Shown here: in pieces, positions 1 to 64,000 of the stretch
How the letters are laid out: the number at the start of each line of letters is the position of its first letter
Numbering within the stretch: the first letter of the stretch is position 1
Position numbers and translations under genes: made by a program
Source of the DNA: Candidatus Sulfomarinibacteraceae bacterium
GTDB taxonomy: Bacteria; Acidobacteriota; Thermoanaerobaculia; Thermoanaerobaculales; Sulfomarinibacteraceae
Direction of reading: 5' to 3'
Length of the DNA stretch: 64,000 nt
Assembly (NCBI GenBank): GCA_041552055.1
Contig: JBFELO010000006.1
Coordinates: 6,613 to 70,612, forward strand
The notes under the pieces: model-generated
Told to the model about the DNA's origin: nothing
The model's input: the letters and a program-made list of their open reading frames with translations, nothing else
Databases searched by the model: none

Positions 1-290
1 CGATCGAGGGCGTCGCCGCGGACCGTGCGGTGAGCTTCTTCTGTGCCGTGGATTTCGATCTGCTGGGCGAGGAGGAACGCGCCGTCCTGCGCCTTCTCGC
101 CGCGCACCCCGGCGCCTCGGCGAGCTCGATCGCGAGCCGCCTCTCCGAGCGTGCGGATACGCTGCCGGCGAGCCTCGAGTCGCTGCAGCGCCTCGGCCTG
201 ATGCGGGAGCACCCGGCTGACGCATTCCGTGTCGCGAACGAGTTCCTCCGTCGCTGGCTGCTGACAGAGGCAGGTCCACCCGACCGGTAG
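1..290 (+). CDS. 3' end of a gene entering from upstream. C-terminal winged-helix-like domain, function unknown.
   Basis: The frame is open from the window edge to the stop at 288-290, so the GTG at 30 is only the first in-window start. The text EEERAVLRLLAAHPGASASSIASRL...LQRLGLM resembles a MarR/ArsR-type wHTH tail. Confidence 0.4.
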   Translation, partial: IEGVAADRAVSFFCAVDFDLLGEEERAVLRLLAAHPGASASSIASRLSERADTLPASLESLQRLGLMREHPADAFRVANEFLRRWLLTEAGPPDR

Positions 291-389
291 AGTGCGCCTT
301 GGTGCACTGGTATCTGCGCAGGTCGACAAGCCCACAAGCCCTCAGGCCCTGGGTGGATGGGCGGTCGAGCGACCAGCGACCAGTTTCAA

Positions 390-2831
390 TCACGGAGAAA
401 ACGTCTTTGCGCGGTAGGAGCTGACGACGACGGTGATCGAGCTGAGGGGCATCAGGATCGCGGCGAGCAGGGGGTGCATGTGGCCGGTCATGGCGAGGGT
501 GACTGCGACGACGTTGTATGCGAGCGAAAAAACCAGGTTGCGGCGGATGACGCCGAGGGTACGGCGGGATCCGGTCAGGAGGTCGGCGATCGGCGACAGC
601 CCCGGGCGTCCCAGGTAGACGTCGGCCGCGGCCAGTGCGGCTTCCGCCCCACCGTGGACCCCGACCCCGACGTCGGCCGCGGCCAGCGCGGCGGCGTCGT
701 TGACGCCGTCGCCCACCATGACCACTCGCTCCCGGGCAGCGGCTGCGGCCACGAGCTCGGCCTTGGTCTCCGGGCTGGCGCCACCCCGACCGCGGGCAAT
801 CCCGACCCGGGGCAGCAGCGAATCCACCGTGCCCTGGTGGTCGCCGGACAGGACCTCGACCTGCCAGCCGAGATCGTGGATCTCCTCAAGCGCCGCGCGG
901 GCGTCGTCGCGGATCGCGTCGCCGAGCGCGGCGAGAGCGGCCGGGGAGCCGTCGGCCGCCACCACCACGGGGGTCAGGCCTTCGGCTACGGCCCCGTCGA
1001 TGATGCCCTGCCACTCCTCATCAATGTCGACTCCTGAGGTCGCGACAAAGGCCGGTGATCCGACGATCAGCGCCCGGCCGTTCAAGAAGCCGGACACGCC
1101 CTGGCCGGGGTGGTGGCGGACGTTCTCCACGGGATACTGCGCCTTGTCCATGAGCCCCTCCACCATTGCGGCCGCGATCGGGTGCGACGAGTCGGCCTCG
1201 AGCGCCGCCACCGCCGGTCGCAGGCTTTCGTCCCCAAACCAGCGGACCAGCGCGAGGCGGCCTTGGGTGATGGTGCCGGTCTTGTCGAGGAACATCCGGC
1301 CTGTCCGGGCGAGCTGCTCGAGGGCATCGCCGCCTTTGAGCAGGATCCCAGAGCGCGCCGCCTGGCCGATGGCGGCGGCGACCGCCAGCGGTGTGGCGAG
1401 CCCAAGCGCGCACGGGCAGCTCACGATGAGCAGCGCGACCGCGTTGTCCACGGCTCGCTCGGGGTCGATGCGGAACCAGATGAGCGCCGTGGCGGCTGCG
1501 AGCGCCAGGACTATCGCCACGAACCAGCCCGAGACCCTGTCGGCGAGCAGCACCACCGGCGCCCGCCGCCGCGCGTGCTCCTCGACCAGCCGCAGAATCC
1601 TGCCGACGCGCGTGTTCTCGCCGGTGCTCCGCACGCGCACCTCGAGCCGGCTCGTCAGGTTGACGGTGCCGGCATGGATCGGATCACCGGGCCGCGCTGC
1701 CACGGGGCGCGACTCGCCGGTGAGCAGCGACAGATCGAGGGTGGACTGTCCCGCCTCGACTACGCCGTCCGCCGGGACGGAGTCTCCCGCTCGCAGCTCG
1801 ACCAGATCACCCTCGGCCAGCGCGGCTACAGGAACCTCCTGGATGCCGTCCTCCCGGAGCACGCGTGCCGAGCGCGGCGCGAGCGAGAACAGCATCTCGG
1901 TGGCGCGGGCCGCAGTCCGCTGCTGCCGGCGCTGGAGAAACCGTCCCACCAGCAGCAGGAAAATGAGCACGCTGACCGAGTCGAAGTAGATCTCGCCGCG
2001 GCCCCTCAACGTATTGTGGACGCCCCAGATGAAGCCGGCCAGGATGCCGACGGCGATCGGTACGTCCATGTGCAGGGTTCGAGTTTTCGCCGAACCCCAG
2101 GCGCCGCGGTAGAACGGGCTCGCGCACCACAGCACCGACGGCAGGGCGAGCACCAGGCTCGTCCACCGGAACAGGCGCTCGTACTGCTCCTCGATGCCGT
2201 GAAAGTACCCGCCATACAGGGCGAACGCGAGCAGCATGATGTTGCCGGCCACGGCCCCGGCGACCGCGATCTTGATGAGGAGTGCGCGATCGGAGCGGCG
2301 CTCCATCTCCCGGGTCTCGACGCCGTGGTAGGGGTGGGGCGGGTAACCGATGGCGTCGAGGAAGCGTGCGATCTTCGACAACGGGACCTGCTCGGGATTC
2401 CACGTCACGGTGGCCAGCGAGCGTCCGATGTCGAGACGGCACTCGGCGGTTCCCGGCAGGACGATCGGCGTGCGCTCGACCAGCCAGACGCAGGCCGCGC
2501 AGTGCACGCCCTCGAGGTAGAGGTCGACGGTGGCGAGGCCGTTAGGGGCCGATCGCCCGTACAGCTCGAGGAATGTCGGGTCGTCGAACTCGCCGAAGCC
2601 GCGGCCACTCGACCGTGCGGGTCGCGCCGGGGCGTCGACCCTGCGGCGGACTTCGTAGTAGCGCTGCAGCCCGAAGCCCTGGATCACGTCGTAGGCGAGA
2701 TGACAGCCGGAGCAGCAGAACTGGTGCTCCGCGTCAGGCACGACGAGCCCGGCCGGTACGGGCAGCCCGCAGTGGGTGCAGCTCGGCGCGTCGTTCATCT
2801 GGGACGAGTCCAAGGGAAACCACGAAGGCAC
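390..2831 (-). CDS. ccoI: Copper-translocating P1B-type ATPase of the cbb3 assembly set (CcoI/FixI)
   Basis: N-terminal CTHCGLPV...CCSGCH, membrane CPC motif (SCPCALGLATP), DKTGT (FLDKTGTITQG) and GDGVNDAAAL. It sits in a ccoG/fixH context. The start is either GTG 2831 or ATG 2798. Confidence 0.9.
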   Translation of the reverse strand: MPSWFPLDSSQMNDAPSCTHCGLPVPAGLVVPDAEHQFCCSGCHLAYDVIQGFGLQRYYEVRRRVDAPARPARSSGRGFGEFDDPTFLELYGRSAPNGLATVDLYLEGVHCAACVWLVERTPIVLPGTAECRLDIGRSLATVTWNPEQVPLSKIARFLDAIGYPPHPYHGVETREMERRSDRALLIKIAVAGAVAGNIMLLAFALYGGYFHGIEEQYERLFRWTSLVLALPSVLWCASPFYRGAWGSAKTRTLHMDVPIAVGILAGFIWGVHNTLRGRGEIYFDSVSVLIFLLLVGRFLQRRQQRTAARATEMLFSLAPRSARVLREDGIQEVPVAALAEGDLVELRAGDSVPADGVVEAGQSTLDLSLLTGESRPVAARPGDPIHAGTVNLTSRLEVRVRSTGENTRVGRILRLVEEHARRRAPVVLLADRVSGWFVAIVLALAAATALIWFRIDPERAVDNAVALLIVSCPCALGLATPLAVAAAIGQAARSGILLKGGDALEQLARTGRMFLDKTGTITQGRLALVRWFGDESLRPAVAALEADSSHPIAAAMVEGLMDKAQYPVENVRHHPGQGVSGFLNGRALIVGSPAFVATSGVDIDEEWQGIIDGAVAEGLTPVVVAADGSPAALAALGDAIRDDARAALEEIHDLGWQVEVLSGDHQGTVDSLLPRVGIARGRGGASPETKAELVAAAAARERVVMVGDGVNDAAALAAADVGVGVHGGAEAALAAADVYLGRPGLSPIADLLTGSRRTLGVIRRNLVFSLAYNVVAVTLAMTGHMHPLLAAILMPLSSITVVVSSYRAKTFSP

Positions 2832-3181
2832 GAAGACACGAGGGAGATCATCTCATGGGTCGGGCGCTTTGTCGGTGATCCAGCGCCGTCGGGGAGGGGA
2901 TGAGGATCGCCTTCGGTGTCAGAGAGCCGATGCGAGAGGCAGGCTGACGACAGCGCGTCGTGCGGGCGTGGCGCCCTCTCGCCTTCTGCGGGGTGCCGTA
3001 TTTCACAATGTTGGGATCACCTCCGCCACGGCGAGGCGGTTCTTCAAGTCCCAACATTGTGACAGGGGGCACCCTCGGGGAGCGCGACTAGGAGAGGGCG
3101 CGCCGAAGTCGAGATGGAGCCGCGAAACGGCACTGATCACGCCCACAGGCCCACAAGCCCCCACGCCCTGGGTGGGTGGCA

Positions 3182-3934
3182 TCAGTCAGCGCAGCAATAT
3201 GGAGTGGATTCGCTGAGCGAGGGGACCATGCGTTGCGAGTGTTCATGGGTGGAAATGGCTGCGGTGACCGAGGTCGGGCGGGCGAGGATCGCGAACACGC
3301 CGAGCGCGACCAGCAGGATCGCGGTGAGCGCCGGCACGTGGCGGCGCAGCGGCGCCCCTATGAGCTGGGCGCCGAGCCCCACCGCGACCAACGACGGCAC
3401 CGTCCCGAGCCAGAACGCCGTCATCACGGCGGCGCCGGCTATCGCAGATCCGGTGCCCGCCGCCGTGACCAGGAAGGCCCACAGCCAGCCGCAGGGCAGG
3501 GCTCCGGAGAGCAGCCCGACCGCCGCGGCGCGCACGAGCGGCGGCCGCCGACCGACGATCGAGAAAGCACGTCGCGACCACCGGGCCAGGAATGAAGGAC
3601 TCGAATGACTGAAGATCTTGAAACCGCGAATCCTCAGCAGGGAGATCACGCCCCACGCCACCATGACGACCCCGGCCGCGACCGCTGCGATCCGCTGGAC
3701 CCCGGCCAGGGCGCCGGCGAGATCGAGGGCCGCACCGATCGCGCCGGCAGCGAGACCCAGCAAGATGTAGGCGGCCAGTCGGCCGCCGCTGTAGACGGCG
3801 TGGCTGAGCAGCCGCCGTGCACCGGTCGACCCGTCGGCGCCCGAGTAGAAGGCCACGAACGGCCCGCACATGCCGACGCAGTGGAGCGATCCCACGAGGC
3901 TCGCGGCGAGCACGGTGACGAGGAGAGCGGTCAT
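3182..3934 (-). CDS. DsbD_2 / TauE-SafE-like polytopic membrane protein, commonly the last gene of cco clusters that carry fused ccoNO
   Basis: N-terminal LHCVGMCGPF motif and about six hydrophobic helices. ATG 3934 is preceded by GGGGGTAGAGG. Confidence 0.6.
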   Translation of the reverse strand: MTALLVTVLAASLVGSLHCVGMCGPFVAFYSGADGSTGARRLLSHAVYSGGRLAAYILLGLAAGAIGAALDLAGALAGVQRIAAVAAGVVMVAWGVISLLRIRGFKIFSHSSPSFLARWSRRAFSIVGRRPPLVRAAAVGLLSGALPCGWLWAFLVTAAGTGSAIAGAAVMTAFWLGTVPSLVAVGLGAQLIGAPLRRHVPALTAILLVALGVFAILARPTSVTAAISTHEHSQRMVPSLSESTPYCCAD

Positions 3935-4056
3935 GCGCTGGCCTCTACCCCCGGTTGCACCTGCGGTCCCCTGTCGAGGGGATGACGACAGATCAGTCGC
4001 CGCACTGCACCGAGCGATTCCGCGTCATCAACGCCCTCCGCGGGCAGGCGGAAGAT

Positions 4057-4091
4057 CCAGCATCCAGCATCCAGCATCCAGCATCTGGCAT
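4057..4091. repeat. Heptamer tandem array (CCAGCAT)x4 plus a CTGGCAT variant
   Basis: Read directly from the sequence. It lies in the intergenic gap between fixH and the DsbD_2-like gene. Confidence 0.9.
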
Positions 4092-4103
4092 CTCCCCTCA
4101 CTG

Positions 4104-4598
4104 TCACCTCCATCCCAACGCGAGGTATCGAGTCTCGGTGTGGGTGAAGCGATCCTCGCCGCGCTCGGCAACGAAGCGGACCTCCCACACGCCGCGTCGG
4201 GTCATCGGCAACGACGTCGAGTACCGACCGTCACCGTGGCCGTCCAGTCGTGCGCGGAGGACATCATCCGCCCGGGCGTTGTGAAAGGCCTCGAGTTCGA
4301 GCAGCGCCCCGTCGACGGGCGAACCGTCCGTGTCGGTCAGGACCACAGACAGCGCGGCTTGGTCACCAGCGGTCGTGGCTGGCTCGACCTCGTACGTGAG
4401 TGTCCAGCCGAGCTTCAGGTTGCGACGATCCTGTGCCCGTTTGGCGTTCCATGCGAGGGCCTTCTGGTAGTAGTCGTCCTCGACGGCGTACGACGGGTTG
4501 CTGGTGGCCAGGTAGATGGTCACGAGCGAGGCGATCACCTGCAGGGCGAGGGCGCCGGCGATGAACGCGGGCCAGCGGATGTGGGCGGGAAGCCTCAC
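4104..4598 (-). CDS. ccoH: FixH/CcoH family protein
   Basis: Single N-terminal TM helix (WPAFIAGALALQVIASLVTIYLA) followed by EDDYYQKALAWN. Its start overlaps the ccoG stop by 4 nt. Confidence 0.7.
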   Translation of the reverse strand: MRLPAHIRWPAFIAGALALQVIASLVTIYLATSNPSYAVEDDYYQKALAWNAKRAQDRRNLKLGWTLTYEVEPATTAGDQAALSVVLTDTDGSPVDGALLELEAFHNARADDVLRARLDGHGDGRYSTSLPMTRRGVWEVRFVAERGEDRFTHTETRYLALGWR

Positions 4599-5995
4599 GA
4601 GTCTCCTTCTTTCGATGGTCCGATCAGTCGGTACGACACCTCGCGCTCGAATTCGACCCCGTCGGAGATGCGCAGCGTCACCGACGACTCACCGTCGATG
4701 AACACGGACCTCGGCGCGGTGATGAACGCTGCGGTCATCTGAGTGTCCCCAACGGCGACCTCGAGCGGGTTCTCAGGCGCGATCAGCGTGTACACCTCTT
4801 CCTCCAACAGCCGGAACGAGTAGCTCCGGTCCTCGCCCGAGCGGTTGGCGATCTTGATCCGGATCTGGTTCGACACCTCGCCGGTCTGGAGCACCTGGAA
4901 CGGGGCGCCGAGGCCGCGCAGGATCGTGACGTCGGCCGTCGCCGAGCCGACGAGAGAGAACGCGAACACGCCGAACATCAGGCACAGAATCGCCGAGTAC
5001 ACCACGAGGCGCGGTCGAACGAACCGGCGGCTGCCGGTTTCGAGCTGTTCCTGCGACGTGTAGCGCACGAGCCCGCGCGGTAGACCGACCTTGTCCATGA
5101 CCTCTTCACAGGCGTCGATGCACTGGGTGCAGGCGATGCACTCCATCTGCAGGCCATCCCGGATGTCGATCCCGGTCGGACAGCTGGCGACGCACAATCC
5201 GCAGTCCACGCAATCACCGACTGTCCTTTCCTCTCCCTTCCTGAAGCGCCCCCTGGGCTCGCCGCGTCTGACGTCAAAGCCCACGATCAGCGACTGCCGG
5301 TCGAGCAGCACCGACTGGAATCGGCCGTACGGGCAGGCCACGATACAGGTCTGCTCTCGAAACCAGGCGAAGTCCAGGAACATCAGCACCGTGGTGCCGA
5401 GCATCACCAGGAACGCCATCGGGTGGGCGGTGGGTGGGCTGGTGATCCAGCCGATCAATGAATCCCAGCCGACGAAGTAGGCCAGGAAGGTGTTGGCGAG
5501 GAACGCCGAGATGGCGAAGAACACCACGTACTTGAGGATGCGGCGAGCGTCGGGGCCCTGGGCGTCGAGGCGCAGCTGGCGGACGCGACCGCCCTCGATC
5601 CACCGCTCCAGCGGCCGGTACAGGTACTCCATGTAGACCGTCTGGGGACAGGCCCAGCCGCACCACACCCGGCCGAACAGCGCGGTCAGCAGGAAGATGC
5701 CGATGAAGATCGAGAACAGCAGCATCATCAGCAGGAAGGTGTCGGTCGGCAGGAAGGTTCGGCCGAAGAAGGTGAACTCGCCCCGCGGGATGTCGAACAG
5801 CATCAGAGGTCTGCCGCCCATCTTCAGGATCGGGATCAGGGTGAAGGTGAGGATCAGCCCCCAGGCGGTGACCAGGCGGCGCCGGTAGAACCTTCCCTTC
5901 GAAAGTTTGGGTCGGATCAGGCGTCGGCTGCCGTCGCGGTTGAGGGTCGACAGCACCCGCTCATCGGCCTCGGGGGCGTTGGAAGTGATGGCCAC
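4595..5995 (-). CDS. ccoG: Cytochrome c oxidase accessory protein CcoG/FixG (polyferredoxin)
   Basis: Two ferredoxin motifs, CVDCGLCVASCP and CIACTQCIDAC, plus N-terminal TM helices with CGWACPQ. Confidence 0.9.
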   Translation of the reverse strand: MAITSNAPEADERVLSTLNRDGSRRLIRPKLSKGRFYRRRLVTAWGLILTFTLIPILKMGGRPLMLFDIPRGEFTFFGRTFLPTDTFLLMMLLFSIFIGIFLLTALFGRVWCGWACPQTVYMEYLYRPLERWIEGGRVRQLRLDAQGPDARRILKYVVFFAISAFLANTFLAYFVGWDSLIGWITSPPTAHPMAFLVMLGTTVLMFLDFAWFREQTCIVACPYGRFQSVLLDRQSLIVGFDVRRGEPRGRFRKGEERTVGDCVDCGLCVASCPTGIDIRDGLQMECIACTQCIDACEEVMDKVGLPRGLVRYTSQEQLETGSRRFVRPRLVVYSAILCLMFGVFAFSLVGSATADVTILRGLGAPFQVLQTGEVSNQIRIKIANRSGEDRSYSFRLLEEEVYTLIAPENPLEVAVGDTQMTAAFITAPRSVFIDGESSVTLRISDGVEFEREVSYRLIGPSKEGDS

Positions 5996-6007
5996 GGGCG
6001 TAGTCCC

Positions 6008-6664
6008 TCAGGAGGCCACGGCCTCCGCGTCGGCCGCGGTCTCGTCGACAGTGCCCGCCTCCACGGGAGACGCGTCCGCCGGGGTTTGCCGCTCGAACGC
6101 ATCGCCCTGCGGCGGCTTCGCGTTGGGCGGCTCGCTGCCGAGCAGGCTGCCGGTGTACGACGATACCGCCAGCAGCTCGGCCGGCCGCAGTTGCCGTTCC
6201 CAGGCGAGCATTCCCTTGGTGGGCACGCCCTCGCGCACGGTGCGATAGATGTCCATGAACTGGCCGCCGTGCAGCCAGTACTCGTCGGCCAGGTTGGGAC
6301 CGATGCCGCCCTCGCCGAACATGCCGTGGCAGGTGGCGCACTTGCCCTGGAAGATCTTCTCGCCGCTGTTCATCATGCTCTGGTCACCGGTCAGCTCGAC
6401 CAGGGTGGCCTCGGTGATCTCCCCCATGGCCAAAAGCTCCTCGGCCTGCTTGTCATAAAACGCGACCATCGCAGCGTCGTAGCGGTCGTGGGCCAGTGGG
6501 CCGGGACCGAAGTGGTAGTAGAGGATGTACAGCGGTGTGATCGCGATAGTCAGCCAGAACAGGGCCACCCACCAGCGCGGCAGCGGGTTGTCGTACTCCT
6601 GGATGCCGTCGTACGAGTGCTCGAGGAGGTGGTCGTCGTGTGAATCGTAATGGTGCTCGTTCAT
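6008..6664 (-). CDS. ccoP: cbb3 oxidase subunit III (CcoP), mono-haem form
   Basis: The FixP N-terminal signature HSYDGIQEYDNPLPRWW is present, with a single CXXCH (CATCH). The start was chosen at ATG 6664, which forms an ATGA overlap with the ccoQ stop. The longer listed ORF (to 6805) has an Arg/Gly-rich non-protein-like head. Confidence 0.85.
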   Translation of the reverse strand: MNEHHYDSHDDHLLEHSYDGIQEYDNPLPRWWVALFWLTIAITPLYILYYHFGPGPLAHDRYDAAMVAFYDKQAEELLAMGEITEATLVELTGDQSMMNSGEKIFQGKCATCHGMFGEGGIGPNLADEYWLHGGQFMDIYRTVREGVPTKGMLAWERQLRPAELLAVSSYTGSLLGSEPPNAKPPQGDAFERQTPADASPVEAGTVDETAADAEAVAS

Positions 6665-6846
6665 CGTGGATCTCCACTGTTGGGCTCGTCGTCCTCGAGC
6701 GGCAGGTACCGAGCCCGATCCCAGCTCGCGCTGCGTCGAAACAGCACCCATGCCGCGACCGCGGTGAAGGTGATGAAGCTGATGATCAGGCCGAGTTCGG
6801 CCCACGATGACAGCCCTGCGGCGCTCATGATGTCGGACAGTCTCAC
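6661..6846 (-). CDS. ccoQ: CcoQ/FixQ-like small membrane subunit
   Basis: 61 aa with one TM helix (WAELGLIISFITFTAVAAWVLF). GTG 6846 overlaps the ccoNO stop (GTGA), and its own stop overlaps the ccoP ATG. Confidence 0.55.
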   Translation of the reverse strand: MRLSDIMSAAGLSSWAELGLIISFITFTAVAAWVLFRRSASWDRARYLPLEDDEPNSGDPR

Positions 6847-9158
6847 TGTGCCTCCGCGACCTCGACCTCGTCCGCAGAGGTGTGTCCGCTCTCCGGGACG
6901 GCCTCGACCTCGTCGGCGACCGGCTCCGGCTTGGAGATGTCGGTGCCGAGCCGCTGCAGGTAGGCGATGAGCGCGACGATCTGCTTGTCTCCGAGGCCCG
7001 CCGGTCCTCCCTGGTCGGAAATCTCGGCGGCGATGGTCTCCGCCTGGGCGCGCGCGGCCGCGGCAGCGCCCTCGATCTCCTGATCGCTATACGGGACCCC
7101 CAGCGTCCGGTGGGCGCGCACGATGCCCGGAATCCGTTCGAAGTCGAGACCGTCGGTGAGCATCCACGGAAAGGCAGGCATGATCGAACCCGCCGTGATC
7201 GCTCTGGGATCGTCCATGTGGCGCACGTGCCACAGGTGCGGGTACCTGTTCCCGACCCGGTGGAGGTCCGGGCCGATCCGTCTAGACCCCCACTGGAACG
7301 GGTGGTCGTAGACGAACTCGCCTGGCTTCGAGTACTCCCCGTAACGCTCGGTCTCGGCGCGGATCGGGCGCACCATCTGCGAGTGGCAGTTGTAGCAACC
7401 TTCGCGCAGGTAGATGTCCCGGCCGGCCAGCTCGAGCGGGGTGTACGGCGTGACCGTGGCGATCGTCGGCACGTTGGACCTGATGAGGAAGGTCGGGAGG
7501 ATCTCGAACAGCGAGGCCACCACCACCGCCACAGTGACCATCACCGTGAAGGTCAGGGGCAACCTCTCCCAGCGGCGGTGCCACGTGATCCGTGCGAACC
7601 GCTCCAGCTTGTAGGCGAAGTCGACCACGTGAGCGCCCGAGGTGCGCAGCGGCGACGGCGGCTCGGGGCGGTCGGTGTAGCCCTTGGCGAGCGCCGGCGC
7701 GGAGTGCACGGGGATCTCGTAGGAGGACGGACGCCGGCGCCAGGTCATGACCATGTTGAACGCCATCAGCAGCACCCCGGCCAAGTAGGCCGTGCCGCCG
7801 ATGACCCGCACCCAGTACATCGGGATCAGCCGGAGCGTGGTCTCCACAAAGTCGCCGTACTTCAGGTAGCCTTCCTCGTCGAAGGCGAGCCACATCAGGC
7901 CCTGGGTGAGGCCGGCCGCGTAGATTGCAACGATGTACAGCAGGATGCCGATGGTGCCGATCCAGAAGTGGGCCTCGGCCAGCTTCTTCGACCAGAGCTC
8001 CGTCTGGTAGATCCTCGGCAGCAGCCAGTAGATCATGCCGAAGGTCAGAAAGCCCACCCAGCCGAGCGCGCCGGAGTGGACGTGGGCGATGGTCCAATCG
8101 GTGTAGTGGGACAGCAGGTTGACCGACTTCACCGACAGCATCGGGCCCTCGAACGTGGACATGCCGTAAAAGGTGACCGCCACCACGAAGAACTTGAGCA
8201 CGGGCTCCTCGGCGACCTTGTGCCAGGCACCGCGCAGCGTCAGGAGACCGTTGAGCATGCCGCCCCAGGAAGGCATCCACAGCATCACCGAGAACAGCAT
8301 CCCGAGTGTCGAAGCCCACGCCGGCAGGGCGGTGTAGTGGAGGTGGTGCGGCCCTGCCCAGATGTAGATGAACACCAGCGTCCAGAAGTGGATGATCGAC
8401 AGCCGGTAGGAGAACACGGGCCGGTTCGCGGCCTTGGGCATGAAGTAGTACATGATGCCGAGAAACGGCGTGGTGAGCAGGAAACCGACCGCGTTGTGGC
8501 CGTACCACCACTGCATGAAGGCGTCCTGGACGCCCGCGTACACCGAGTAGCTCTTGAACAGGCCCGCCGGCACCTCGAGGCTGTTGAACACGTGCAGCAC
8601 GGTGATGGTGATGATGGTCGCGATGTAGAACCAGATGGCGACGTAGAGGTGGCGCTCGCGTCGTCTCGCGATCGTGCCGAAGACGTTGACCGCGAACGCG
8701 ACCCAGACGACGGCGATCGCGAGATCGATGGGCCACTCGAGTTCGGCGTACTCCTTGCCCGTGGTGAAGCCCAGCGGCAGGGTGACGGCGGCGGCGATGA
8801 TGATCGCCTGCCAGCCCCAGAAGTGGAACAGGCTGAGCGCGCGCGAGAACATCGGCGTCTTCAACAGCCGCTGCAGCGAGTAGTAGATGCCGGCGAACAC
8901 CGCGTTCGCGGCGAAGGCGAAGATCACCGCATTGGTGTGCAGCGGGCGGAGCCGGCCGAAGCTGGTCCACGGCAGCTCGAGGTTGAAGACGGGGTTTGCG
9001 AGCTGCAGTGCGACCAGCAGCCCGACCACCATGCCGACGATGCCCCAGAGCACGGTCACCATGGTGAACTTGCGGACGATGTCGTCGTCGTAGCTGAACT
9101 GCTCGATTCGGGTCGAATCCGTCACGGGTTGGTCGATCGTAGCGGCATCGCTGGTCAC
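6843..9158 (-). CDS. ccoN: Fused cbb3 oxidase subunits I+II (CcoN-CcoO)
   Basis: A haem-copper oxidase core with about 12 TM helices is followed in-frame by the CcoO signature EGCYNCHSQMVRP...YDHPFQWGSRRIGPDL. The start was chosen at GTG 9158, 10 nt after AGGAG and overlapping the Rrf2 stop (GTGA). Confidence 0.9.
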   Translation of the reverse strand: MTSDAATIDQPVTDSTRIEQFSYDDDIVRKFTMVTVLWGIVGMVVGLLVALQLANPVFNLELPWTSFGRLRPLHTNAVIFAFAANAVFAGIYYSLQRLLKTPMFSRALSLFHFWGWQAIIIAAAVTLPLGFTTGKEYAELEWPIDLAIAVVWVAFAVNVFGTIARRRERHLYVAIWFYIATIITITVLHVFNSLEVPAGLFKSYSVYAGVQDAFMQWWYGHNAVGFLLTTPFLGIMYYFMPKAANRPVFSYRLSIIHFWTLVFIYIWAGPHHLHYTALPAWASTLGMLFSVMLWMPSWGGMLNGLLTLRGAWHKVAEEPVLKFFVVAVTFYGMSTFEGPMLSVKSVNLLSHYTDWTIAHVHSGALGWVGFLTFGMIYWLLPRIYQTELWSKKLAEAHFWIGTIGILLYIVAIYAAGLTQGLMWLAFDEEGYLKYGDFVETTLRLIPMYWVRVIGGTAYLAGVLLMAFNMVMTWRRRPSSYEIPVHSAPALAKGYTDRPEPPSPLRTSGAHVVDFAYKLERFARITWHRRWERLPLTFTVMVTVAVVVASLFEILPTFLIRSNVPTIATVTPYTPLELAGRDIYLREGCYNCHSQMVRPIRAETERYGEYSKPGEFVYDHPFQWGSRRIGPDLHRVGNRYPHLWHVRHMDDPRAITAGSIMPAFPWMLTDGLDFERIPGIVRAHRTLGVPYSDQEIEGAAAAARAQAETIAAEISDQGGPAGLGDKQIVALIAYLQRLGTDISKPEPVADEVEAVPESGHTSADEVEVAEAQ

Positions 9159-9607
9159 GGCTGCTTCACTCCTGCAGGATTGTCGTCGAACACCAGCGGC
9201 GTGCGCACGGCACGCTCGGCGATGTCCGCGAGGGTTGTCCTCTCCAAAAGGTCGCACATCGACTTGCGAATTCCGACCCACTCGTCGTGGATCGGACAGG
9301 CGGCCTGATCCGTGCAGTACGCCTGCCCGAGGATGCACTCGACCCCGTTCCATCGGTGCTCGAACGGCAGCACCAGCTCGATCAGCGAGATCTGGTCGGC
9401 CGGTCGGTTGAGCCGAAAGCCTCCCGAGCGGCCGCGCTGACTGGTCACCAGATCGGTGGCGGTGAGCCGGCGCAGGATCTTGCTCAGGAACTGCGGCGGC
9501 AGGTCGAGATCGGCCGCGATCTCGCGGCTCTGCAGGGCACCGTTTTCGTGCCTGACGGCGAGCAATGACAGGGCTCGGATCGCGTACTCGGCGCTGCGGC
9601 TCAGCAT
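9155..9607 (-). CDS. Rrf2-family transcriptional regulator with a three-Cys cluster-binding motif
   Basis: MLSRSAEYAIRALSLLA...SREIA...FLSKILRRL...RGRSGGFRL, and a C-terminal C-x6-C-x5-C (CILGQAYCTDQAAC). Start taken at ATG 9607. Confidence 0.85.
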   Translation of the reverse strand: MLSRSAEYAIRALSLLAVRHENGALQSREIAADLDLPPQFLSKILRRLTATDLVTSQRGRSGGFRLNRPADQISLIELVLPFEHRWNGVECILGQAYCTDQAACPIHDEWVGIRKSMCDLLERTTLADIAERAVRTPLVFDDNPAGVKQP

Positions 9608-9649
9608 CGGGCGGGATATTAGGACCCTGACGTCCGATTTGTCAAGAGC

Positions 9650-9670
9650 GCAATTCGCGTCGCGAATTGC
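9650..9670. promoter_or_regulatory. Perfect 10-bp-arm palindrome GCAATTCGCG-T-CGCGAATTGC, about 43 nt upstream of the Rrf2/cco operon start. Candidate operator.
   Basis: Read directly from the sequence. Position relative to ATG 9607. Confidence 0.4.
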
Positions 9671-9764
9671 TGTGGAGTGGCAGCGCGCTCCGCAGGGCAC
9701 GAGCGATGGGAAACCTCCAGTCGAAGGCGGGTGGTTTAGCGACCAGCGACGGCCGGGCGGGCGA

Positions 9765-10829
9765 CTACGGCCCCGGCGCCGGAGCGTCCGGATGAGTCGC
9801 GTACCACGCGAACCAGAACGAGTACCGCGTGACCGGAGGTGGTCCGAGGCCGTCGCGCCGCGTCACCGTAGCAATGCCCGGATGGACGGCGAAGCGGATG
9901 CGAAGAGGAATGCCGCCCACGACCGTGTCGTACGAGCCCAGAGGCGTTCCAGCCGCGTCGGCGAGTCGGGGCAGCGCGAACGCGGCCTCGTCGGCGCCGG
10001 CGTTGATCACCACCAGCCGGTCCTTGAGGCCGAGATCGCCGGTCTCGGGCAGAGGATCGACCGGGAAGCGCAGCACGTCGGACCCGAAGTAGGAGTGGTA
10101 GGGATCCCGTTTGTACGCCTGCTTCATGCGGTACAGCGGTGCCAGCACGCGACTGTGGGGGTGGTCGGATCGCCACTCTTCCCAGGTGCACAGGGTCGCC
10201 GGCAGCAGCTCGAGATGGCGCCCTTCGGCAGCGTGTGGTCCGCTGATCGCGCGCGCCTGCAGCTGGCTCCAGAGACTCGGAACGCCGTCCGCGTCCTGCC
10301 GGTCGTAGAGCAGCAGGTTGGAGTTGTACAGGAGACCCGAGACCCCGAAATGTTGGACCTCGGATCCGATGGTTCGTTTCGCGGCCACCACGGAGTCGCA
10401 CAGGGGGTTGTACGTGACGACCACAGGGATTCCGCCGACCGTGTCGTTGACGACCTCGTGCCAGCGCATGAGTCGTTGCGGGTAGGCACGGGCTTCGTCA
10501 CCGAGGGTCACACCGATCACCCGGTCGCCGTCGAGCAGGAACTTGCCCCGTCCTTCTTCGTTCTCTTGCTCGACCTCCTGGATCGACAAGGTCTCGGGCT
10601 CATCCAGAACCGGCAGACCGTCTCGATCCATGCCTGACGCCACGAGCTGTGCAGTGGGCACCAGGCAGGTCGACAGGTCGAAGCCGTAGCTCGCCACAGT
10701 TCGGCCGTCTCCGGGCTGCTTCGGCTTTTGGCGAGGGCCGAGAACACCGAGGAGCAGGACGGCAAGGCTGAGCAGCGCGGCGACGACCGCCGCCCACCAT
10801 CCGCTGCTGATCAGGCGTGGTGTCTTCAG
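9765..10829 (-). CDS. DUF3179 domain protein with an N-terminal membrane anchor. The 5' end probably uses a non-canonical CTG.
   Basis: The DUF3179-like core is AYPQRLMRWHEVVNDTVGGIPVVVTYNPLCDS. The listed ORF starts at GTG 10697. However, 44 in-frame codons upstream encode a signal anchor (SSGWWAAVVAALLSLAVLLLGVLG) with no ATG/GTG/TTG. Confidence 0.7.
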   Translation of the reverse strand: MKTPRLISSGWWAAVVAALLSLAVLLLGVLGPRQKPKQPGDGRTVASYGFDLSTCLVPTAQLVASGMDRDGLPVLDEPETLSIQEVEQENEEGRGKFLLDGDRVIGVTLGDEARAYPQRLMRWHEVVNDTVGGIPVVVTYNPLCDSVVAAKRTIGSEVQHFGVSGLLYNSNLLLYDRQDADGVPSLWSQLQARAISGPHAAEGRHLELLPATLCTWEEWRSDHPHSRVLAPLYRMKQAYKRDPYHSYFGSDVLRFPVDPLPETGDLGLKDRLVVINAGADEAAFALPRLADAAGTPLGSYDTVVGGIPLRIRFAVHPGIATVTRRDGLGPPPVTRYSFWFAWYATHPDAPAPGP

Positions 10830-11839
10830 AATCTCACCTTCGTGTGTGTCGCGTCCGATGGCGGCTCGACGGTCGTGACGATTCGGGCTTCCACGCTGTG
10901 TTCTGTTGCGGGCGGCGGAACGGTCCTGTCGCCCACCATCACGATCATCAACAACGGGAGATACACGATACTCGCGAGGAACAGACGGCGCGCGGCCGTT
11001 TGACTGCGCAGCCGCAGGAACTTCCAGCCGACCAGGGCGAAGCCGGCGCCGAGCAGCTGGGAGCTCACCAGGAACACGGTTCCGGACAGGCCGGTCCAGG
11101 ACAGCGCCGCGGTGATCGGCAGCAGGGCCGCCGCGTAGAGCACGGCCAGGCGCCCGGTCAGATCTCCGTCACGGTCGACGGACGGCATCATCCGAAATCC
11201 GGCGCGCTGGTAGTCGGACCGGTAGAGCCACGCCAGCGACAGAAAGTGCGGCACCTGCCAGAAGAACAGGATCCCGAACAGGATCCAGGCGCCGAGCTCG
11301 AGCCGACCGGCTCCGGCGGTCCAGCCCATCATCGGTGGAACCGCGCCGCACACTGCGCCGACTGCAGTGTTGAAAGGGGTTCGCACCTTGAGCGGTGTGT
11401 ACACCAGAACGTACAGAAGGATTGTGAACAGCGAGAGCCCGGTGGTCAGCCAGTTGGTGCCGACGGCCAATACGGTCAGTCCTGCCGCGGCAGACGCGAG
11501 CCCCCAGACAGCGACTTCGCGACGGCCGACGCGGTGCGACGGCAGCGGGCGGCCGCGGGTGCGCTCCATGAGACGATCGCGATCTGCCTCGAGCAGCTGG
11601 TTGAGGATATTCGCGCCGAATGCCGACAGCGCGGTGCCGATCGCGATCCACGCCAGGCCGGTCAGGCTCGTGCTGCCGGCGGCACCGACGAGGTACCCGA
11701 CCACCGCCGTCAGCACGACGAAGCTGGCGAGTCGAGCCTTCGACAGCTCGAGATAGCAGCTGATGAGTTGCCGTGTGCTCCGGTCTGCCGCAACCTGTTT
11801 CGAGTCCGTGATGTTCTTGTCCACGAGTGTGAGTCCCAA
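10826..11839 (-). CDS. ctaB: Protohaem IX farnesyltransferase (haem O synthase)
   Basis: UbiA-family text: YLELSKARLASFVVLTA...NILNQLLEADRDRLMERTRGRPLPS, with multiple TM helices. Confidence 0.9.
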   Translation of the reverse strand: MGLTLVDKNITDSKQVAADRSTRQLISCYLELSKARLASFVVLTAVVGYLVGAAGSTSLTGLAWIAIGTALSAFGANILNQLLEADRDRLMERTRGRPLPSHRVGRREVAVWGLASAAAGLTVLAVGTNWLTTGLSLFTILLYVLVYTPLKVRTPFNTAVGAVCGAVPPMMGWTAGAGRLELGAWILFGILFFWQVPHFLSLAWLYRSDYQRAGFRMMPSVDRDGDLTGRLAVLYAAALLPITAALSWTGLSGTVFLVSSQLLGAGFALVGWKFLRLRSQTAARRLFLASIVYLPLLMIVMVGDRTVPPPATEHSVEARIVTTVEPPSDATHTKVRF

Positions 11840-11924
11840 TTCCCGGAAGTGATCTGCGATGATGGCACCGGGTTCGGGCAGTATAACCGCAGCCCGAGAG
11901 TCGCAATTTCAGGGGGAGGCGGCC

Positions 11925-13226
11925 ATGGAAGCGCTGGTCCGGAACGATCGCAGCTACGTCCTCGCCGTGGGTTTCGCCGCCACGGTGACGATGTGGGCCG
12001 TTGCCTACGTGGGGCGACTGCCGTTGGTGATGGCCCCGAGCGGGTTGTTGGGCCTGCTCATGCTGGCGGCCGTGGCCGCGTGGGGCTGGTTCGCCGGGCG
12101 ATCGTCCGGTGACGGCTGGGTCGCCGGTGCCCTGGTGGGCGCCACGGCGGCAGTCCTCAACCTGCTCATCCTCGGCAGCCTGCTGGCGGCCGCGGACGGA
12201 AGACTCCGCCCTTCCGCTCTGTGGTGGGTGCCGGGCTCGATCCTGGGTATCGCCTTGCTGGCAGGGATCACAGCAGCCATCGGGTCGCGATCGGCGTCGA
12301 CCGAGCGGCGACCGCAGGACTGGACAGCGATGTTTTCCAAGGTCGCGGTGGCTGCGACCTTTCTGCTGATCGTGGCGGGCGGGCTGGTGACCAGCCAGGA
12401 GGCCGGCCTGGCCGTCGTCGACTGGCCGAATACCTTCGGTTCGAACATGTTTATGTATCCGCTGTCGCGGATGACGGGCGGCATCTACTACGAGCACGCC
12501 CACCGGCTGTTCGGTGCGCTCGTCGGCATCACCACGCTCGCGCTGGCCGCGCACCTGTGGCGAGTGGACAGCCGCGGCTGGGTGCGGCGGCTGGCGCTGG
12601 TTGCCGTGATCGTGGTGGTGACGCAGGGGATCCTCGGTGGCCTGCGGGTGACCGGCCAGTTCACCCTGTCGACGTCTGCCGAGGACATGACGCCGAGCAT
12701 CGGGCTGGCCATCGTTCACGGCGTGCTCGGCCAGCTGTTCCTGGCGCTGATCGTGTTCCTGGCGGTGGTCACGAGCAAGTGGTGGCGAGAGGCTCCGCCG
12801 GCGGAGGTCCGGCCGACTGCGGCGACCGATCGCTCGATCCAGGTCGGGCTGGTGTCGGTGCTCGCGATCCAGCTCGTGTTCGGTGCGGTGCAGCGGCACA
12901 TCGCGCAGGGGCTGCTGATCCACATCGCGCTGGCGACCGTCGTGACGGTGCTCGCGATCGCGGCCGGTGCGCGGGCGTGGGGGCTCTACCATGGCGTCTG
13001 GCCGGTCCAACGGCTGGGTCAGCTCCTGATGGGTCTCGTCTGCGTGCAGGTCGCGCTCGGCATCGCCGCGCTGGCCGTGACCCAGGGTCGGGCGGTGGTG
13101 GGCAGTCCGACGACCATCGAGGTGACGATCGCGACCGCTCACCAGGCGACAGGCGCGGCGCTGCTCGCCGTCAGCGTGATGTTGGCCGTGTGGACGCAGC
13201 GGCTGTACCACCACGAAGAACACTGA
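11925..13226 (+). CDS. ctaA: Haem A synthase (COX15/CtaA) with an extra N-terminal four-helix membrane extension
   Basis: The COX15 core is FLLIVAGGLVTSQEAGLAVVDWPNTFG...YYEHAHRLFG. ATG 11925 follows GGGGGAGG. The gene is divergent from ctaB. Confidence 0.85.
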   Translation: MEALVRNDRSYVLAVGFAATVTMWAVAYVGRLPLVMAPSGLLGLLMLAAVAAWGWFAGRSSGDGWVAGALVGATAAVLNLLILGSLLAAADGRLRPSALWWVPGSILGIALLAGITAAIGSRSASTERRPQDWTAMFSKVAVAATFLLIVAGGLVTSQEAGLAVVDWPNTFGSNMFMYPLSRMTGGIYYEHAHRLFGALVGITTLALAAHLWRVDSRGWVRRLALVAVIVVVTQGILGGLRVTGQFTLSTSAEDMTPSIGLAIVHGVLGQLFLALIVFLAVVTSKWWREAPPAEVRPTAATDRSIQVGLVSVLAIQLVFGAVQRHIAQGLLIHIALATVVTVLAIAAGARAWGLYHGVWPVQRLGQLLMGLVCVQVALGIAALAVTQGRAVVGSPTTIEVTIATAHQATGAALLAVSVMLAVWTQRLYHHEEH

Positions 13227-13339
13227 TCGTCAGGAGCCACGGGCGAGGCAGAGGTTCGAGGACCGAGCGGGAGCTGAGGGACGACGATTCGAGGTCGGCA
13301 GGGCTCGGTCAAGTCGTCGCGGTCTTCTGCAGTCGCGCT

Positions 13340-13500
13340 CCCCGAGGTTGCCGCCTGCAACATTCTTGGGCCCAGTCGACGTTGGTATTGAATGCGGACA
13401 GGGTCCCAAGAATGTCGCAGATGGCACGCCCGCACAACGCGCACCTCGTGTTCTGTCGGGCCCCGACATTGTCAAGGAGGCACCCGTGGCAAGCGCGCAG
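13340..13500. repeat. Composite intergenic repeat, hairpin copy (arms 13356-13372 / 13402-13419, stem word caacattcttggg)
   Basis: Inverted repeat flanked by the shared boxes ...gaggttgccgcc and gatggcacgcccgcacaacgcgc, the same flanks as the copy at 22060-22180. Confidence 0.8.
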
Positions 13501-13742
13501 GGGAGTGGCGCGTCGGATCTTCGGGCAACGATTTCGTCATGTCAGGCACCTATGGATGAGGGATGCTCCCCAACCTGACACTTCGTCATTTCGTCATGCC
13601 AGGCACCCATGGGCTTCGAAACGTCATGCCGGGCGCCCGCAGGGGGCGCCCCGGGGGAAGACCGCGTCGGGTGTCATGTGGCCGATGCGAGTGGCAGGCC
13701 CTGACCCTTGCCTCCGGCCGCGCTGTCGGTAAGGTGTGCGCT

Positions 13743-15245
13743 CTACTTTCCTTCCGGCGGCAAACCGCGGTGTCCGGTCTGCCAGTCCTCGAGGACGTGG
13801 AACGCGCGCAACTCTTCTCCGAAAGCGGTGCCGTCGATCAGCGCCTCGATCTCCTGTCGCGTCTGTCGATGCCAGGTGACGTCCATGTTGGCGAACTGCC
13901 AGGTCACGACCGCCGCGATGGCCGCGTTGATGCGCATCGTGTCGAGCTCGACCTTGTCGAAGGTGTCTGTGGCCGCGTGGTAGTTGGGCCCGTAGTTGGC
14001 CGGGTCCTGGTTCGCCACCAGGTTGGCCACGCCCTGGAGCATGAAGTCGAAGTGGTCGGTGCCAAAGCTCGGTTGGTCGAGGTTGGTGAACGGTCCGAGG
14101 CCCGCGATCGGCACAAGAGCGCGTTCCGCGGCCTCGAGGACATCAGGGTTGCCACCGGTGTACAGGCCGATGATCCGGCCGGTCCCCGTGTCGTACGACG
14201 AGACCATCACGTGACGGTCCATCTCGTCGGCGTGGGCCTTCGTGTACTCCCAGGACCCGTAGAGGCCCTGCTCTTCGCCGTTCCACAGCGCGAACCGAAT
14301 CGTCCGCTTCGGCCGCATGCCGAGTCGCGCCATCTGGCGCGCGATGTCGAGGACCATGGCGACGTTGCAGGCGTTGTCCAGGGCGCCGGTACCGAGCCCC
14401 CACGAATCGATGTGGGCGCCGATGATGACGATGTCTTTGGGTTCTGCCGAGCCCTCGATCTCGCCGATCACGTTCCAGCTCGTGTAGGCGGGGCCCGACT
14501 CGGCATCGATCCGGAGCGTGAGGTCGAGCCGATGGCCCGCCCTGAGCAGGCGCAGCGCCCGGCCCGCCGCCTCGCGCTCCAGTATCGCGAGCGGGTGCTC
14601 GTTGTCAGGTCCGAGCGACGCGTTGTGGCGGTGGAGCACACCGCTGGGACGGGCTCCCATGTAGACCACGCCCGCGGCGCCTGCGGCAAACGCCCGCTCC
14701 TCGATCCGCGAAGCCTCGATGTACTCTCTGAACAGCCCGTCGATGTCTTCCAGCGGAATGGTTTCCACGAGCAGAATCGCACCACGGGTTTTCTCGCCGA
14801 GCTCCTCGAGTTCTTCGTCGGTCGCGAATCCGGCGTCAACGAGTGGTGCAGTGATGCCCTCCAGAGGTGTGGCCACCGAGAACGGCATCGCGGCTGCCCG
14901 TACCTCGAACCGAATGCCGTCGCCTTCGACGACGGCCGTGGTCGAGCGCGCGAGCCACAGCTCGGGGACTGTAAACGGCTCCTTTGTGGCGGGCACTCCG
15001 GCGGCGCCGAACCGCTCGAGCGCCCACTCCACCGCACGCTGGTTCTGCTCGGATCCGGTCGGGCGGCCACCAAACCCGTCGGTGAGCGCGGCAAGGTCCG
15101 CCTCGAACGGCGTGTCCCCGAGCAGGGCCGCCACCAACCTGGAAACATCGTCCGACGGTGCGGTGGCGTGCTCCTCCGCTGCCGCGGAGAACCACGCCAA
15201 TGAGACGACGAGCACGAATGTGGCCCGCTTCGACAGTCTGGACAT
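13743..15245 (-). CDS. Secreted M28-family metallopeptidase with a PA domain
   Basis: Signal peptide MSRLSKRATFVLVVSLAWFSAAA. Zinc-site text IIGAHIDSWGLGTGALDN and FALWNGEEQGLYGS. ATG 15245 follows GGGAGG. The 819-aa listed ORF is a read-through of this gene. Confidence 0.85.
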   Translation of the reverse strand: MSRLSKRATFVLVVSLAWFSAAAEEHATAPSDDVSRLVAALLGDTPFEADLAALTDGFGGRPTGSEQNQRAVEWALERFGAAGVPATKEPFTVPELWLARSTTAVVEGDGIRFEVRAAAMPFSVATPLEGITAPLVDAGFATDEELEELGEKTRGAILLVETIPLEDIDGLFREYIEASRIEERAFAAGAAGVVYMGARPSGVLHRHNASLGPDNEHPLAILEREAAGRALRLLRAGHRLDLTLRIDAESGPAYTSWNVIGEIEGSAEPKDIVIIGAHIDSWGLGTGALDNACNVAMVLDIARQMARLGMRPKRTIRFALWNGEEQGLYGSWEYTKAHADEMDRHVMVSSYDTGTGRIIGLYTGGNPDVLEAAERALVPIAGLGPFTNLDQPSFGTDHFDFMLQGVANLVANQDPANYGPNYHAATDTFDKVELDTMRINAAIAAVVTWQFANMDVTWHRQTRQEIEALIDGTAFGEELRAFHVLEDWQTGHRGLPPEGK

Positions 15246-15298
15246 CCTCACGGAAACCTCCCGCGTCGTTGGTTCGTGGAGTGACTTTCGTTTGCCGA

Positions 15299-16246
15299 TC
15301 ACGTTGACTCCGCGGTGTCGCCCGTCGCAGCGTCGAGCTGAAACGCCTGACTCGAGAACGCACCGTGGGTGTAGAAGTGCTCGAGCAGGCGATCCTTCTC
15401 TCGGTACCGTGCGAGCAGCCACTCCTGGAGCTCCCGCTCCAGGCAGGGGAGCTCGTCGGCCGGGAAGCGTCGCACGTGGACGTGGATCCGGCGCACCGAG
15501 CCGACGATGAGCTGCCACAGCGTGGGAACGCCGTCGACGTACCCGATGGTCACGTCGTACACCGCGTGCAGATGGTCTTCGAGACCCTCGACCGTGGCGA
15601 CGAAACCCTTGGTGCGTGGAATCTGGACGTGCCGTGTGGCATCGATGCCCCGTTCCATTGCCCACTCCGCGCTCGTGCGGATCTTCTCCGGGGTGGCCCT
15701 GGTGCCTTCGGCAAACGTCACGAGCCACATCGGGATGGCTTCTCTGACCAGGGTCTCGAAGGTGCGGTGGATGGTTGCCCGATCCTGCGTCCAGTCGCGG
15801 CGCAGGAACGGGCAGTTGAGGAACTGCATGCCCCAACCGAGTCCGGGAATCCACTTGAGTGCGTGCTTGACGAAGAACTTGAGGTCGCCGAGCCGGCCCT
15901 TGCTCTTCGCCAGTGCCATGAGGGCCAGGATGTCCGGCATCTGTTGATGGTTGGACACGACGAGCGCGTTGTCGTCGACCGGGAGGTTCTCGCCCGTGAC
16001 GATGATCTGCGTCTGGTTGAACTTCCGTGCGGCGGCGACGCACCAGCCCCACCAGGTGTCGGCACACCACCGGTTGAAGCGACGAAAGGTGCGGCGCGAG
16101 AACGGCACCAGGACGAGGCTCGCGGTCTGGGCCACGTTGAATGCCAGCAGCGAGGCCACGCCAGCGATCACGAGCGGCAACACTCGGACCGTCCGGGTCC
16201 ACCGGGTGAGTCGACCGGCGTCATCGGTCAGGGGATCGAGAGGCAT
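15299..16246 (-). CDS. Lysophospholipid (1-acyl-sn-glycerol-3-phosphate-type) acyltransferase
   Basis: HX4D-type box VVSNHQQMPDI and a FAEGTR box. Start taken at ATG 16246. Confidence 0.8.
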   Translation of the reverse strand: MPLDPLTDDAGRLTRWTRTVRVLPLVIAGVASLLAFNVAQTASLVLVPFSRRTFRRFNRWCADTWWGWCVAAARKFNQTQIIVTGENLPVDDNALVVSNHQQMPDILALMALAKSKGRLGDLKFFVKHALKWIPGLGWGMQFLNCPFLRRDWTQDRATIHRTFETLVREAIPMWLVTFAEGTRATPEKIRTSAEWAMERGIDATRHVQIPRTKGFVATVEGLEDHLHAVYDVTIGYVDGVPTLWQLIVGSVRRIHVHVRRFPADELPCLERELQEWLLARYREKDRLLEHFYTHGAFSSQAFQLDAATGDTAEST

Positions 16247-17682
16247 GCCAGGCCCTCTTCGAGAAGTTCGCGACAGCGCTCGATGTCGCGTTCGGTCGTC
16301 GCCAGGTTGCCGATCGCGACCCGCAGTGCCACGCCGTGATCCAGGCGCGTGTGGGACAGGTACACGTCGCCGGCCGCGTTGACCCGTTCGAGCAGTGCCA
16401 TGTTGAGCTCGTCGAGTCGCTCGGGGTCGTCGACGCCTCTTGGGTGCGCCCTGAAGCACACCACAGAGAACGGCGCCGGCGCCAGCCGTTCCAGCTCGGA
16501 TTGCCCGTCGACCCAGCTCGCGAAGTCCCGGGCCATCTCTATGTGATTGCCGATACGTTCACAGATCCCCTGCCTGCCGAACGTGCGCAGCACCCACCAC
16601 AGCTTGAGCGCGCGGAATCGGCGTCCGAGCTGGACGCCGTAATCCATGAGATCGACAACGTGACCCGACAGCGGAGTGGTGAGGTACTCCGGCACCAGCG
16701 AGAACGCCTTGCGAAACGTATCGGGATGCCGCGTGTACAGCGCCGAGCAATCCACGGGCGTGAACATCCACTTGTGCGGATTGAAGGTCAGGCTGTCGGC
16801 CCGGTCGCAGCCCTCCAGACACCACCGGTGCTCGGGGCAGAGGGCTGCCGAGCCCGCATAGGCGGCGTCGACGTGCAGCCAGAGATTCTCGGCGGCGCAG
16901 ACCTCTACGATGGCCGGTACCGGATCCACCGACGTGGTGGACGTGGTGCCCACCGTGGCCACAACCGCCAAGGGTCGAATCCCGGTCGACCTGTCTTCGG
17001 CGACGACCCGGGCCAGGGCGTCCGGGTCCATCCGGTACTGGGAATCGTGCGGGATGGCCCGGTAGCCGTCGAGCCCGATTCCGAGGGCGACGCAGGCCTT
17101 GGCGATCGAGTTGTGGGCCTGGTCCGACGCGTAGACCCGAAGCCGCGGTAGATCGGCGCGGCCGGCCATGCCCAGCGAGCGAATCTCGAGGTTCGCCGCC
17201 TCGCGCGCCGCGGCGAGCGACAACAGGGACGAGATCGAGGCCGTGTCATTGATGAAACCGAAGAAGTCCCCGGGCAATCCGAGCCCGTCCCGCAACCAAT
17301 CCAGGACCCGGAGCTCGAGCTCGGTGGCCGACGGACATGTGCGCCACAACATGCCGTTGACGTTGAGCGCGGCCGATGCGAGCTCTCCCAGGATGCCGGG
17401 TCCGGATCCGGTGATGCCGAAGTAGGCCATGAACCCGGGGTGGTTCCAGTGCGTCACCCCGGGGAGGATGACGTCGAGGAAGTCCTGCCACACGTCGTCG
17501 AGCTCTTCGCCGGTGTCGGGCATCGCACTCTGGAGCCTGGCGGCCACATCGCCGGGGTGGACTCGCGACAAAACCGGGTGGGACCGGTTTTCGCCGTCCA
17601 GGTAGTCGGCGATCCAGTCCACCATTCGGTGGGCCTGGCGCCGGAACTCGTCCGCCTCGAGGTGGCCGGACCTCTCGGTCAT
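16228..17682 (-). CDS. PLP-dependent group II (aromatic amino acid / tyrosine-type) decarboxylase
   Basis: HWNHPGFMAYF, and NPHKWMFTPVDCSALY containing the PLP lysine. Confidence 0.85.
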   Translation of the reverse strand: MTERSGHLEADEFRRQAHRMVDWIADYLDGENRSHPVLSRVHPGDVAARLQSAMPDTGEELDDVWQDFLDVILPGVTHWNHPGFMAYFGITGSGPGILGELASAALNVNGMLWRTCPSATELELRVLDWLRDGLGLPGDFFGFINDTASISSLLSLAAAREAANLEIRSLGMAGRADLPRLRVYASDQAHNSIAKACVALGIGLDGYRAIPHDSQYRMDPDALARVVAEDRSTGIRPLAVVATVGTTSTTSVDPVPAIVEVCAAENLWLHVDAAYAGSAALCPEHRWCLEGCDRADSLTFNPHKWMFTPVDCSALYTRHPDTFRKAFSLVPEYLTTPLSGHVVDLMDYGVQLGRRFRALKLWWVLRTFGRQGICERIGNHIEMARDFASWVDGQSELERLAPAPFSVVCFRAHPRGVDDPERLDELNMALLERVNAAGDVYLSHTRLDHGVALRVAIGNLATTERDIERCRELLEEGLACLSIP

Positions 17683-17743
17683 CGTGACCTCCAGGTGGCT
17701 AGGATACAGAAGATGCTGCCAGTTGCGGAGTGCTTACGTAGAA

Positions 17744-17802
<59 letters not shown>

Positions 17803-17820
17803 GGTCCCCAGCCCGCCCGC

Positions 17821-17844
17821 GTCCGAGTCCGAGTCCGCGTCCGT
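17821..17844. repeat. Hexamer tandem array (GTCCGN)x4
   Basis: Read directly from the sequence. Confidence 0.85.
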
Positions 17845-18213
17845 GCCCGGCCCGCACACCCAGCCGTTGCCCGTCGCTGGTCGCTTGGCCGCCCACCCGC
17901 CCAGAGAGCAGATGCCGGATTCCCTGACCCAGAGATGGTTCCGTGTCTTTCTGAGCCAGCGCAGCGAGCGAACAATCCCCTCATGCGCGAGCGCCGGTGC
18001 GATCGCGTCATCTCTCGGGAGCACGCGGGGGGGTCTCTCGACTCGCTTTGGCCGTTCCGGCTTCGCCCTCCGGGATACTCGTGACGAGTCCGGTCTGCGC
18101 TCGCTCGAGCCGACAATCGCGCAGTAGGGTGCGGCTCGCCGCACGATCCACTGGCGTTTCGCGAGGAGGTGTTTTTGGAATTTGAACGGACGAGGGGTCG
18201 TTGCCATTGCCTG

Positions 18214-18615
18214 ATGATGCGCTTCCTCTTGTTCGTTTTGCTCCTCGCCAGTGTGGCATGCGGCCCGAGTGTGGCGATCGTGCCGGAGGACCAGCCGGTG
18301 TCCTACGTCGAGCACCTCGAGCCGTTGATCATCGAGCGGTGCCTCGGCTGTCACACGGCAGAAGAACCCAAGGAGGAGCTGGTGCTGGAGCGCGGGCGTG
18401 GGTACGCACAGCTCGTGGAGCGGGCCTCGGAGCAGGTGCCTTCGCTGCAGCTGGTCGTCCCGGGCGACGCAGACGCGTCCTACCTGTGGCACAAGGTGGA
18501 CCACACCGCCGGCACGGGCAAAGGTATGCCGCGGACTTTGACGGGATCGAAGCGGCTGCCGGAACCCGAGCTCGAGCTGATCCGCAGATGGATCGAGGAC
18601 GGCGCCGCGCCGTAG
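18214..18615 (+). CDS. Small exported PSCyt1-like c-type haem domain protein
   Basis: Signal/lipobox-like MMRFLLFVLLLASVAC, one CXXCH (CLGCH), then VVPGDADASYLWHKV and LPEPELELIRRWIEDGA. Confidence 0.6.
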   Translation: MMRFLLFVLLLASVACGPSVAIVPEDQPVSYVEHLEPLIIERCLGCHTAEEPKEELVLERGRGYAQLVERASEQVPSLQLVVPGDADASYLWHKVDHTAGTGKGMPRTLTGSKRLPEPELELIRRWIEDGAAP

Positions 18616-18755
18616 TTAGAACCACGGCGCAACATGTGGCTGCGATCCGCGAAGCGACTCGCAATCGCAACCCAACGGAAGCAGACCGCAAGGTAGGACA
18701 GAGACGGCCTCTGGTGTCGGATGGTTGACGCGATCGGCAGGCCGACGACATCGCC

Positions 18756-18855
18756 ATCTGCGGGGTGCCGCTCTTGATAATGTTGGGAGCACCGTCTCTC
18801 AAACGGCGTGGCCCGTCGGGGCCCAACATTGTCAAGGGGGGCACCCGCGGGAGCT
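18756..18855. repeat. Composite intergenic repeat, hairpin copy (arms 18776-18787 / 18822-18833, stem word aatgttggg)
   Basis: Inverted repeat flanked by ctgcggggtgccg and gggggcacccgcgggagc. Confidence 0.85.
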
Positions 18856-19133
18856 AATCTGAGAGAACGGCGCGTCGCAGCTGCGCTGGTCTCACCGATC
18901 GAGTAGTCCCGGCCCTCCGGACTCCCACGGGGAGCGCGCCGGGGAGTGGGCGCGTGGAAGAAGCTAGAGAGTCGCGAGTCGCACGACGAATCCCTCGCTC
19001 ACCTGATTGTCGATGACGATGAGGATGACGATCGCGAACAAGTGTTGTGTACACTGAAAGCCGTCATGAACTTGCAGCTGAGACCACACATCGAGGTTGA
19101 GCGAGAAGTGGTTTGGCCAGCGGGAGTCCGACC

Positions 19134-20489
19134 GTGCACGTGGTGATCGTGGGGGGTGGGCTCGTCGGCTCTTCGCTGGCTGAAAAACTCTCCGGCGACG
19201 GCCACGACGTCGTGCTCGTCGAGCAGGACCGTGAGCTCGTCGCCGAGCTCAACGATCGGCTCGACGTCCAGACGATCCGCGGCAATGGGGCCACGGTGCC
19301 CGTGCTGCTCCAGGCGGGCATCGAGAACTGCGACCTGCTGCTGGCGACCACCGACTCCGACGAGGTGAATATGGTCGTCGCCTTGGTCGGGTCGACCCTG
19401 TTCAAGGTGCCCCGCGTGGTGGCCCGTCTGCGCCATCAGGGTCACGAGGAGAGCTTCAACAAGATCGCAAGCGAGATCGGTGGCGAGATGCTCGCCATCA
19501 ACCCGGATGAGGCGACGGTGGAACGGATCATGTCACTGTTGCCCGTGCCGGGGGCGGTCGACGTGGTGCCGTTCTTCGATGGTCGCCTCCTGGTGGCCGG
19601 CTTTCGCGTTCGTCCGGACAGCGAGTTCGCGGGTCTGATGCTGTCACACTTGCGGCTGTTGTTCCCGGCGACCCCGATGCTCGTGGTGGCGATCCGCAGG
19701 GACGGTCAGTGGACCGTTCCACATGGCGAGGACGAGATCCAGGCCGGCGATCTGGTGTACTTCGCGATGGACGTGGCCGAGCTGGACAACGTGTTGACCC
19801 TGCTCGGCCTCAGGAAGGGCGTCGAACGCAAGGTAATGATCGCGGGCGCCACCCGGATCGGCATCTCGCTGGCCAAGCGCCTCGAGGCGGAGGATATGCC
19901 GGCGACGCTGATCGACGCTGTCCTGGCGCGCTGCGAGGTGGCCGCGGCGGAGTTGATGAATACGGTTGTTGTGCACGGCAGTCCCACCGATCGGTCGTTG
20001 TTGATCGAGGAGGGCGCCGACCGTGCGGAGAGCTTTGTCGCCTGCACCGACGACCACGAAGAGAACGTTGTGGCGTGCCTGCTTGCCCGGCAGCTCGGAA
20101 CGACCCACACTTTCGCGCTCGTGGACAACCCGGCGCTGGCCGGATTGATCGGAGATCTGGGGATCGACGCGGTGATCTCGCCCCGCCAGCTCGCGGTGGC
20201 ACTCGCCCTGCAATTCGCCCGCAAGGGCAGGGTCAAGGCGGTCGCCACGCTGATGGAAGACTACGTCGAGGTCATCGACGTCGAGGCTGCGCCCGGCAGC
20301 CGGCTGGTGAGTGCCCCGCTCGCGGAGCTCGGCCTACCGCGCGGCGTCCTGGTCGCGGCGGTCCGGCGTGGCGATCGACTGCTGGTTCCGAAGGGCGACG
20401 ATCGTATCCAGCCCGCTGACGAGGTGTTGCTGATCACCAAGACACGTGACGCGGCCCGCCTCGATCCGTTCCTGGAAGGGGAGCGGTGA
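19134..20489 (+). CDS. trkA: Trk potassium uptake NAD-binding subunit TrkA
   Basis: Two Rossmann-type GxGxxG domains (VVIVGGGLVGSSL and MIAGATRIGISL). GTG 19134 follows GGGAG. Confidence 0.9.
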   Translation: MHVVIVGGGLVGSSLAEKLSGDGHDVVLVEQDRELVAELNDRLDVQTIRGNGATVPVLLQAGIENCDLLLATTDSDEVNMVVALVGSTLFKVPRVVARLRHQGHEESFNKIASEIGGEMLAINPDEATVERIMSLLPVPGAVDVVPFFDGRLLVAGFRVRPDSEFAGLMLSHLRLLFPATPMLVVAIRRDGQWTVPHGEDEIQAGDLVYFAMDVAELDNVLTLLGLRKGVERKVMIAGATRIGISLAKRLEAEDMPATLIDAVLARCEVAAAELMNTVVVHGSPTDRSLLIEEGADRAESFVACTDDHEENVVACLLARQLGTTHTFALVDNPALAGLIGDLGIDAVISPRQLAVALALQFARKGRVKAVATLMEDYVEVIDVEAAPGSRLVSAPLAELGLPRGVLVAAVRRGDRLLVPKGDDRIQPADEVLLITKTRDAARLDPFLEGER

Positions 20490-21922
20490 ACCGACGGTTC
20501 GTCATCCACCTCCTCGGTCGGCTGTTGCTGATCATGGCCGCCTTTCTTGGGGTGCCGCTGCTGGCTGCGGGGTGGTTTCGAGAGCCGCTGTACCCGTACA
20601 TCGGCAGCATGTTGGTCGCGGCCGCGGCGGGCGCCGCGATGATCGCGCTCAGCCGGCCCGAGAACAGTCACATCAGGCCACGCGACGGGTTTCTCATCGT
20701 GGGCGGTTCGTGGATCGCGGTCTCGTTGCTTGGTGCGCTCCCGTACCTGATCGCGGGCGTGCTGGGCCCGGAGGACGCGCTCTTCGAGTCCGTGTCCGGC
20801 TTCACGACGACCGGCTCCACCGTGATCGCGGAGGTCACCGTCGTGCCGCGCGCACTGCTGCTCTGGCGGGCACTCAGCCAGTGGCTCGGCGGCATGGGCA
20901 TCATCCTGTTCACCATCGCCATACTGCCATTGCTCGGAATCGGCGGCATGCAACTGTTCAAGGCCGAGGTGCCCGGCCCCGTGGTCGACAAGGTGCGGCC
21001 GCGGTTGGCGGCAACGGCGCGCTCGCTGTGGGGAGTCTACGTCGGGCTGACCGCGGCCGAGTGGGTGTTGTTGCAGGTTGCCGGCGTGTCGTCCTACGAG
21101 GCACTATGCCACGCCTTTACGACCCTTCCAACGGGCGGCTTTTCCACCCGCAACACCTCGGTGGGAGAGTTCGGCATTCCCGCCGTGGAGTGGATTGTCA
21201 CGCTGTTCATGCTGCTCGCCGGCATCAACTTCGTGCTCCACTACCGGCTGCTCACCGGTCGTGGGCGACAGGTGTTGAGAGATCGTGAGCTCCGGTACTT
21301 TCTCGGTGTCGTAGGCGTCGCGACGATCATTTTGACCGTCTGCGTCCACACTCCTGGGGAGAGGATCATCGACACTTTGAGGATCGCCGCATTTCAGACC
21401 GCGTCAATTCTCACCACGACGGGATACGTCACCGCGGACTTCGAGGTGTGGCCGAGCCTGGCGTTGATCGTGATCCTGGTACTGATGATGCTCGGGGGGA
21501 TGTCGGGCTCCACCGGAGGAGGCGTCAAGAGCCTGCGAGCCATGTTGGCCATGCGCTCGTTGAGGGCCACCCTGCACCGGCTCATCCACCCGCACGCCGT
21601 GCGACCGGTGAAGTACGCCAACCAGGTCGTCCAGGAGTCGGTCTTGTCCGGGATCTGGGCATTCCTGACCGCCTACATCGTGATCGCGATCATCGGGACC
21701 GCCGTCGTCGCCGCCCACGGCTACGACCTGCTGACATCCATCTCCGCTTCCCTCACCGCCATCAGCAACGTGGGGCCGGGCCTGGGCGAGGTCGGTGCGT
21801 ACGACAACTTCGCGCATACGCCGGGATTGGTGAAGATCACCCTGGCGATCATCATGCTGTTCGGCCGGCTCGAGATCTTCACCCTGCTCGCGATGCTCTC
21901 CAGGGAGTTTTGGCGGCGGTGA
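20486..21922 (+). CDS. trkH: Trk potassium uptake membrane subunit TrkH
   Basis: Polytopic protein with repeated TTTG/GGxSGSTGGG selectivity-type motifs. GTGA overlap with the trkA stop. Confidence 0.9.
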   Translation: MNRRFVIHLLGRLLLIMAAFLGVPLLAAGWFREPLYPYIGSMLVAAAAGAAMIALSRPENSHIRPRDGFLIVGGSWIAVSLLGALPYLIAGVLGPEDALFESVSGFTTTGSTVIAEVTVVPRALLLWRALSQWLGGMGIILFTIAILPLLGIGGMQLFKAEVPGPVVDKVRPRLAATARSLWGVYVGLTAAEWVLLQVAGVSSYEALCHAFTTLPTGGFSTRNTSVGEFGIPAVEWIVTLFMLLAGINFVLHYRLLTGRGRQVLRDRELRYFLGVVGVATIILTVCVHTPGERIIDTLRIAAFQTASILTTTGYVTADFEVWPSLALIVILVLMMLGGMSGSTGGGVKSLRAMLAMRSLRATLHRLIHPHAVRPVKYANQVVQESVLSGIWAFLTAYIVIAIIGTAVVAAHGYDLLTSISASLTAISNVGPGLGEVGAYDNFAHTPGLVKITLAIIMLFGRLEIFTLLAMLSREFWRR

Positions 21923-22059
21923 GCGCGCCGCTCGCGGCCAACGCTGCGAGCACGATTCCTCGCATCGGTCGCTCCCGAACGCAAGCGTTCGTCCGTGCCT
22001 CATACTCCACGTTGGGCGCAGGCGTGATGATCGGACAGCAAACCTTCGTCGCGGTGACT

Positions 22060-22180
22060 CCCCGGCGCGCTCCCCGCGGTTGCCACCTTCAACAATCCTT
22101 GGCCCTGTCGGCTGTGGAATTCCGAGTCGTGATGCCCCCAAGATTGTTGAAGATGGCACGCCCGCACAACGCGCCGTTCT
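22060..22180. repeat. Composite intergenic repeat, hairpin copy (arms 22088-22103 / 22139-22153, stem word caacaatccttgg)
   Basis: Inverted repeat with a one-base bulge. The flanks match the 13340-13500 copy. Confidence 0.8.
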
Positions 22181-22287
22181 GCCATCGCGCTCACCGACGC
22201 AATGGCAACCCTCGTTGTTCCTCTGGGCGCTGAGTCCTTGTGGTTATCCCATCACGCCGTCGATCGGCGAGGGCGCTTGGGATCCAC

Positions 22288-22310
22288 TGCGATTCGCGCA
22301 GCGAATCGCA
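22288..22310. repeat. Short palindrome TGCGATTCGC-gca-GCGAATCGCA, a co-varying sibling of 24526-24548 and 9650-9670
   Basis: Read directly from the sequence. Preceded by tccac, as in the 24526 copy. Confidence 0.8.
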
Positions 22311-22381
22311 CTCCCCAATCCTCGAGACCTCTCGCCCTCTGCGCGATGCGGTAGAATCCGCCGCTCGAGCACGGAGAGAGC

Positions 22382-23599
22382 TTGCGCCACCACAAGGCCA
22401 CCCTTGGAATCATCTTTCTGATCGTGTTCATCGATCTGGTCGGTTTCGGGATCGTGATCCCGTTCCTGCCCCTGTACGCCGAGGAGTACGGTCCGTCGCC
22501 GGTGGTGTTCGGACTGCTCATGGCGTCGTTCTCGCTGATGCAGTTCATGGCCGCTCCGATCCTCGGTCGGCTGTCGGACCGGTACGGTCGACGGCCGGTG
22601 CTGCTGGTCTCGCTGGTGGGGTCGGTTCTCGGGTACGTGATGTTCGCGTTCGCCGGATCGATCGCGATGTTGTTCCTTTCGAGAATTATTGACGGCATCT
22701 CGGGAGGCAACATCTCGACCGCTCAGGCGGTGATAGCCGACATCACCGACGAGAGGGACCGCGCCAAGGGAATGGGCCTGATCGGCGCCGCCTTCGGGCT
22801 CGGCTTCATCTGCGGCCCCGGCATCGGTGGCCTGCTCGCCGAAGTCGCGACGTGGCTGCCGGGAGTTGCCGCGGCGACCACGTCGGCGATCGCCTTCGTG
22901 TTGGTGTTGCTGCGGCTGCCCGAGACTCTGGATCCAGCGGCACGGGAGCACGCTCGAGCCCACGCGTTCGGGCTCAGGAGTCTGTCGGAAGCACTGTCGC
23001 ACCCTCTGGTCGGCCTCTGCCTGATCATGATCTTCCTGATCATCTTCGCGTTTGCCAATTTCGAGACCACGTTTGCCCAGTTCGGTCGCCTCGTTTTCCA
23101 GCTGTCGACCTCCCAGATCGGCTGGCTCTTCGTGTACGCGGGCGTGCTCGGGGCAGTCATCCAGGGGGGGCTCGCCGGTGCGTTGGCGCGGCGGTTCGGT
23201 GAAGGTCGCCTGGTGGCTGTCGGGGCTTTTCTCAGCTTCGTGGCTCTCGGTTTCCTGCCGTACGTCCGGCATCAGAGTTGGCTGCTGGTGGCTCTGGCCC
23301 TGCTCGCAGTCGGGCACGGTATCGCGGCACCATCGCTGTCCGCGTTGACCTCCAAGCTGGTGACGCGAGACGAGGTCGGAGGAGTGATGGGCATCTACCA
23401 GTCGCTGTCGAGCCTCGGCAGGATCACGGGCCCGTTCTGGGGCGAGCTGGTGTACGGCTCGCTGGGTTTCGAGTGGCCCTACCGCACTGGATCGGTGTTC
23501 ATGCTCGCGGCGAGCGCGGTGGGCGTGGCGCTGCTGATCCGCCTGCGCCGTGTCGGCGCGGCGACGGCCGAGAAGAGAGTGAACGCCGACGCAGCTTGA
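22382..23599 (+). CDS. MFS transporter (drug/H+ antiporter-like, 12 TM)
   Basis: FIDLVGFGIVIPFLPLY, GRLSDRYGRRPVLL and DITDERDRAKGMG motifs. TTG start follows GGAGAGAG. Confidence 0.85.
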   Translation: MRHHKATLGIIFLIVFIDLVGFGIVIPFLPLYAEEYGPSPVVFGLLMASFSLMQFMAAPILGRLSDRYGRRPVLLVSLVGSVLGYVMFAFAGSIAMLFLSRIIDGISGGNISTAQAVIADITDERDRAKGMGLIGAAFGLGFICGPGIGGLLAEVATWLPGVAAATTSAIAFVLVLLRLPETLDPAAREHARAHAFGLRSLSEALSHPLVGLCLIMIFLIIFAFANFETTFAQFGRLVFQLSTSQIGWLFVYAGVLGAVIQGGLAGALARRFGEGRLVAVGAFLSFVALGFLPYVRHQSWLLVALALLAVGHGIAAPSLSALTSKLVTRDEVGGVMGIYQSLSSLGRITGPFWGELVYGSLGFEWPYRTGSVFMLAASAVGVALLIRLRRVGAATAEKRVNADAA

Positions 23600-23689
23600 G
23601 GTTCGCGTTCGGTCCGAGATCGAGTATCATCAGCCGGCCCGCGTCGCGCGGTGCCGCAAGAACGGAGCGCAGGAAAGAGGAGTCGACGG

Positions 23690-24298
23690 ATGCATCGAAA
23701 CCCCTGGTTCACACTGATCCTCGGATTGATGGTCGGGCTGGTGCTCGGGTATGTGTTTGCCGAGCGGCAGGCCGTGCCGTCGGCGACCACCGCCGCGCGA
23801 CAGGCCGGAGCAGCCGCTCAGAGCGGTCTGCCGGAGGGACACCCCCCGGTCGATGCGGGCGCCGGCGGCGCCGAGGCCCAGCGCCTGTCTCAGCAGGCGG
23901 CAGAGCTGCAGCGGATGCTCGCCCAGAGCCCGGACGATCACCGCCTGATGGTGGCACTCGGGAACCTGTACTTCGACGGGGGCCGGTGGACCGAGGCCCG
24001 GATGTGGTACGAGAGGTCGCTCGAGCTCGAGGCGGCGGACCCGAACGTGGTCACCGATCTCGCCGTTGTCCATCGCAATCTGCAGCAGCCGGACCGGTCG
24101 CTCGAGCTGCTCGATCAGGCCATCGCCATGGATGCCGAGCACTGGCAGGCTTATTACAACAAGGTCATCGTGCTCCAGTTCGATCTCCACCGGCACGACG
24201 AGGCGGCCGCGACGCTCGCCCGGCTGAAGGAGATTGCGGCAACCAACCGCGAGGTTCCGGACCTGTCCGGGCTGGAGGCGGAGGTCCTGGGGGGCTAA
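23690..24298 (+). CDS. Membrane-anchored TPR repeat protein
   Basis: ATG 23690 follows AAGAGGAG. It has a TM helix (WFTLILGLMVGLVLGYVF) and TPR-like LGNLYFDGGRWTEARMWYERSLEL. Confidence 0.7.
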   Translation: MHRNPWFTLILGLMVGLVLGYVFAERQAVPSATTAARQAGAAAQSGLPEGHPPVDAGAGGAEAQRLSQQAAELQRMLAQSPDDHRLMVALGNLYFDGGRWTEARMWYERSLELEAADPNVVTDLAVVHRNLQQPDRSLELLDQAIAMDAEHWQAYYNKVIVLQFDLHRHDEAAATLARLKEIAATNREVPDLSGLEAEVLGG

Positions 24299-24525
24299 CA
24301 CCGCCGCCGGAGCGCCCGGGGCAGGGCTTGAGGCCTTGGTCGCCCGGCACTCACGCATGAGCGCCGGGCTGGGCTTGGGGGCATGAGGGGTTCTCAGAGC
24401 TGCTCTGTGTGAGCCCCCACGTCCTCACGCCCTGAAAGGGCGGGCGGTCGAGCGACCGGCGACCAGCGACGGGCAGGTTGGGCAATCCCATCGCGTGGCG
24501 AGAGAGACGATTGACCCCTTTCCAC

Positions 24526-24548
24526 TGCAATTCGCGCAGCGAATTGCA
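24526..24548. repeat. Short palindrome TGCAATTCGC-gca-GCGAATTGCA immediately 3' of the beta-barrel gene
   Basis: Read directly from the sequence. Confidence 0.8.
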
Positions 24549-24550
24549 CA

Positions 24551-25870
24551 CTAGAACCTGAAGGTCAACCCCGTCAGCGCGCGCACTTCCTCGAAGTCGT
24601 CGTGGTCCATGAACTCGGCGACCAGCAGCAGGGAGAACAGTCGGCTGATGTTGGCGTTCATGGACAGGGCCCAGCGCTCGCTCTCCGGCCGCAGTTCGAC
24701 GTATCCGCCGTCGCCGTCGGAGTAGTGGAAGATCGAGAGCGAGGTGTTGTAGTCGAGCGTCAGGTAGACGCGACGGCCCAGGGTCTTGCCGAGCGACACG
24801 TAGGTCGAGTCGTACTCGTGGTCGAGCCGGTCGATGCGCGAGTTCGAGGCGGTAAGATCGAGCCCGACGCCAAGGATGTCATTGACAGAGAAGCCGTAAT
24901 TGAGGCGGTCACTCCACTCGTCGTCGCGGTTGTTGCGGTCGCGGCCGTAGCCGGCCCAGAAGCGCACCCGACGCCACGGATTGAGGGTAACCCTGAAACG
25001 GCCCGACTCGAAGAGCAGCCCGTCGAGGCGCTCCGGGGAGACCGGCCGACCATCGAGCACGTCGTCGGTGATCGAACGGGCGTCGATCGAACGTCCCCGG
25101 TGGTAGGTCCCCTGGAACTCGATGAGGCGGACCGGGGCGTAACGGATGTTGGTGAAGAAGTAGCTGAGCTGGCTGTCGCCGAGGCCGGCAGGGCCCTCGG
25201 TGTCGTACTGCAAACCCTGATAGAGGAAGAACTTCCGTGCCACCGGTATGAAGTTGTTGAAGGTGATGACCGAGCGCTCGGTGAGGTCGTCGTTGCGGAT
25301 CATGGTCCAGCCGAGCACGTGACGCCGGCCGTGACTGCCGTCGACCGCGACGTAGACGCCGCCCTTCATGATGTCGTCGACGTAGCCCGCCTCGCGGATC
25401 TTGGGCTCGAGGCCGCCGTAGAGGCCGAACCGGAACTGTCCGAACGAAGACGCGTTCGCCGCGCGGTACTCGCCCCACAGGCCGCCCACCGAGCCGAGAC
25501 CACCGAGGTCACGCAGCCACATCTGGCCGACCCGGAGCCTGAACCGACCCTCGCTCGCCCTGAGCCCGATCCAAGCCTCGTAGATCGAGACCCGTTCGTC
25601 GCGCGCCTCGGAACTCGGGTAGGTGGCGACCCTGGTGTCGAGGCCGTACTCGAAGTTGGTGTCAGCGCGGCGGTCGGAGTAGAACGACAGGGTGGCGATC
25701 AGCTCGCTGAAGTCGTAGCTCTCGCCCTCGACCGGCTCGCGCTGGGACCAGTTGGCGAACAGTGAGAAACGACCGGAGGAGGGGATCGCCTGAGCGAGCG
25801 TTGTCCGGGCCGGCAGCAGCGTCGCCAGCACGAGCGCCAGTACTGCGGTTCGCGAGGTCGACCTAGTCAT
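24551..25870 (-). CDS. Outer-membrane beta-barrel (porin-like) protein, partner of the multihaem cytochrome
   Basis: Signal peptide MTRSTSRTAVLALVLATLLPARTTLAQA, alternating amphipathic strands, and a C-terminal LTFRF. ATG 25870 overlaps the cytochrome stop by 8 nt. The 930-aa listed ORF is an out-of-frame run-on. Confidence 0.65.
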   Translation of the reverse strand: MTRSTSRTAVLALVLATLLPARTTLAQAIPSSGRFSLFANWSQREPVEGESYDFSELIATLSFYSDRRADTNFEYGLDTRVATYPSSEARDERVSIYEAWIGLRASEGRFRLRVGQMWLRDLGGLGSVGGLWGEYRAANASSFGQFRFGLYGGLEPKIREAGYVDDIMKGGVYVAVDGSHGRRHVLGWTMIRNDDLTERSVITFNNFIPVARKFFLYQGLQYDTEGPAGLGDSQLSYFFTNIRYAPVRLIEFQGTYHRGRSIDARSITDDVLDGRPVSPERLDGLLFESGRFRVTLNPWRRVRFWAGYGRDRNNRDDEWSDRLNYGFSVNDILGVGLDLTASNSRIDRLDHEYDSTYVSLGKTLGRRVYLTLDYNTSLSIFHYSDGDGGYVELRPESERWALSMNANISRLFSLLLVAEFMDHDDFEEVRALTGLTFRF

Positions 25871-28800
25871 GGCTCGCCCTCGTTCGGAAGGAGATTCGTG
25901 GAGGTGGTTCCCCATCGGGGTGGCACGAGTAGCAGAACGCGGAGTCGTACTGGTAAGCCTCACCCTCGCTTTCGTGCCTGTCGTCCATGTCGCTCTGCGG
26001 GTGGCAGCCGGCGTCGAGGCAATTGAAGACGCCGAAGTTGGACGGGTTTGGGTGGCAGTCGATGCAGTCCGCACTCGCGTGCGGTCCTCCAGTGATCGGG
26101 AAGTACGGGTGGTTGAACGTGCCGTCGTTCCAGGTGGGGTCCGACGCCCTGTGGCAGAGCGTGCAGTCGGTCGGATAGCCCGCGGCCACGTGGTTGGGTC
26201 CCGTCGCCCCCTCGTAGTCGGAAAGGTGGCAGTCGACGCAGTCCGACGGCAACCCGGCGTAGACGCCGCTGGAGTGGCAGGCCGAGCAGTCGAGGGTCGC
26301 GTGGACTCCGACAAGGGTGTACGGGTGCGTGAAGTCGGCGTCGCCCCAGTTGGTCGGCGTGTGGCAGGTCTCGCAGGTGGTGGGGAATCCGGCGTCGGGG
26401 TGGTTCGGGTCGGTGGTGGCGTTGTAGTCCTCGAGGTGGCAGTCGACGCAGTCGGACGGCAGCCCGTCGTACACGGTGCCGGTGTGGCAGGCGTTGCAGG
26501 ACTGGGCCGTGTGCGAGCCGACCAGCGGCCACACCGTGTGCGGGTAGGTGGCCTGGAACCAGTCCGGATCCGAGTTGCTGTGGCACGAATCGCATGTGGT
26601 CGGGAATCCGGCCGCCGAGTGGTTCGGGTTGGTGGTGGCGTCGTAGTTGTCGATGTGGCAGTCGACGCAGTCCGACGGCAACCCGGCGTAGACGCCGCTG
26701 GAGTGGCAGGCCGAGCAGTCGAGGGTCGCGTGGACTCCGACAAGGGTGTACGGGTGCGTGAAGTCGGCGTCGCCCCAGGTGGTGGGCGTGTGGCAGGTCT
26801 CACAGGTGGTCGGGAAGCCGGCGCTCGCGTGGTCCGGATCGGTGGTGGCGCTGTAGTCGTCGAGGTGACAGTCGACGCAGTCGGACGGCAGGCCTGCGTA
26901 CACGGTGCCGGTGTGGCAGGCGTTGCAGGCCTGGCTGGTGTGAGATCCGACCAGCGGCCACACGGTGTGCGGGTAGGTGGCCTGGAACCAGTTCGGATCC
27001 GACGCCCTGTGGCAGCGGGTGCAGTCGGTCGGGAATCCGGCCGCCGGATGGTTCGGGTTCGTGGAACTGTCGTAGTCCGTGCGGTGGCAGTCGACGCAGT
27101 CGGACGGCAGGCCCTCGTATACCCCGCTGGAGTGGCAGGCCGAGCAGTCGAGGGTCGCGTGCACCCCGACCAGCGCGTAGGCGTGGTCGAATCCGCTGCC
27201 GTCGCCGTCCTCCCATCCGCCGTCGGACGGGTCGTGGCAGTTCTCGCAGTCGGTCGGGAATCCGGCGGCACCGTGGTCCGGATCGTCGGCGTCGTTGTAG
27301 TCGTCGATGTGGCAGTCCACGCAGTCGGACGGCAGCCCGGCATAGATGCCGCTCGAGTGGCAGTCGTCGCAGTCGAGGGTGGCGTGCACGCCGGTCAGTC
27401 GGAACGCGTGATCGAAGTCCGCGTCCTCCCACGAGGTCGGCTCGTGGCAGGTCTCGCAGGTTGTCGGGAAGCCGGCGGCGGCGTGGTCCGGGTCGTCGGC
27501 GCGGTTGTAGTCGTCGATGTGGCAGTCCACGCAGTCGGACGGCAGCCCCGCGTACACGTCTCCGGTGTGGCACGCAATGCACCGCTGCGAGCTGTGGGAC
27601 GCGACCAGTGGCCAGACGGTGTGGGGGTAGGTCGCCTGATGCCAGTTCGGATCGGTCTGGCTGTGGCAGGTCTCGCAGTCGGTCGGGAAACCGGCCGCAA
27701 CGTGGTTCGGATCTCTCGATGCGTCGTAATCCGACTGATGGCAGCCGACGCAGTCGGTCGGTGTGCCGGCGTACACGCCACCCGCGTGGCAGTCGGAACA
27801 GTCGAGCGTCGCGTGGACGCCGACGAGCTGGTACTCATGATCGAACTCCGCGTCCTCCCACGAGCTGTCGCTGCGGTCGTGGCAGAGGCGACAGTTGGTG
27901 GGGAATCCCGCGGCAACGTGGTCCGGATCGTCGGTGTCGTTGTAGTCGTCGATGTGACAACCGACGCAGTCCCTCGGCGTGCCCAGATAGACGCCGTTCG
28001 GGTGGCAGGCCGCGCAGTCGAGGGTCGCGTGCTGGCCGAGAAGGCGATACGGGTGGTCGAAGGTCGCCAGGTTCCACGACGCGTCGTTCGGGCGGTGGCA
28101 GACGTCGCACTGGGTCGGGAAGCCGGCGGCGACGTGGTCCGGATCGTCAGCCCGCTGGTAGTCGTCGCTGTGGCAGGAGTAGCAGTCCGGACTCACGCTG
28201 CCGTCGAACCGCCACCCGGGGTGACAACCGGTGCAGTCGACGGTCTGGTGCTGGCCGCCGATGTCGAAGCCGGTGTAGGAGTGATCCCAGTTGACCGTGG
28301 TCCACGAGATCGCCTGGTGGCAGTTCTCGCATTCAAAGCCGAACTGTGTGCGGTGCGGGGCGTCCTCGCGCCGGATCCAGTGACAGTCGTAGCACCGCGT
28401 CGGGGTCCCCTTGATCTGCTGGTTCCAGTGGCAGTCGGCGCACGGCACGGCGAGGTGCCGACCCTCGAGCGGGAACAGGCCCGACTTGTGGAACGCCCGC
28501 GACGCGTTCTTGAAGTGGGCGTCGGTCGCGTGACACTGGGTGCAGTCGCCACCGAGCGTGCCCTGGTGGGCGTCCTCGTGACAGTGCGAGCACTCGGTGG
28601 AGAGGGTCAGAAACGATCGAGTCGTGTGGCATCGTGAGCACTCGCCGGCGAACTCGCCGTGATAGCCTTCGAGGGCGAAGCCGGTCTCCCCGGCGTGGTC
28701 GAAGCCTGCAGTGTCCAGGGGTCTCAGGTCCGCGTCGCGTCCCTGGTGCTCGACGTGACAGATCGCACAGTCGGCCGGCGTGACCTCGCGGTGGACGCCC

Positions 28801-29189
28801 TTCTGGGCCGCGATCCGCTCCGCGATCTGGTCGTGGCACACCAGGCAGCGCTCACCGTCGACGTTGAGGTCGTCGTCGTGGCAGTTGTCACAGCTGTCGG
28901 GATCCTCGAGCCCCTCGTGGGCGCGACTCAGGTGCCCCGGCATGAAGTCGATTTCGTCGTCCTGCGCGCGGACCATCAGCGTGGGCATCGCCACCACGAC
29001 CGCGGCGAGAAGCCAGGGGGTGAACCGTCGCAAGGGGGGTCTGCCGAGTCGTCGGAGGTCGACGGCAGAGGTCGAGGGTGCTGCTGGATCGGCTCGATGT
29101 TCGTGATCGTCGAAGGGGGTTTCGAGTTGCCTTTTTGCCACGTCCTGCCCTCTTCCTTCAACCTTCTGCGGTCGTGCTGAATTGTACAT
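25863..29189 (-). CDS. Giant multihaem c-type cytochrome (41 CXXCH plus one CX4CH) built from repeated trihaem modules
   Basis: I counted 41 CXXCH motifs in the 1108-aa translation. A signal-like LRRFTPWLLAAVVVAMPTLMVRAQ is present. The repeat unit is DCVDCHxDDY...DPxHxxAGFPTxCxxCH...HATLDCxxCH. The exact start is uncertain. Confidence 0.9.
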   Translation of the reverse strand: MYNSARPQKVEGRGQDVAKRQLETPFDDHEHRADPAAPSTSAVDLRRLGRPPLRRFTPWLLAAVVVAMPTLMVRAQDDEIDFMPGHLSRAHEGLEDPDSCDNCHDDDLNVDGERCLVCHDQIAERIAAQKGVHREVTPADCAICHVEHQGRDADLRPLDTAGFDHAGETGFALEGYHGEFAGECSRCHTTRSFLTLSTECSHCHEDAHQGTLGGDCTQCHATDAHFKNASRAFHKSGLFPLEGRHLAVPCADCHWNQQIKGTPTRCYDCHWIRREDAPHRTQFGFECENCHQAISWTTVNWDHSYTGFDIGGQHQTVDCTGCHPGWRFDGSVSPDCYSCHSDDYQRADDPDHVAAGFPTQCDVCHRPNDASWNLATFDHPYRLLGQHATLDCAACHPNGVYLGTPRDCVGCHIDDYNDTDDPDHVAAGFPTNCRLCHDRSDSSWEDAEFDHEYQLVGVHATLDCSDCHAGGVYAGTPTDCVGCHQSDYDASRDPNHVAAGFPTDCETCHSQTDPNWHQATYPHTVWPLVASHSSQRCIACHTGDVYAGLPSDCVDCHIDDYNRADDPDHAAAGFPTTCETCHEPTSWEDADFDHAFRLTGVHATLDCDDCHSSGIYAGLPSDCVDCHIDDYNDADDPDHGAAGFPTDCENCHDPSDGGWEDGDGSGFDHAYALVGVHATLDCSACHSSGVYEGLPSDCVDCHRTDYDSSTNPNHPAAGFPTDCTRCHRASDPNWFQATYPHTVWPLVGSHTSQACNACHTGTVYAGLPSDCVDCHLDDYSATTDPDHASAGFPTTCETCHTPTTWGDADFTHPYTLVGVHATLDCSACHSSGVYAGLPSDCVDCHIDNYDATTNPNHSAAGFPTTCDSCHSNSDPDWFQATYPHTVWPLVGSHTAQSCNACHTGTVYDGLPSDCVDCHLEDYNATTDPNHPDAGFPTTCETCHTPTNWGDADFTHPYTLVGVHATLDCSACHSSGVYAGLPSDCVDCHLSDYEGATGPNHVAAGYPTDCTLCHRASDPTWNDGTFNHPYFPITGGPHASADCIDCHPNPSNFGVFNCLDAGCHPQSDMDDRHESEGEAYQYDSAFCYSCHPDGEPPPRISFRTRASHD

Positions 29190-29256
29190 ACGCTCAAGTG
29201 AAATGAGCGCTTCTCGAATCTCAATCGCAACTAAATCCTATTAGTCTTCAACCCCT

Positions 29257-30675
29257 GTGACTCGGATCACACTTGGTCGAGCGCGCCATCCGTTGTATCG
29301 TTCGCTTGGAGTTCCATCATGGACGGGAATCGTGTCTGAACGAAACAGGGTTATCGCCTTGATCTGCATCATGATGACCGGCACCATGCTGGTCGCCGGG
29401 ATGGCGTTGTGGGTGCTGTACCGAACGGCGTTCGATGAGGAGCGCGCGCGCCTGCTCGAGATGGCTCAGAGTCACGCCCGCGTGATCGAGGCGGTCGCCG
29501 ACTTCGACGCGAGACACTCGCGCGACTTCCCGGGCGGTCCCGGAGCGGCCACGCTCGAGCAGATCATCGACGCCCACGGCCGGTACCAGGGATTCGGCGA
29601 GACGGGTGAGTTCACGATCGCCCGGCGGTCCGTGGACCAGATGGATTTTCTGCTCCTGCACGGCGGCGCAGGACTTCAACTACCGTTTCAGATTCCGTTC
29701 GACTCGGAGCGGGCCGAGCCGATGCGGCGAGCGCTCCTGGGCCAGTCCGGAACCGTAGTCGGGCTCGATTACCGCGGTGCGGCCGTGCTCGCGGCATACG
29801 AACCGGTCGGTGAGCTGGACCTCGGCATCGTCGTCAAGATCGATCTCGCCGAGGTCCAGGCGCCGTTCAAGCGGGCGGGCCTGTTGGCCGGGGGGTTCAC
29901 TCTCCTCGTGGTCGTCGCCGGTGCGGCCCTGTTCGTTCGAATTACGGGACCGATCATCTCGCGGCTCGAGGAGCATTCGCAACGGCTCGAGCACACGGTC
30001 GATGCGCTGCAGGAGAGCGAAGCCGCGGTGCGGGCCTCCCTCGACGAAAAGGACGTGTTGCTGCGCGAGATCCATCACCGGGTGAAGAACAACATGCAGG
30101 TGGTGTCGAGCCTGCTGAAGCTGCAGGAGGGCCGGCTGATCGACGAGCGGCTCCGACGGGCGTTGCAGGGGAGCCAGAGTCGAGTCCGCGCCATGGGGCT
30201 CGTTCACGAGGTTCTGTACAAGTCGAGCGACCTGGGACAGATCGACCTGCAGCGATACATCACGGGGTTGGTGAGCAGCCTGGTGAAGATGTACGGCAGC
30301 CAGGAGGATCGCGTCAGTCTCTCGGTCAACGCGGACGGCCTGCGTCTCGGCATCGACGAGGCCGTGCCGTGTGCGCTGGTGATCAACGAGCTGATCTCGA
30401 ACTCACTCAAGTACGCGTTCCCGGCTGGAGCGGAGGGCGAGATTCGGATCGAGGCCGCACAGATCGGAGACGACGAGGTGGAGCTGACCGTGAGCGACAA
30501 CGGCGTCGGCATCCCCCCTGATGTGACCTTCGACAGCGCAACCACGATGGGTATGCGACTGGTCAAGGGGCTCGTCGAGAACCAGCTCGGCGGGCTGGTG
30601 CGAGTCGACCGCGACAACGGGACCCGTTTCTCGATCGTATTCGAGCGGAGTCCGGTCCGCCCCGAGGCGACGTAG
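29257..30675 (+). CDS. Membrane sensor histidine kinase (HisKA_2 type)
   Basis: Two TM helices flank an extracytoplasmic domain. H-box EIHHRVKNNMQVVSSLLKLQ, and HATPase text LVINELISNSLKYAF. The start is uncertain. Confidence 0.8.
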   Translation: MTRITLGRARHPLYRSLGVPSWTGIVSERNRVIALICIMMTGTMLVAGMALWVLYRTAFDEERARLLEMAQSHARVIEAVADFDARHSRDFPGGPGAATLEQIIDAHGRYQGFGETGEFTIARRSVDQMDFLLLHGGAGLQLPFQIPFDSERAEPMRRALLGQSGTVVGLDYRGAAVLAAYEPVGELDLGIVVKIDLAEVQAPFKRAGLLAGGFTLLVVVAGAALFVRITGPIISRLEEHSQRLEHTVDALQESEAAVRASLDEKDVLLREIHHRVKNNMQVVSSLLKLQEGRLIDERLRRALQGSQSRVRAMGLVHEVLYKSSDLGQIDLQRYITGLVSSLVKMYGSQEDRVSLSVNADGLRLGIDEAVPCALVINELISNSLKYAFPAGAEGEIRIEAAQIGDDEVELTVSDNGVGIPPDVTFDSATTMGMRLVKGLVENQLGGLVRVDRDNGTRFSIVFERSPVRPEAT

Positions 30676-31080
30676 GTGAACGGCCGCCGCATCCTCGTCG
30701 TCGAGGACGAATTCATCGTCGCGTTCGAGATCCAACAGACGCTCGAGGACAGGGGGTTCGCGGTGTGCGACGTGGTCGCCTCGGGTGAGGAGGCGGTGGC
30801 CGCGGCCGAGCGGGAGCGACCCGACTGCGTCCTGATGGACATCAACATCAGGGGGGCCATGGGTGGTGTCGAGGCCGCACGTCGCATCAGTGCGCAGTTC
30901 GGAGTTCCGGTTGCGTTCTTGACCGGTTTCCCCTCCGGGCAGGTGAAAGAGCAGGCGCGGGACCTGATACCGATTGCGTACTTCACCAAACCGTTGAATC
31001 TCGACGAGATCTGCGCGGTGCTGGAACGAACGCTCGGCCCGGGGGGCGTAGACTCCGATTCGGATGGCGAGGCGCCGTGA
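30676..31080 (+). CDS. Single-domain CheY-like response regulator
   Basis: RILVVEDEFIVA...PDCVLMDINI...FLTGF. The GTG follows directly after the kinase stop. Confidence 0.85.
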   Translation: MNGRRILVVEDEFIVAFEIQQTLEDRGFAVCDVVASGEEAVAAAERERPDCVLMDINIRGAMGGVEAARRISAQFGVPVAFLTGFPSGQVKEQARDLIPIAYFTKPLNLDEICAVLERTLGPGGVDSDSDGEAP

Positions 31081-31137
31081 GGGGCTCGTGGGTGGAGACC
31101 GCTCATTTTCGCTCTGCCGTCGGACTGCGAGGGTCAA

Positions 31138-32769
31138 ATGACCGACGATGTCGAGAGTAGAAGATCGCGTGCCGATCCACAGGAGGCTAACGTCGACGGT
31201 GTGGAGGCACGCCCGACCGAGTCGGAATGGGAGCTCGCGATCCACAACCGAATCGCGGATTCCTTCCTGACGACCCCGGGCGACGAGATGTTTGCGACGG
31301 TGCTCGACATCGTCCTGGAGGCGCTCGACAGCCGGCATGGGATCTTCGGCTACCTCAACTCCGACGGCGATCTCGTTGTGCCGTCCTTGATGCGAGAGAT
31401 CTTCGACGAGTGTCGGGTCGCCGACAAGAGCATCGTCTTCCCCCGGTCCTCGTGGGGCGGCATCTGGGGTGAGGCCCTTCAACACGGGCGGTCGGTGCTG
31501 TCGAACTCTGCGGGGACTTTTCCCGCAGGGCATATTCCTATCGATCGCGCGCTCTTTGCCCCGGTCATCGACGGACGGAAGGTGATCGGCCTGGTGGGCG
31601 TTGCGAGCCGCTCTGAGGATTACTCCGAGCATGATCGGGTCGTGATCGAGACGATCGCGCGCCACGCGGGTCCGATCCTCAACGCGAGACTCGAGCGTGA
31701 CGCCATCGAGACCTCGCGAGCGCGGGTCCAGTCCGAGCTGAGCGACAGCGAGCGTCGGTATCGGGCGGTGGTCGATCAACAGACCGAGCTGGTCTTGCGG
31801 TTCATGGAAGACGGAACCATCACCTTCGTCAACGATGCGTTGTGCAGGTACGCCGGGATGACCCGGGAGGAGGTCGTAGGCGAGAGATTTCATCGCTTCG
31901 TGTCCGACGAGGTGGCCGAACAGACCGAGCGGCATCTCTCGACGCTGAATCGTGACGCTCCGGTCGGCGAGAACGAGATCGAGTGGCGGGCTCCTGACGG
32001 CAGCACCCGGTGTCTCGACTGGATCAATCATGCTCTGTACGACGACGACGGCCGCCTGATCGAATATCAGGCGGTTGGCCGTGACATCACCGCCCGGCGG
32101 CGCGCCGAGCAGAAGTTGAAGGAGGCACTCGCCCAGAAGGAAATCCTGCTGCGCGAGGTCCACCACCGGGTGAAGAACAACATGGCCGTGATCTCGAGCC
32201 TGCTCAACCTGCAGGCCGAGGGCGTGACCGATCCCGCGGCGATCGCGGTGCTGCGGTCGATGGGAGACAGGATCCGCACGATGGCACTGGTCCACGATCA
32301 GCTCTACCGGACAGGAGATTTCGTCAACGTCGATCTCGGAGGGTACATCGCGAGCGTGACCGACGCGATGTTCCAGGCGCACAGCAGACGCGCGGACCAG
32401 GTGACGATCCGGACCGAGGTCGCCGACGTCACGCTGGAGATCGACAAGGCGATTCCGTGCGGCCTGATCCTGAGCGAGCTCATCAGCAACTCCCTCAAGC
32501 ACGCCTTCCCGGGTGACCGGCGTGGAGAGATCCTGGTCGTGCTCGATGAGACGCCCGATGGAGCGCTCGAGCTCATGGTGAAGGATGACGGTGTGGGCTC
32601 TCCGACGGATGAGGTGTTCCGGGCGAGTTCGGGCTTCGGGCTCGAAATGGTCGTGCTGCTCGTCAAGCAGCTGGGCGGAGCGATCGAGCTCAGCTGCCGC
32701 GAGGGCATGGAAGCCATCGTGCGTTTCCCCGGACTCGCCGACGCGCCGGAACGACAGCAGGAAACCTGA
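31138..32769 (+). CDS. Cytoplasmic GAF-PAS sensor histidine kinase (HisKA_2 type)
   Basis: No TM helices. PAS text YRAVVDQQTELVLRF...ITFVNDALCRYAGMTREE, and H-box EVHHRVKNNMAVISSLLNLQ. Confidence 0.8.
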   Translation: MTDDVESRRSRADPQEANVDGVEARPTESEWELAIHNRIADSFLTTPGDEMFATVLDIVLEALDSRHGIFGYLNSDGDLVVPSLMREIFDECRVADKSIVFPRSSWGGIWGEALQHGRSVLSNSAGTFPAGHIPIDRALFAPVIDGRKVIGLVGVASRSEDYSEHDRVVIETIARHAGPILNARLERDAIETSRARVQSELSDSERRYRAVVDQQTELVLRFMEDGTITFVNDALCRYAGMTREEVVGERFHRFVSDEVAEQTERHLSTLNRDAPVGENEIEWRAPDGSTRCLDWINHALYDDDGRLIEYQAVGRDITARRRAEQKLKEALAQKEILLREVHHRVKNNMAVISSLLNLQAEGVTDPAAIAVLRSMGDRIRTMALVHDQLYRTGDFVNVDLGGYIASVTDAMFQAHSRRADQVTIRTEVADVTLEIDKAIPCGLILSELISNSLKHAFPGDRRGEILVVLDETPDGALELMVKDDGVGSPTDEVFRASSGFGLEMVVLLVKQLGGAIELSCREGMEAIVRFPGLADAPERQQET

Positions 32770-32966
32770 ATCGGGTCATCCGGGTGTCGCTCGATAGTGC
32801 ACAGGCGGGGTTGGACGCGCCGACCTCGGGTACCACGTGTCCGAATTCTGCGAAATCAGGATCGAATGTGCATGAGTGAGCTTCGTGGAACCGGGCTGGC
32901 AAGCCCGTGCCGACGCGACACGACGTGCGTCGGAGTTGTGCAACTGGATCGACTCCTGATAGTATA

Positions 32967-34820
<1,854 letters not shown>

Positions 34821-35132
34821 CGTGCGCCGTAGGGTGCGCCTCGGCGCACCGCCGTCGATGGGCATGGGGGCTTGGTCGGCGCCTACGGCGCGTGGGCGTG
34901 AGGGCTTGCCCGAACTGCTCCGTTCATTCCCCCAGGCCCTCATGCCCTCAGGCCCTTCCGGGCGGGCGGGGGATCCGGCTTCGCGCTTCGCCTTGAAAAG
35001 CCTTCAACCTTGAGCCGTGGACCCGGGTGCGTGGGCGGGCGAGCGACTCGCGACCAGCCACCAGCGACGGCCGTGTGGGTGGGCGGATCGGGCACGGACG
35101 CGGACTCGGACGCGGGCGGGCGGGGAAGCCTC

Positions 35133-35160
35133 TAGCGTATAGCTTATAGCCTATAGCTGC
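35133..35160. repeat. Heptamer tandem array (TAGCNTA)x4
   Basis: Read directly from the sequence. Intergenic. Confidence 0.85.
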
Positions 35161-35191
35161 TTCCCCCACGCCCGCACGGCCTCACGCCCTT

Positions 35192-37486
35192 CTACAACCT
35201 CCACCCCAGCGTCACCGCGTAGCTCCGCCCCGGCTCGTTGATCGTGTTCCCGGACCGAAACGGGTTCCGCAGATAGGAGAAGTGCTCGCGGTATGTGCGG
35301 TCGAACACGTTCTCCAGGATGAGCTGGACGCGCCAGCGACCGAAGGTGATGCCGCCCTTCAGATTCAGGATCGCCCACCCCGGTGTGGCGACCTCGTCGA
35401 GGTCGGTGTCGATCTCGTCCTGATCCGCCGCTGCGAGCCATTCGGCCTCGGCGAACAGACGCGGGTTCTGCCACCGCAGGGCGAGGCGCGCCGTGAGCGG
35501 CGGCATCTCCGCGAGGTTCCCGGATGTCAAGTTCCGATCCGGATCCGTGTCCTTGGTGCCGCGGACGTACGACAGATTGCCGGACAGGTAGAACCTCGAG
35601 CTGACGGCGGCTGTGCCATCCAGCGAGACGCCCCGGAGGAGCGCGTCGACGTTGGTGTAGGTCTGCGCGCTCGGGTTCATCACTCCAGGCACCATGTTGA
35701 TCCGCTCCTGGCCGTACAGTGTGATGAAGCCGTCCACACGGTCGGCCCACATGCGGGCGGTCAGCAAACCGCTTCCGGCGCTCCACGTCAGCCCGACCTC
35801 GGCGCCGGTCGTGACCGGAGGATCGAGGACGGGGTTCCCGACCCACTCGACCCCCATCCTCTCGAGACCGAAGTACCGCTCGCGAGAATCCGGCGCACGG
35901 CTGGTGCGCGCAACACCGGCCGTCAGGTCGAGCCCCCTGCCGATGCGCTGGACCAGGAGCAGCGAGAACGACGGTTCGACGTCCTCTCGCGAGGTGTCCC
36001 GGACCCCGTGGTAGGCGAAGTACAGGTCGGTGTTGGCCTTGCCCTCGTCGGCCCTGGTCGACACGCGGTCGATCCTCCCGCCGGCCTCGAGCTGGGTGCT
36101 CGCCGAGAACTCGTGTCGCCAGCGGGCGGACAGGCCCAGAGCTTCGAGGTTCACGTCCGGGATCGAGAACTGGCGCATGTAGCTCATCATGCCGAGTTCG
36201 GTCCACGCGTCCCAGTTGCGCTGGTAGGCCTCGACGCCGACGGTGACCTCGCCGAGCACGACGTCGACCGACCCGCCGATGACCTCGGTGGAGGCGTTGG
36301 TGCCCATGCCCCAGCCGCGCGGCGCCGTGGCGCCGGTGGTGCGGTAGGTGTCTGTCATCCAGTGATCGACCCGCGTGCCGTAGGCGGTGGCGCGGATCTC
36401 GCGCAGGGTTCCGTCGCCGGATTTGGCGTAGCGGTATCCAAGAACGAGCCGGTCGGTGTTGTCGTACTCCGCGTCCATCTTCAGGGCCGAGTACAGGACG
36501 TCGTCCGACCGCTGGCCGGCGTACGACAGGTTGAGCTCGTGCACGTCGGCGGGCCGGAAGTACATCCGTGCCCAGCCGCTGTCGATGTTGTAGGCATCGA
36601 CACCCCCGACGGCGTCGGTGTAGTTGGCGGTCTCCGTGAACTTCTCGCCCGAGCCGTCGGCGAACGGCTCGCCGGAGCGATGGGACAGGCCGCCCAGGAC
36701 CGCCCATCGGTCGGTGCCGTAGCTGACGGTCGCAGACGGGTTGATCATGCCCCAGCTCCCGGTCGCCATCGAGACGTCGGCGGCCAAGCCCGCACCGGGC
36801 TTCTTGGTGACCACGTTGACCATGCCGCCCATGCTGCCCTGGGCCTCCATTCGTCCGGTCGTGGGAGCCACCTCGATGCGGTCGACCTCAGCGAAATCGA
36901 GGTGGAATGCGGGTGGGTCCATCCGGTTGGGACACGCTCCTGCGACCCGGGCGCCGTCGATCAGCACGGTGATGTCGTCCTGACGAAAGCCTCGAATCGA
37001 CACGTCATTGGCGATGCCGCCCTTGCGGACCTTCCACACGCCACCCATCCTGGACAGCGCCTCGCCGACGTCGCGCGCCGCGCTCTCGCGGAGCTCGGTC
37101 GCCTCCATCGTGGTGTGGGGCATCGGGGCGTCGACCTGCATGGTGTCGCGAAAGGTCGCGACCGAGAGCGCCAGGCGAATCCTGGTGGTCTCGCCCTCGC
37201 GGACGGCGACCTCGAGCGAGGCCGGGTGGAAACCGTGCAGGCTGCCGTTCACGGTGTAGCTCCCGGAATCGAGACCCGACATGCGAAACGCGCCGCCCTC
37301 GCCCGTGATGATCGTGCGGTCGGCGCCGCCCTCCTCACCCTGAACCGTCACGGTGACTCCCGGAAGGCCGGTGTCTCCGGGGCCCGTCACGGTTCCCGCC
37401 AGGCCGCTGGTGGCGGCCAGGGCAGGCACCGTCAGCGACGACAGCGCGAGGGCGATCGAGATCTTGCTCAACATTGAAATACTCAT
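35192..37486 (-). CDS. TonB-dependent receptor with an OprC/NosA-like copper-site signature
   Basis: Signal peptide, a CarboxypepD_reg-like N-domain and a plug. The plug contains GACPNRMDPP (CxxxM). VDHWMTD (HxM) lies 190 residues downstream. Confidence 0.85.
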   Translation of the reverse strand: MSISMLSKISIALALSSLTVPALAATSGLAGTVTGPGDTGLPGVTVTVQGEEGGADRTIITGEGGAFRMSGLDSGSYTVNGSLHGFHPASLEVAVREGETTRIRLALSVATFRDTMQVDAPMPHTTMEATELRESAARDVGEALSRMGGVWKVRKGGIANDVSIRGFRQDDITVLIDGARVAGACPNRMDPPAFHLDFAEVDRIEVAPTTGRMEAQGSMGGMVNVVTKKPGAGLAADVSMATGSWGMINPSATVSYGTDRWAVLGGLSHRSGEPFADGSGEKFTETANYTDAVGGVDAYNIDSGWARMYFRPADVHELNLSYAGQRSDDVLYSALKMDAEYDNTDRLVLGYRYAKSGDGTLREIRATAYGTRVDHWMTDTYRTTGATAPRGWGMGTNASTEVIGGSVDVVLGEVTVGVEAYQRNWDAWTELGMMSYMRQFSIPDVNLEALGLSARWRHEFSASTQLEAGGRIDRVSTRADEGKANTDLYFAYHGVRDTSREDVEPSFSLLLVQRIGRGLDLTAGVARTSRAPDSRERYFGLERMGVEWVGNPVLDPPVTTGAEVGLTWSAGSGLLTARMWADRVDGFITLYGQERINMVPGVMNPSAQTYTNVDALLRGVSLDGTAAVSSRFYLSGNLSYVRGTKDTDPDRNLTSGNLAEMPPLTARLALRWQNPRLFAEAEWLAAADQDEIDTDLDEVATPGWAILNLKGGITFGRWRVQLILENVFDRTYREHFSYLRNPFRSGNTINEPGRSYAVTLGWRL

Positions 37487-37488
37487 GG

Positions 37489-37794
37489 TCAGGCTCTCCG
37501 CCCGAGGTCCGTAAATCCTGTCGGTAATTCGATCTGGCTGCAGCGACCCCGAGATTTCCGGGTTGTCACGCCGAAGGGGCGTTCAGCCCCCGGCTGATGG
37601 TGGTCGGTCGGGCGTGGTCGGGCCGTCCGGCCCCTGGTGATCATTCCGACCAGCAAGGCCGAGACGGCTGCGCCTCCCGCGCCCACGCAGGCGAAACAGG
37701 ACGAGCACGCGCCGCCCGCGCACACGAAGGACGGCAGGTAGGCCGACAGGCCGGCCGACACGCCGACCGCGGCGGCGACATATGTGGCCCGCAT
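37489..37794 (-). CDS. Small membrane protein with a C-x4-C-x2-C-x2-C cluster between two hydrophobic segments
   Basis: ATG 37794 lies 8 nt after a strong AGGAGGTGA. Sequence: YVAAAVGVSAGLSAYLPSFVCAGGACSSCFACVGAGGAAVSALLVGMI. It is tightly packed between neighbours, with 2-3 nt gaps. Confidence 0.55.
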   Translation of the reverse strand: MRATYVAAAVGVSAGLSAYLPSFVCAGGACSSCFACVGAGGAAVSALLVGMITRGRTARPRPTDHHQPGAERPFGVTTRKSRGRCSQIELPTGFTDLGRRA

Positions 37795-37797
37795 AGC

Positions 37798-38808
37798 TCA
37801 CTCACCTCCTGCCGCGGCGCGCCTATGCACCCCATCCAGCGGCGCTTTGGTGCCGCAGGGTGCTTGACGTACCGCGGCGAACGCCGCCGCGCCCTTCGGA
37901 ATCGAAAATCCCGCTGACAGCGGCAATTCGCCGTCCTCATTCCGAAACCCGGTGAGATGCCCGGGCTCGCTCGCAGGCCTGCCGTAGTAGATGGCCTCGG
38001 TCGGACAGCTCTCCTGGCACAGCCGGCACGGTATGCACGACAGCTGGTTAATGGTGGGCGAGCCCTTGGTCTCGATCGCCCACGTCGGGCAGACGCGGGC
38101 GCACTCGCCGCAGTTGGTGCAACTGCTATGGTCGATGTGCATCCTGCGACCGAAACGCACTCCAATCCGGTTGGAGAGCGCATCGAGGGCACCAATCGGG
38201 CACAGCATGTTGCAGTAGGCGCGGCCGCCCTTGGCGAAGATGCCGAGAAACAGCAGCAGCCCGAGGTTGACGACTCCCTGGAACCTCAGGAGGTACGCCA
38301 GATCACCCTGGTTGAACGCGGCCCCGAACAGCCGCGGGACGGCGGCGAAGTTGCAGTAGTTGCAGCACAGGCTGCCGATCCCGATCGCCGGGGCGATCAT
38401 GAAGACCGACAGGTAGGCGTAGCGGAACGAGGGCGCCGGTGTGTTGGAGAAGTCGAGCTTCAACGAGGAGGGTACGATCGTGCTGCCGAGCTCGAGCGGG
38501 GCGGCCACCGGGCACAGGTGGCTGCACCAGTGCCTTCCGAGCGCGAAGGTTGTCGCGAGGATGCCGACGACCAGCGCCACGCCCATGTAGCTGCGGACGA
38601 AACCCGTCAGGAACGCCGTCGCGCTGGTGCCCTCCCGCCACACGAAGAACATGCGTGGACACCACCGCCCGCAGAAGTTCACGTCCGCTGTGAGCTGGAC
38701 GACCGCTGCCAGCGGCGGTAGGAACAGGATGATCGAGGCCAGAAGGATCACGGTCCGGTATCGGGCCCAGAACGATGTGGCGCGGGGTGTGTCGTGATCA
38801 GCCTTCAT
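37798..38808 (-). CDS. NapH/NosH/MauN-type membrane polyferredoxin
   Basis: Three CxxxCP motifs (CGRWCP, CSHLCP, CNMLCP) and two 4Fe-4S motifs (CTNCGECARVCP, CIPCRLCQESCP). ATG 38808 follows GGAGGGGAGGG. Confidence 0.8.
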   Translation of the reverse strand: MKADHDTPRATSFWARYRTVILLASIILFLPPLAAVVQLTADVNFCGRWCPRMFFVWREGTSATAFLTGFVRSYMGVALVVGILATTFALGRHWCSHLCPVAAPLELGSTIVPSSLKLDFSNTPAPSFRYAYLSVFMIAPAIGIGSLCCNYCNFAAVPRLFGAAFNQGDLAYLLRFQGVVNLGLLLFLGIFAKGGRAYCNMLCPIGALDALSNRIGVRFGRRMHIDHSSCTNCGECARVCPTWAIETKGSPTINQLSCIPCRLCQESCPTEAIYYGRPASEPGHLTGFRNEDGELPLSAGFSIPKGAAAFAAVRQAPCGTKAPLDGVHRRAAAGGE

Positions 38809-39412
38809 GGTGGTGACCCTCCCCTCCACCGAAGATCACCGGGATCTCGAGCACCGGTTTGTCGGTGGCCGTGTCGTGGAAGGTGACCGCGTACCTCCCG
38901 GCGGGGCGTGGCCCGGCGTGGAAGCGATCCGGGTCTCGGGAAAACTGGTCGAGACAGGACTGCGAGCAGAGCCACACGGTCCGTCCGTGATGCGCGAATC
39001 CGATGAAGTCGTCCTGCTTCCCCATCCCGCACACCGGATCGACCTCGGCCGGCCGCATCACCACCCACAGCGTGAAGCGGTCCCTGGGTTGGAGACCGAT
39101 CAATGTGTGGTCTTCGAAGCGGGGACGCCTTCGCAGACCGAGGTCGATGACGGGATCGGAACCGTACACGTCGTAGGAGAGCGCCGGCCCTCCCTCCACG
39201 GCCACACGAGTGTCGCCGCGGTAGGGGGGCAGGATCGTGCCGGTCACCACCAGGGTGTAGCGGTCCTTGCCGCTCGGCAGGTGCACCGGATGATGGGCCT
39301 TGCCTCCCTTGACGGAGACCATGCCCATTGCGTGAGCCGAGTCTCCGGGCCGGTACCAGGCGGCCGCGACCGAGAGGACGACAGCGAACGAGAACACCGC
39401 GAGACGTTTCAT
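38798..39412 (-). CDS. Exported YHS/TRASH-domain protein with a His-rich C-terminus
   Basis: Signal peptide MKRLAVFSFAVVLSVAAA. YHS-like DPVCGMGKQ...WLCSQSCLDQFSRDP. Tail GGGEGHHHEG. Confidence 0.7.
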   Translation of the reverse strand: MKRLAVFSFAVVLSVAAAWYRPGDSAHAMGMVSVKGGKAHHPVHLPSGKDRYTLVVTGTILPPYRGDTRVAVEGGPALSYDVYGSDPVIDLGLRRRPRFEDHTLIGLQPRDRFTLWVVMRPAEVDPVCGMGKQDDFIGFAHHGRTVWLCSQSCLDQFSRDPDRFHAGPRPAGRYAVTFHDTATDKPVLEIPVIFGGGEGHHHEG

Positions 39413-39471
39413 GGGGTCACCCCCTGTCTGATCGGTTGAACGAGGCGCTTCATGTGGTCCTCCGGATCCGG

Positions 39472-41868
39472 TCAGAAGCGGTAGGCGACGCGCGCGAGCA
39501 CGTACCTGGGCGCGGTTGGTGAGTAGCGACGACCGCCGTACAGGTCTTTCTGAGCCTCCACCGCGTACCGCCTGTCGAACAGGTTCTGGATGAGCAGCGC
39601 CACCTCGAACTTGCGAGCCTGGAAACCCAGGGTGAGGTCGGTGACGAAGCTGTACCCCTCGTACATCTCGCTGTTGGCGTTGTCCATCCAGTACTCGCCC
39701 CAGGTGTTGGCCGTGGCCTGCACGAAGGCGCCCGAGCGGTGCACGTACCCGGCGAACACCGAGTAGTAGTGTTCCGGGATGAACGGCAGGGCGTTGCCGC
39801 TCCGGTCGAGGTTGCGGCCGAACGCCGGCTCGGAGAACTCCTTGAACGTGTAGTCGGAGTAGGTGTAGCTGCCGCCCAACGAGACCCCGAGCCACGGCAT
39901 CCAGGTGACGGCCAGCTCGAGGCCCTTCTTTTCGGTCTCACCCGCGTTGACGTAGGCGGTTTCGCCGTAGGGCTGGATCACCTGGACCACCTCGTCCTGC
40001 ACCGGGCTGTAGTACACCGCGGTGTCCAGGGTGAGGTACTGCCGGCGGGCCTTGAAGCCGACCTCGTAGTTCATGACCTTGGTGAGGTCCAGGTCGGGGT
40101 TGAGGATCAGCTCGTCCGAGGTCGGCGTCTGGGTGCCGGTCGAGATGTTGCCGTAGAAGTGGAATGCGTCGCTCAGGTTGCATACCGCACCGATTCGAGG
40201 GCTGAACGCCGTGTAGGTCTTGACGGTGTCGATCGGGCCCTCGCCGTCGACGTAGCTCCCGCTGCTCCAGTCGTAGTCGATCCACTCGTGGCCTGAGACG
40301 TCGAATTTGATGCGGTCGAATCGGACACCCACGTCCACCAACCAGCGATCTCCGAGCTGGAGCGACTCCTGGGCGTAGATGCCGTACAGCGAGGTTTCCC
40401 TGCTCAGCGACCGCATCCGGTCGCCGACCTCGTCCGACAGGGTCGAGAGGATGCGGCCGCTCGGTGTCGTCACGACGTCGGCGTAGGTGTACGCCTCTGA
40501 GTCCTGGTTGTCGGCACGCGCGGTGACCCCGCCGGTGAGAACGCCGAACCCGTGATCGTAGTCGGCCTGCAGGTCGAGACCGCCGACCCAGGTGTCGGCC
40601 TCGTTGATCCGCGCCGTGATCGGGTGGAAGTGACTCCACGAGTTGAGGTACAGCAGCGGCATGAACTGGACCTTGCCAAAGCTCTTGACCAGCTTCGAGC
40701 CGAAGAACAGGATCTCCGAGTTCCTGGAGTTGTGCTTCCACGGCTCGCCGGTGCGTTCGACATCGCCGCTCTCCAAGTAGGGGGTCCACTGGTCGACGCC
40801 GGAGTCATTGCTGACGATGAGCCGCCCCGGAAGCTGGAGATCGGCGTCGGTGTAGCTGATGAAGTTCTCCCACACCCATCCGTTCCCCAGAATCCACGAG
40901 GGCTGCAGGGTGAACTGGGTGGTGTCGAACTCGTTCCACTCGCGCCAGTCGTTGGTCGACTGACGACGGCTGAAGTTGAGATTGAAGAAGTGCGTGTCCG
41001 CGATGTCGCCGGTGTAGCCGACCTGCAGGTTCCGGGCGCCGTAGTTGCCCACGTCCAATCGCGCATTCGCACCCTGGCCGTCGAACGGGCTCTTGGTGAC
41101 GACGTTGATGGCGCCGCCGGTCGAGTTGATCCCCCACAGGGTCGAGTTCGGCCCGCGCACGACCTCGATCCTGTCCACCAGATGGGTGTCCACGAGGTCG
41201 AGCCTGGTCAGGCTGTCGGGGTCCGTGATCGGGATCCCGTTGAGCAGTAGCATGACCTCGCGGATGGCGTAGCGCGCCTTGAGCCCCGCACCCCGGATGA
41301 TCAGGCGTGCGTCGTACCCCTGATTCTTGGACTCGATCAGCGTGCCCGGGGTGCCGGCGATCGCCTCCTTGATGTTGGTCATGGGGGTCTTGGATATGGT
41401 GTCCGGGCCGATGACGCTCACGGCCGCCGGGACCTGCTCGGTGGGCCGTGCGGTCCTGGTCGCCGTGACGGTGATCGACTCTTTGAAGCGGGCGGTCAGC
41501 GCGACGTCGTGCTCCACCTCGCGGCCGTCTTCGAGCTCGATGGTGGCGGCGTAGGATTCGTACTCGGGGTTGTCCACCTTGATTGTGTAGTTCCCCGGCT
41601 CCAGCCCGGTGAACGCGTACCTGCCGTGGTCCTGAGTCGTGGCGCGGCTCGCGAGCTCGAGCTCCGCGCGCTCGAGGTGCAGGGTGACCCCCGGAACCCC
41701 GTCAAGCTGGTCGTACGAAGCGGTCACCACCCGGCCGGTTATCGCGCCGATGGCGCCGTCTTCGGCCCTCGGGTCCGCACCGGGTGCACAGACGAATATG
41801 CACAGCAAACCGCAGATCAGGTGGACGGCTCGACGTTCACCCGAATCGCGAGATCGTGAGCAGGTCAT
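39472..41868 (-). CDS. TonB-dependent receptor (CarboxypepD_reg N-domain, plug, barrel)
   Basis: Plug text IIRGAGLKARYAIREVMLLLNGIPITDPD and VVRGPNSTLWG, with a C-terminal VAYRF. ATG 41868 follows GGGAGGAAG. Confidence 0.9.
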   Translation of the reverse strand: MTCSRSRDSGERRAVHLICGLLCIFVCAPGADPRAEDGAIGAITGRVVTASYDQLDGVPGVTLHLERAELELASRATTQDHGRYAFTGLEPGNYTIKVDNPEYESYAATIELEDGREVEHDVALTARFKESITVTATRTARPTEQVPAAVSVIGPDTISKTPMTNIKEAIAGTPGTLIESKNQGYDARLIIRGAGLKARYAIREVMLLLNGIPITDPDSLTRLDLVDTHLVDRIEVVRGPNSTLWGINSTGGAINVVTKSPFDGQGANARLDVGNYGARNLQVGYTGDIADTHFFNLNFSRRQSTNDWREWNEFDTTQFTLQPSWILGNGWVWENFISYTDADLQLPGRLIVSNDSGVDQWTPYLESGDVERTGEPWKHNSRNSEILFFGSKLVKSFGKVQFMPLLYLNSWSHFHPITARINEADTWVGGLDLQADYDHGFGVLTGGVTARADNQDSEAYTYADVVTTPSGRILSTLSDEVGDRMRSLSRETSLYGIYAQESLQLGDRWLVDVGVRFDRIKFDVSGHEWIDYDWSSGSYVDGEGPIDTVKTYTAFSPRIGAVCNLSDAFHFYGNISTGTQTPTSDELILNPDLDLTKVMNYEVGFKARRQYLTLDTAVYYSPVQDEVVQVIQPYGETAYVNAGETEKKGLELAVTWMPWLGVSLGGSYTYSDYTFKEFSEPAFGRNLDRSGNALPFIPEHYYSVFAGYVHRSGAFVQATANTWGEYWMDNANSEMYEGYSFVTDLTLGFQARKFEVALLIQNLFDRRYAVEAQKDLYGGRRYSPTAPRYVLARVAYRF

Positions 41869-42032
41869 ATCGCTTCCTCCCTTGCTCGGAACGCCTGATG
41901 ACAGTCCCTGGGGGGTCGCTTCGCCCGCGGAGCGATGCGCGCCGTTGCGGACGCGCAGCGCCGGTCAGACCTCGGATCGCGTGCGACCGCGGCCCGGGTT
42001 GTGGCGGGTTTGCGCTCCCAGAATTCTTGTGA

Positions 42033-42464
42033 TCAGGCGGTCGGGGGAGCGCGCGGGGAGGATGGCGAGAGGGCCGCGGTCGACGATGGGATCACGTCGA
42101 GGCGCGTGGCTGTCAGCCGGTGCCCGCACGGCGCGGCAACGGCGAGCCCCCGATCGGTCGTCAGCAAGACCCATGACTGGCCCGGCGGCCGCTGGAGGGT
42201 CCCCGCTGCGGCGCCGCAGCGCTCGTGGGAGTGCCACGCCGGTGCGCCGGCACCTCTGCGAATGATCGGCGGCCGGGGATCGTCGGGCCGGGCCGGGCCG
42301 TGGTTGCAGCAGTCGGCCGTGCAGTGGCACTCGCCGGGACAGCAGCAGTAGTAGGTGGACGCCGGAGTGCCGCCGGCGGCGCTCGGAGCGACGCCCGCAC
42401 CGGCGACTTGGCCCATCGCCACCACCAGCGCCAGTGTCACTCGGAGAAGGCGTCTGTCCTTCAC
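42033..42464 (-). CDS. Secreted Cys/His-rich small protein (YYCCCPGECHCTADCCNHG). First gene after the sigma54 promoter.
   Basis: GTG 42464 gives the signal-like KDRRLLRVTLALVVAMGQVAGAG. Eight Cys and two His fall within 19 residues. The SD is weak, and the coding status of the Pro/Arg-rich C-terminal part is uncertain. Confidence 0.45.
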   Translation of the reverse strand: MKDRRLLRVTLALVVAMGQVAGAGVAPSAAGGTPASTYYCCCPGECHCTADCCNHGPARPDDPRPPIIRRGAGAPAWHSHERCGAAAGTLQRPPGQSWVLLTTDRGLAVAAPCGHRLTATRLDVIPSSTAALSPSSPRAPPTA

Positions 42465-42576
42465 GCTTCTGTTCCGTTCTTCGACACGGCCACCTCTGTT
42501 GTCCTCCGAACCGGCGCCCCAGGCGCGACCCCGGGGCGGGGATCCGGGTCGGAAGGAGTTGAGCGTCAGAAGAGTT

Positions 42577-42593
42577 CGCAAGATCCGTGCCGA
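42577..42593 (-). promoter_or_regulatory. Sigma54 (-24/-12) promoter cGGCACGgatcTTGCg
   Basis: The reverse complement of 42578-42592 matches TGGCACG-N4-TTGC at all positions except the first T. It lies about 110 nt upstream of GTG 42464, with an A8 tract about 27 bp further upstream. Confidence 0.6.
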
Positions 42594-42823
42594 TTTCAGG
42601 GAATCAAGTTTATGTCATTTTTTTTCAATATATTGGAGTGTTTCTGGGGGACTCGACGCGACCTCGCAAGGCCGGTGTGCGACACTCGGTCTGAGACACT
42701 CGGATGGAGGCGTGGGTTGTCACTCTCAGCCAGTACAAGTGGGTTGAAATGTTGTGAATATTGAATTTACTGAGTCCTACAGCTGCCGCGATCGGCAGCC
42801 GAAGCTGTCTCACGACAGCGTTC

Positions 42824-42850
42824 GAGACACCGAGACACTGAGACACTCGG
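42824..42850. repeat. Octamer array GAGACACN x3, which is GTGTCTC x3 when read toward the minus-strand promoter
   Basis: Read directly from the sequence. The mirror copy is at 51498-51524. Confidence 0.85.
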
Positions 42851-42974
42851 GAAGGGCGTGAGGGCTTGGCCGGTGCCTGCGGCACCTGGGCTTGGGGGCC
42901 TGGGGGAGGAACGTCAGGAGAGGGGCGTCTCGGGTGTCGGATGGTGGACGCGAACTGTAGGCCGATGACAGCGC

Positions 42975-43135
42975 CTACTGCGGGCGTGCCGTCTTTGACA
43001 ATGTTGGGAGCACGACCACCCAGTCGGGGTGGAACGTTGGGTCCCAACATTGTCTAAGGGGGCAACCGCGGGGAGCGCGCCGGGGAGAGGGGACGTAGAA
43101 GCGTCTCCAACCTGTCGGACCGAGAGGCTCCGGCC
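42975..43135. repeat. Composite intergenic repeat, hairpin copy (arms 42997-43009 / 43042-43054)
   Basis: gacaatgttggga ... tcccaacattgtc, with flanks ctgcgggcgtgccg and ggggcaaccgcggggagcgcgccggggagagggg. Confidence 0.85.
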
Positions 43136-43248
43136 CACCCGCCCTCATGCCCCCACGCCCTCAAGCAAGCCCCCATGCCCTCAGGCCCTCAAGCCTTTCC
43201 CGGGCGGGTGGGGAATCCGGCTTCGACTTCGGCTACGCCGTGACGAGT

Positions 43249-43269
43249 CCAGCATCCAGGATCCAGGAT
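43249..43269. repeat. Heptamer array CCAGCAT CCAGGAT CCAGGAT
   Basis: Read directly from the sequence. Confidence 0.8.
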
Positions 43270-43319
43270 CGGACGGGTGGGTGGCAGTTCCCGCCTTGAC
43301 AACCGAAAGCGCGCTCACC

Positions 43320-43802
43320 ATGATTCGGTCCATGTCGTGTACACCGATCCGGTTGTTGTTCGGCGCTTTCGTGCTGACCGCGGTGCTGGTCGGCCCCGCG
43401 ACCGCGGCGGACCCGCGGCCGCCCGGACCGAAGGACCGCTGCCCGGTGTGCGGCATGTTCGTCGAGAAGTACCGCAACTGGACCGCGACAGTCATGTTCG
43501 AGGACGGATCTCAGGTCTTCTTCGACGGGCCCAAGGACCTGTTCAAGTTCCTGCTCGACCCGACCAGGTACGGCCGCGAGAAGTCGCCGATCGCAGACGT
43601 GTTCGTGACGGACTACTACACCACCAAGCTCCTGGACGCCAGGGAGACGCTGTTCGTGGTGGGCAGCGACGTCATGGGCCCGATGGGACCCGAGCTGGTG
43701 CCAATCACGACCCCGGAGCATGCGGAGGCGTTCCGCGCCGACCACGGGGGAGAGCAGGTCCTCACCTTCGACCAGGTCACGGCGGACGCGATCCCGAAGT
43801 GA
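43320..43802 (+). CDS. nosL: NosL-family copper chaperone (exported)
   Basis: DRCPVCGMFVEKYRNWTATVMFEDGSQVFFDGPKDLFKF, with a signal peptide. Confidence 0.85.
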   Translation: MIRSMSCTPIRLLFGAFVLTAVLVGPATAADPRPPGPKDRCPVCGMFVEKYRNWTATVMFEDGSQVFFDGPKDLFKFLLDPTRYGREKSPIADVFVTDYYTTKLLDARETLFVVGSDVMGPMGPELVPITTPEHAEAFRADHGGEQVLTFDQVTADAIPK

Positions 43803-43804
43803 CC

Positions 43805-44116
43805 ATGCTCAAGCACAGGGTCTTCGCCGCGGTCACGCTGCTCGAGGTCGCCCTCCTGGTGGTACTGGTGCTCCACTGCAACGCGCGCCGTCAGCGAGAG
43901 TCGGCGAGCGTGATCCCCGCCAACCGGCACCTCGCCCGGCAGCTCGAGCTCACGGACCTCGCGATCTGGACGGAGGCGCGCTACACCCGCCACCCCTCGC
44001 AGGCGGACCGGTTCGCACCATTCCAGGACCTGCCGTCCTCGCTCGAGCACTTCCCCGCGGGATCGGTCGTCCCGCCCCCCGAGCGCGCCCCCGAGCCGGG
44101 GCGGGGATCGCGGTAG
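43805..44116 (+). CDS. Small single-pass membrane protein, unknown function
   Basis: The ATG lies 3 nt after the nosL stop. TM helix VFAAVTLLEVALLVVLVL. Confidence 0.45.
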   Translation: MLKHRVFAAVTLLEVALLVVLVLHCNARRQRESASVIPANRHLARQLELTDLAIWTEARYTRHPSQADRFAPFQDLPSSLEHFPAGSVVPPPERAPEPGRGSR

Positions 44117-44127
44117 GCTGGGGCGCC

Positions 44128-45285
44128 ATGCAACGGTTCAAGATCCTCGAGTACGCGCTGTCGTCGCTCGGACGCCGCAAGGGCAAACACCTTTCGATCA
44201 TAGCCGTCTACGCCTTCACCATCAGCGTGCTGGCGTCGATCCTGCTCCTCAGCCACGCCCTGCGGGAGGAGGCGTCCGCGATTCTGGCCGACGCTCCGCA
44301 CGTCGTGGTCCAGCGGATCTCCGCCGGCCGCCACGACCTGATCTCCACCGACATCATCGATCCGGTGCGGCAGATCCCCGGCGTCGGGGAGGTCCGCCCG
44401 CGCTACTGGGGCTACTACTTCGACGGAATCACCGGCGCCAACTACACCGTGCTCGGCATCGATGACCGGCGCACGGTCGAGCTCGAGTTGCTGGAAGGCG
44501 CGCTGCCCGAGGCACCGGGTGAGTGTGCGGTCGGCGGCGGGGTGTCGGAGCTGCGAGAGGCCGGCATCGGCGACGAGCTGGTGCTGGTCGACAGCCGCGG
44601 TGTCGGGGTGATCTTCGAGGTGGTCGGCGCGTTTCGCTCGGAGTCGAACCTTCTGACCAACGATCTTGTAGTGATGTCGAACGCCGACGTGATCGAGTTC
44701 TTCGACCTGCCGCAGAACCGGGCCACCGACCTCTCGGTCGAGGTTTTCAACCCCAAGGAGGTCCAGACCGTCGCGGCCAAGATCAAGGTGCTCTACCCCG
44801 ATACCAGGCCGATCACCAGGAGCGAGATCATCAGGACCTACGACGCGGTGTTCCACTGGCGCAGCGGCATGGTGCTCATGGTCTTCTTCTCGGCGTTGAT
44901 CGCCTTCTGCATCCTGGCGTGGGACAAGGCCACCGGCATAAGCGCCGAGGAGCGGCGGGAGATCGGGATCCTCAAGGCGATCGGCTGGTCCACCTCGGAC
45001 GTGCTCGAGCTCAAGTTCTGGGAGGGAGCGGCGATCTCGGTGACCTCTTTCCTGCTCGGTCTGATCGCCGCCTTCGTCCACGTGTTCCTGCTCGACGCCC
45101 CGGCACTGGCCGCGGTGGTCAAGGGCTGGTCAGTGCTGTTCCCGCAGTTTCGGCTCACCCCCTCCCTCAACCTGTACCAGATCTTCGTCATGGGCTTCCT
45201 CACGGTGGTGCCGTACGTCGCCAGCACGGTGATCCCGTCCTGGACGGCCGCCATCACCGACCCGGAGGAGGTGATGCGGGCATGA
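44128..45285 (+). CDS. ABC transporter permease, FtsX/MacB-LolC type with a periplasmic domain
   Basis: TM1, then a roughly 220-aa extracytoplasmic domain, then three TM helices. Contains GILKAIGWS. Confidence 0.85.
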   Translation: MQRFKILEYALSSLGRRKGKHLSIIAVYAFTISVLASILLLSHALREEASAILADAPHVVVQRISAGRHDLISTDIIDPVRQIPGVGEVRPRYWGYYFDGITGANYTVLGIDDRRTVELELLEGALPEAPGECAVGGGVSELREAGIGDELVLVDSRGVGVIFEVVGAFRSESNLLTNDLVVMSNADVIEFFDLPQNRATDLSVEVFNPKEVQTVAAKIKVLYPDTRPITRSEIIRTYDAVFHWRSGMVLMVFFSALIAFCILAWDKATGISAEERREIGILKAIGWSTSDVLELKFWEGAAISVTSFLLGLIAAFVHVFLLDAPALAAVVKGWSVLFPQFRLTPSLNLYQIFVMGFLTVVPYVASTVIPSWTAAITDPEEVMRA

Positions 45286-45980
45286 CCGCGACCGCGTCGA
45301 CCCTGATCGCCACCGAGGGCGTCACCAAGGTGTACAACTCACGCCGGCCGGACGAGACGGTCGCGGTCGCCGGCGTGTCGATGGAGGTCGGTCAGGGAGA
45401 GGTCGTCGTGCTGAAGGGGCCGAGCGGCTCGGGCAAGACCTCGCTGCTCAGCCTGGTCGGCTGCATGGCCCGGCCGACCTCCGGGCGGATCGTGGTCGAC
45501 GGGCGCGACGTCGCCAAGCTCGCCGAGAGCGTGCTCACCGAGGTGCGCCGGCAGACGTTTGGATTCATCTTCCAGCAGTTCAACCTGATCCCCGGACTGA
45601 GCGTGATCGAGAACGTGTCCCTGCCGCTGGTCCCGGTGACGATCGGGCTTGCGGACATGAGGCACCGTGCCGAGGGCGTGCTCCGGCGACTGGAACTCGG
45701 CGCAAAGGCGCGGCGCAAGGTCCGCCAGCTGTCCGGGGGCGAGCAGCAGCGGGTGGCGATCGCGCGGGCCCTCATCAACGAGCCCGAGGTGGTGGTCGCC
45801 GACGAGCCCACGGCCCACCTCGACCGCGCCCTGTCCGAGGAGCTGCTCGTGATCCTCGCGGAGCTCAACCGGGAGGGGCGAACCGTGATCGTGGCGACCC
45901 ACGACCCACTGGTCTACGAGCACCCGTTCGTGACCCGCGTGCTGGCGATGCGCGACGGCCGGATCGAGACGGCGAGCTGA
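45282..45980 (+). CDS. ABC transporter ATP-binding protein
   Basis: Walker A GPSGSGKTS, signature LSGGEQQRVAIARAL and Walker B VVVADEPT. ATGA overlap with the permease. Confidence 0.9.
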   Translation: MTATASTLIATEGVTKVYNSRRPDETVAVAGVSMEVGQGEVVVLKGPSGSGKTSLLSLVGCMARPTSGRIVVDGRDVAKLAESVLTEVRRQTFGFIFQQFNLIPGLSVIENVSLPLVPVTIGLADMRHRAEGVLRRLELGAKARRKVRQLSGGEQQRVAIARALINEPEVVVADEPTAHLDRALSEELLVILAELNREGRTVIVATHDPLVYEHPFVTRVLAMRDGRIETAS

Positions 45981-45982
45981 CG

Positions 45983-46990
45983 GTGATCCTGCATCCGGGC
46001 ACCCTGTCGCTCATCCTCGGCAGTGCCATCGTGCTGGTCATGGTGACGTACGGCGGTTGGATCGGGCTGCAGATCCTGTTCCGGTGGGACTTCAGCAGCA
46101 GTTCCGAGGGTCAGCTCGACCTCGAGCGCAAGACCTCGCTGGTGTCGACGCTCGCCGCCTACGCGCTCGGCTTCCAGGCGGTGTCGACCCTGCTCTACCT
46201 GTACACCGTGGACGACATCCACAGCCTCTTCGTGGGCGCCATGTGCGCCACCGGCTCGCTCAACGCCGCGCCTGGTGGCTGGGCGGTGCTGGCCGTCAAG
46301 AGCGCGGCGCTCTTTCTGTCGCTGATCTGGATCGCGTTCAACCACTTCGACCAGAGGGCGGGGGACTACCCGATCGTGCGCTTCAAGTACGCGGCGCTGC
46401 TGGTTCTCGCCCCACTCGTCGCGGCGGACCTGGCGTTACTTGTCCGCTACTTCACCGGGCTCGAACCCGAGGTCATCACCTCGTGCTGCGGCGCCCTGTT
46501 CAGCGAGGGGGGAACCGGAGTGGCGAGCGAGGTCGCGAGCCTGCCCGTGGTGCCAATGCTGTGGCTGTTCTACGCCACGGTCGCCGCGTTCCTGGCGGCC
46601 GCGCTCGTATGCGTGGTGGGCCGGGCGCGGGGCTCGAGGTACGCGCTCGCGGGAATCTCGATGGCACTTCTCGCGGTGGTGCTGGCGTCAATCGTGTCGT
46701 TCCTGTCGCTGTACGTCTACGAGCTGCCGACCCACCACTGTCCGTTCGACATGCTCCAGCGGCAATACGGCTTTATCGGCTATCCGATCTACCTGACGCT
46801 GCTCGCGGCGGTGTACTTCGGCCTCCTGCCGGGGCTGTTCCAGCCGTTGCGGAGGATCCCGAGCCTGTCAGGGTTGATCGCGGCCGCCGAGCCGAGGTGG
46901 CTGACCTGGGCGCTGGTGTCGGTGCTCGCGTTCGTCGCCATCGCCTCGTGGCCGGTGCTGTTCGGGTCGCTTACGATGATCGGTTACTGA
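45983..46990 (+). CDS. Polytopic membrane protein of unknown function (conserved-looking SCCG and HHCPFD motifs)
   Basis: About eight hydrophobic helices. The GTG lies 3 nt after the ATPase stop. Confidence 0.55.
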   Translation: MILHPGTLSLILGSAIVLVMVTYGGWIGLQILFRWDFSSSSEGQLDLERKTSLVSTLAAYALGFQAVSTLLYLYTVDDIHSLFVGAMCATGSLNAAPGGWAVLAVKSAALFLSLIWIAFNHFDQRAGDYPIVRFKYAALLVLAPLVAADLALLVRYFTGLEPEVITSCCGALFSEGGTGVASEVASLPVVPMLWLFYATVAAFLAAALVCVVGRARGSRYALAGISMALLAVVLASIVSFLSLYVYELPTHHCPFDMLQRQYGFIGYPIYLTLLAAVYFGLLPGLFQPLRRIPSLSGLIAAAEPRWLTWALVSVLAFVAIASWPVLFGSLTMIGY

Positions 46991-47162
46991 GCGAGGATCG
47001 GTCGTTTCGTATTCGGCCGTGGACTCCTGGGGAGCAATGATCGTGCGGCGAGCCGCACTGAGGGGGTGAGGGGATGACCGCCCGCTGCGTGGGCTGGGGA
47101 TGAGGGGATGAGGGCCCCCCAAGGGTCAGTTGGCCGATGCGCAGGGGAAGCCAACGACAGCG

Positions 47163-47330
47163 CCTTCTGCGGGGTGCCGTCTTTCACAATGTTGGGACCG
47201 CCGCCGCCCGGGGGGGGCGGTTCATCTGGGTCCCAACAGTGTGACAGGGGGCACCCGCGGGCAGCGCGCCGGGGAGAGGGGGCGTGGAAGCGTCTCCAGC
47301 CTATCCGACCGAGAGGCCCCGGCCCACCCG
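47163..47330. repeat. Composite intergenic repeat, hairpin copy (arms 47184-47196 / 47230-47242)
   Basis: cacaatgttggga ... tcccaacagtgtg. The flanks are nearly identical to the 42975-43135 copy. Confidence 0.85.
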
Positions 47331-47573
47331 CCGTCATGCCCGCACGCTCCGGTTGGGTGAGCGGTCCAGCGACCAGCGAAGGGCGGTCGGCGTCCGAGCC
47401 CCGAGTCCCGAGTCCCTTCTCCCGAACGAGCCGACAGCCCCCGAGCGCGAAGACAACGATCACAGGAGCTGCGGGGCCCGCCTGCGAACGACACAGGGTA
47501 AGATGTCATCGAACGTCGTGTCCGGCGCCGAGGGCGTGCTCGAAGGCCGGACAACGGAGGAGGCTGGTCGTAC

Positions 47574-48188
47574 ATGAGCAGATTCAGGCAGGTGGTGACA
47601 GTTTTATCTCTAAGTGCGGCGCTCACGACGATATTCGCCCCGTCTCCTGCGGCGGCCGACGACAAGCAGCGTTTCACCCGCGACGAGGTCACGGTCGTGC
47701 CGCCGGCCGTCACCCTGATCGACCAGAACGGCGACACGGTTGACTTCGAGGCGGCGCTGTCTTCGGACAGACCGGTGTTCGTGGACTTCATCTTCGCCAC
47801 CTGCACCACCATCTGCCCGGTGCTCTCCGCCGGCTACTCGAGCATCCAACGCAAGCTCGGCGAAGACCGGGAGCGGGTCCACCTGATCTCGATCACCATT
47901 GATCCCGAGCACGACGGTCCCGAGGAGCTGACCGGCTACCTCGAGCGGTACCGCGCGCAGTCCGGCTGGGATTTCCTGACCGGGACCCGCCAGGACATCG
48001 ATGCTGTGATGCGCGCTTTCGACGCCTTCGTGCCCGACAAGATGTCCCACAAACCGCTGATCTTCATCCGCTCGCCACAGGACGACAGCTGGGTGCGGCT
48101 GTACGGCTTCGCCCGCAGCTCCGACCTGATGGCCGAGCTGGAGCGGGCTGCAGGAGAAGCCGAGGCGGGAGAGGAGGTGGCGCGATGA
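47574..48188 (+). CDS. SCO1/SenC-family copper chaperone / thiol-disulfide protein
   Basis: Signal peptide. FIFATCTTICP (CxxxCP), LISITIDPEHD and a downstream His (MSHKP). Confidence 0.85.
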   Translation: MSRFRQVVTVLSLSAALTTIFAPSPAAADDKQRFTRDEVTVVPPAVTLIDQNGDTVDFEAALSSDRPVFVDFIFATCTTICPVLSAGYSSIQRKLGEDRERVHLISITIDPEHDGPEELTGYLERYRAQSGWDFLTGTRQDIDAVMRAFDAFVPDKMSHKPLIFIRSPQDDSWVRLYGFARSSDLMAELERAAGEAEAGEEVAR

Positions 48189-49951
48189 CTCTGAGGAGTG
48201 GGCAGTCACCGCGGCCCGGAAATGATCCGCCGTTTCGAGCGCGCTGGCAGCCGCTGCGAGTGGGAGCAGTCGCTGGTCGCTGGTCGCTGGTCGCTGGGCT
48301 ACTCTCAGGGGCGTTGTGCGCCGTGGTGGCGGCGCAAGAGGGGACCATCGGGGGCTACCCGCCCGACGAGGCGCTGGAGCTCGGCGAGCGCATGTACCGC
48401 GAGGGCCTGCTGCCATCCGGCGAGCCGATGCGCGCCTTCGTGTCCGAGGACATCGAGGTCGACGGCACCATGTTCAGCTGTGAGAGCTGCCACCTGCGCA
48501 GCGGCATGGGCTCGATCGAGGGCACGGTAATCACCTACCCGACCTGCGGCTCGTGGCTGTTCAAACCGCTGCAGGGCGCCGAGATGAAGCCGCTGTCCCA
48601 GGAGCGGGTGCCCGACCGCCTCGACCCGCCGCCGTTCCGGCCGTCCTACACCGCCTCCACCCTGTCGCGCGCGATCCGGCTCGGCAGGGATCCCAACGGC
48701 CGCACCCTGAACTACGTGATGCCGCGATACTCCCTGTCGAGCGCCGACACGGAGGTCCTGATTCACTACCCGAAGAACCTGTCGGCCGAGTTCTCCCCCG
48801 GGGTGGACGACACGACCCTGCGCTTCGCCACGGTGGTCAGCCACGACGTCGACCCCGAGGACCGAGAGGCGATGGTCGCGACGCTGGAGGCCCACGTCCG
48901 CGACCACAACAGCCAGAGCCGGCACGAGGAGCGCCGCGCCAGGGGAGGGCCGTTCTACAAGGAGGAGAAGTACGCTCCCTACCGGAGGTACGCTCTGTCG
49001 GTGTGGCAGCTCGACGGTGCACCGGAGACCTGGGGCGACCAGCTCGAGGCGCACTATCGGGAGGAGCCGGTGTTCGCCCTGCTCGGCGGCATCGCGACCG
49101 GCGAGTGGGCACCCATCCACGAGTTCTGCGAGCGCAACCGGATCCCGAACCTGTTTCCGCTGACCGAGTACCCGGTAATCTCCGACACAGACTGGTACAC
49201 CCTGTATCTCGACAAGGGTCACTACAAGGAGGGCGAGACAGCCGCTCGGTACATTCGACGGTCGGACGCGATTCCGGTCGATGCGCCGGTCGTCCAGGTA
49301 TTCAGGGACGAGCCGTCGGCGCGGATGTGCGTGCGCGGATTCGCCGACGCTCGATCCAAAATGCGGCTGACCGCCGCTGGTGAAGTCGAGCTGGGTGCCG
49401 ACGACGCGGCCGATGCGCAGTTGTGGCGTCGGCTGGCAGAGGAACATCCGGGCGCGGTGTTCGCGCTGTGGCTCGGCGAGGACATTCTCACCATGCTCGG
49501 TGAGCTGTCGTCGGCCGATCCCCCCCCGCCGGCGGTCTTCGTGTCGGCGAGCTTGGTCGGGGACGGGCTGGGCTCGCTCGCAAAAGAGGCACGTCCATTC
49601 ACGTACATCACCCATTCAGCGTCGATCCCGGCCGACGAGGAGCGCACGCGCCTCGCCGTGAAGCGATGGCTGCAGGCGCGGAAAGTACCGGAAATCAATT
49701 TCGACCTACAGTCCAAGATGTACTTCCTTGGCTGGACTCTTGCCGGCATGGTCAAGATGATGCGCGACGACTTCTACCGCGACTACTTCTTCGACATCGC
49801 CGACATGATGCGGGACCAGTACTACTCGATCGCGGTCTACCCCCGCCTCAGCTTCGGCCCGGGCCAGCGCTACGCCTCCAAGGGCTGCTATGTCGTGCAG
49901 CTGACCGAGGACGGCACCTTGGAGAAGGTCAGCAACTGGGTGGTGCATTGA
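48185..49951 (+). CDS. Exported mono-haem cytochrome c domain fused to a large periplasmic solute-binding-like domain
   Basis: ERMYREGLLPSGEPMRAFV...FSCESCHLRSGMGSIEG, followed by about 430 aa that look alpha/beta. ATGA overlap with the SCO1 stop. The identity of the C-terminal domain is uncertain. Confidence 0.65.
   Translation: MTLRSGQSPRPGNDPPFRARWQPLRVGAVAGRWSLVAGLLSGALCAVVAAQEGTIGGYPPDEALELGERMYREGLLPSGEPMRAFVSEDIEVDGTMFSCESCHLRSGMGSIEGTVITYPTCGSWLFKPLQGAEMKPLSQERVPDRLDPPPFRPSYTASTLSRAIRLGRDPNGRTLNYVMPRYSLSSADTEVLIHYPKNLSAEFSPGVDDTTLRFATVVSHDVDPEDREAMVATLEAHVRDHNSQSRHEERRARGGPFYKEEKYAPYRRYALSVWQLDGAPETWGDQLEAHYREEPVFALLGGIATGEWAPIHEFCERNRIPNLFPLTEYPVISDTDWYTLYLDKGHYKEGETAARYIRRSDAIPVDAPVVQVFRDEPSARMCVRGFADARSKMRLTAAGEVELGADDAADAQLWRRLAEEHPGAVFALWLGEDILTMLGELSSADPPPPAVFVSASLVGDGLGSLAKEARPFTYITHSASIPADEERTRLAVKRWLQARKVPEINFDLQSKMYFLGWTLAGMVKMMRDDFYRDYFFDIADMMRDQYYSIAVYPRLSFGPGQRYASKGCYVVQLTEDGTLEKVSNWVVH
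48269..48296. repeat. Heptamer tandem array (GTCGCTG)x4 inside the signal-peptide coding region of the 48185 gene
   Basis: Read directly from the sequence. The same word occurs as a module of the intergenic repeats, for example at 370-385, 24455-24470 and 50970-50985. Confidence 0.9.
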
Positions 49952-50095
49952 GGGCGTGAGGGCTTGGCCGCCCGGCACTCATGCATGAGTGCCGGGCTGG
50001 GCTTGAGGGCTTGGGGGGTTCTCCGATACCTGATCCGGTGAAGCCCTCATGCCCGCAAGCCCGCACGCCCCCAGGCCCTGGTTGGTAGCGTGGGC

Positions 50096-50803
50096 CTAAC
50101 TCGCCTGCCTCGTCAGCACGCTCCGCAGCCGTGACTGGTCCGAGTCGGAGAACGACACGAAGCGGGCGCCGATGCCTTCGACGCGCTCGCGCCGGGGATC
50201 GGTGGTGCGCGCGACGCACGCCCGGCCGCGAATCGGCACCTCGTCGCCCGGCACCGCCATCGCGAAGCTCAGGGTCGCGCCGACAGGGAGCACCGCCGCG
50301 CGCGAGCAGTTCACGAGCATGCCCGACAGCGACACGTTCTCGGTCAGGCACGCCGCGGTCAGCGGGGAGCCGTGGAGCTCGGCGGTGACCTTGACCGGCG
50401 TCCGGAGCTCGAACCGGCGAGCCACGTCGAGCAGGGAGAGCACGGTGTCCTGCCACAGCTCCTGCGACTTGTCGATGGACACGACGTGGTTGACGCCGCG
50501 TCCGATGAGGCGGCGCGCCTCGGCCATCGACGCGGGCCCGGCGAACAGCACGATCGCGGCGTGGCGACTCAAGGATGAGGGCGACCGGTACTCCTCGACA
50601 CAGGCACGAATTCGGGATCCGTCCTCCGGACAGCCGGCGAGGATCAGGTCGAGCTCGGTGCGGGTGATCACGGATGGTGTGTGGTCGCCCCAGGGGAGGC
50701 GGATGAAGTCGACGTCGAACGCACCGAGCAGCAGCACGAGCTGTCGCGCCAGCTCGTCGCCGAGCCCGAGGAGTGCAACGTGATGCCGGGTGGATTCCGT
50801 CAT
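50096..50803 (-). CDS. PilZ-domain protein with an N-terminal receiver-like domain
   Basis: The C-terminal text LTENVSLSGMLV...VARTTDPRRERVEGIGARFVSF is typical of PilZ. The N-terminal half has a flavodoxin-like alternation. Confidence 0.6.
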   Translation of the reverse strand: MTESTRHHVALLGLGDELARQLVLLLGAFDVDFIRLPWGDHTPSVITRTELDLILAGCPEDGSRIRACVEEYRSPSSLSRHAAIVLFAGPASMAEARRLIGRGVNHVVSIDKSQELWQDTVLSLLDVARRFELRTPVKVTAELHGSPLTAACLTENVSLSGMLVNCSRAAVLPVGATLSFAMAVPGDEVPIRGRACVARTTDPRRERVEGIGARFVSFSDSDQSRLRSVLTRQAS

Positions 50804-51109
50804 AATTGATACCCGCTGTCAGATAGTACCCGCTTCAACGCGATCGAGACACCCCATCCGTCATGAACCTTGTAGCACCAACCGGATCCGGGTCTGAAGA
50901 GATCCGGGTCACATTCTTCCCCTCGTTCCCGTTCCCGTTCCCGATCCCCGGTCGCCCCGAGGACATGTCGCTGGTCGCTGGACCGCCCACCCGCTCGCAG
51001 GCGCGTGGCCCACTGCGCGCCGGTATGTCTCGATGGGGATGACCGGAGCAGCATCATCGCGCCGTCGGGGCCTGCCGATCGCGTCGATCGTCTGACACCC
51101 GAGGCGCCC

Positions 51110-51240
51110 TCTCCCCGGTGCGCTCCCCGTGGGAGCCCGGCATGACGTTTCGAGGACTGAACGCCACACGTTACCCACAACGTTGGTGGACCTCGAAACG
51201 TCATGCCCGGCACGCCCGCAGGAGGCGCGGTCATCGCCCT
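51110..51240. repeat. Composite intergenic repeat, hairpin copy with a different stem word (arms 51136-51154 / 51190-51209, ggcatgacgtttcgagg)
   Basis: Inverted repeat. The flanks gcgccctctccccggtgcgctcccc and ggcacgcccgcagg are shared with the other copies. Confidence 0.8.
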
Positions 51241-51289
51241 GCTGTTCGCGTTGACCATCTAACACCCGAGGCGCCCTCTCCCCAGCGCC

Positions 51290-51440
51290 CTCCCCGTGTG
51301 TGCCCCCCTTGACAATGTTGGGCAGCGGCCCGCCTCCCCCGTTTCGGCGACGGTGCCCCCAACATTGTCAAGAACGGCACCCCGCAGATCGCGCTGTCGT
51401 CCGCCCGCCGTTCGCGTCAATCGTCCGACACCCGAGGGGC
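51290..51440. repeat. Composite intergenic repeat, hairpin copy in inverted orientation (arms 51311-51322 / 51358-51369)
   Basis: gacaatgttggg ... cccaacattgtc, with the flank aacggcaccccgcagat. Confidence 0.85.
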
Positions 51441-51497
51441 GCTCTCCCGACGTTCCTCCCGCAAGCCCTCGAGCCCCCAAGCCAACACGTCCCTCCC

Positions 51498-51524
51498 GAG
51501 TGTCTCAAGTGTCTCAGTGTCTCA
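51498..51524. repeat. Octamer array GTGTCTCA x3
   Basis: Read directly from the sequence. It is the mirror of 42824-42850 relative to its promoter. Confidence 0.85.
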
Positions 51525-51775
51525 ATCGGCCCGTGCAACAGCCCCGACACGACCGTCCCGGCCCAGCCTGAATGTTAATAAATGGTACACCGAAGTAAGT
51601 TAGCCGGAGGTGCTGTGTTCGATCCGGACGCGTTTGGCGGCTCGTGGACGCGTCCCGGGCGTGTCTCAGGACCATTGTGAGACAGTTCCGGGCCCGGCGA
51701 TTGTGTTGTGTGTGAATGGCAGTAAATCATTGCGCCAAAAAAACTTCAGAATTCGTCCCGGCCCCGGCACAAAGG

Positions 51776-51791
51776 TGGCACGGACATTGCT
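51776..51791 (+). promoter_or_regulatory. Sigma54 (-24/-12) promoter TGGCACGgacaTTGCT
   Basis: Exact match to TGGCACG-N4-TTGCW. It lies 57 nt upstream of GTG 51847, with an A7 tract at 51737-51743. Confidence 0.7.
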
Positions 51792-51846
51792 TTAACGTGG
51801 CGCATAGCCACGGATGATGGCCGGAACGATCGGATCGAGGTGATTC

Positions 51847-52113
51847 GTGAGATGCGACGAACATGTGCAGCGTGCACTCAGGCTCACAACCGAACTCCTC
51901 GATCTCGCCAACGAGGAGCGTGAGGAATGCAACCACGACCACTGCCTGCTGCTCGACGGCATCGTGCGCGACTGCGCGATGGCGATCCGCACGCAGGCGC
52001 TCCAGTCGGTCCTGGAACTGACGGACGCAGAGGAAAGGAGAGGGAAGAACGATGTTGACGACGCCATGTCCCCGGCCCGCCGGGCCGGCATCACACCACC
52101 GAAACGAGGGTAA
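51847..52113 (+). CDS. Small helical Cys/His-rich protein (ECNHDHC), unknown function
   Basis: The GTG follows GAGGTGA. 88 aa. Third-position GC looks coding-like. Confidence 0.4.
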   Translation: MRCDEHVQRALRLTTELLDLANEEREECNHDHCLLLDGIVRDCAMAIRTQALQSVLELTDAEERRGKNDVDDAMSPARRAGITPPKRG

Positions 52114-52158
52114 CGAGAGGAAAAGGAGCAACCTGATGGAACAGAGGGAGGACTCTCC

Positions 52159-55100
52159 ATGAACACGGATGTCACATCGCGTATTCGACCCGCGCGCGGG
52201 GCGCACCTCAAGCTGCTGCTCGGGGTGCTCTGCGTCGCCGTGCTGGCGGCGACACCGGCCGGCGCGCAGACCATCAAACTTGTGAATGGCGAAACCGGGG
52301 CGGACATCACCGGAACCGTCGGTTACAAGTGGACCCTCGAGCGGGACACCACCTACCACGTCGTGCCCGGACAGCCGGACTCGACCACCCCGACGCAGGC
52401 GGTGGACTTCCACGTCAGCTACTACCCGGTGGTCGCCCAGGGGTGCGTCGGTGCGTGGTGCGAATCCGTGCTCGCTCCGAGCGTGCCGGACGACACCCTG
52501 CACTACTTCCTGTCGGTGTTGCCCGAGAGCGGCTACACCATCGGCGGCGCGCAGATCGCGCCCGGACAGACCGATGTCACGGTCTACCTGAACCCGTGGC
52601 CGATCCCCACCGCGCAGATCAGCCTGTTCGTCTTCGAGGACAACTTCCCGATCAACAACGCGCCCGATCTGCCCGAGGAGTTGGGCATCGAAGGCTGGCA
52701 GGTCGTGGTCGAGGACGCGGGCGGCCGCTACGGCGCGTCCGCGGGCCAGAACATCATGGACGCGTTCGGCAACCCGCTCGGCACCACCTACGTGGACGGC
52801 TGCAACCCGTACGACCAGCTCTGCAGCCCATGGGACCCGACGTGCATACCGGAGACAGGGTCCTGCGTCGACACCCTCGGCACAGGGATGCTCTACACCG
52901 GACCGGGCGGCCGGCTGACCATCAAGAACCTGGCGCCGGGCAAGTACGGCATCATCGTGGTCCCGCCCGCCGGCCAGGGCTGGCAGCAGACCTCCACCAT
53001 CGAGGGGACCAAGGTGATCGACGCCTGGGTCAAGGCCCGCGAGCCGGAGTTCTTCGCCGAGTTCGGTCCGCCGGGACCGCACGTGTTCATCGGCTTCACC
53101 CGGACCTACGACTGCTTCAACGGTCCGTTCGACGCCCCGACGTGTGAGGGTGTAGCTGCCGGCGGCAACACCATCTCCGGCCAGATCACCAATTTGCACA
53201 TCTCGCGGCCACCCGCCACCCAGTTCTTCGGCGGCGCCCCGATCGGCCACACCACGGCGTGGGTCGCGCTCAACGACCTCAGTGCGCCGCCCAAAGGCAA
53301 GACGGTGTTCGCCGGACCGACCGGAGACGAAGGCCTCTTCTCCATCGCCGGCGTGCCTGACGGCAGCTACGAGCTCGTGGCCTTCGACAACAACCAGGAC
53401 GTCATCATCGGCTTCGTGCCCATCACGATCGGTCCCCCCGGCACGGTGCCACCACCGACGTGCGAAACCGGGGTGCCCTGCGATCTCGGCGAGGTGCCGG
53501 TCCGCCAGTGGTTCACGCGGCTCGAGAACTTCGTGTTCTACGACGACGACGGCAACGGCTACTGGGATTCCGGTGAGAGCGGCCTGCTCGAGCAGAACGT
53601 CAACGTGCGCTGGCGCGACGGCACCATCAACCAGGCGGCGGCCACCGACGGCGACGGCTTCGTGCCGTTCGACGAGGTGTTCCCGTTCTTCGCCTGGTTG
53701 GTGGCCGAGGTCGACTTCGCCCGCTTCAAGGCCACCGGCGCCACCGTGATCGTGGACGACGGCGGGGAAATCCCCACGTATACCGAGAACCTGAACTGGC
53801 CCGCCGACCCGGCCGCGGATCCCACCGTGGGCGGGCAGCTCAACCCGCAGCTGCAGCCGGACAACGGAGAGGCGCCCTACCGGATCGAGGAAGGCACGGT
53901 GCTCACCCAGGGCTTCCAGGGCTTTCTCGGCCAGACCAGCGCCATCTACTGGGGCAAGCAGGCCTGGGGTGCCAACGAGAACGGCGGCATCTCGGGCATG
54001 GTCTACTACGCCGTCACCCGCGCCGAGGACGACCCGCGCTGGGCCGCGGCCGAGGTGTGGGAGCCGGGTATCCCCGGGGTCACGCTGAATCTCTATACGG
54101 ATTACGACCTCGACGGCCTTCCCGATAACGGCGCAATCATGACGACCGTGACCGACAGCTGGGACGCCGACAAGCCGACCGGTTGCGTGTACCACGGAGA
54201 TCAGGTGTACGTCTTCGATCCGGACGGTAGCGGGTCTCAGCCCGCGCTTACTACCGACTGCTTCGACGGCCTGCGGGTCTTCAACCAGGTGCGGCCGGGC
54301 GTGTTCGATGGCGGCTACGCCTTCGGACCCGAGATCGACTGCACGGATCCAGGATTCCTGGGTGACTGCACCCTACACACCAACGTCGGCGCCGACCTCA
54401 ACAACTATCTCAAGCCCGGCGGCTACATCGTCGAGGCGATCACGCCGGACGGCTACACCCTGGTCAAGGAGGAGGACCGCAACGTCGACTTCGGCGACGA
54501 GTACGTGCCGAGCGGCCTGCTCACCCCGCCGGAGTGCGTGGGTGCCATGCGGACGGTGCCGGCCGACCTGACCCTGTTCCCGGGCGTCGAGGTCGGCTCC
54601 GGCTTCGGCGGCACTTCTCGCCCGCTGTGCGACAAGAAGCAGGTGCTGCTGTCCGGCGGCGCCAACGCGGCGGCCGAGTTCTTCTACTTCACCGAGGCGT
54701 CGATCGCCGGCCACATCGTCGGCTTCATCCTCGACGACACCGCCAACGAGTTCGACCCCCGGTCGCCGCAGTTCGGCGAGAAGTACGCGCCGCCGTGGCT
54801 GCCGGTGTCGATCCGTGACTTCAACGACAACGAGGTGGCGCGCATCTACTCGGACCAGTTCGGCCGCTACAACGTGCCGGTGCCGTCCACCTTCACGGCC
54901 AACCTGCCGATGCCGAGCGGCATGTCGCCGAACATGCTCACGGCGTGCATGAACCACGCGGTCGCGCCCGACCCGGTCACGGGAGGGTTCAAGATCGACG
55001 ACTGGTTCAACGAGCAGTACAGCCAGTTCTGCTACACCTTCCAGTACATGCCGGGCGCCACCACCTACCTCGACACCCCGGTGGTGCCGGCGGCGGCCTT

Positions 55101-57300
55101 TGCCGGACCGGACCGGTTCCCGCTCGACTGCGAGCTGCCGGACGCCACACCGATGATCCACTCGGTGAACGGCCCGGCGAACCAGGGGCCGGTGGCCAAC
55201 AGCGACGAGACCTTGACCATCCAATCGATGGGAACGGTCGATGTCCCGAACCCCGACTTCTGCGACCCGGCGGCGATCGCCGAGTGTCCGCTGGGATCGT
55301 CTCCGGACCGGAACATCCCCCGGGACTACGGCTTCGGTGAAGGTGCCACGGCGACGCTGGGTGGAGTGCCGCTCATCTGTGACGGGGACACGAACACCAT
55401 CAGCTGTACGGTGCTGGGAATCGGTGCCGGTGCCCACCAGCTGCTGGTCACCCGGGCGGGCGGTGCGACCACCGAGGTCGGCGTCACGGTCACGGTCGGT
55501 GAGACCGCGGCGGCGGTTGTGCCGACGGGTGGCTCGATCCAGGCCGCCATCGACGCCGCATCTCCCGGCGATCTGATCACCGTCGAGCCCGGGCTGTACC
55601 AGGAGATGGTCATCATGTGGAAGCCGGTCCGGCTCCAGGGATGGGGCGCGGGCTCGGTGCTCATCAACGCCATCAACACCCCGAACGAGAAGCTGCAGCT
55701 GTGGCGCGACAAGATCGCCGAGCTGGAGGCAGCCGGCGAGTTCGACCTGCTGCCCGGCCAGGAGGCCGGCGCGGGCGTCGGCTTCGAGCCCGCCACCCTG
55801 GGCACCGAGCAGGCGCCGGCGATCATCGTGCTCGGCAAGCGCAACGGTGCAGCCACATACGACAAGCACGCGGCGCGCATCGACGGCCTCGGCATGTTCG
55901 GCTCGAGCACCGGCGGCGGCGTGCTGGTCAACGGCTACGGCAAGACCCTGCAGGTCTCCAACAACCGGATCGAGAACAACACCGGCTTCTACGGCGGTGG
56001 CGTCCGCCTCGGCTACCCGCTCCTGACCGAGTTCCAGGGCCAGCCGGGCTACACCGACGCCGAGAACTCCGACATCGCGATCCACCACAACCAGATCCTG
56101 CGCAACTCCAGCCTCGAGGCCGGCGGCGGGATCGCACTCTACACCGGCAGCGACGGCTACCAGGTGTACGACAACTACATCTGCGGCAACTTCGCAGCCG
56201 GTGACGGCGCCGGCATCGGCCACGTCGGACTGTCCGACGGCGGCCGGATCGCCGACAACACCATCAACTTCAACGAAAACTTCAACCAGGGCCAGGCCAT
56301 CCACGGCGGCGGCATCCTGATCGGCGGCTCGGCCCCGATCGCTGTCGGCGAGTTCACCGAGGGCGCTGGCAACGTGGCGGTCGAGCGCAACCTGATCCTG
56401 GGCAACATGGCCGGTGCCGGCGACGGCGGCGGCATCGCGCTCAGGCAGGTCAACGGCCAGGAGGTCCGCGTCACGGGCTCGCTGCTCCAGGGCTTCACCA
56501 TCGACATCTTCAACAACACCATCGCCAACAACATCGCGGGCACGGCCGGCGGCGGCATCTCGCTCGCGGATGCGGCGCTGGTCAACATCCACCACAACAC
56601 CCTGTTCCGCAACGACAGCACCGCGACCACCGCGGCGGTGTGGGATACCATCGCGAAGGTCTCGACACCGCAACCGGCCGGGATCATGTCCTACCCCCAC
56701 AGCGCGCTGCTCGCGGCCGAGACCGGGCAGACCTTCTCCGACCCGGACCTGCGCAACAGCATCGTGATGGAGAACCGGTCGTTCTCCGTGGACGCCAATT
56801 CGGGCGACTTCCTAATCGTTCCGGACGTCACCACCGACCCCGAGGTCTTCGACGACCTCGGAACGCTCACCTGCGACGAGGGCTGCCTGCTCACGTCTGG
56901 GGCCGTCCCGTCGTTGCTGTTCGTCGCGCCGGCCAAGAACACCGGCCGCGCCGAGATCGGTTTGCCCGAGGGAACCACCGGACTGCAGATCTCGGTGGCG
57001 CCCGACGAGGGCGGCAACTTCATCCGGGTGATCTTCGGTCTCAGGCCGTACGATGCTCCGGATGCCAACCCGCTGCTCAGCAACATCGCCGACTACCACC
57101 TGCTGGTGGACAACCTGGCGGCGGTGGATGCGGCCGCTGACGTAGGCGTTGTCGACGACATCGACGGCGGGGCCCGTCCGGCAGGCGCCGGGTTCGACAT
57201 CGGCTCCGACGAGGTCGATTCGCCGGCTGCGGTCGCCGCTCCTGCCGGAGCGGGCGTGCGGGCCGTCGCCAAAGGCCGCCGCGTCGGCGGGGGGAGCTGA
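52159..57300 (+). CDS. 1713-aa secreted protein: N-terminal beta-sandwich-rich region plus a C-terminal NosD/CASH-like right-handed beta-helix
   Basis: Signal peptide LKLLLGVLCVAVLAATPAGAQ. The helix entry is GGSIQAAIDAASPGDLITVEPGLYQE. Periodic turns follow: NNRIENNTG, HHNQILRNSS, DNYICGNFA, ADNTINFNEN, ERNLILGNMAG, FNNTIANNIAG and HHNTLFRNDS. Confidence 0.85.
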   Translation: MNTDVTSRIRPARGAHLKLLLGVLCVAVLAATPAGAQTIKLVNGETGADITGTVGYKWTLERDTTYHVVPGQPDSTTPTQAVDFHVSYYPVVAQGCVGAWCESVLAPSVPDDTLHYFLSVLPESGYTIGGAQIAPGQTDVTVYLNPWPIPTAQISLFVFEDNFPINNAPDLPEELGIEGWQVVVEDAGGRYGASAGQNIMDAFGNPLGTTYVDGCNPYDQLCSPWDPTCIPETGSCVDTLGTGMLYTGPGGRLTIKNLAPGKYGIIVVPPAGQGWQQTSTIEGTKVIDAWVKAREPEFFAEFGPPGPHVFIGFTRTYDCFNGPFDAPTCEGVAAGGNTISGQITNLHISRPPATQFFGGAPIGHTTAWVALNDLSAPPKGKTVFAGPTGDEGLFSIAGVPDGSYELVAFDNNQDVIIGFVPITIGPPGTVPPPTCETGVPCDLGEVPVRQWFTRLENFVFYDDDGNGYWDSGESGLLEQNVNVRWRDGTINQAAATDGDGFVPFDEVFPFFAWLVAEVDFARFKATGATVIVDDGGEIPTYTENLNWPADPAADPTVGGQLNPQLQPDNGEAPYRIEEGTVLTQGFQGFLGQTSAIYWGKQAWGANENGGISGMVYYAVTRAEDDPRWAAAEVWEPGIPGVTLNLYTDYDLDGLPDNGAIMTTVTDSWDADKPTGCVYHGDQVYVFDPDGSGSQPALTTDCFDGLRVFNQVRPGVFDGGYAFGPEIDCTDPGFLGDCTLHTNVGADLNNYLKPGGYIVEAITPDGYTLVKEEDRNVDFGDEYVPSGLLTPPECVGAMRTVPADLTLFPGVEVGSGFGGTSRPLCDKKQVLLSGGANAAAEFFYFTEASIAGHIVGFILDDTANEFDPRSPQFGEKYAPPWLPVSIRDFNDNEVARIYSDQFGRYNVPVPSTFTANLPMPSGMSPNMLTACMNHAVAPDPVTGGFKIDDWFNEQYSQFCYTFQYMPGATTYLDTPVVPAAAFAGPDRFPLDCELPDATPMIHSVNGPANQGPVANSDETLTIQSMGTVDVPNPDFCDPAAIAECPLGSSPDRNIPRDYGFGEGATATLGGVPLICDGDTNTISCTVLGIGAGAHQLLVTRAGGATTEVGVTVTVGETAAAVVPTGGSIQAAIDAASPGDLITVEPGLYQEMVIMWKPVRLQGWGAGSVLINAINTPNEKLQLWRDKIAELEAAGEFDLLPGQEAGAGVGFEPATLGTEQAPAIIVLGKRNGAATYDKHAARIDGLGMFGSSTGGGVLVNGYGKTLQVSNNRIENNTGFYGGGVRLGYPLLTEFQGQPGYTDAENSDIAIHHNQILRNSSLEAGGGIALYTGSDGYQVYDNYICGNFAAGDGAGIGHVGLSDGGRIADNTINFNENFNQGQAIHGGGILIGGSAPIAVGEFTEGAGNVAVERNLILGNMAGAGDGGGIALRQVNGQEVRVTGSLLQGFTIDIFNNTIANNIAGTAGGGISLADAALVNIHHNTLFRNDSTATTAAVWDTIAKVSTPQPAGIMSYPHSALLAAETGQTFSDPDLRNSIVMENRSFSVDANSGDFLIVPDVTTDPEVFDDLGTLTCDEGCLLTSGAVPSLLFVAPAKNTGRAEIGLPEGTTGLQISVAPDEGGNFIRVIFGLRPYDAPDANPLLSNIADYHLLVDNLAAVDAAADVGVVDDIDGGARPAGAGFDIGSDEVDSPAAVAAPAGAGVRAVAKGRRVGGGS

Positions 57301-57329
57301 CCATGACCATTCAGACAAAGGAGCGAGCC

Positions 57330-58766
57330 ATGCAACTGCTCAAACGACTCGACCGAACCGTGGTCCTGGTCGGCGCCCTGGCCCTGGTGCTGGCGGCGAC
57401 GCCGGCCGGTGCCCAGGTGTTCGTGCAGTGCCCGGGGGACCTGGACGGTGACGCCATCCCGGATCCGCCGGCCAGCAATCTCAACCCCGAGGTGAAGTGC
57501 ACCCACCTCTCGTCCGGGGACGGCTTCGCCATGACGGCGGACGGCGAGCCGACCTACATCTTCAGCTTTGCCGACCTGACCGGCCAGGTGTCGGCCCCCA
57601 CGGGGCCCGACTTCGATCCGTTCGCCCAGGGCGCCGCGCTGCGGCGGGGCATGCTGGCCGCCGAGTGGCCGGCGCCCACCGTCGAGCTGGACGAGGGCGA
57701 CGAGTGGTACCTCACTCTGACCAACGTCGGCATGATGATCCGGCCCGACCTGTTCGACCCGCACACGGTGCACTTCCACGGCCACCCCAACATGGCCCCC
57801 GTGTTCGACGGCCTGCCCGAGTCGGGCCTGTCCATCAACATGGGTGCCAGCCTGAGCTACTACTACAAGATCGTCGAGCCGGGCACCTACATGTACCACT
57901 GCCACGTCGAGGCCACCGAGCACATGCAGATGGGCATGCTCGGCAACCTCTACGTGAACCCGGCGCAGAACGGCACGCCGCTGGGCGTGTGTGCCGGTGG
58001 CGCCCCGTGCACGCAGTTCGTCTACAACGACGGCGACGGGTCGACCGGCTACGACGTCGCCTATCCAATCCAGCTCGGCTCGTTCGACAAGGAGTTCCAC
58101 GACGCGAGCTGGAACGTGCAGCCGCTGCCGTTCGCCGACATGAAGGACGAGTACTTCATGATCAACGGCCGCGGCTACCCGGACACCATCAACGTCTCCG
58201 AAGCGTACTGCAGCGTCGGCGGCAGCGTGTACTGTGGCGGGAGGCTAGGGACCAACTTCTGTAAGAACTTCAAGATCGCGCTGCCGCCACCGCTGGGCAA
58301 CATCCAACTCGACCTCGGTGAGTGCGTCGCTTCGTTGGCGCCGCCTACCGACGGTGTCGACCGGCTCAACGGCGGCAAGCCGACGCAGCGGATCGACAGC
58401 CGCATCGTGGCGACCCAGGGCGAGAGGGTGCTGCTCAGGATCTCCAACCTGAACGTCACCACGTTCAACACCCTGACCAGCCCGTGGCTGCCGATGCAGG
58501 TCGTGGGGCGCGACGCCAAGCTGCTGCGCAGCCCGGCCGGTGGCGACATCTACCGCACCACCAACTCGGTGACCCTCGGTGGCGGCATGTCGATGGATGT
58601 GATCCTCGACACCGCCGGCGTGGCACCGGGCACCTACTTCCTGTACTCGAACAACCTGTACCAGCTAAACAATCAGCTGTGCGATCCGACAGATCTGGAT
58701 TGCTTCCAGTACGACAACTTCCAAGGCGGTCTCGGTGGCATGCTGACCGAGATCGTGATCCAGTGA
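57330..58766 (+). CDS. Two-cupredoxin-domain multicopper-oxidase subunit A. The T1 site and half of the trinuclear ligands lie in domain 1.
   Basis: ATG 57330 follows AAGGAG, and a signal peptide is present. Domain 1 carries HTVHFHGH and YHCHVEATEHMQMGM. Domain 2 has no His motif. Confidence 0.85.
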   Translation: MQLLKRLDRTVVLVGALALVLAATPAGAQVFVQCPGDLDGDAIPDPPASNLNPEVKCTHLSSGDGFAMTADGEPTYIFSFADLTGQVSAPTGPDFDPFAQGAALRRGMLAAEWPAPTVELDEGDEWYLTLTNVGMMIRPDLFDPHTVHFHGHPNMAPVFDGLPESGLSINMGASLSYYYKIVEPGTYMYHCHVEATEHMQMGMLGNLYVNPAQNGTPLGVCAGGAPCTQFVYNDGDGSTGYDVAYPIQLGSFDKEFHDASWNVQPLPFADMKDEYFMINGRGYPDTINVSEAYCSVGGSVYCGGRLGTNFCKNFKIALPPPLGNIQLDLGECVASLAPPTDGVDRLNGGKPTQRIDSRIVATQGERVLLRISNLNVTTFNTLTSPWLPMQVVGRDAKLLRSPAGGDIYRTTNSVTLGGGMSMDVILDTAGVAPGTYFLYSNNLYQLNNQLCDPTDLDCFQYDNFQGGLGGMLTEIVIQ

Positions 58767-58779
58767 GAGGAGGAGCGTC

Positions 58780-60204
58780 ATGAAAGTGAAGACCAACCGC
58801 ACTGGGCGCTGGCTCGGCGTGACGCTCGCGGCCGCCGCCCTGCTGGTGCTGACGCCGGTCGCCGAGGCGGCGATCGACGGCATCACCGGGACCGACTTCC
58901 AGTTCGTCGCGAGGGACGGCTACATCAGCACCCCCGACGGCGGCTCGATCTACTGCTGGGGCTACGCCGACGACGGCGGATCGCTCGGCGGCGCCATGCA
59001 GTACCCGGGCCCGACCCTGATCGTCAATCAGTCTGAAACTATTACGATCACCCTCAAGTCGGAGATCCTCGACACGAAGACGCCCGACCCTGCGGACTAC
59101 CTGCCGGTGTCCCTGATCTTTCCCGGCCACTCGGCGTCCGCAACCGGTGGGTCGACCGGGGCGATTACCCAGGAGTCAACGGGTCCCGCAGACACAGTGA
59201 CCTACAGCTTCATCGCCAACTCGCCCGGCACCTACCTCTACCACAGCGGCACCGATCCCAAGGTGCAGGTCGAGATGGGCCTGCTCGGCGTGATCGTCGT
59301 GCGGCCGACCGGCTACAACGATATCAACCGCACCGCCTACGGCACGGAAGCGACCGCCTACGGCCACGAGTACCTGTTCCTGCACACCGAGATGGACCCG
59401 CGGGTCCACCAGCACTACGAGTTCGGCCACGTGGGACCGGAGTGGGACAACACCGAATGGTTTTCGGTCTACTGGTTCCTCAACGGCCGCGCCGCGCCGG
59501 ACGACCTGCTCGAATCCTATGTGCCGTGGCTGCCGCACCAGCCGTACAACATCACCCCGCGCGCCCACCCGGGCGACAAGGTGCTGATGCGGGTGGTCGG
59601 CGCCGGCCGCGAGTCGCACCCGTTCCACCACCACGGCGACCACGCACAGGTGATCGCCCAGGACGGGCAGCTGCTCGACAGTGACGGCCTCGACGAGCTC
59701 GATCTCGCCTACCAGGTGTTCACCATCATGGTCAACCCGGGTCAGACCACGGACGCCTTGTTCGACTGGACCGGCGAGAAAATGGGCTGGGACATCTACG
59801 GCACCCTGGCCGACGGCATGTCGGCGCACGACTGTCTCGATATCTACAACAACGCGACCGGCGCGATGGTGCCGGACAACTACGCCGACACGGAGACGCA
59901 GGGATGCGATCCTGCTGCGGCGACCCCGTGCTTCCCCTATGAGTGGTGTCCCGACCACGACCTGCCGATCCCGGTGACCCTGCCCGAGACCCAGAACCTG
60001 GCGTTCGGCGCCTGGTGGTCGGGCAGCCCGTACCTCGGCACCGGCGGCGCGCTGCCTCCTGGTGAAGGCGGCCTCAACCCGAACTCGGGCTACCCCTTCA
60101 TGTGGCACTCCCACACCGAGAAGGAGCTCACCAACAACGACATCTTCCCCGGCGGCATGCTGACCATGTTCTTCATCGAGCCGCACGGCGTGGCGATCGA
60201 CTGA
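58780..60204 (+). CDS. Two-cupredoxin-domain multicopper-oxidase subunit B. Trinuclear-type ligands lie in domain 2, and there is no T1 cysteine.
   Basis: GGAGGAG SD and a signal peptide. Domain 1 carries degenerate IFPGH and YLYHSG. Domain 2 carries HPFHHHGDH and FMWHSH, with Ser where the T1 Cys would be. Confidence 0.85.
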   Translation: MKVKTNRTGRWLGVTLAAAALLVLTPVAEAAIDGITGTDFQFVARDGYISTPDGGSIYCWGYADDGGSLGGAMQYPGPTLIVNQSETITITLKSEILDTKTPDPADYLPVSLIFPGHSASATGGSTGAITQESTGPADTVTYSFIANSPGTYLYHSGTDPKVQVEMGLLGVIVVRPTGYNDINRTAYGTEATAYGHEYLFLHTEMDPRVHQHYEFGHVGPEWDNTEWFSVYWFLNGRAAPDDLLESYVPWLPHQPYNITPRAHPGDKVLMRVVGAGRESHPFHHHGDHAQVIAQDGQLLDSDGLDELDLAYQVFTIMVNPGQTTDALFDWTGEKMGWDIYGTLADGMSAHDCLDIYNNATGAMVPDNYADTETQGCDPAAATPCFPYEWCPDHDLPIPVTLPETQNLAFGAWWSGSPYLGTGGALPPGEGGLNPNSGYPFMWHSHTEKELTNNDIFPGGMLTMFFIEPHGVAID

Positions 60205-60220
60205 ACGGAGGAGTACTGAG

Positions 60221-61249
60221 ATGAAGAAGCAACCACTGATGACAGCCGTCAGGCGGTCGGCGCTGGTGGCGGCGGTGCTCGCCCTCGTGGCAGTGCCCTC
60301 GTTCGCCGTCGATCTGGTCGCCGTCGCAGCCGTGTGGACGCCGCCCGGTGGCGGGACCCCGATCCCGATGTGGGCCTTCCAGGAAGGCGCGACCTGTCCG
60401 ACACCTCCCGTTGCCTGGGACGTGGGGCCCGCGATCCGGGCGACAGCCGGCGAACTGATTTCGATCAACCTCCTGAACTGCCTCGCAGAGCCGATATCGC
60501 TCATCGCGCCGGGCCTGATGCCCACGACGCCTCCCGATCCCGTGTGGGTCGACGCGGCAGGGACTTTCGTGGCGACCGGTGCGCGACCCCTGGGCGACAC
60601 CACGTCGCGGGTGCGCTCGTTCACGAACGAGGTCGCGCCGGCTGCGAGCGTGATCTACGAGTGGACCGCCAGCGCCGGATCGTTCATCTACCAGAGCGGA
60701 ACCATGGTCTCGATGCAGGTGCCGATGGGCCTGTACGGCCCGGTGATCGTTGAGGCGGCTGCTGGAGAGGCCTATACAGGGATCACGTACGGCAACGAGG
60801 CGATCCTGTTCTACTCCGAGATCGACCCGGCGGTGAATAACGCCGGTGTTCCGGCCAGTGCCGACTACCGGCCGCAGTACTTCCTGGTCAACGGCGAGTC
60901 ATACCCGACGGCCGTGCCGGAGTACGCGACGCCGCCGGCTGCGGGTGAGGATCTGCTGGTCCGGTTCTTCAACGCCGGCCTCGAGACCTCGATGCCGATG
61001 CTCGACGGCGTGCTCATGCAGGTCGTGGCCGAGGACGGCAACGTCACGCCGGGCGGCAGCGTGTATCCCGCGACGCCGGCGGCCTACTCGCTGCTGCTGC
61101 CGGCGGGCAAGACCATCGACGCCATGATCGCGGCGGTTCCGGACGGCAAGTACGCGGTGATCGACCGCACGCTGCGGCTCGACAACGGACCTGGTGTCGA
61201 CGACGACGGCGGCCAGCTGGTGTTCCTCGACTACGCGCCCGCACCGTAG
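60221..61249 (+). CDS. Two-cupredoxin-domain paralogue C with no histidine at all
   Basis: GGAGGAG SD and a signal peptide. MCO-like strand text is FIYQSGTMVSMQVPMGLYGPVIVE and YFLVNGESYP. I found zero His in the 342 aa. Confidence 0.7.
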   Translation: MKKQPLMTAVRRSALVAAVLALVAVPSFAVDLVAVAAVWTPPGGGTPIPMWAFQEGATCPTPPVAWDVGPAIRATAGELISINLLNCLAEPISLIAPGLMPTTPPDPVWVDAAGTFVATGARPLGDTTSRVRSFTNEVAPAASVIYEWTASAGSFIYQSGTMVSMQVPMGLYGPVIVEAAAGEAYTGITYGNEAILFYSEIDPAVNNAGVPASADYRPQYFLVNGESYPTAVPEYATPPAAGEDLLVRFFNAGLETSMPMLDGVLMQVVAEDGNVTPGGSVYPATPAAYSLLLPAGKTIDAMIAAVPDGKYAVIDRTLRLDNGPGVDDDGGQLVFLDYAPAP

Positions 61250-61289
61250 GGCTTCGAGGGCACCGACTGCCCTTAATGACTCGACAATG

Positions 61290-61326
61290 CCGGGCGCCCT
61301 CTTCAGCGGGGGCGCCCGGTCTTCTC
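61290..61326 (+). terminator. Rho-independent-type terminator after the cupredoxin trio
   Basis: A 10-bp GC stem, ccgggcgccc / gggcgcccgg, with a 10-nt loop, followed by tcttctc. Confidence 0.6.
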
Positions 61327-61426
61327 GGGGGCGGGTGTGCGTGGCCACCGAGCGATATACTCCAGAGTCGCGACGCGCGCTACCAGGATCGCGGACCGTC
61401 GAACCGGATAAGGAGAAGGCACAGGG

Positions 61427-61909
61427 ATGAGTGATTCGTCGAGCTTCAACAACCGCCGGCTGCGTCCGACCCTCACCGCATTTCTTCTCATCGGGACGTG
61501 CCTGGTGCTGGCAGGCTGCGCCTCCTCGGGCGGCGACGTCGAGTCCGAGGCGGCGTCCGAGCCGCCGCCGCCGAGCGCCGAGGAGCAGTGGGGGGTCGAG
61601 GTCACCAGCGTGCGGGTGTCGGCGGCCGGCCACATGATCGACTTCCGCTACCGGATCCTGGACGCGGAGAAATCGAAACCTCTGTTCGAGCGCCAGACCA
61701 AGCCGTACCTGGTCGATCAGGCGAGCGGCAAGGTGTTGCAGGTGCCGCGCACCGCCAAGCTCGGCCCGTTGCGCCCCTCCAACGTGACCCCGGCCGAGGG
61801 CAAGATCTACACCATGCTGTTCGGCAACACCGGCGGCGTGGTCCAGCCCGGCGCCAGGGTGACCGTGGTGATCGGCGACTTCCGGGTCGAGGACCTGGTG
61901 GTGGAGTAG
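61427..61909 (+). CDS. Lipoprotein of unknown function
   Basis: AAGGAGAAGG SD, and the lipobox LVLAGC. Confidence 0.6.
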   Translation: MSDSSSFNNRRLRPTLTAFLLIGTCLVLAGCASSGGDVESEAASEPPPPSAEEQWGVEVTSVRVSAAGHMIDFRYRILDAEKSKPLFERQTKPYLVDQASGKVLQVPRTAKLGPLRPSNVTPAEGKIYTMLFGNTGGVVQPGARVTVVIGDFRVEDLVVE

Positions 61910-61913
61910 GCCG

Positions 61914-64000
61914 ATGGCGCGGCAGCGGGTTCCAATCCGAATTGCGCTGGTCGCGGTCGGTGTTCTCGCCGCGGTCTGGAACCCAACTGCAGCAGCGGGT
62001 GAGATCGGGCGTGCCCTGCGCGAATCTCTGGCGGGGGCGGCGCCGACCGACGAACTCGCGGTCATCGTTGATTTCCACGATCGGTTCGAGGTCGCGAGCA
62101 TCAAGCGCGTCAGAGGGAGAGCCGAGCGCCGCACCGCGCTGGTGCGCGAGCTGAAGCGCCGCAGCGAGGAATCCCAGGCGCCGGTGCGTGACCTGCTGCG
62201 TGCACGCAGCGTCACGGATCACACCGTGCTGTGGGCGATCAACGGTCTCGCGGTGGCCGCCACTCCGGAGGTCATCCGGGAGCTCGCCGCGCGACCCGAG
62301 GTCGCCGGGGTGCGGCTCGACGCCACGGTGGTTTTCGCCTCGGCCACCGCGGTAGCGAAGGCCGAGCCCGAGTGGAACCTCGAGATGGTGGGCGCTCCGG
62401 ATCTGTGGGCGCGCGGCCACACTGGCGCAGGGGTCGTGGTGGCGATCCTCGACACCGGGGTGGACGCGCTGCACCAGGACCTCGCGGACCGATATCGGGG
62501 CGGCAGCAACAGCTGGTTCGACCCGTACGGCCAGCGCGCCGAGCCGCACGACACGGACGGCCACGGCACCCAGGCGGCCGGACTGACCGTCGGCGGCGAT
62601 GCCGGCGGCACGGCCATCGGTGCTGCGCCCGGTGCCCGATGGATCGCGGCGCGGGTCTTCGACGACGACGGTGTGGGGACCCTGTCCGGCATTCACCAGG
62701 CGTTCCAGTGGCTGCTCGATCCGGACGGTGACCCGGCGACCGACGATGCGCCCGACATCGCCAACAACTCGTGGGGCTTTCAGGAGCAGGTGAACGAGTG
62801 CTACCAGGAGTTCGTCGACGACATCGATCTGCTGCGCTCGGCCGAGATCGTGGTTGTCTTCTCGGCCGGCAACTCGGGCCCGGCATCGGACACCAGCGTC
62901 AGCCCGGGCAACAACTTGGGCGCGTTCCCTGTCGGGGGTGTCGACGACGCCGGCCAGGTGATGTCGTCGAGCAGCCGCGGGCCGTCGGCCTGCGGTGGCG
63001 GGACCTTTCCCACGCTGGCGGCGCCGGGTCTCGGGGTGCGTACGTCGGACCTGACCTTCGGCGGCGTGGTGCCGGACTCGTACGCCGCGGTCTCGGGGAC
63101 GTCGTTCGCTGCGCCGCACGTGGCCGGGGCAGCGGCCCTGCTGCTGAGTGCCCATCCAGGAGCCACCTTGGATCAGCTCGAGCAGGCCTTGACCGAGGGT
63201 GCCGAGGACCTGGGTCCGGACGGGCCGGACGACGACACGGGATACGGCCTGCTCGACGTGGTGCGCGCGGAGAGCGTGCTCGCCGGTCTGGTGGGCAACG
63301 GTGGCGGGGTGACGGCGTTCACCGACGAGACGCTGTTCCTCGCCGCACTGTCCGGCGCCGACACCGTGCAGGAGGGGTTCGAGGACGGAGGGGCTTGGAG
63401 CGCCACGCGCAGCCCGGACGCTGCACCGGCGGTGACTTCCCAGGGCGTCACCTGGACGTCGAACCACCCGGACAACCAGGTCAGCACCAGCGGTGGATCC
63501 GCCCGGACGGGTGATTGGGGGTTCTACTCGAACCCGCACGGCGACCAGAGCGTCGCCAATCCGGCCGACTTCATCGAGGACGGCTTCGTGGGTTCGTCGG
63601 CCGAGCGGTTGATCGCAGTCGGCGGCTGGTTCGCAGGCACTGCCGGCGGCAAGCTGCGGCTGGTGTTGGACGGCAACGAGGGCGGAGTCGTCGAGTTCGG
63701 TCCGATAGACCCGGGACACCGGTTCTACGGCGTCGTGGCGGACGCCGGCTTCACCAGCTTCGAGTTCCGCGAGATCGAGGGAAAGCTGGAGGACCAGAAG
63801 TTCGTGTTCGCGGACGACGTCACGCTCGCCATCGCGACGGGTGGGAACTCGCCGCCGGACGGCACGATCGTTCGTCCGGCCACCGACGTGACGGCGGCAA
63901 TCGGCCAATCGGTGTTCTTCGAAGGCTCCGCCACCGATCCCGACGGCGATCTGGTCACGGTGGCGTGGGACTTCGGCGACGGGACGACCTCGACGCAGCT
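61914..64000 (+). CDS. Secreted S8 (subtilisin-family) peptidase with C-terminal extension and a PKD-like domain. The 3' end lies beyond the window.
   Basis: It is absent from the ORF track because it has no stop in the window. My translation from ATG 61914 gives the catalytic triad text VAILDTGVD, DGHGTQAAG and GTSFAAPHVAG, and later DPDGDLVTVAWDFGDGTTS. Confidence 0.85.
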   Translation, partial: MARQRVPIRIALVAVGVLAAVWNPTAAAGEIGRALRESLAGAAPTDELAVIVDFHDRFEVASIKRVRGRAERRTALVRELKRRSEESQAPVRDLLRARSVTDHTVLWAINGLAVAATPEVIRELAARPEVAGVRLDATVVFASATAVAKAEPEWNLEMVGAPDLWARGHTGAGVVVAILDTGVDALHQDLADRYRGGSNSWFDPYGQRAEPHDTDGHGTQAAGLTVGGDAGGTAIGAAPGARWIAARVFDDDGVGTLSGIHQAFQWLLDPDGDPATDDAPDIANNSWGFQEQVNECYQEFVDDIDLLRSAEIVVVFSAGNSGPASDTSVSPGNNLGAFPVGGVDDAGQVMSSSSRGPSACGGGTFPTLAAPGLGVRTSDLTFGGVVPDSYAAVSGTSFAAPHVAGAAALLLSAHPGATLDQLEQALTEGAEDLGPDGPDDDTGYGLLDVVRAESVLAGLVGNGGGVTAFTDETLFLAALSGADTVQEGFEDGGAWSATRSPDAAPAVTSQGVTWTSNHPDNQVSTSGGSARTGDWGFYSNPHGDQSVANPADFIEDGFVGSSAERLIAVGGWFAGTAGGKLRLVLDGNEGGVVEFGPIDPGHRFYGVVADAGFTSFEFREIEGKLEDQKFVFADDVTLAIATGGNSPPDGTIVRPATDVTAAIGQSVFFEGSATDPDGDLVTVAWDFGDGTTSTQ

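Follow-up and report, generated by a model that had tools for sequence, protein, structure and literature searches.

Three adjacent genes, here called A, B and C, encode exported proteins with the fold of two-domain multicopper oxidases (MCOs) among which the copper ligands of a single enzyme are divided, as A provides a type 1 (T1) site and four of the histidines of a trinuclear centre (TNC), B provides the other four, and C provides none. No exception to this partition was found among 79 A, 77 B and 71 C homologues in other genomes, which span at least eight phyla. We consider it probable that these paralogues form a ring in the cell envelope with one split catalytic unit, in which C closes the ring and couples it to a giant surface protein, G. 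The three genes, which were those picked out in a first-pass annotation of the sequence, are in fact the core of a larger conserved unit made of G, A, B, C, a lipoprotein (D) and a subtilisin-like protease (S8).

Results

The features discussed below lie in the 64,000-nucleotide stretch of DNA analyzed here (the window):

47574..48188, plus strand: SCO1/SenC-type copper chaperone or thiol-disulfide protein (tblastn; Pfam SCO1-SenC, E 1e-21)
48185..49951, plus strand: cytochrome c-PBP fusion, 588 aa, mono-haem (CESCH at residue 99), with a periplasmic-binding-protein-like domain
52159..57300, plus strand: G, giant secreted protein of 1,713 aa (ORF; Pfam/NCBIfam)
57330..58766, plus strand: A, 478 aa (ORF), two-domain MCO fold, T1 site and four TNC histidines in domain 1
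58780..60204, plus strand: B, 474 aa (ORF), two-domain MCO, four TNC histidines in domain 2
60221..61249, plus strand: C, 342 aa (ORF), two-domain MCO fold, ligand-free
61290..61325, plus strand: GC-rich hairpin between C and D (stem 61290-61299 / 61310-61319, then TCTTCT), read from the sequence
61427..61909, plus strand: D, lipoprotein of ~160 aa, lipobox LAGC, beta-sandwich of ~100 aa
61923..64000, continuing past the end of the window, plus strand: S8 subtilisin-like protease with PKD domain (tblastn; Pfam Peptidase_S8, E 4e-50)

According to the ORF list and the sequence, A, B and C each occupy an ORF of their own, in a frame different from the other two and set apart by stop codons. Each ORF is preceded by a Shine-Dalgarno sequence (aaggag for A, gaggagg for B, and ggagg for C), and each protein starts with a Sec-type N-terminal signal peptide, as do the homologues in all three families. 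The description of three signal-peptide proteins with ribosome-binding sites, arranged head to tail, was confirmed. Based on the start positions of homologues, translation of A begins at the ATG at 57330 and not at that at 57303. Tat-dependent export was rejected for the three proteins, as Tat-like motifs are rare in all three families. The hairpin downstream of C looks like an intrinsic terminator or attenuator, and could make D and S8 partly independent of the A-B-C genes.

Inspection of the ligands and of the family alignments bore out what had been claimed about copper binding, namely that A carries an HxHxHGH-type and an HCH...H...M motif in its first domain and none in its second, that B carries HPFHHHG and WHSH in its second domain, with serine in place of the T1 cysteine and single-histidine remnants in its first, that C has no ligands, and that A domain 1 and B domain 2 together supply the eight histidines of a TNC plus one T1 site. 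In A, the two motifs read H145-T-V-H148-F-H150-G-H and Y-H190-C191-H192-VEATE-H198-MQMG-M203, where H145, C191, H198 and M203 make up the T1 site and H148, H150, H190 and H192 are the TNC histidines. Outside of these motifs A has histidines at H59 and H257 only, and neither its sequence nor the family alignments contain a ligand motif in domain 2. None of the T1 and TNC residues of A varies in 120 database hits or in 79 homologues from genomes; Met199 and Met201, which flank the T1 histidine, are invariant as well. In domain 2 of B, the motifs H280-PF-H283-H-H285-G and W-H443-S444-H445 give the TNC histidines H283, H285, H443 and H445, and the invariant Ser444 sits at the position of the T1 cysteine. 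Among the B homologues that cover each site, the first motif was conserved in 77/77 and WHSH in 74/74. The ligand positions of A are replaced in domain 1 of B, where the remnants H117 and H155 are the sole histidines at these positions, and four more histidines (H196, H202, H210 and H212) lie between the two domains. C contains zero histidines and two cysteines, and the alignment of 71 family members from other genomes has no column with an invariant histidine or cysteine. At the T1 positions of A, the family alignments of B and C show V, S, Q and L and, indeed, the same replacements are common to domain 1 of B and domain 1 of C at all eight ligand positions of A domain 1. The full set of four MCO copper motifs (HxHG, HxH, HxxHxH and HCHxxxHxxxxM) exists only across A plus B: none of the three proteins has all four by itself in the family alignments, with two in domain 1 of A, the other two in domain 2 of B, and none in C.

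Per-domain mapping with Pfam found Cu-oxidase-type models on A, B and C. Domain 1 of A matched Cu-oxidase_3/_2, domains 1 and 2 of B matched Cu-oxidase_3 and Cu-oxidase_2, respectively, and C matched Cu-oxidase_3 over ~44 residues only. The Pfam matches fall on both halves of A and of B, and each of the three proteins scored above a Pfam gathering score for at least one Cu-oxidase model, which places all of them in the MCO superfamily by domain content. No curated NCBIfam cut-off was reached for A, B, C, the S8 protease, SCO1 or the cytochrome c fusion. In PDB sequence matches, each motif residue of A and of B pairs with its counterpart in domain 1 and domain 2, respectively, of 3G5W. Homology among A, B and C extends across both domains (hhalign 98.9-100%), so that, judging from these alignments, they are paralogues by common descent. 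The AF2 model of C (pLDDT 90.2, pTM 0.87) had as its best Foldseek matches 2ZWN_A (E 3.6e-20) and 3G5W_A (E 1.6e-19), with a full-length fold match of TMt 0.69 to both structures over 328 columns. C is therefore confidently predicted to keep a complete type C two-domain MCO fold despite its lack of ligands. As for the features of type C enzymes, a T1 site in the N-terminal domain is found only in A, and no protomer has both TNC half-sites, as A is without the domain 2 half, B without the domain 1 half, and C without either.

An A-anchored search of genomes returned at least 571 confirmed contig matches and a B-anchored search of metagenomes at least 536, and we examined 80 loci from each. Every adequately flanked locus among the 80 found with A had the A then B then C module, and every testable locus among the 80 found with B had A upstream and C downstream, the latter either separate or fused to G. 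The order G-A-B-C-D-S8 was kept in all adequately covered loci of both sets. Conservation of the A-B-C synteny, which the first-pass annotation had named as something to check, was therefore found, and no homologue of A or B occurred without its partners in adequately flanked loci. Across the range of at least eight phyla A and B are ~50% identical, and the B family comprises at least 205 clusters at 50% identity. Going by the contigs recovered, this gene set is shared by hundreds of bacterial species. Carriers include sulfur oxidisers, sulfate reducers related to cable bacteria, methanotrophs, Nitrospirota, Acidobacteriota and Myxococcota, and the cluster is also present in strict anaerobes (Desulfobulbaceae, Desulfosarcina). 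Among cultured organisms it is carried by Desulfopila sp. IMCC35006, Desulforhopalus sp. IMCC35007, Desulfosarcina cetonica, Amphritea pacifica and Dissulfuribacter thermophilus. Family members are at present annotated as "multicopper oxidase domain-containing" or "hypothetical".

In almost every locus, G is immediately upstream of A; it combines N-terminal beta-sandwich repeats (SdrD_B, CarboxypepD_reg) with a C-terminal right-handed beta-helix that has weak NosD-like and choice-of-anchor Q matches; a PDB sequence search with G gave no informative match, and its Pfam matches are to generic beta-sandwich and beta-helix families only. In most relatives C ends in a variable C-terminal adhesion-type tail, often of the cadherin/Big_9, FG-GAP, dockerin or PKD kind. 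D follows C in most loci and has 347 database relatives, nearly all unnamed or labelled hypothetical and devoid of a Pfam domain; D itself matched no Pfam or NCBIfam family, and its AF2 model (pLDDT 81) is a generic beta-sandwich with no significant PDB match. The position of the S8 protease after D is conserved, and some of its relatives have a MopE-type copper-binding domain. A member of the SCO1 family is located no more than 10 kb from the cluster in 26 of ~76 loci, and one of the family of the cytochrome c-PBP fusion, a candidate electron donor, in 26-27 loci, on either side and on either strand. Other copper-handling neighbours are NosL, HMA and a P-type ATPase in one locus (L001) and CopCD in another (L165).

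Gene fusions were also found within the unit. C is fused to G in five contigs (L016, L022, L146, L153 and L162), and a G-A fusion is convincing in at least two (L062 and L147); same-frame G-A ORFs in L086 and L141 were not counted, as the C-terminal anchor of G and the signal peptide of A are kept at the junction, which makes these cases ambiguous. B-C fusions are limited to two distant sequences from a distant lineage, and in the one with mapped context, A-like, D-like, S8-like and CopCD genes adjoin the fusion gene. In the closest relative (L005), A and B seemed to be fused, but this was rejected, since the frame is shifted by a masked N-run and A has its stop codon. At the level of gene structure, these fusions link G, A, B and C as associated proteins. 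Because the B-C and G-A fusions follow gene order and not ring adjacency, they show association and say nothing on ring order.

Discussion

Since the A, B and C families all carry Sec-type signal peptides, assembly must occur outside the cytoplasm. In the model that we infer from these data, the three proteins would be exported separately by Sec and would then come together in the cell envelope as a single pseudo-sixfold ring with the domain order B1-B2-A1-A2-C1-C2. The order B-A-C is suggested by the way in which domain 1 of one protomer meets domain 2 of the next in known trimers of two-domain MCOs (PMC13151041), where the TNC takes four ligands from each of two adjacent protomers (PMC13151041; bioRxiv 10.64898/2026.07.28.741245). 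Electrons would enter singly at the T1 site in domain 1 of A, which would also give half of the TNC through its H190-C191-H192 triad; domain 2 of B would give the other four histidines across the subunit interface, and O2 would be reduced to water at this single TNC. The B1/C2 and C1/A2 interfaces would be without TNC ligand sets, C would close the ring, and its variable tail would couple the ring to G. The first-pass annotation had likewise proposed an obligate heterotrimer in the ring order B-A-C with one active site. Our results support this reading, as neither of two conditions named there as refuting it arose, namely all four MCO motifs within a single protein, or A or B homologues commonly found alone, and co-occurrence and fusions lend the trimeric ring indirect support. 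D, the S8 protease, SCO1 and the cytochrome c-PBP fusion may be accessory proteins that act in assembly, copper supply or electron donation. As for the electron donor, we rank Cu(I) or another metal ion first, because of the invariant Met199 and Met201 beside the T1 histidine and of the copper genes nearby, the neighbouring cytochrome c second, and oxidative modification of G third.

Other stoichiometries are conceivable, such as A2B or AB2 with C at the periphery. Such a reading, in which the composite A/B TNC is real but A2B, AB2 or a higher oligomer makes up the ring and C is a separate copper-free adaptor or adhesin with the same fold, seems unlikely to us, even though the adhesion-type tails of C and the C-G fusion in some lineages would suit an adaptor, and some solved two-domain MCOs and nitrite reductases are hexamers or dodecamers (7RAB, 5ZL1). 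However, C is present in every adequately flanked locus, retains a complete two-domain MCO fold, has conserved domain 1 replacements in common with B, and is fused to B in a distant lineage, and a second A or B in the ring would leave conserved half-sites without a partner.

It is also possible, but in our opinion quite improbable, that no O2-reducing oxidase is made, and that A is a blue-copper electron carrier or performs other copper chemistry, the histidine motifs of A and B serve copper storage, sensing or transfer, and B and C are structural surface proteins. The abundance of copper genes in the neighbourhood (SCO1, and the NosL, HMA, P-type ATPase and CopCD genes mentioned above) fits this reading, as does the presence of the cluster in strict anaerobes, where O2 is scarce. 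Eight TNC histidines, an HCH triad and a full T1 set that are invariant across phyla are nevertheless the signature of a working T1-to-TNC path, and only a TNC accounts for the exact 4+4 complementarity. A decaying tandem duplication of an ordinary two-domain MCO, with pseudogenisation under way in this genome, might be suspected from three tandem paralogues with ligands missing, but this partition is a fixed feature of hundreds of species across at least eight phyla, and the intact frames, Shine-Dalgarno sequences, signal peptides and ~50% identity of A and B across this range all speak against it. Pseudogenisation is refuted by the conservation data, and the chance that decay accounts for this cluster is negligible.

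Two-domain MCOs are, in the textbook view, homotrimers with three identical active sites, and the ancestry of ceruloplasmin and other six-domain MCOs is usually traced to two-domain MCO trimers. If the split-site ring formed by A, B and C is real, it would be a living example of a step between these homotrimers and the single-site six-domain oxidases, and a natural case in which duplication and complementary loss produced asymmetry ahead of any gene fusion. It may also give sediment bacteria, among them nominal anaerobes, a novel way to reduce O2 or oxidise metals outside the cytoplasm, and would define a large protein family out of what is now annotated in generic terms only. The linkage with G, the protease, SCO1 and cytochrome c points to an extracytoplasmic copper or oxygen process. 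On a somewhat better than even chance, we are dealing with a widespread cell-envelope machine, an obligate heterotrimeric MCO with one two-gene active site and a copper-free third paralogue, tethered to a 1,700-residue surface protein.

In six-domain MCOs such as ceruloplasmin and hephaestin, six cupredoxin domains form a ring with a single TNC at one interface, the others being degenerate. These enzymes are one polypeptide with three T1-type sites, and their T1/HCH domain is the last one and pairs with domain 1, whereas the system described here has three ORFs and hence three polypeptides, one T1 site, and an HCH domain that is N-terminal in its chain. Ceruloplasmin structures (5N0K, 4ENZ) are among the fold matches of C. 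The Mnx manganese oxidase of Bacillus (MnxG, MnxE and MnxF) is a bacterial example of an MCO active only within a multi-protein complex, the parts of which share one operon, but all six domains of a complete MCO reside in MnxG, the small proteins MnxE and MnxF lack an MCO fold, and no active site is split between chains. The A domains of coagulation factors V and VIII, which also match C (7KVE, 4BXS, 4BDV), are MCO-fold pairs without catalytic copper that act as scaffolds; unlike C, they belong to eukaryotic single-chain cofactors with no oxidase partner encoded beside them. Copper nitrite reductase (NirK), with its H-C dyad, mononuclear T2 site and no domain 2 HxH pairs, was rejected as an identity, since A has an HCH triad and B two HxH pairs; scores against NCBIfam Cu_nitrite_red were 27-37 bits versus a cut-off of 296 bits.

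In open-access papers and bioRxiv we found no description of a heterotrimeric, split or heteromeric two-domain MCO, or of this cluster, and the sole "heterotrimer" match was a variant of Nmar_1354 of Nitrosopumilus maritimus (9CCK), a two-domain MCO with an alpha-alpha-alpha' arrangement (PMC11761707). This structure was among the matches in both the PDB sequence search and the fold search with C; unlike A, B and C, it consists of a single gene product that may or may not carry an additional cupredoxin domain (a proteolytic variant), and has all ligands in each protomer. The closest known systems are the type C two-domain MCOs, represented by the blue copper oxidase of Nitrosomonas europaea (3G5W) and the metagenomic mgLAC (2ZWN), which are the best sequence matches of A and B and the best fold matches of C. 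Both they and the proteins described here have two cupredoxin domains, an N-terminal T1 site, and a TNC built from domain 1 and the next chain's domain 2, the last of which would apply here on the basis of our model. Known type C members, however, are homotrimers with both half-sites in each chain and therefore three T1 sites and three TNCs (PMC13151041), whereas in the A-B-C system the half-sites are on different gene products, the third product has neither, and a ring could hold at most one T1 site and one TNC.

Results

Three tandem secreted proteins with a multicopper oxidase (MCO) fold of two cupredoxin domains, here called A, B and C, are encoded head to tail within window positions 57330-61249, and each open reading frame (ORF) is preceded by a Shine-Dalgarno sequence and starts with a Sec-type signal peptide.

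57330-58766, forward strand: A, 478 aa
58780-60204, forward strand: B, 474 aa
60221-61249, forward strand: C, 342 aa

Pfam MCO cupredoxin models match all three proteins, and among solved structures the closest PDB sequence matches to A and B are two type C two-domain MCOs, 3G5W and 2ZWN. A contains nine histidines, found in the motif HTVHFHGH (H145, H148, H150, H152), in YHCHVEATEHMQMGM (H190, H192, H198), and outside these motifs (H59, H257); the two motifs align with the domain 1 motifs HTIHWHG and YHCHVNVNEH...M of 3G5W. In B, the domain 2 motifs HPFHHHG (H280, H283, H284, H285) and WHSH (H443, H445) align with HAIHTHG and IHDH of 3G5W domain 2, while at the positions aligned with the domain 1 ligands of A only the histidine remnants H117 and H155 are left. 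C has no histidines. The first-pass annotation had described three tandem signal-peptide proteins with Shine-Dalgarno sequences, ligands confined to the first domain in A and to the second in B (with single-histidine remnants in its first domain and a serine in place of the cysteine of the blue-copper, or T1, site), and a ligand-free C, and our ORF analysis, histidine inventory and alignments bear out that description in all details.

Several other features of these proteins were seen. The N-terminal extension of A (residues 30-100; window 57330-57630) carries invariant C34, C57 and H59 (VQCPGD...KCxHL) and an Asp-rich DxDGD stretch, and a conserved histidine lies just past domain 1 in A (H257), in B (H210) and at the aligned position in most C proteins. 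Domain 2 of A harbors a Cys-rich insertion of about 50 aa (residues 293-346; window 58206-58367) that nearly all relatives lack and that is thus specific to the window's lineage; two more short insertions are at residues 93-101 and 453-467. An insertion in domain 2 of B (residues 350-393; window 59825-59960) contains H350-x-C352 and C390-x-x-H393 (HxC...CPDH), of which H393 is near-invariant (75/77) and the other three residues are present in about 70-75% of relatives, and the insertion may hold either a disulfide or an additional site for a metal.

An AF2 model of C, built on a 48-sequence alignment, reached a pLDDT of 90.2 and a pTM of 0.87, and its best PDB matches were 2ZWN_A (E 3.6e-20, TMt 0.69, 328 columns) and 3G5W_A (E 1.6e-19), followed by nitrite reductases, laccases, factor V, factor VIII and ceruloplasmin. 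C is thus predicted to adopt a complete two-domain MCO fold and, because the model matches such folds, it would be a ring subunit of full size that lacks copper ligands altogether.

Searching with A returned thousands of relatives, hundreds of them at 50-66% identity and named only "multicopper oxidase domain-containing", and in a scan of genomes, with each species represented by a single one, at least 571 matches were confirmed, of which the best 80 loci were kept. These 80 come from Acidobacteriota (Thermoanaerobaculales, Vicinamibacteria, Holophagae), Thermodesulfobacteriota (Desulfopila, Desulforhopalus, Desulfobulbus, Desulfosarcina), Gamma- and Betaproteobacteria (Thioploca, Sedimenticola, Thiohalomonas, Thiobacillus, Methylocaldum, Methyloglobulus, Amphritea), Nitrospirota, Myxococcota, Bdellovibrionota, Krumholzibacteriia and Binatia. 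When B was used in a sensitive search, at least 205 clusters at 50% identity were recovered (E ≤ 1e-30), and the family is therefore sizeable. In the wider family, P0444 (696 aa) consists of two tandem ligand-free C-like modules and a dockerin, and P0365 (899 aa) and P0399 (732 aa) are B proteins to which large extra domains have been added, either as insertions or at the N terminus.

Residues invariant in the aligned families
Family A, 79 sequences: H145, H148, H150, H190, C191, H192, H198, M199, M201, M203; no conserved His motif in domain 2
Family B, 77 sequences: H280, H283, H285 (77/77), H443, S444, H445 (74/74); no ligands in domain 1
Family C, 71 sequences: no invariant ligand residues, no invariant His or Cys

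In none of these alignments does one protein alone carry all four MCO motifs. The three proteins are homologous across both domains, with B and C as the closest pair (hhalign, E 2e-47), and in profile alignments the eight domain 1 ligand positions of A are occupied by V, V, P, H/Q, S, G, Q and L in B and C alike. The alignments indicate that the partition of ligands is conserved and is not the outcome of decay.

The synteny of the three genes in relatives, which had been proposed as a check, held: in all of the 80 A-anchored genome loci with enough flank, A is directly followed by B and then by a third gene. Third genes that look like cadherins all open with a C module roughly 300 aa long, followed by a variable tail, and in the database the tails seen on relatives of C are of the cadherin/Big_9, FG-GAP/VCBS, dockerin, PKD or TSP3 type. 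In a reciprocal scan of metagenome contigs anchored on B (536 confirmed matches, 80 kept), a separate A lies upstream of B in 60 of the 65 loci with room, and in 3/65 A shares one ORF with the giant secreted protein G; the remaining two are overlap artefacts of the test. Downstream, C is separate in 60/64 and fused to G in 3/64, the last locus being one of the same two artefacts. Homologues of A or B standing alone, which would speak against a split enzyme, were found in neither set of 80 loci.

The A-B-C set lies inside a larger conserved cluster, with the gene order G, A, B, C, D (a lipoprotein) and S8 (a subtilisin-like protease), and the conserved unit is larger than A-B-C alone.

52159-57300: G, secreted, 1,713 aa, with repeated beta-sandwiches and, at the C terminus, a beta-helix that gives weak matches of the NosD-like and choice-of-anchor Q types
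61427-61909: D, lipoprotein with a beta-sandwich of about 100 aa, for which the PDB gave no significant structural match
from 61923, past the window end: S8 protease, which in some relatives bears a MopE-type copper-binding domain

Gene fusions join G, A, B and C in one association network. Single C-cadherin-G ORFs of about 2,000-2,600 aa occur in L016, L022, L146, L153 and L162, some ending at a contig edge; they are free of N-runs and keep the C signal peptide at the start, with none on G at the junction. L062 and L147 have G-A fusions, again with no signal peptide where the two parts meet, and a distant high-GC lineage encodes B-C as a single chain (P0367, 1,156 aa; P0372, 884 aa). The contig with P0372 reads A-like gene (with HTVHWHGF and YHCHFEDSEHVQLGM), B-C fusion, D-like gene, CopC-CopD fusion and S8-like gene. 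An apparent A-B fusion in L005 was rejected as an N-run artefact. In two metagenome contigs (L086, L141), G ends in a hydrophobic helix and an Arg-rich cluster resembling a PEP-CTERM-type sorting signal, an anchor that G of the window lacks, and continues in frame and with no stop codon into the A signal peptide; either a genuine fusion or the loss of a stop codon could explain this junction. In the window, the signal peptides of G and A end alike in VLAATPAGAQ (52239-52268 and 57386-57415), over about 30 nt of DNA with 3 mismatches, including a 14-nt exact match.

Neighbor families were counted within 10 kb of the cluster in related loci.

43720-46990, forward strand: ABC ATPase, FtsX permease and 335-aa polytopic membrane protein (9-10 loci)
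47574-48188, forward strand: SCO1/SenC protein (26 loci), its gene preceding the next one in the window
48185-49951, forward strand: mono-haem cytochrome c (CESCH at residue 99) fused to a periplasmic-binding-protein-like domain (26-27 loci)

LuxR-type response regulators (23 loci), sigma-54 activators (19) and histidine kinases (17) were also counted. In roughly one third of the related loci, members of the SCO1/SenC and cytochrome c families lie close to the cluster, on one side of it or the other and encoded on either strand. In Desulfobulbaceae and Acidobacteriota loci (e.g., L001, L008, L045), the trio of ABC ATPase, permease and membrane protein is likewise found upstream of the cluster; given the weak NosD-like match in G, it recalls the NosDFY arrangement. 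NosL, HMA and a P-type ATPase are near the cluster in L001, and CopCD in L165. Just upstream of G, on the reverse strand, is a PilZ-domain protein (50096-50803) that also matches the TIGR02266 paralogue domain, and a TonB-dependent receptor with an N-terminal CarboxypepD_reg/SdrD_B domain is encoded at 39472-41868 (reverse strand).

Discussion

Two-domain MCOs are trimers in which each trinuclear centre (TNC) takes four ligands from each of two neighboring protomers, and type C enzymes hold the T1 site in the N-terminal domain (PMC13151041; bioRxiv 10.64898/2026.07.28.741245). The first-pass annotation had read A, B and C as one MCO split over an obligate heterotrimer with ring order B-A-C, and the comparative evidence supports this reading, in which the ring itself is a prediction. 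Because of the 4+4 complementarity, a TNC would be possible only where domain 1 of A meets domain 2 of B, and in a three-membered ring this contact would impose the order B1-B2-A1-A2-C1-C2, with C in third place, so that six domains would share a single T1 site and a single TNC. The entry point for electrons would be the T1 site of A; from there they would pass through the H190-C191-H192 triad, and O2 would be reduced at the A/B interface. Given the Sec-type signal peptides, folding, copper loading and assembly would all occur outside the cytoplasm, which is consistent with the SCO1 gene and further copper genes in the neighborhood.

As for activity, our first guess is a cuprous or other metal oxidase, because His198, a T1 ligand of A, is flanked by the invariant residues Met199 and Met201 and copper genes are found nearby (SCO1, MopE domains, NosL, HMA, P-type ATPase, CopCD). 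Alternatively, the neighboring cytochrome c might be the electron donor; a third possibility is that the enzyme oxidatively modifies G. In the simplest history, an ancestor related to type C enzymes would have been duplicated. Loss of the domain 2 half-site would have turned one copy into A; the other copy, having lost the domain 1 sites, would have been duplicated again to give B, in which the domain 2 half-site is retained, and C, from which it disappeared.

None of the proteins is covered by an NCBIfam model, and a full-text search of open-access papers and bioRxiv found neither a split or heterotrimeric MCO nor the G-A-B-C-D-S8 cluster described; a 2026 paper describes two-domain MCOs as trimers classified only by the place of T1 within a single protomer (PMC13151041). 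The proposed A/B/C system would work like a type C two-domain MCO; in that class, however, each protomer holds both half-sites, whereas A, B and C do not. With one TNC per six domains the predicted ring would resemble ceruloplasmin, although it is not a single-chain six-domain MCO.
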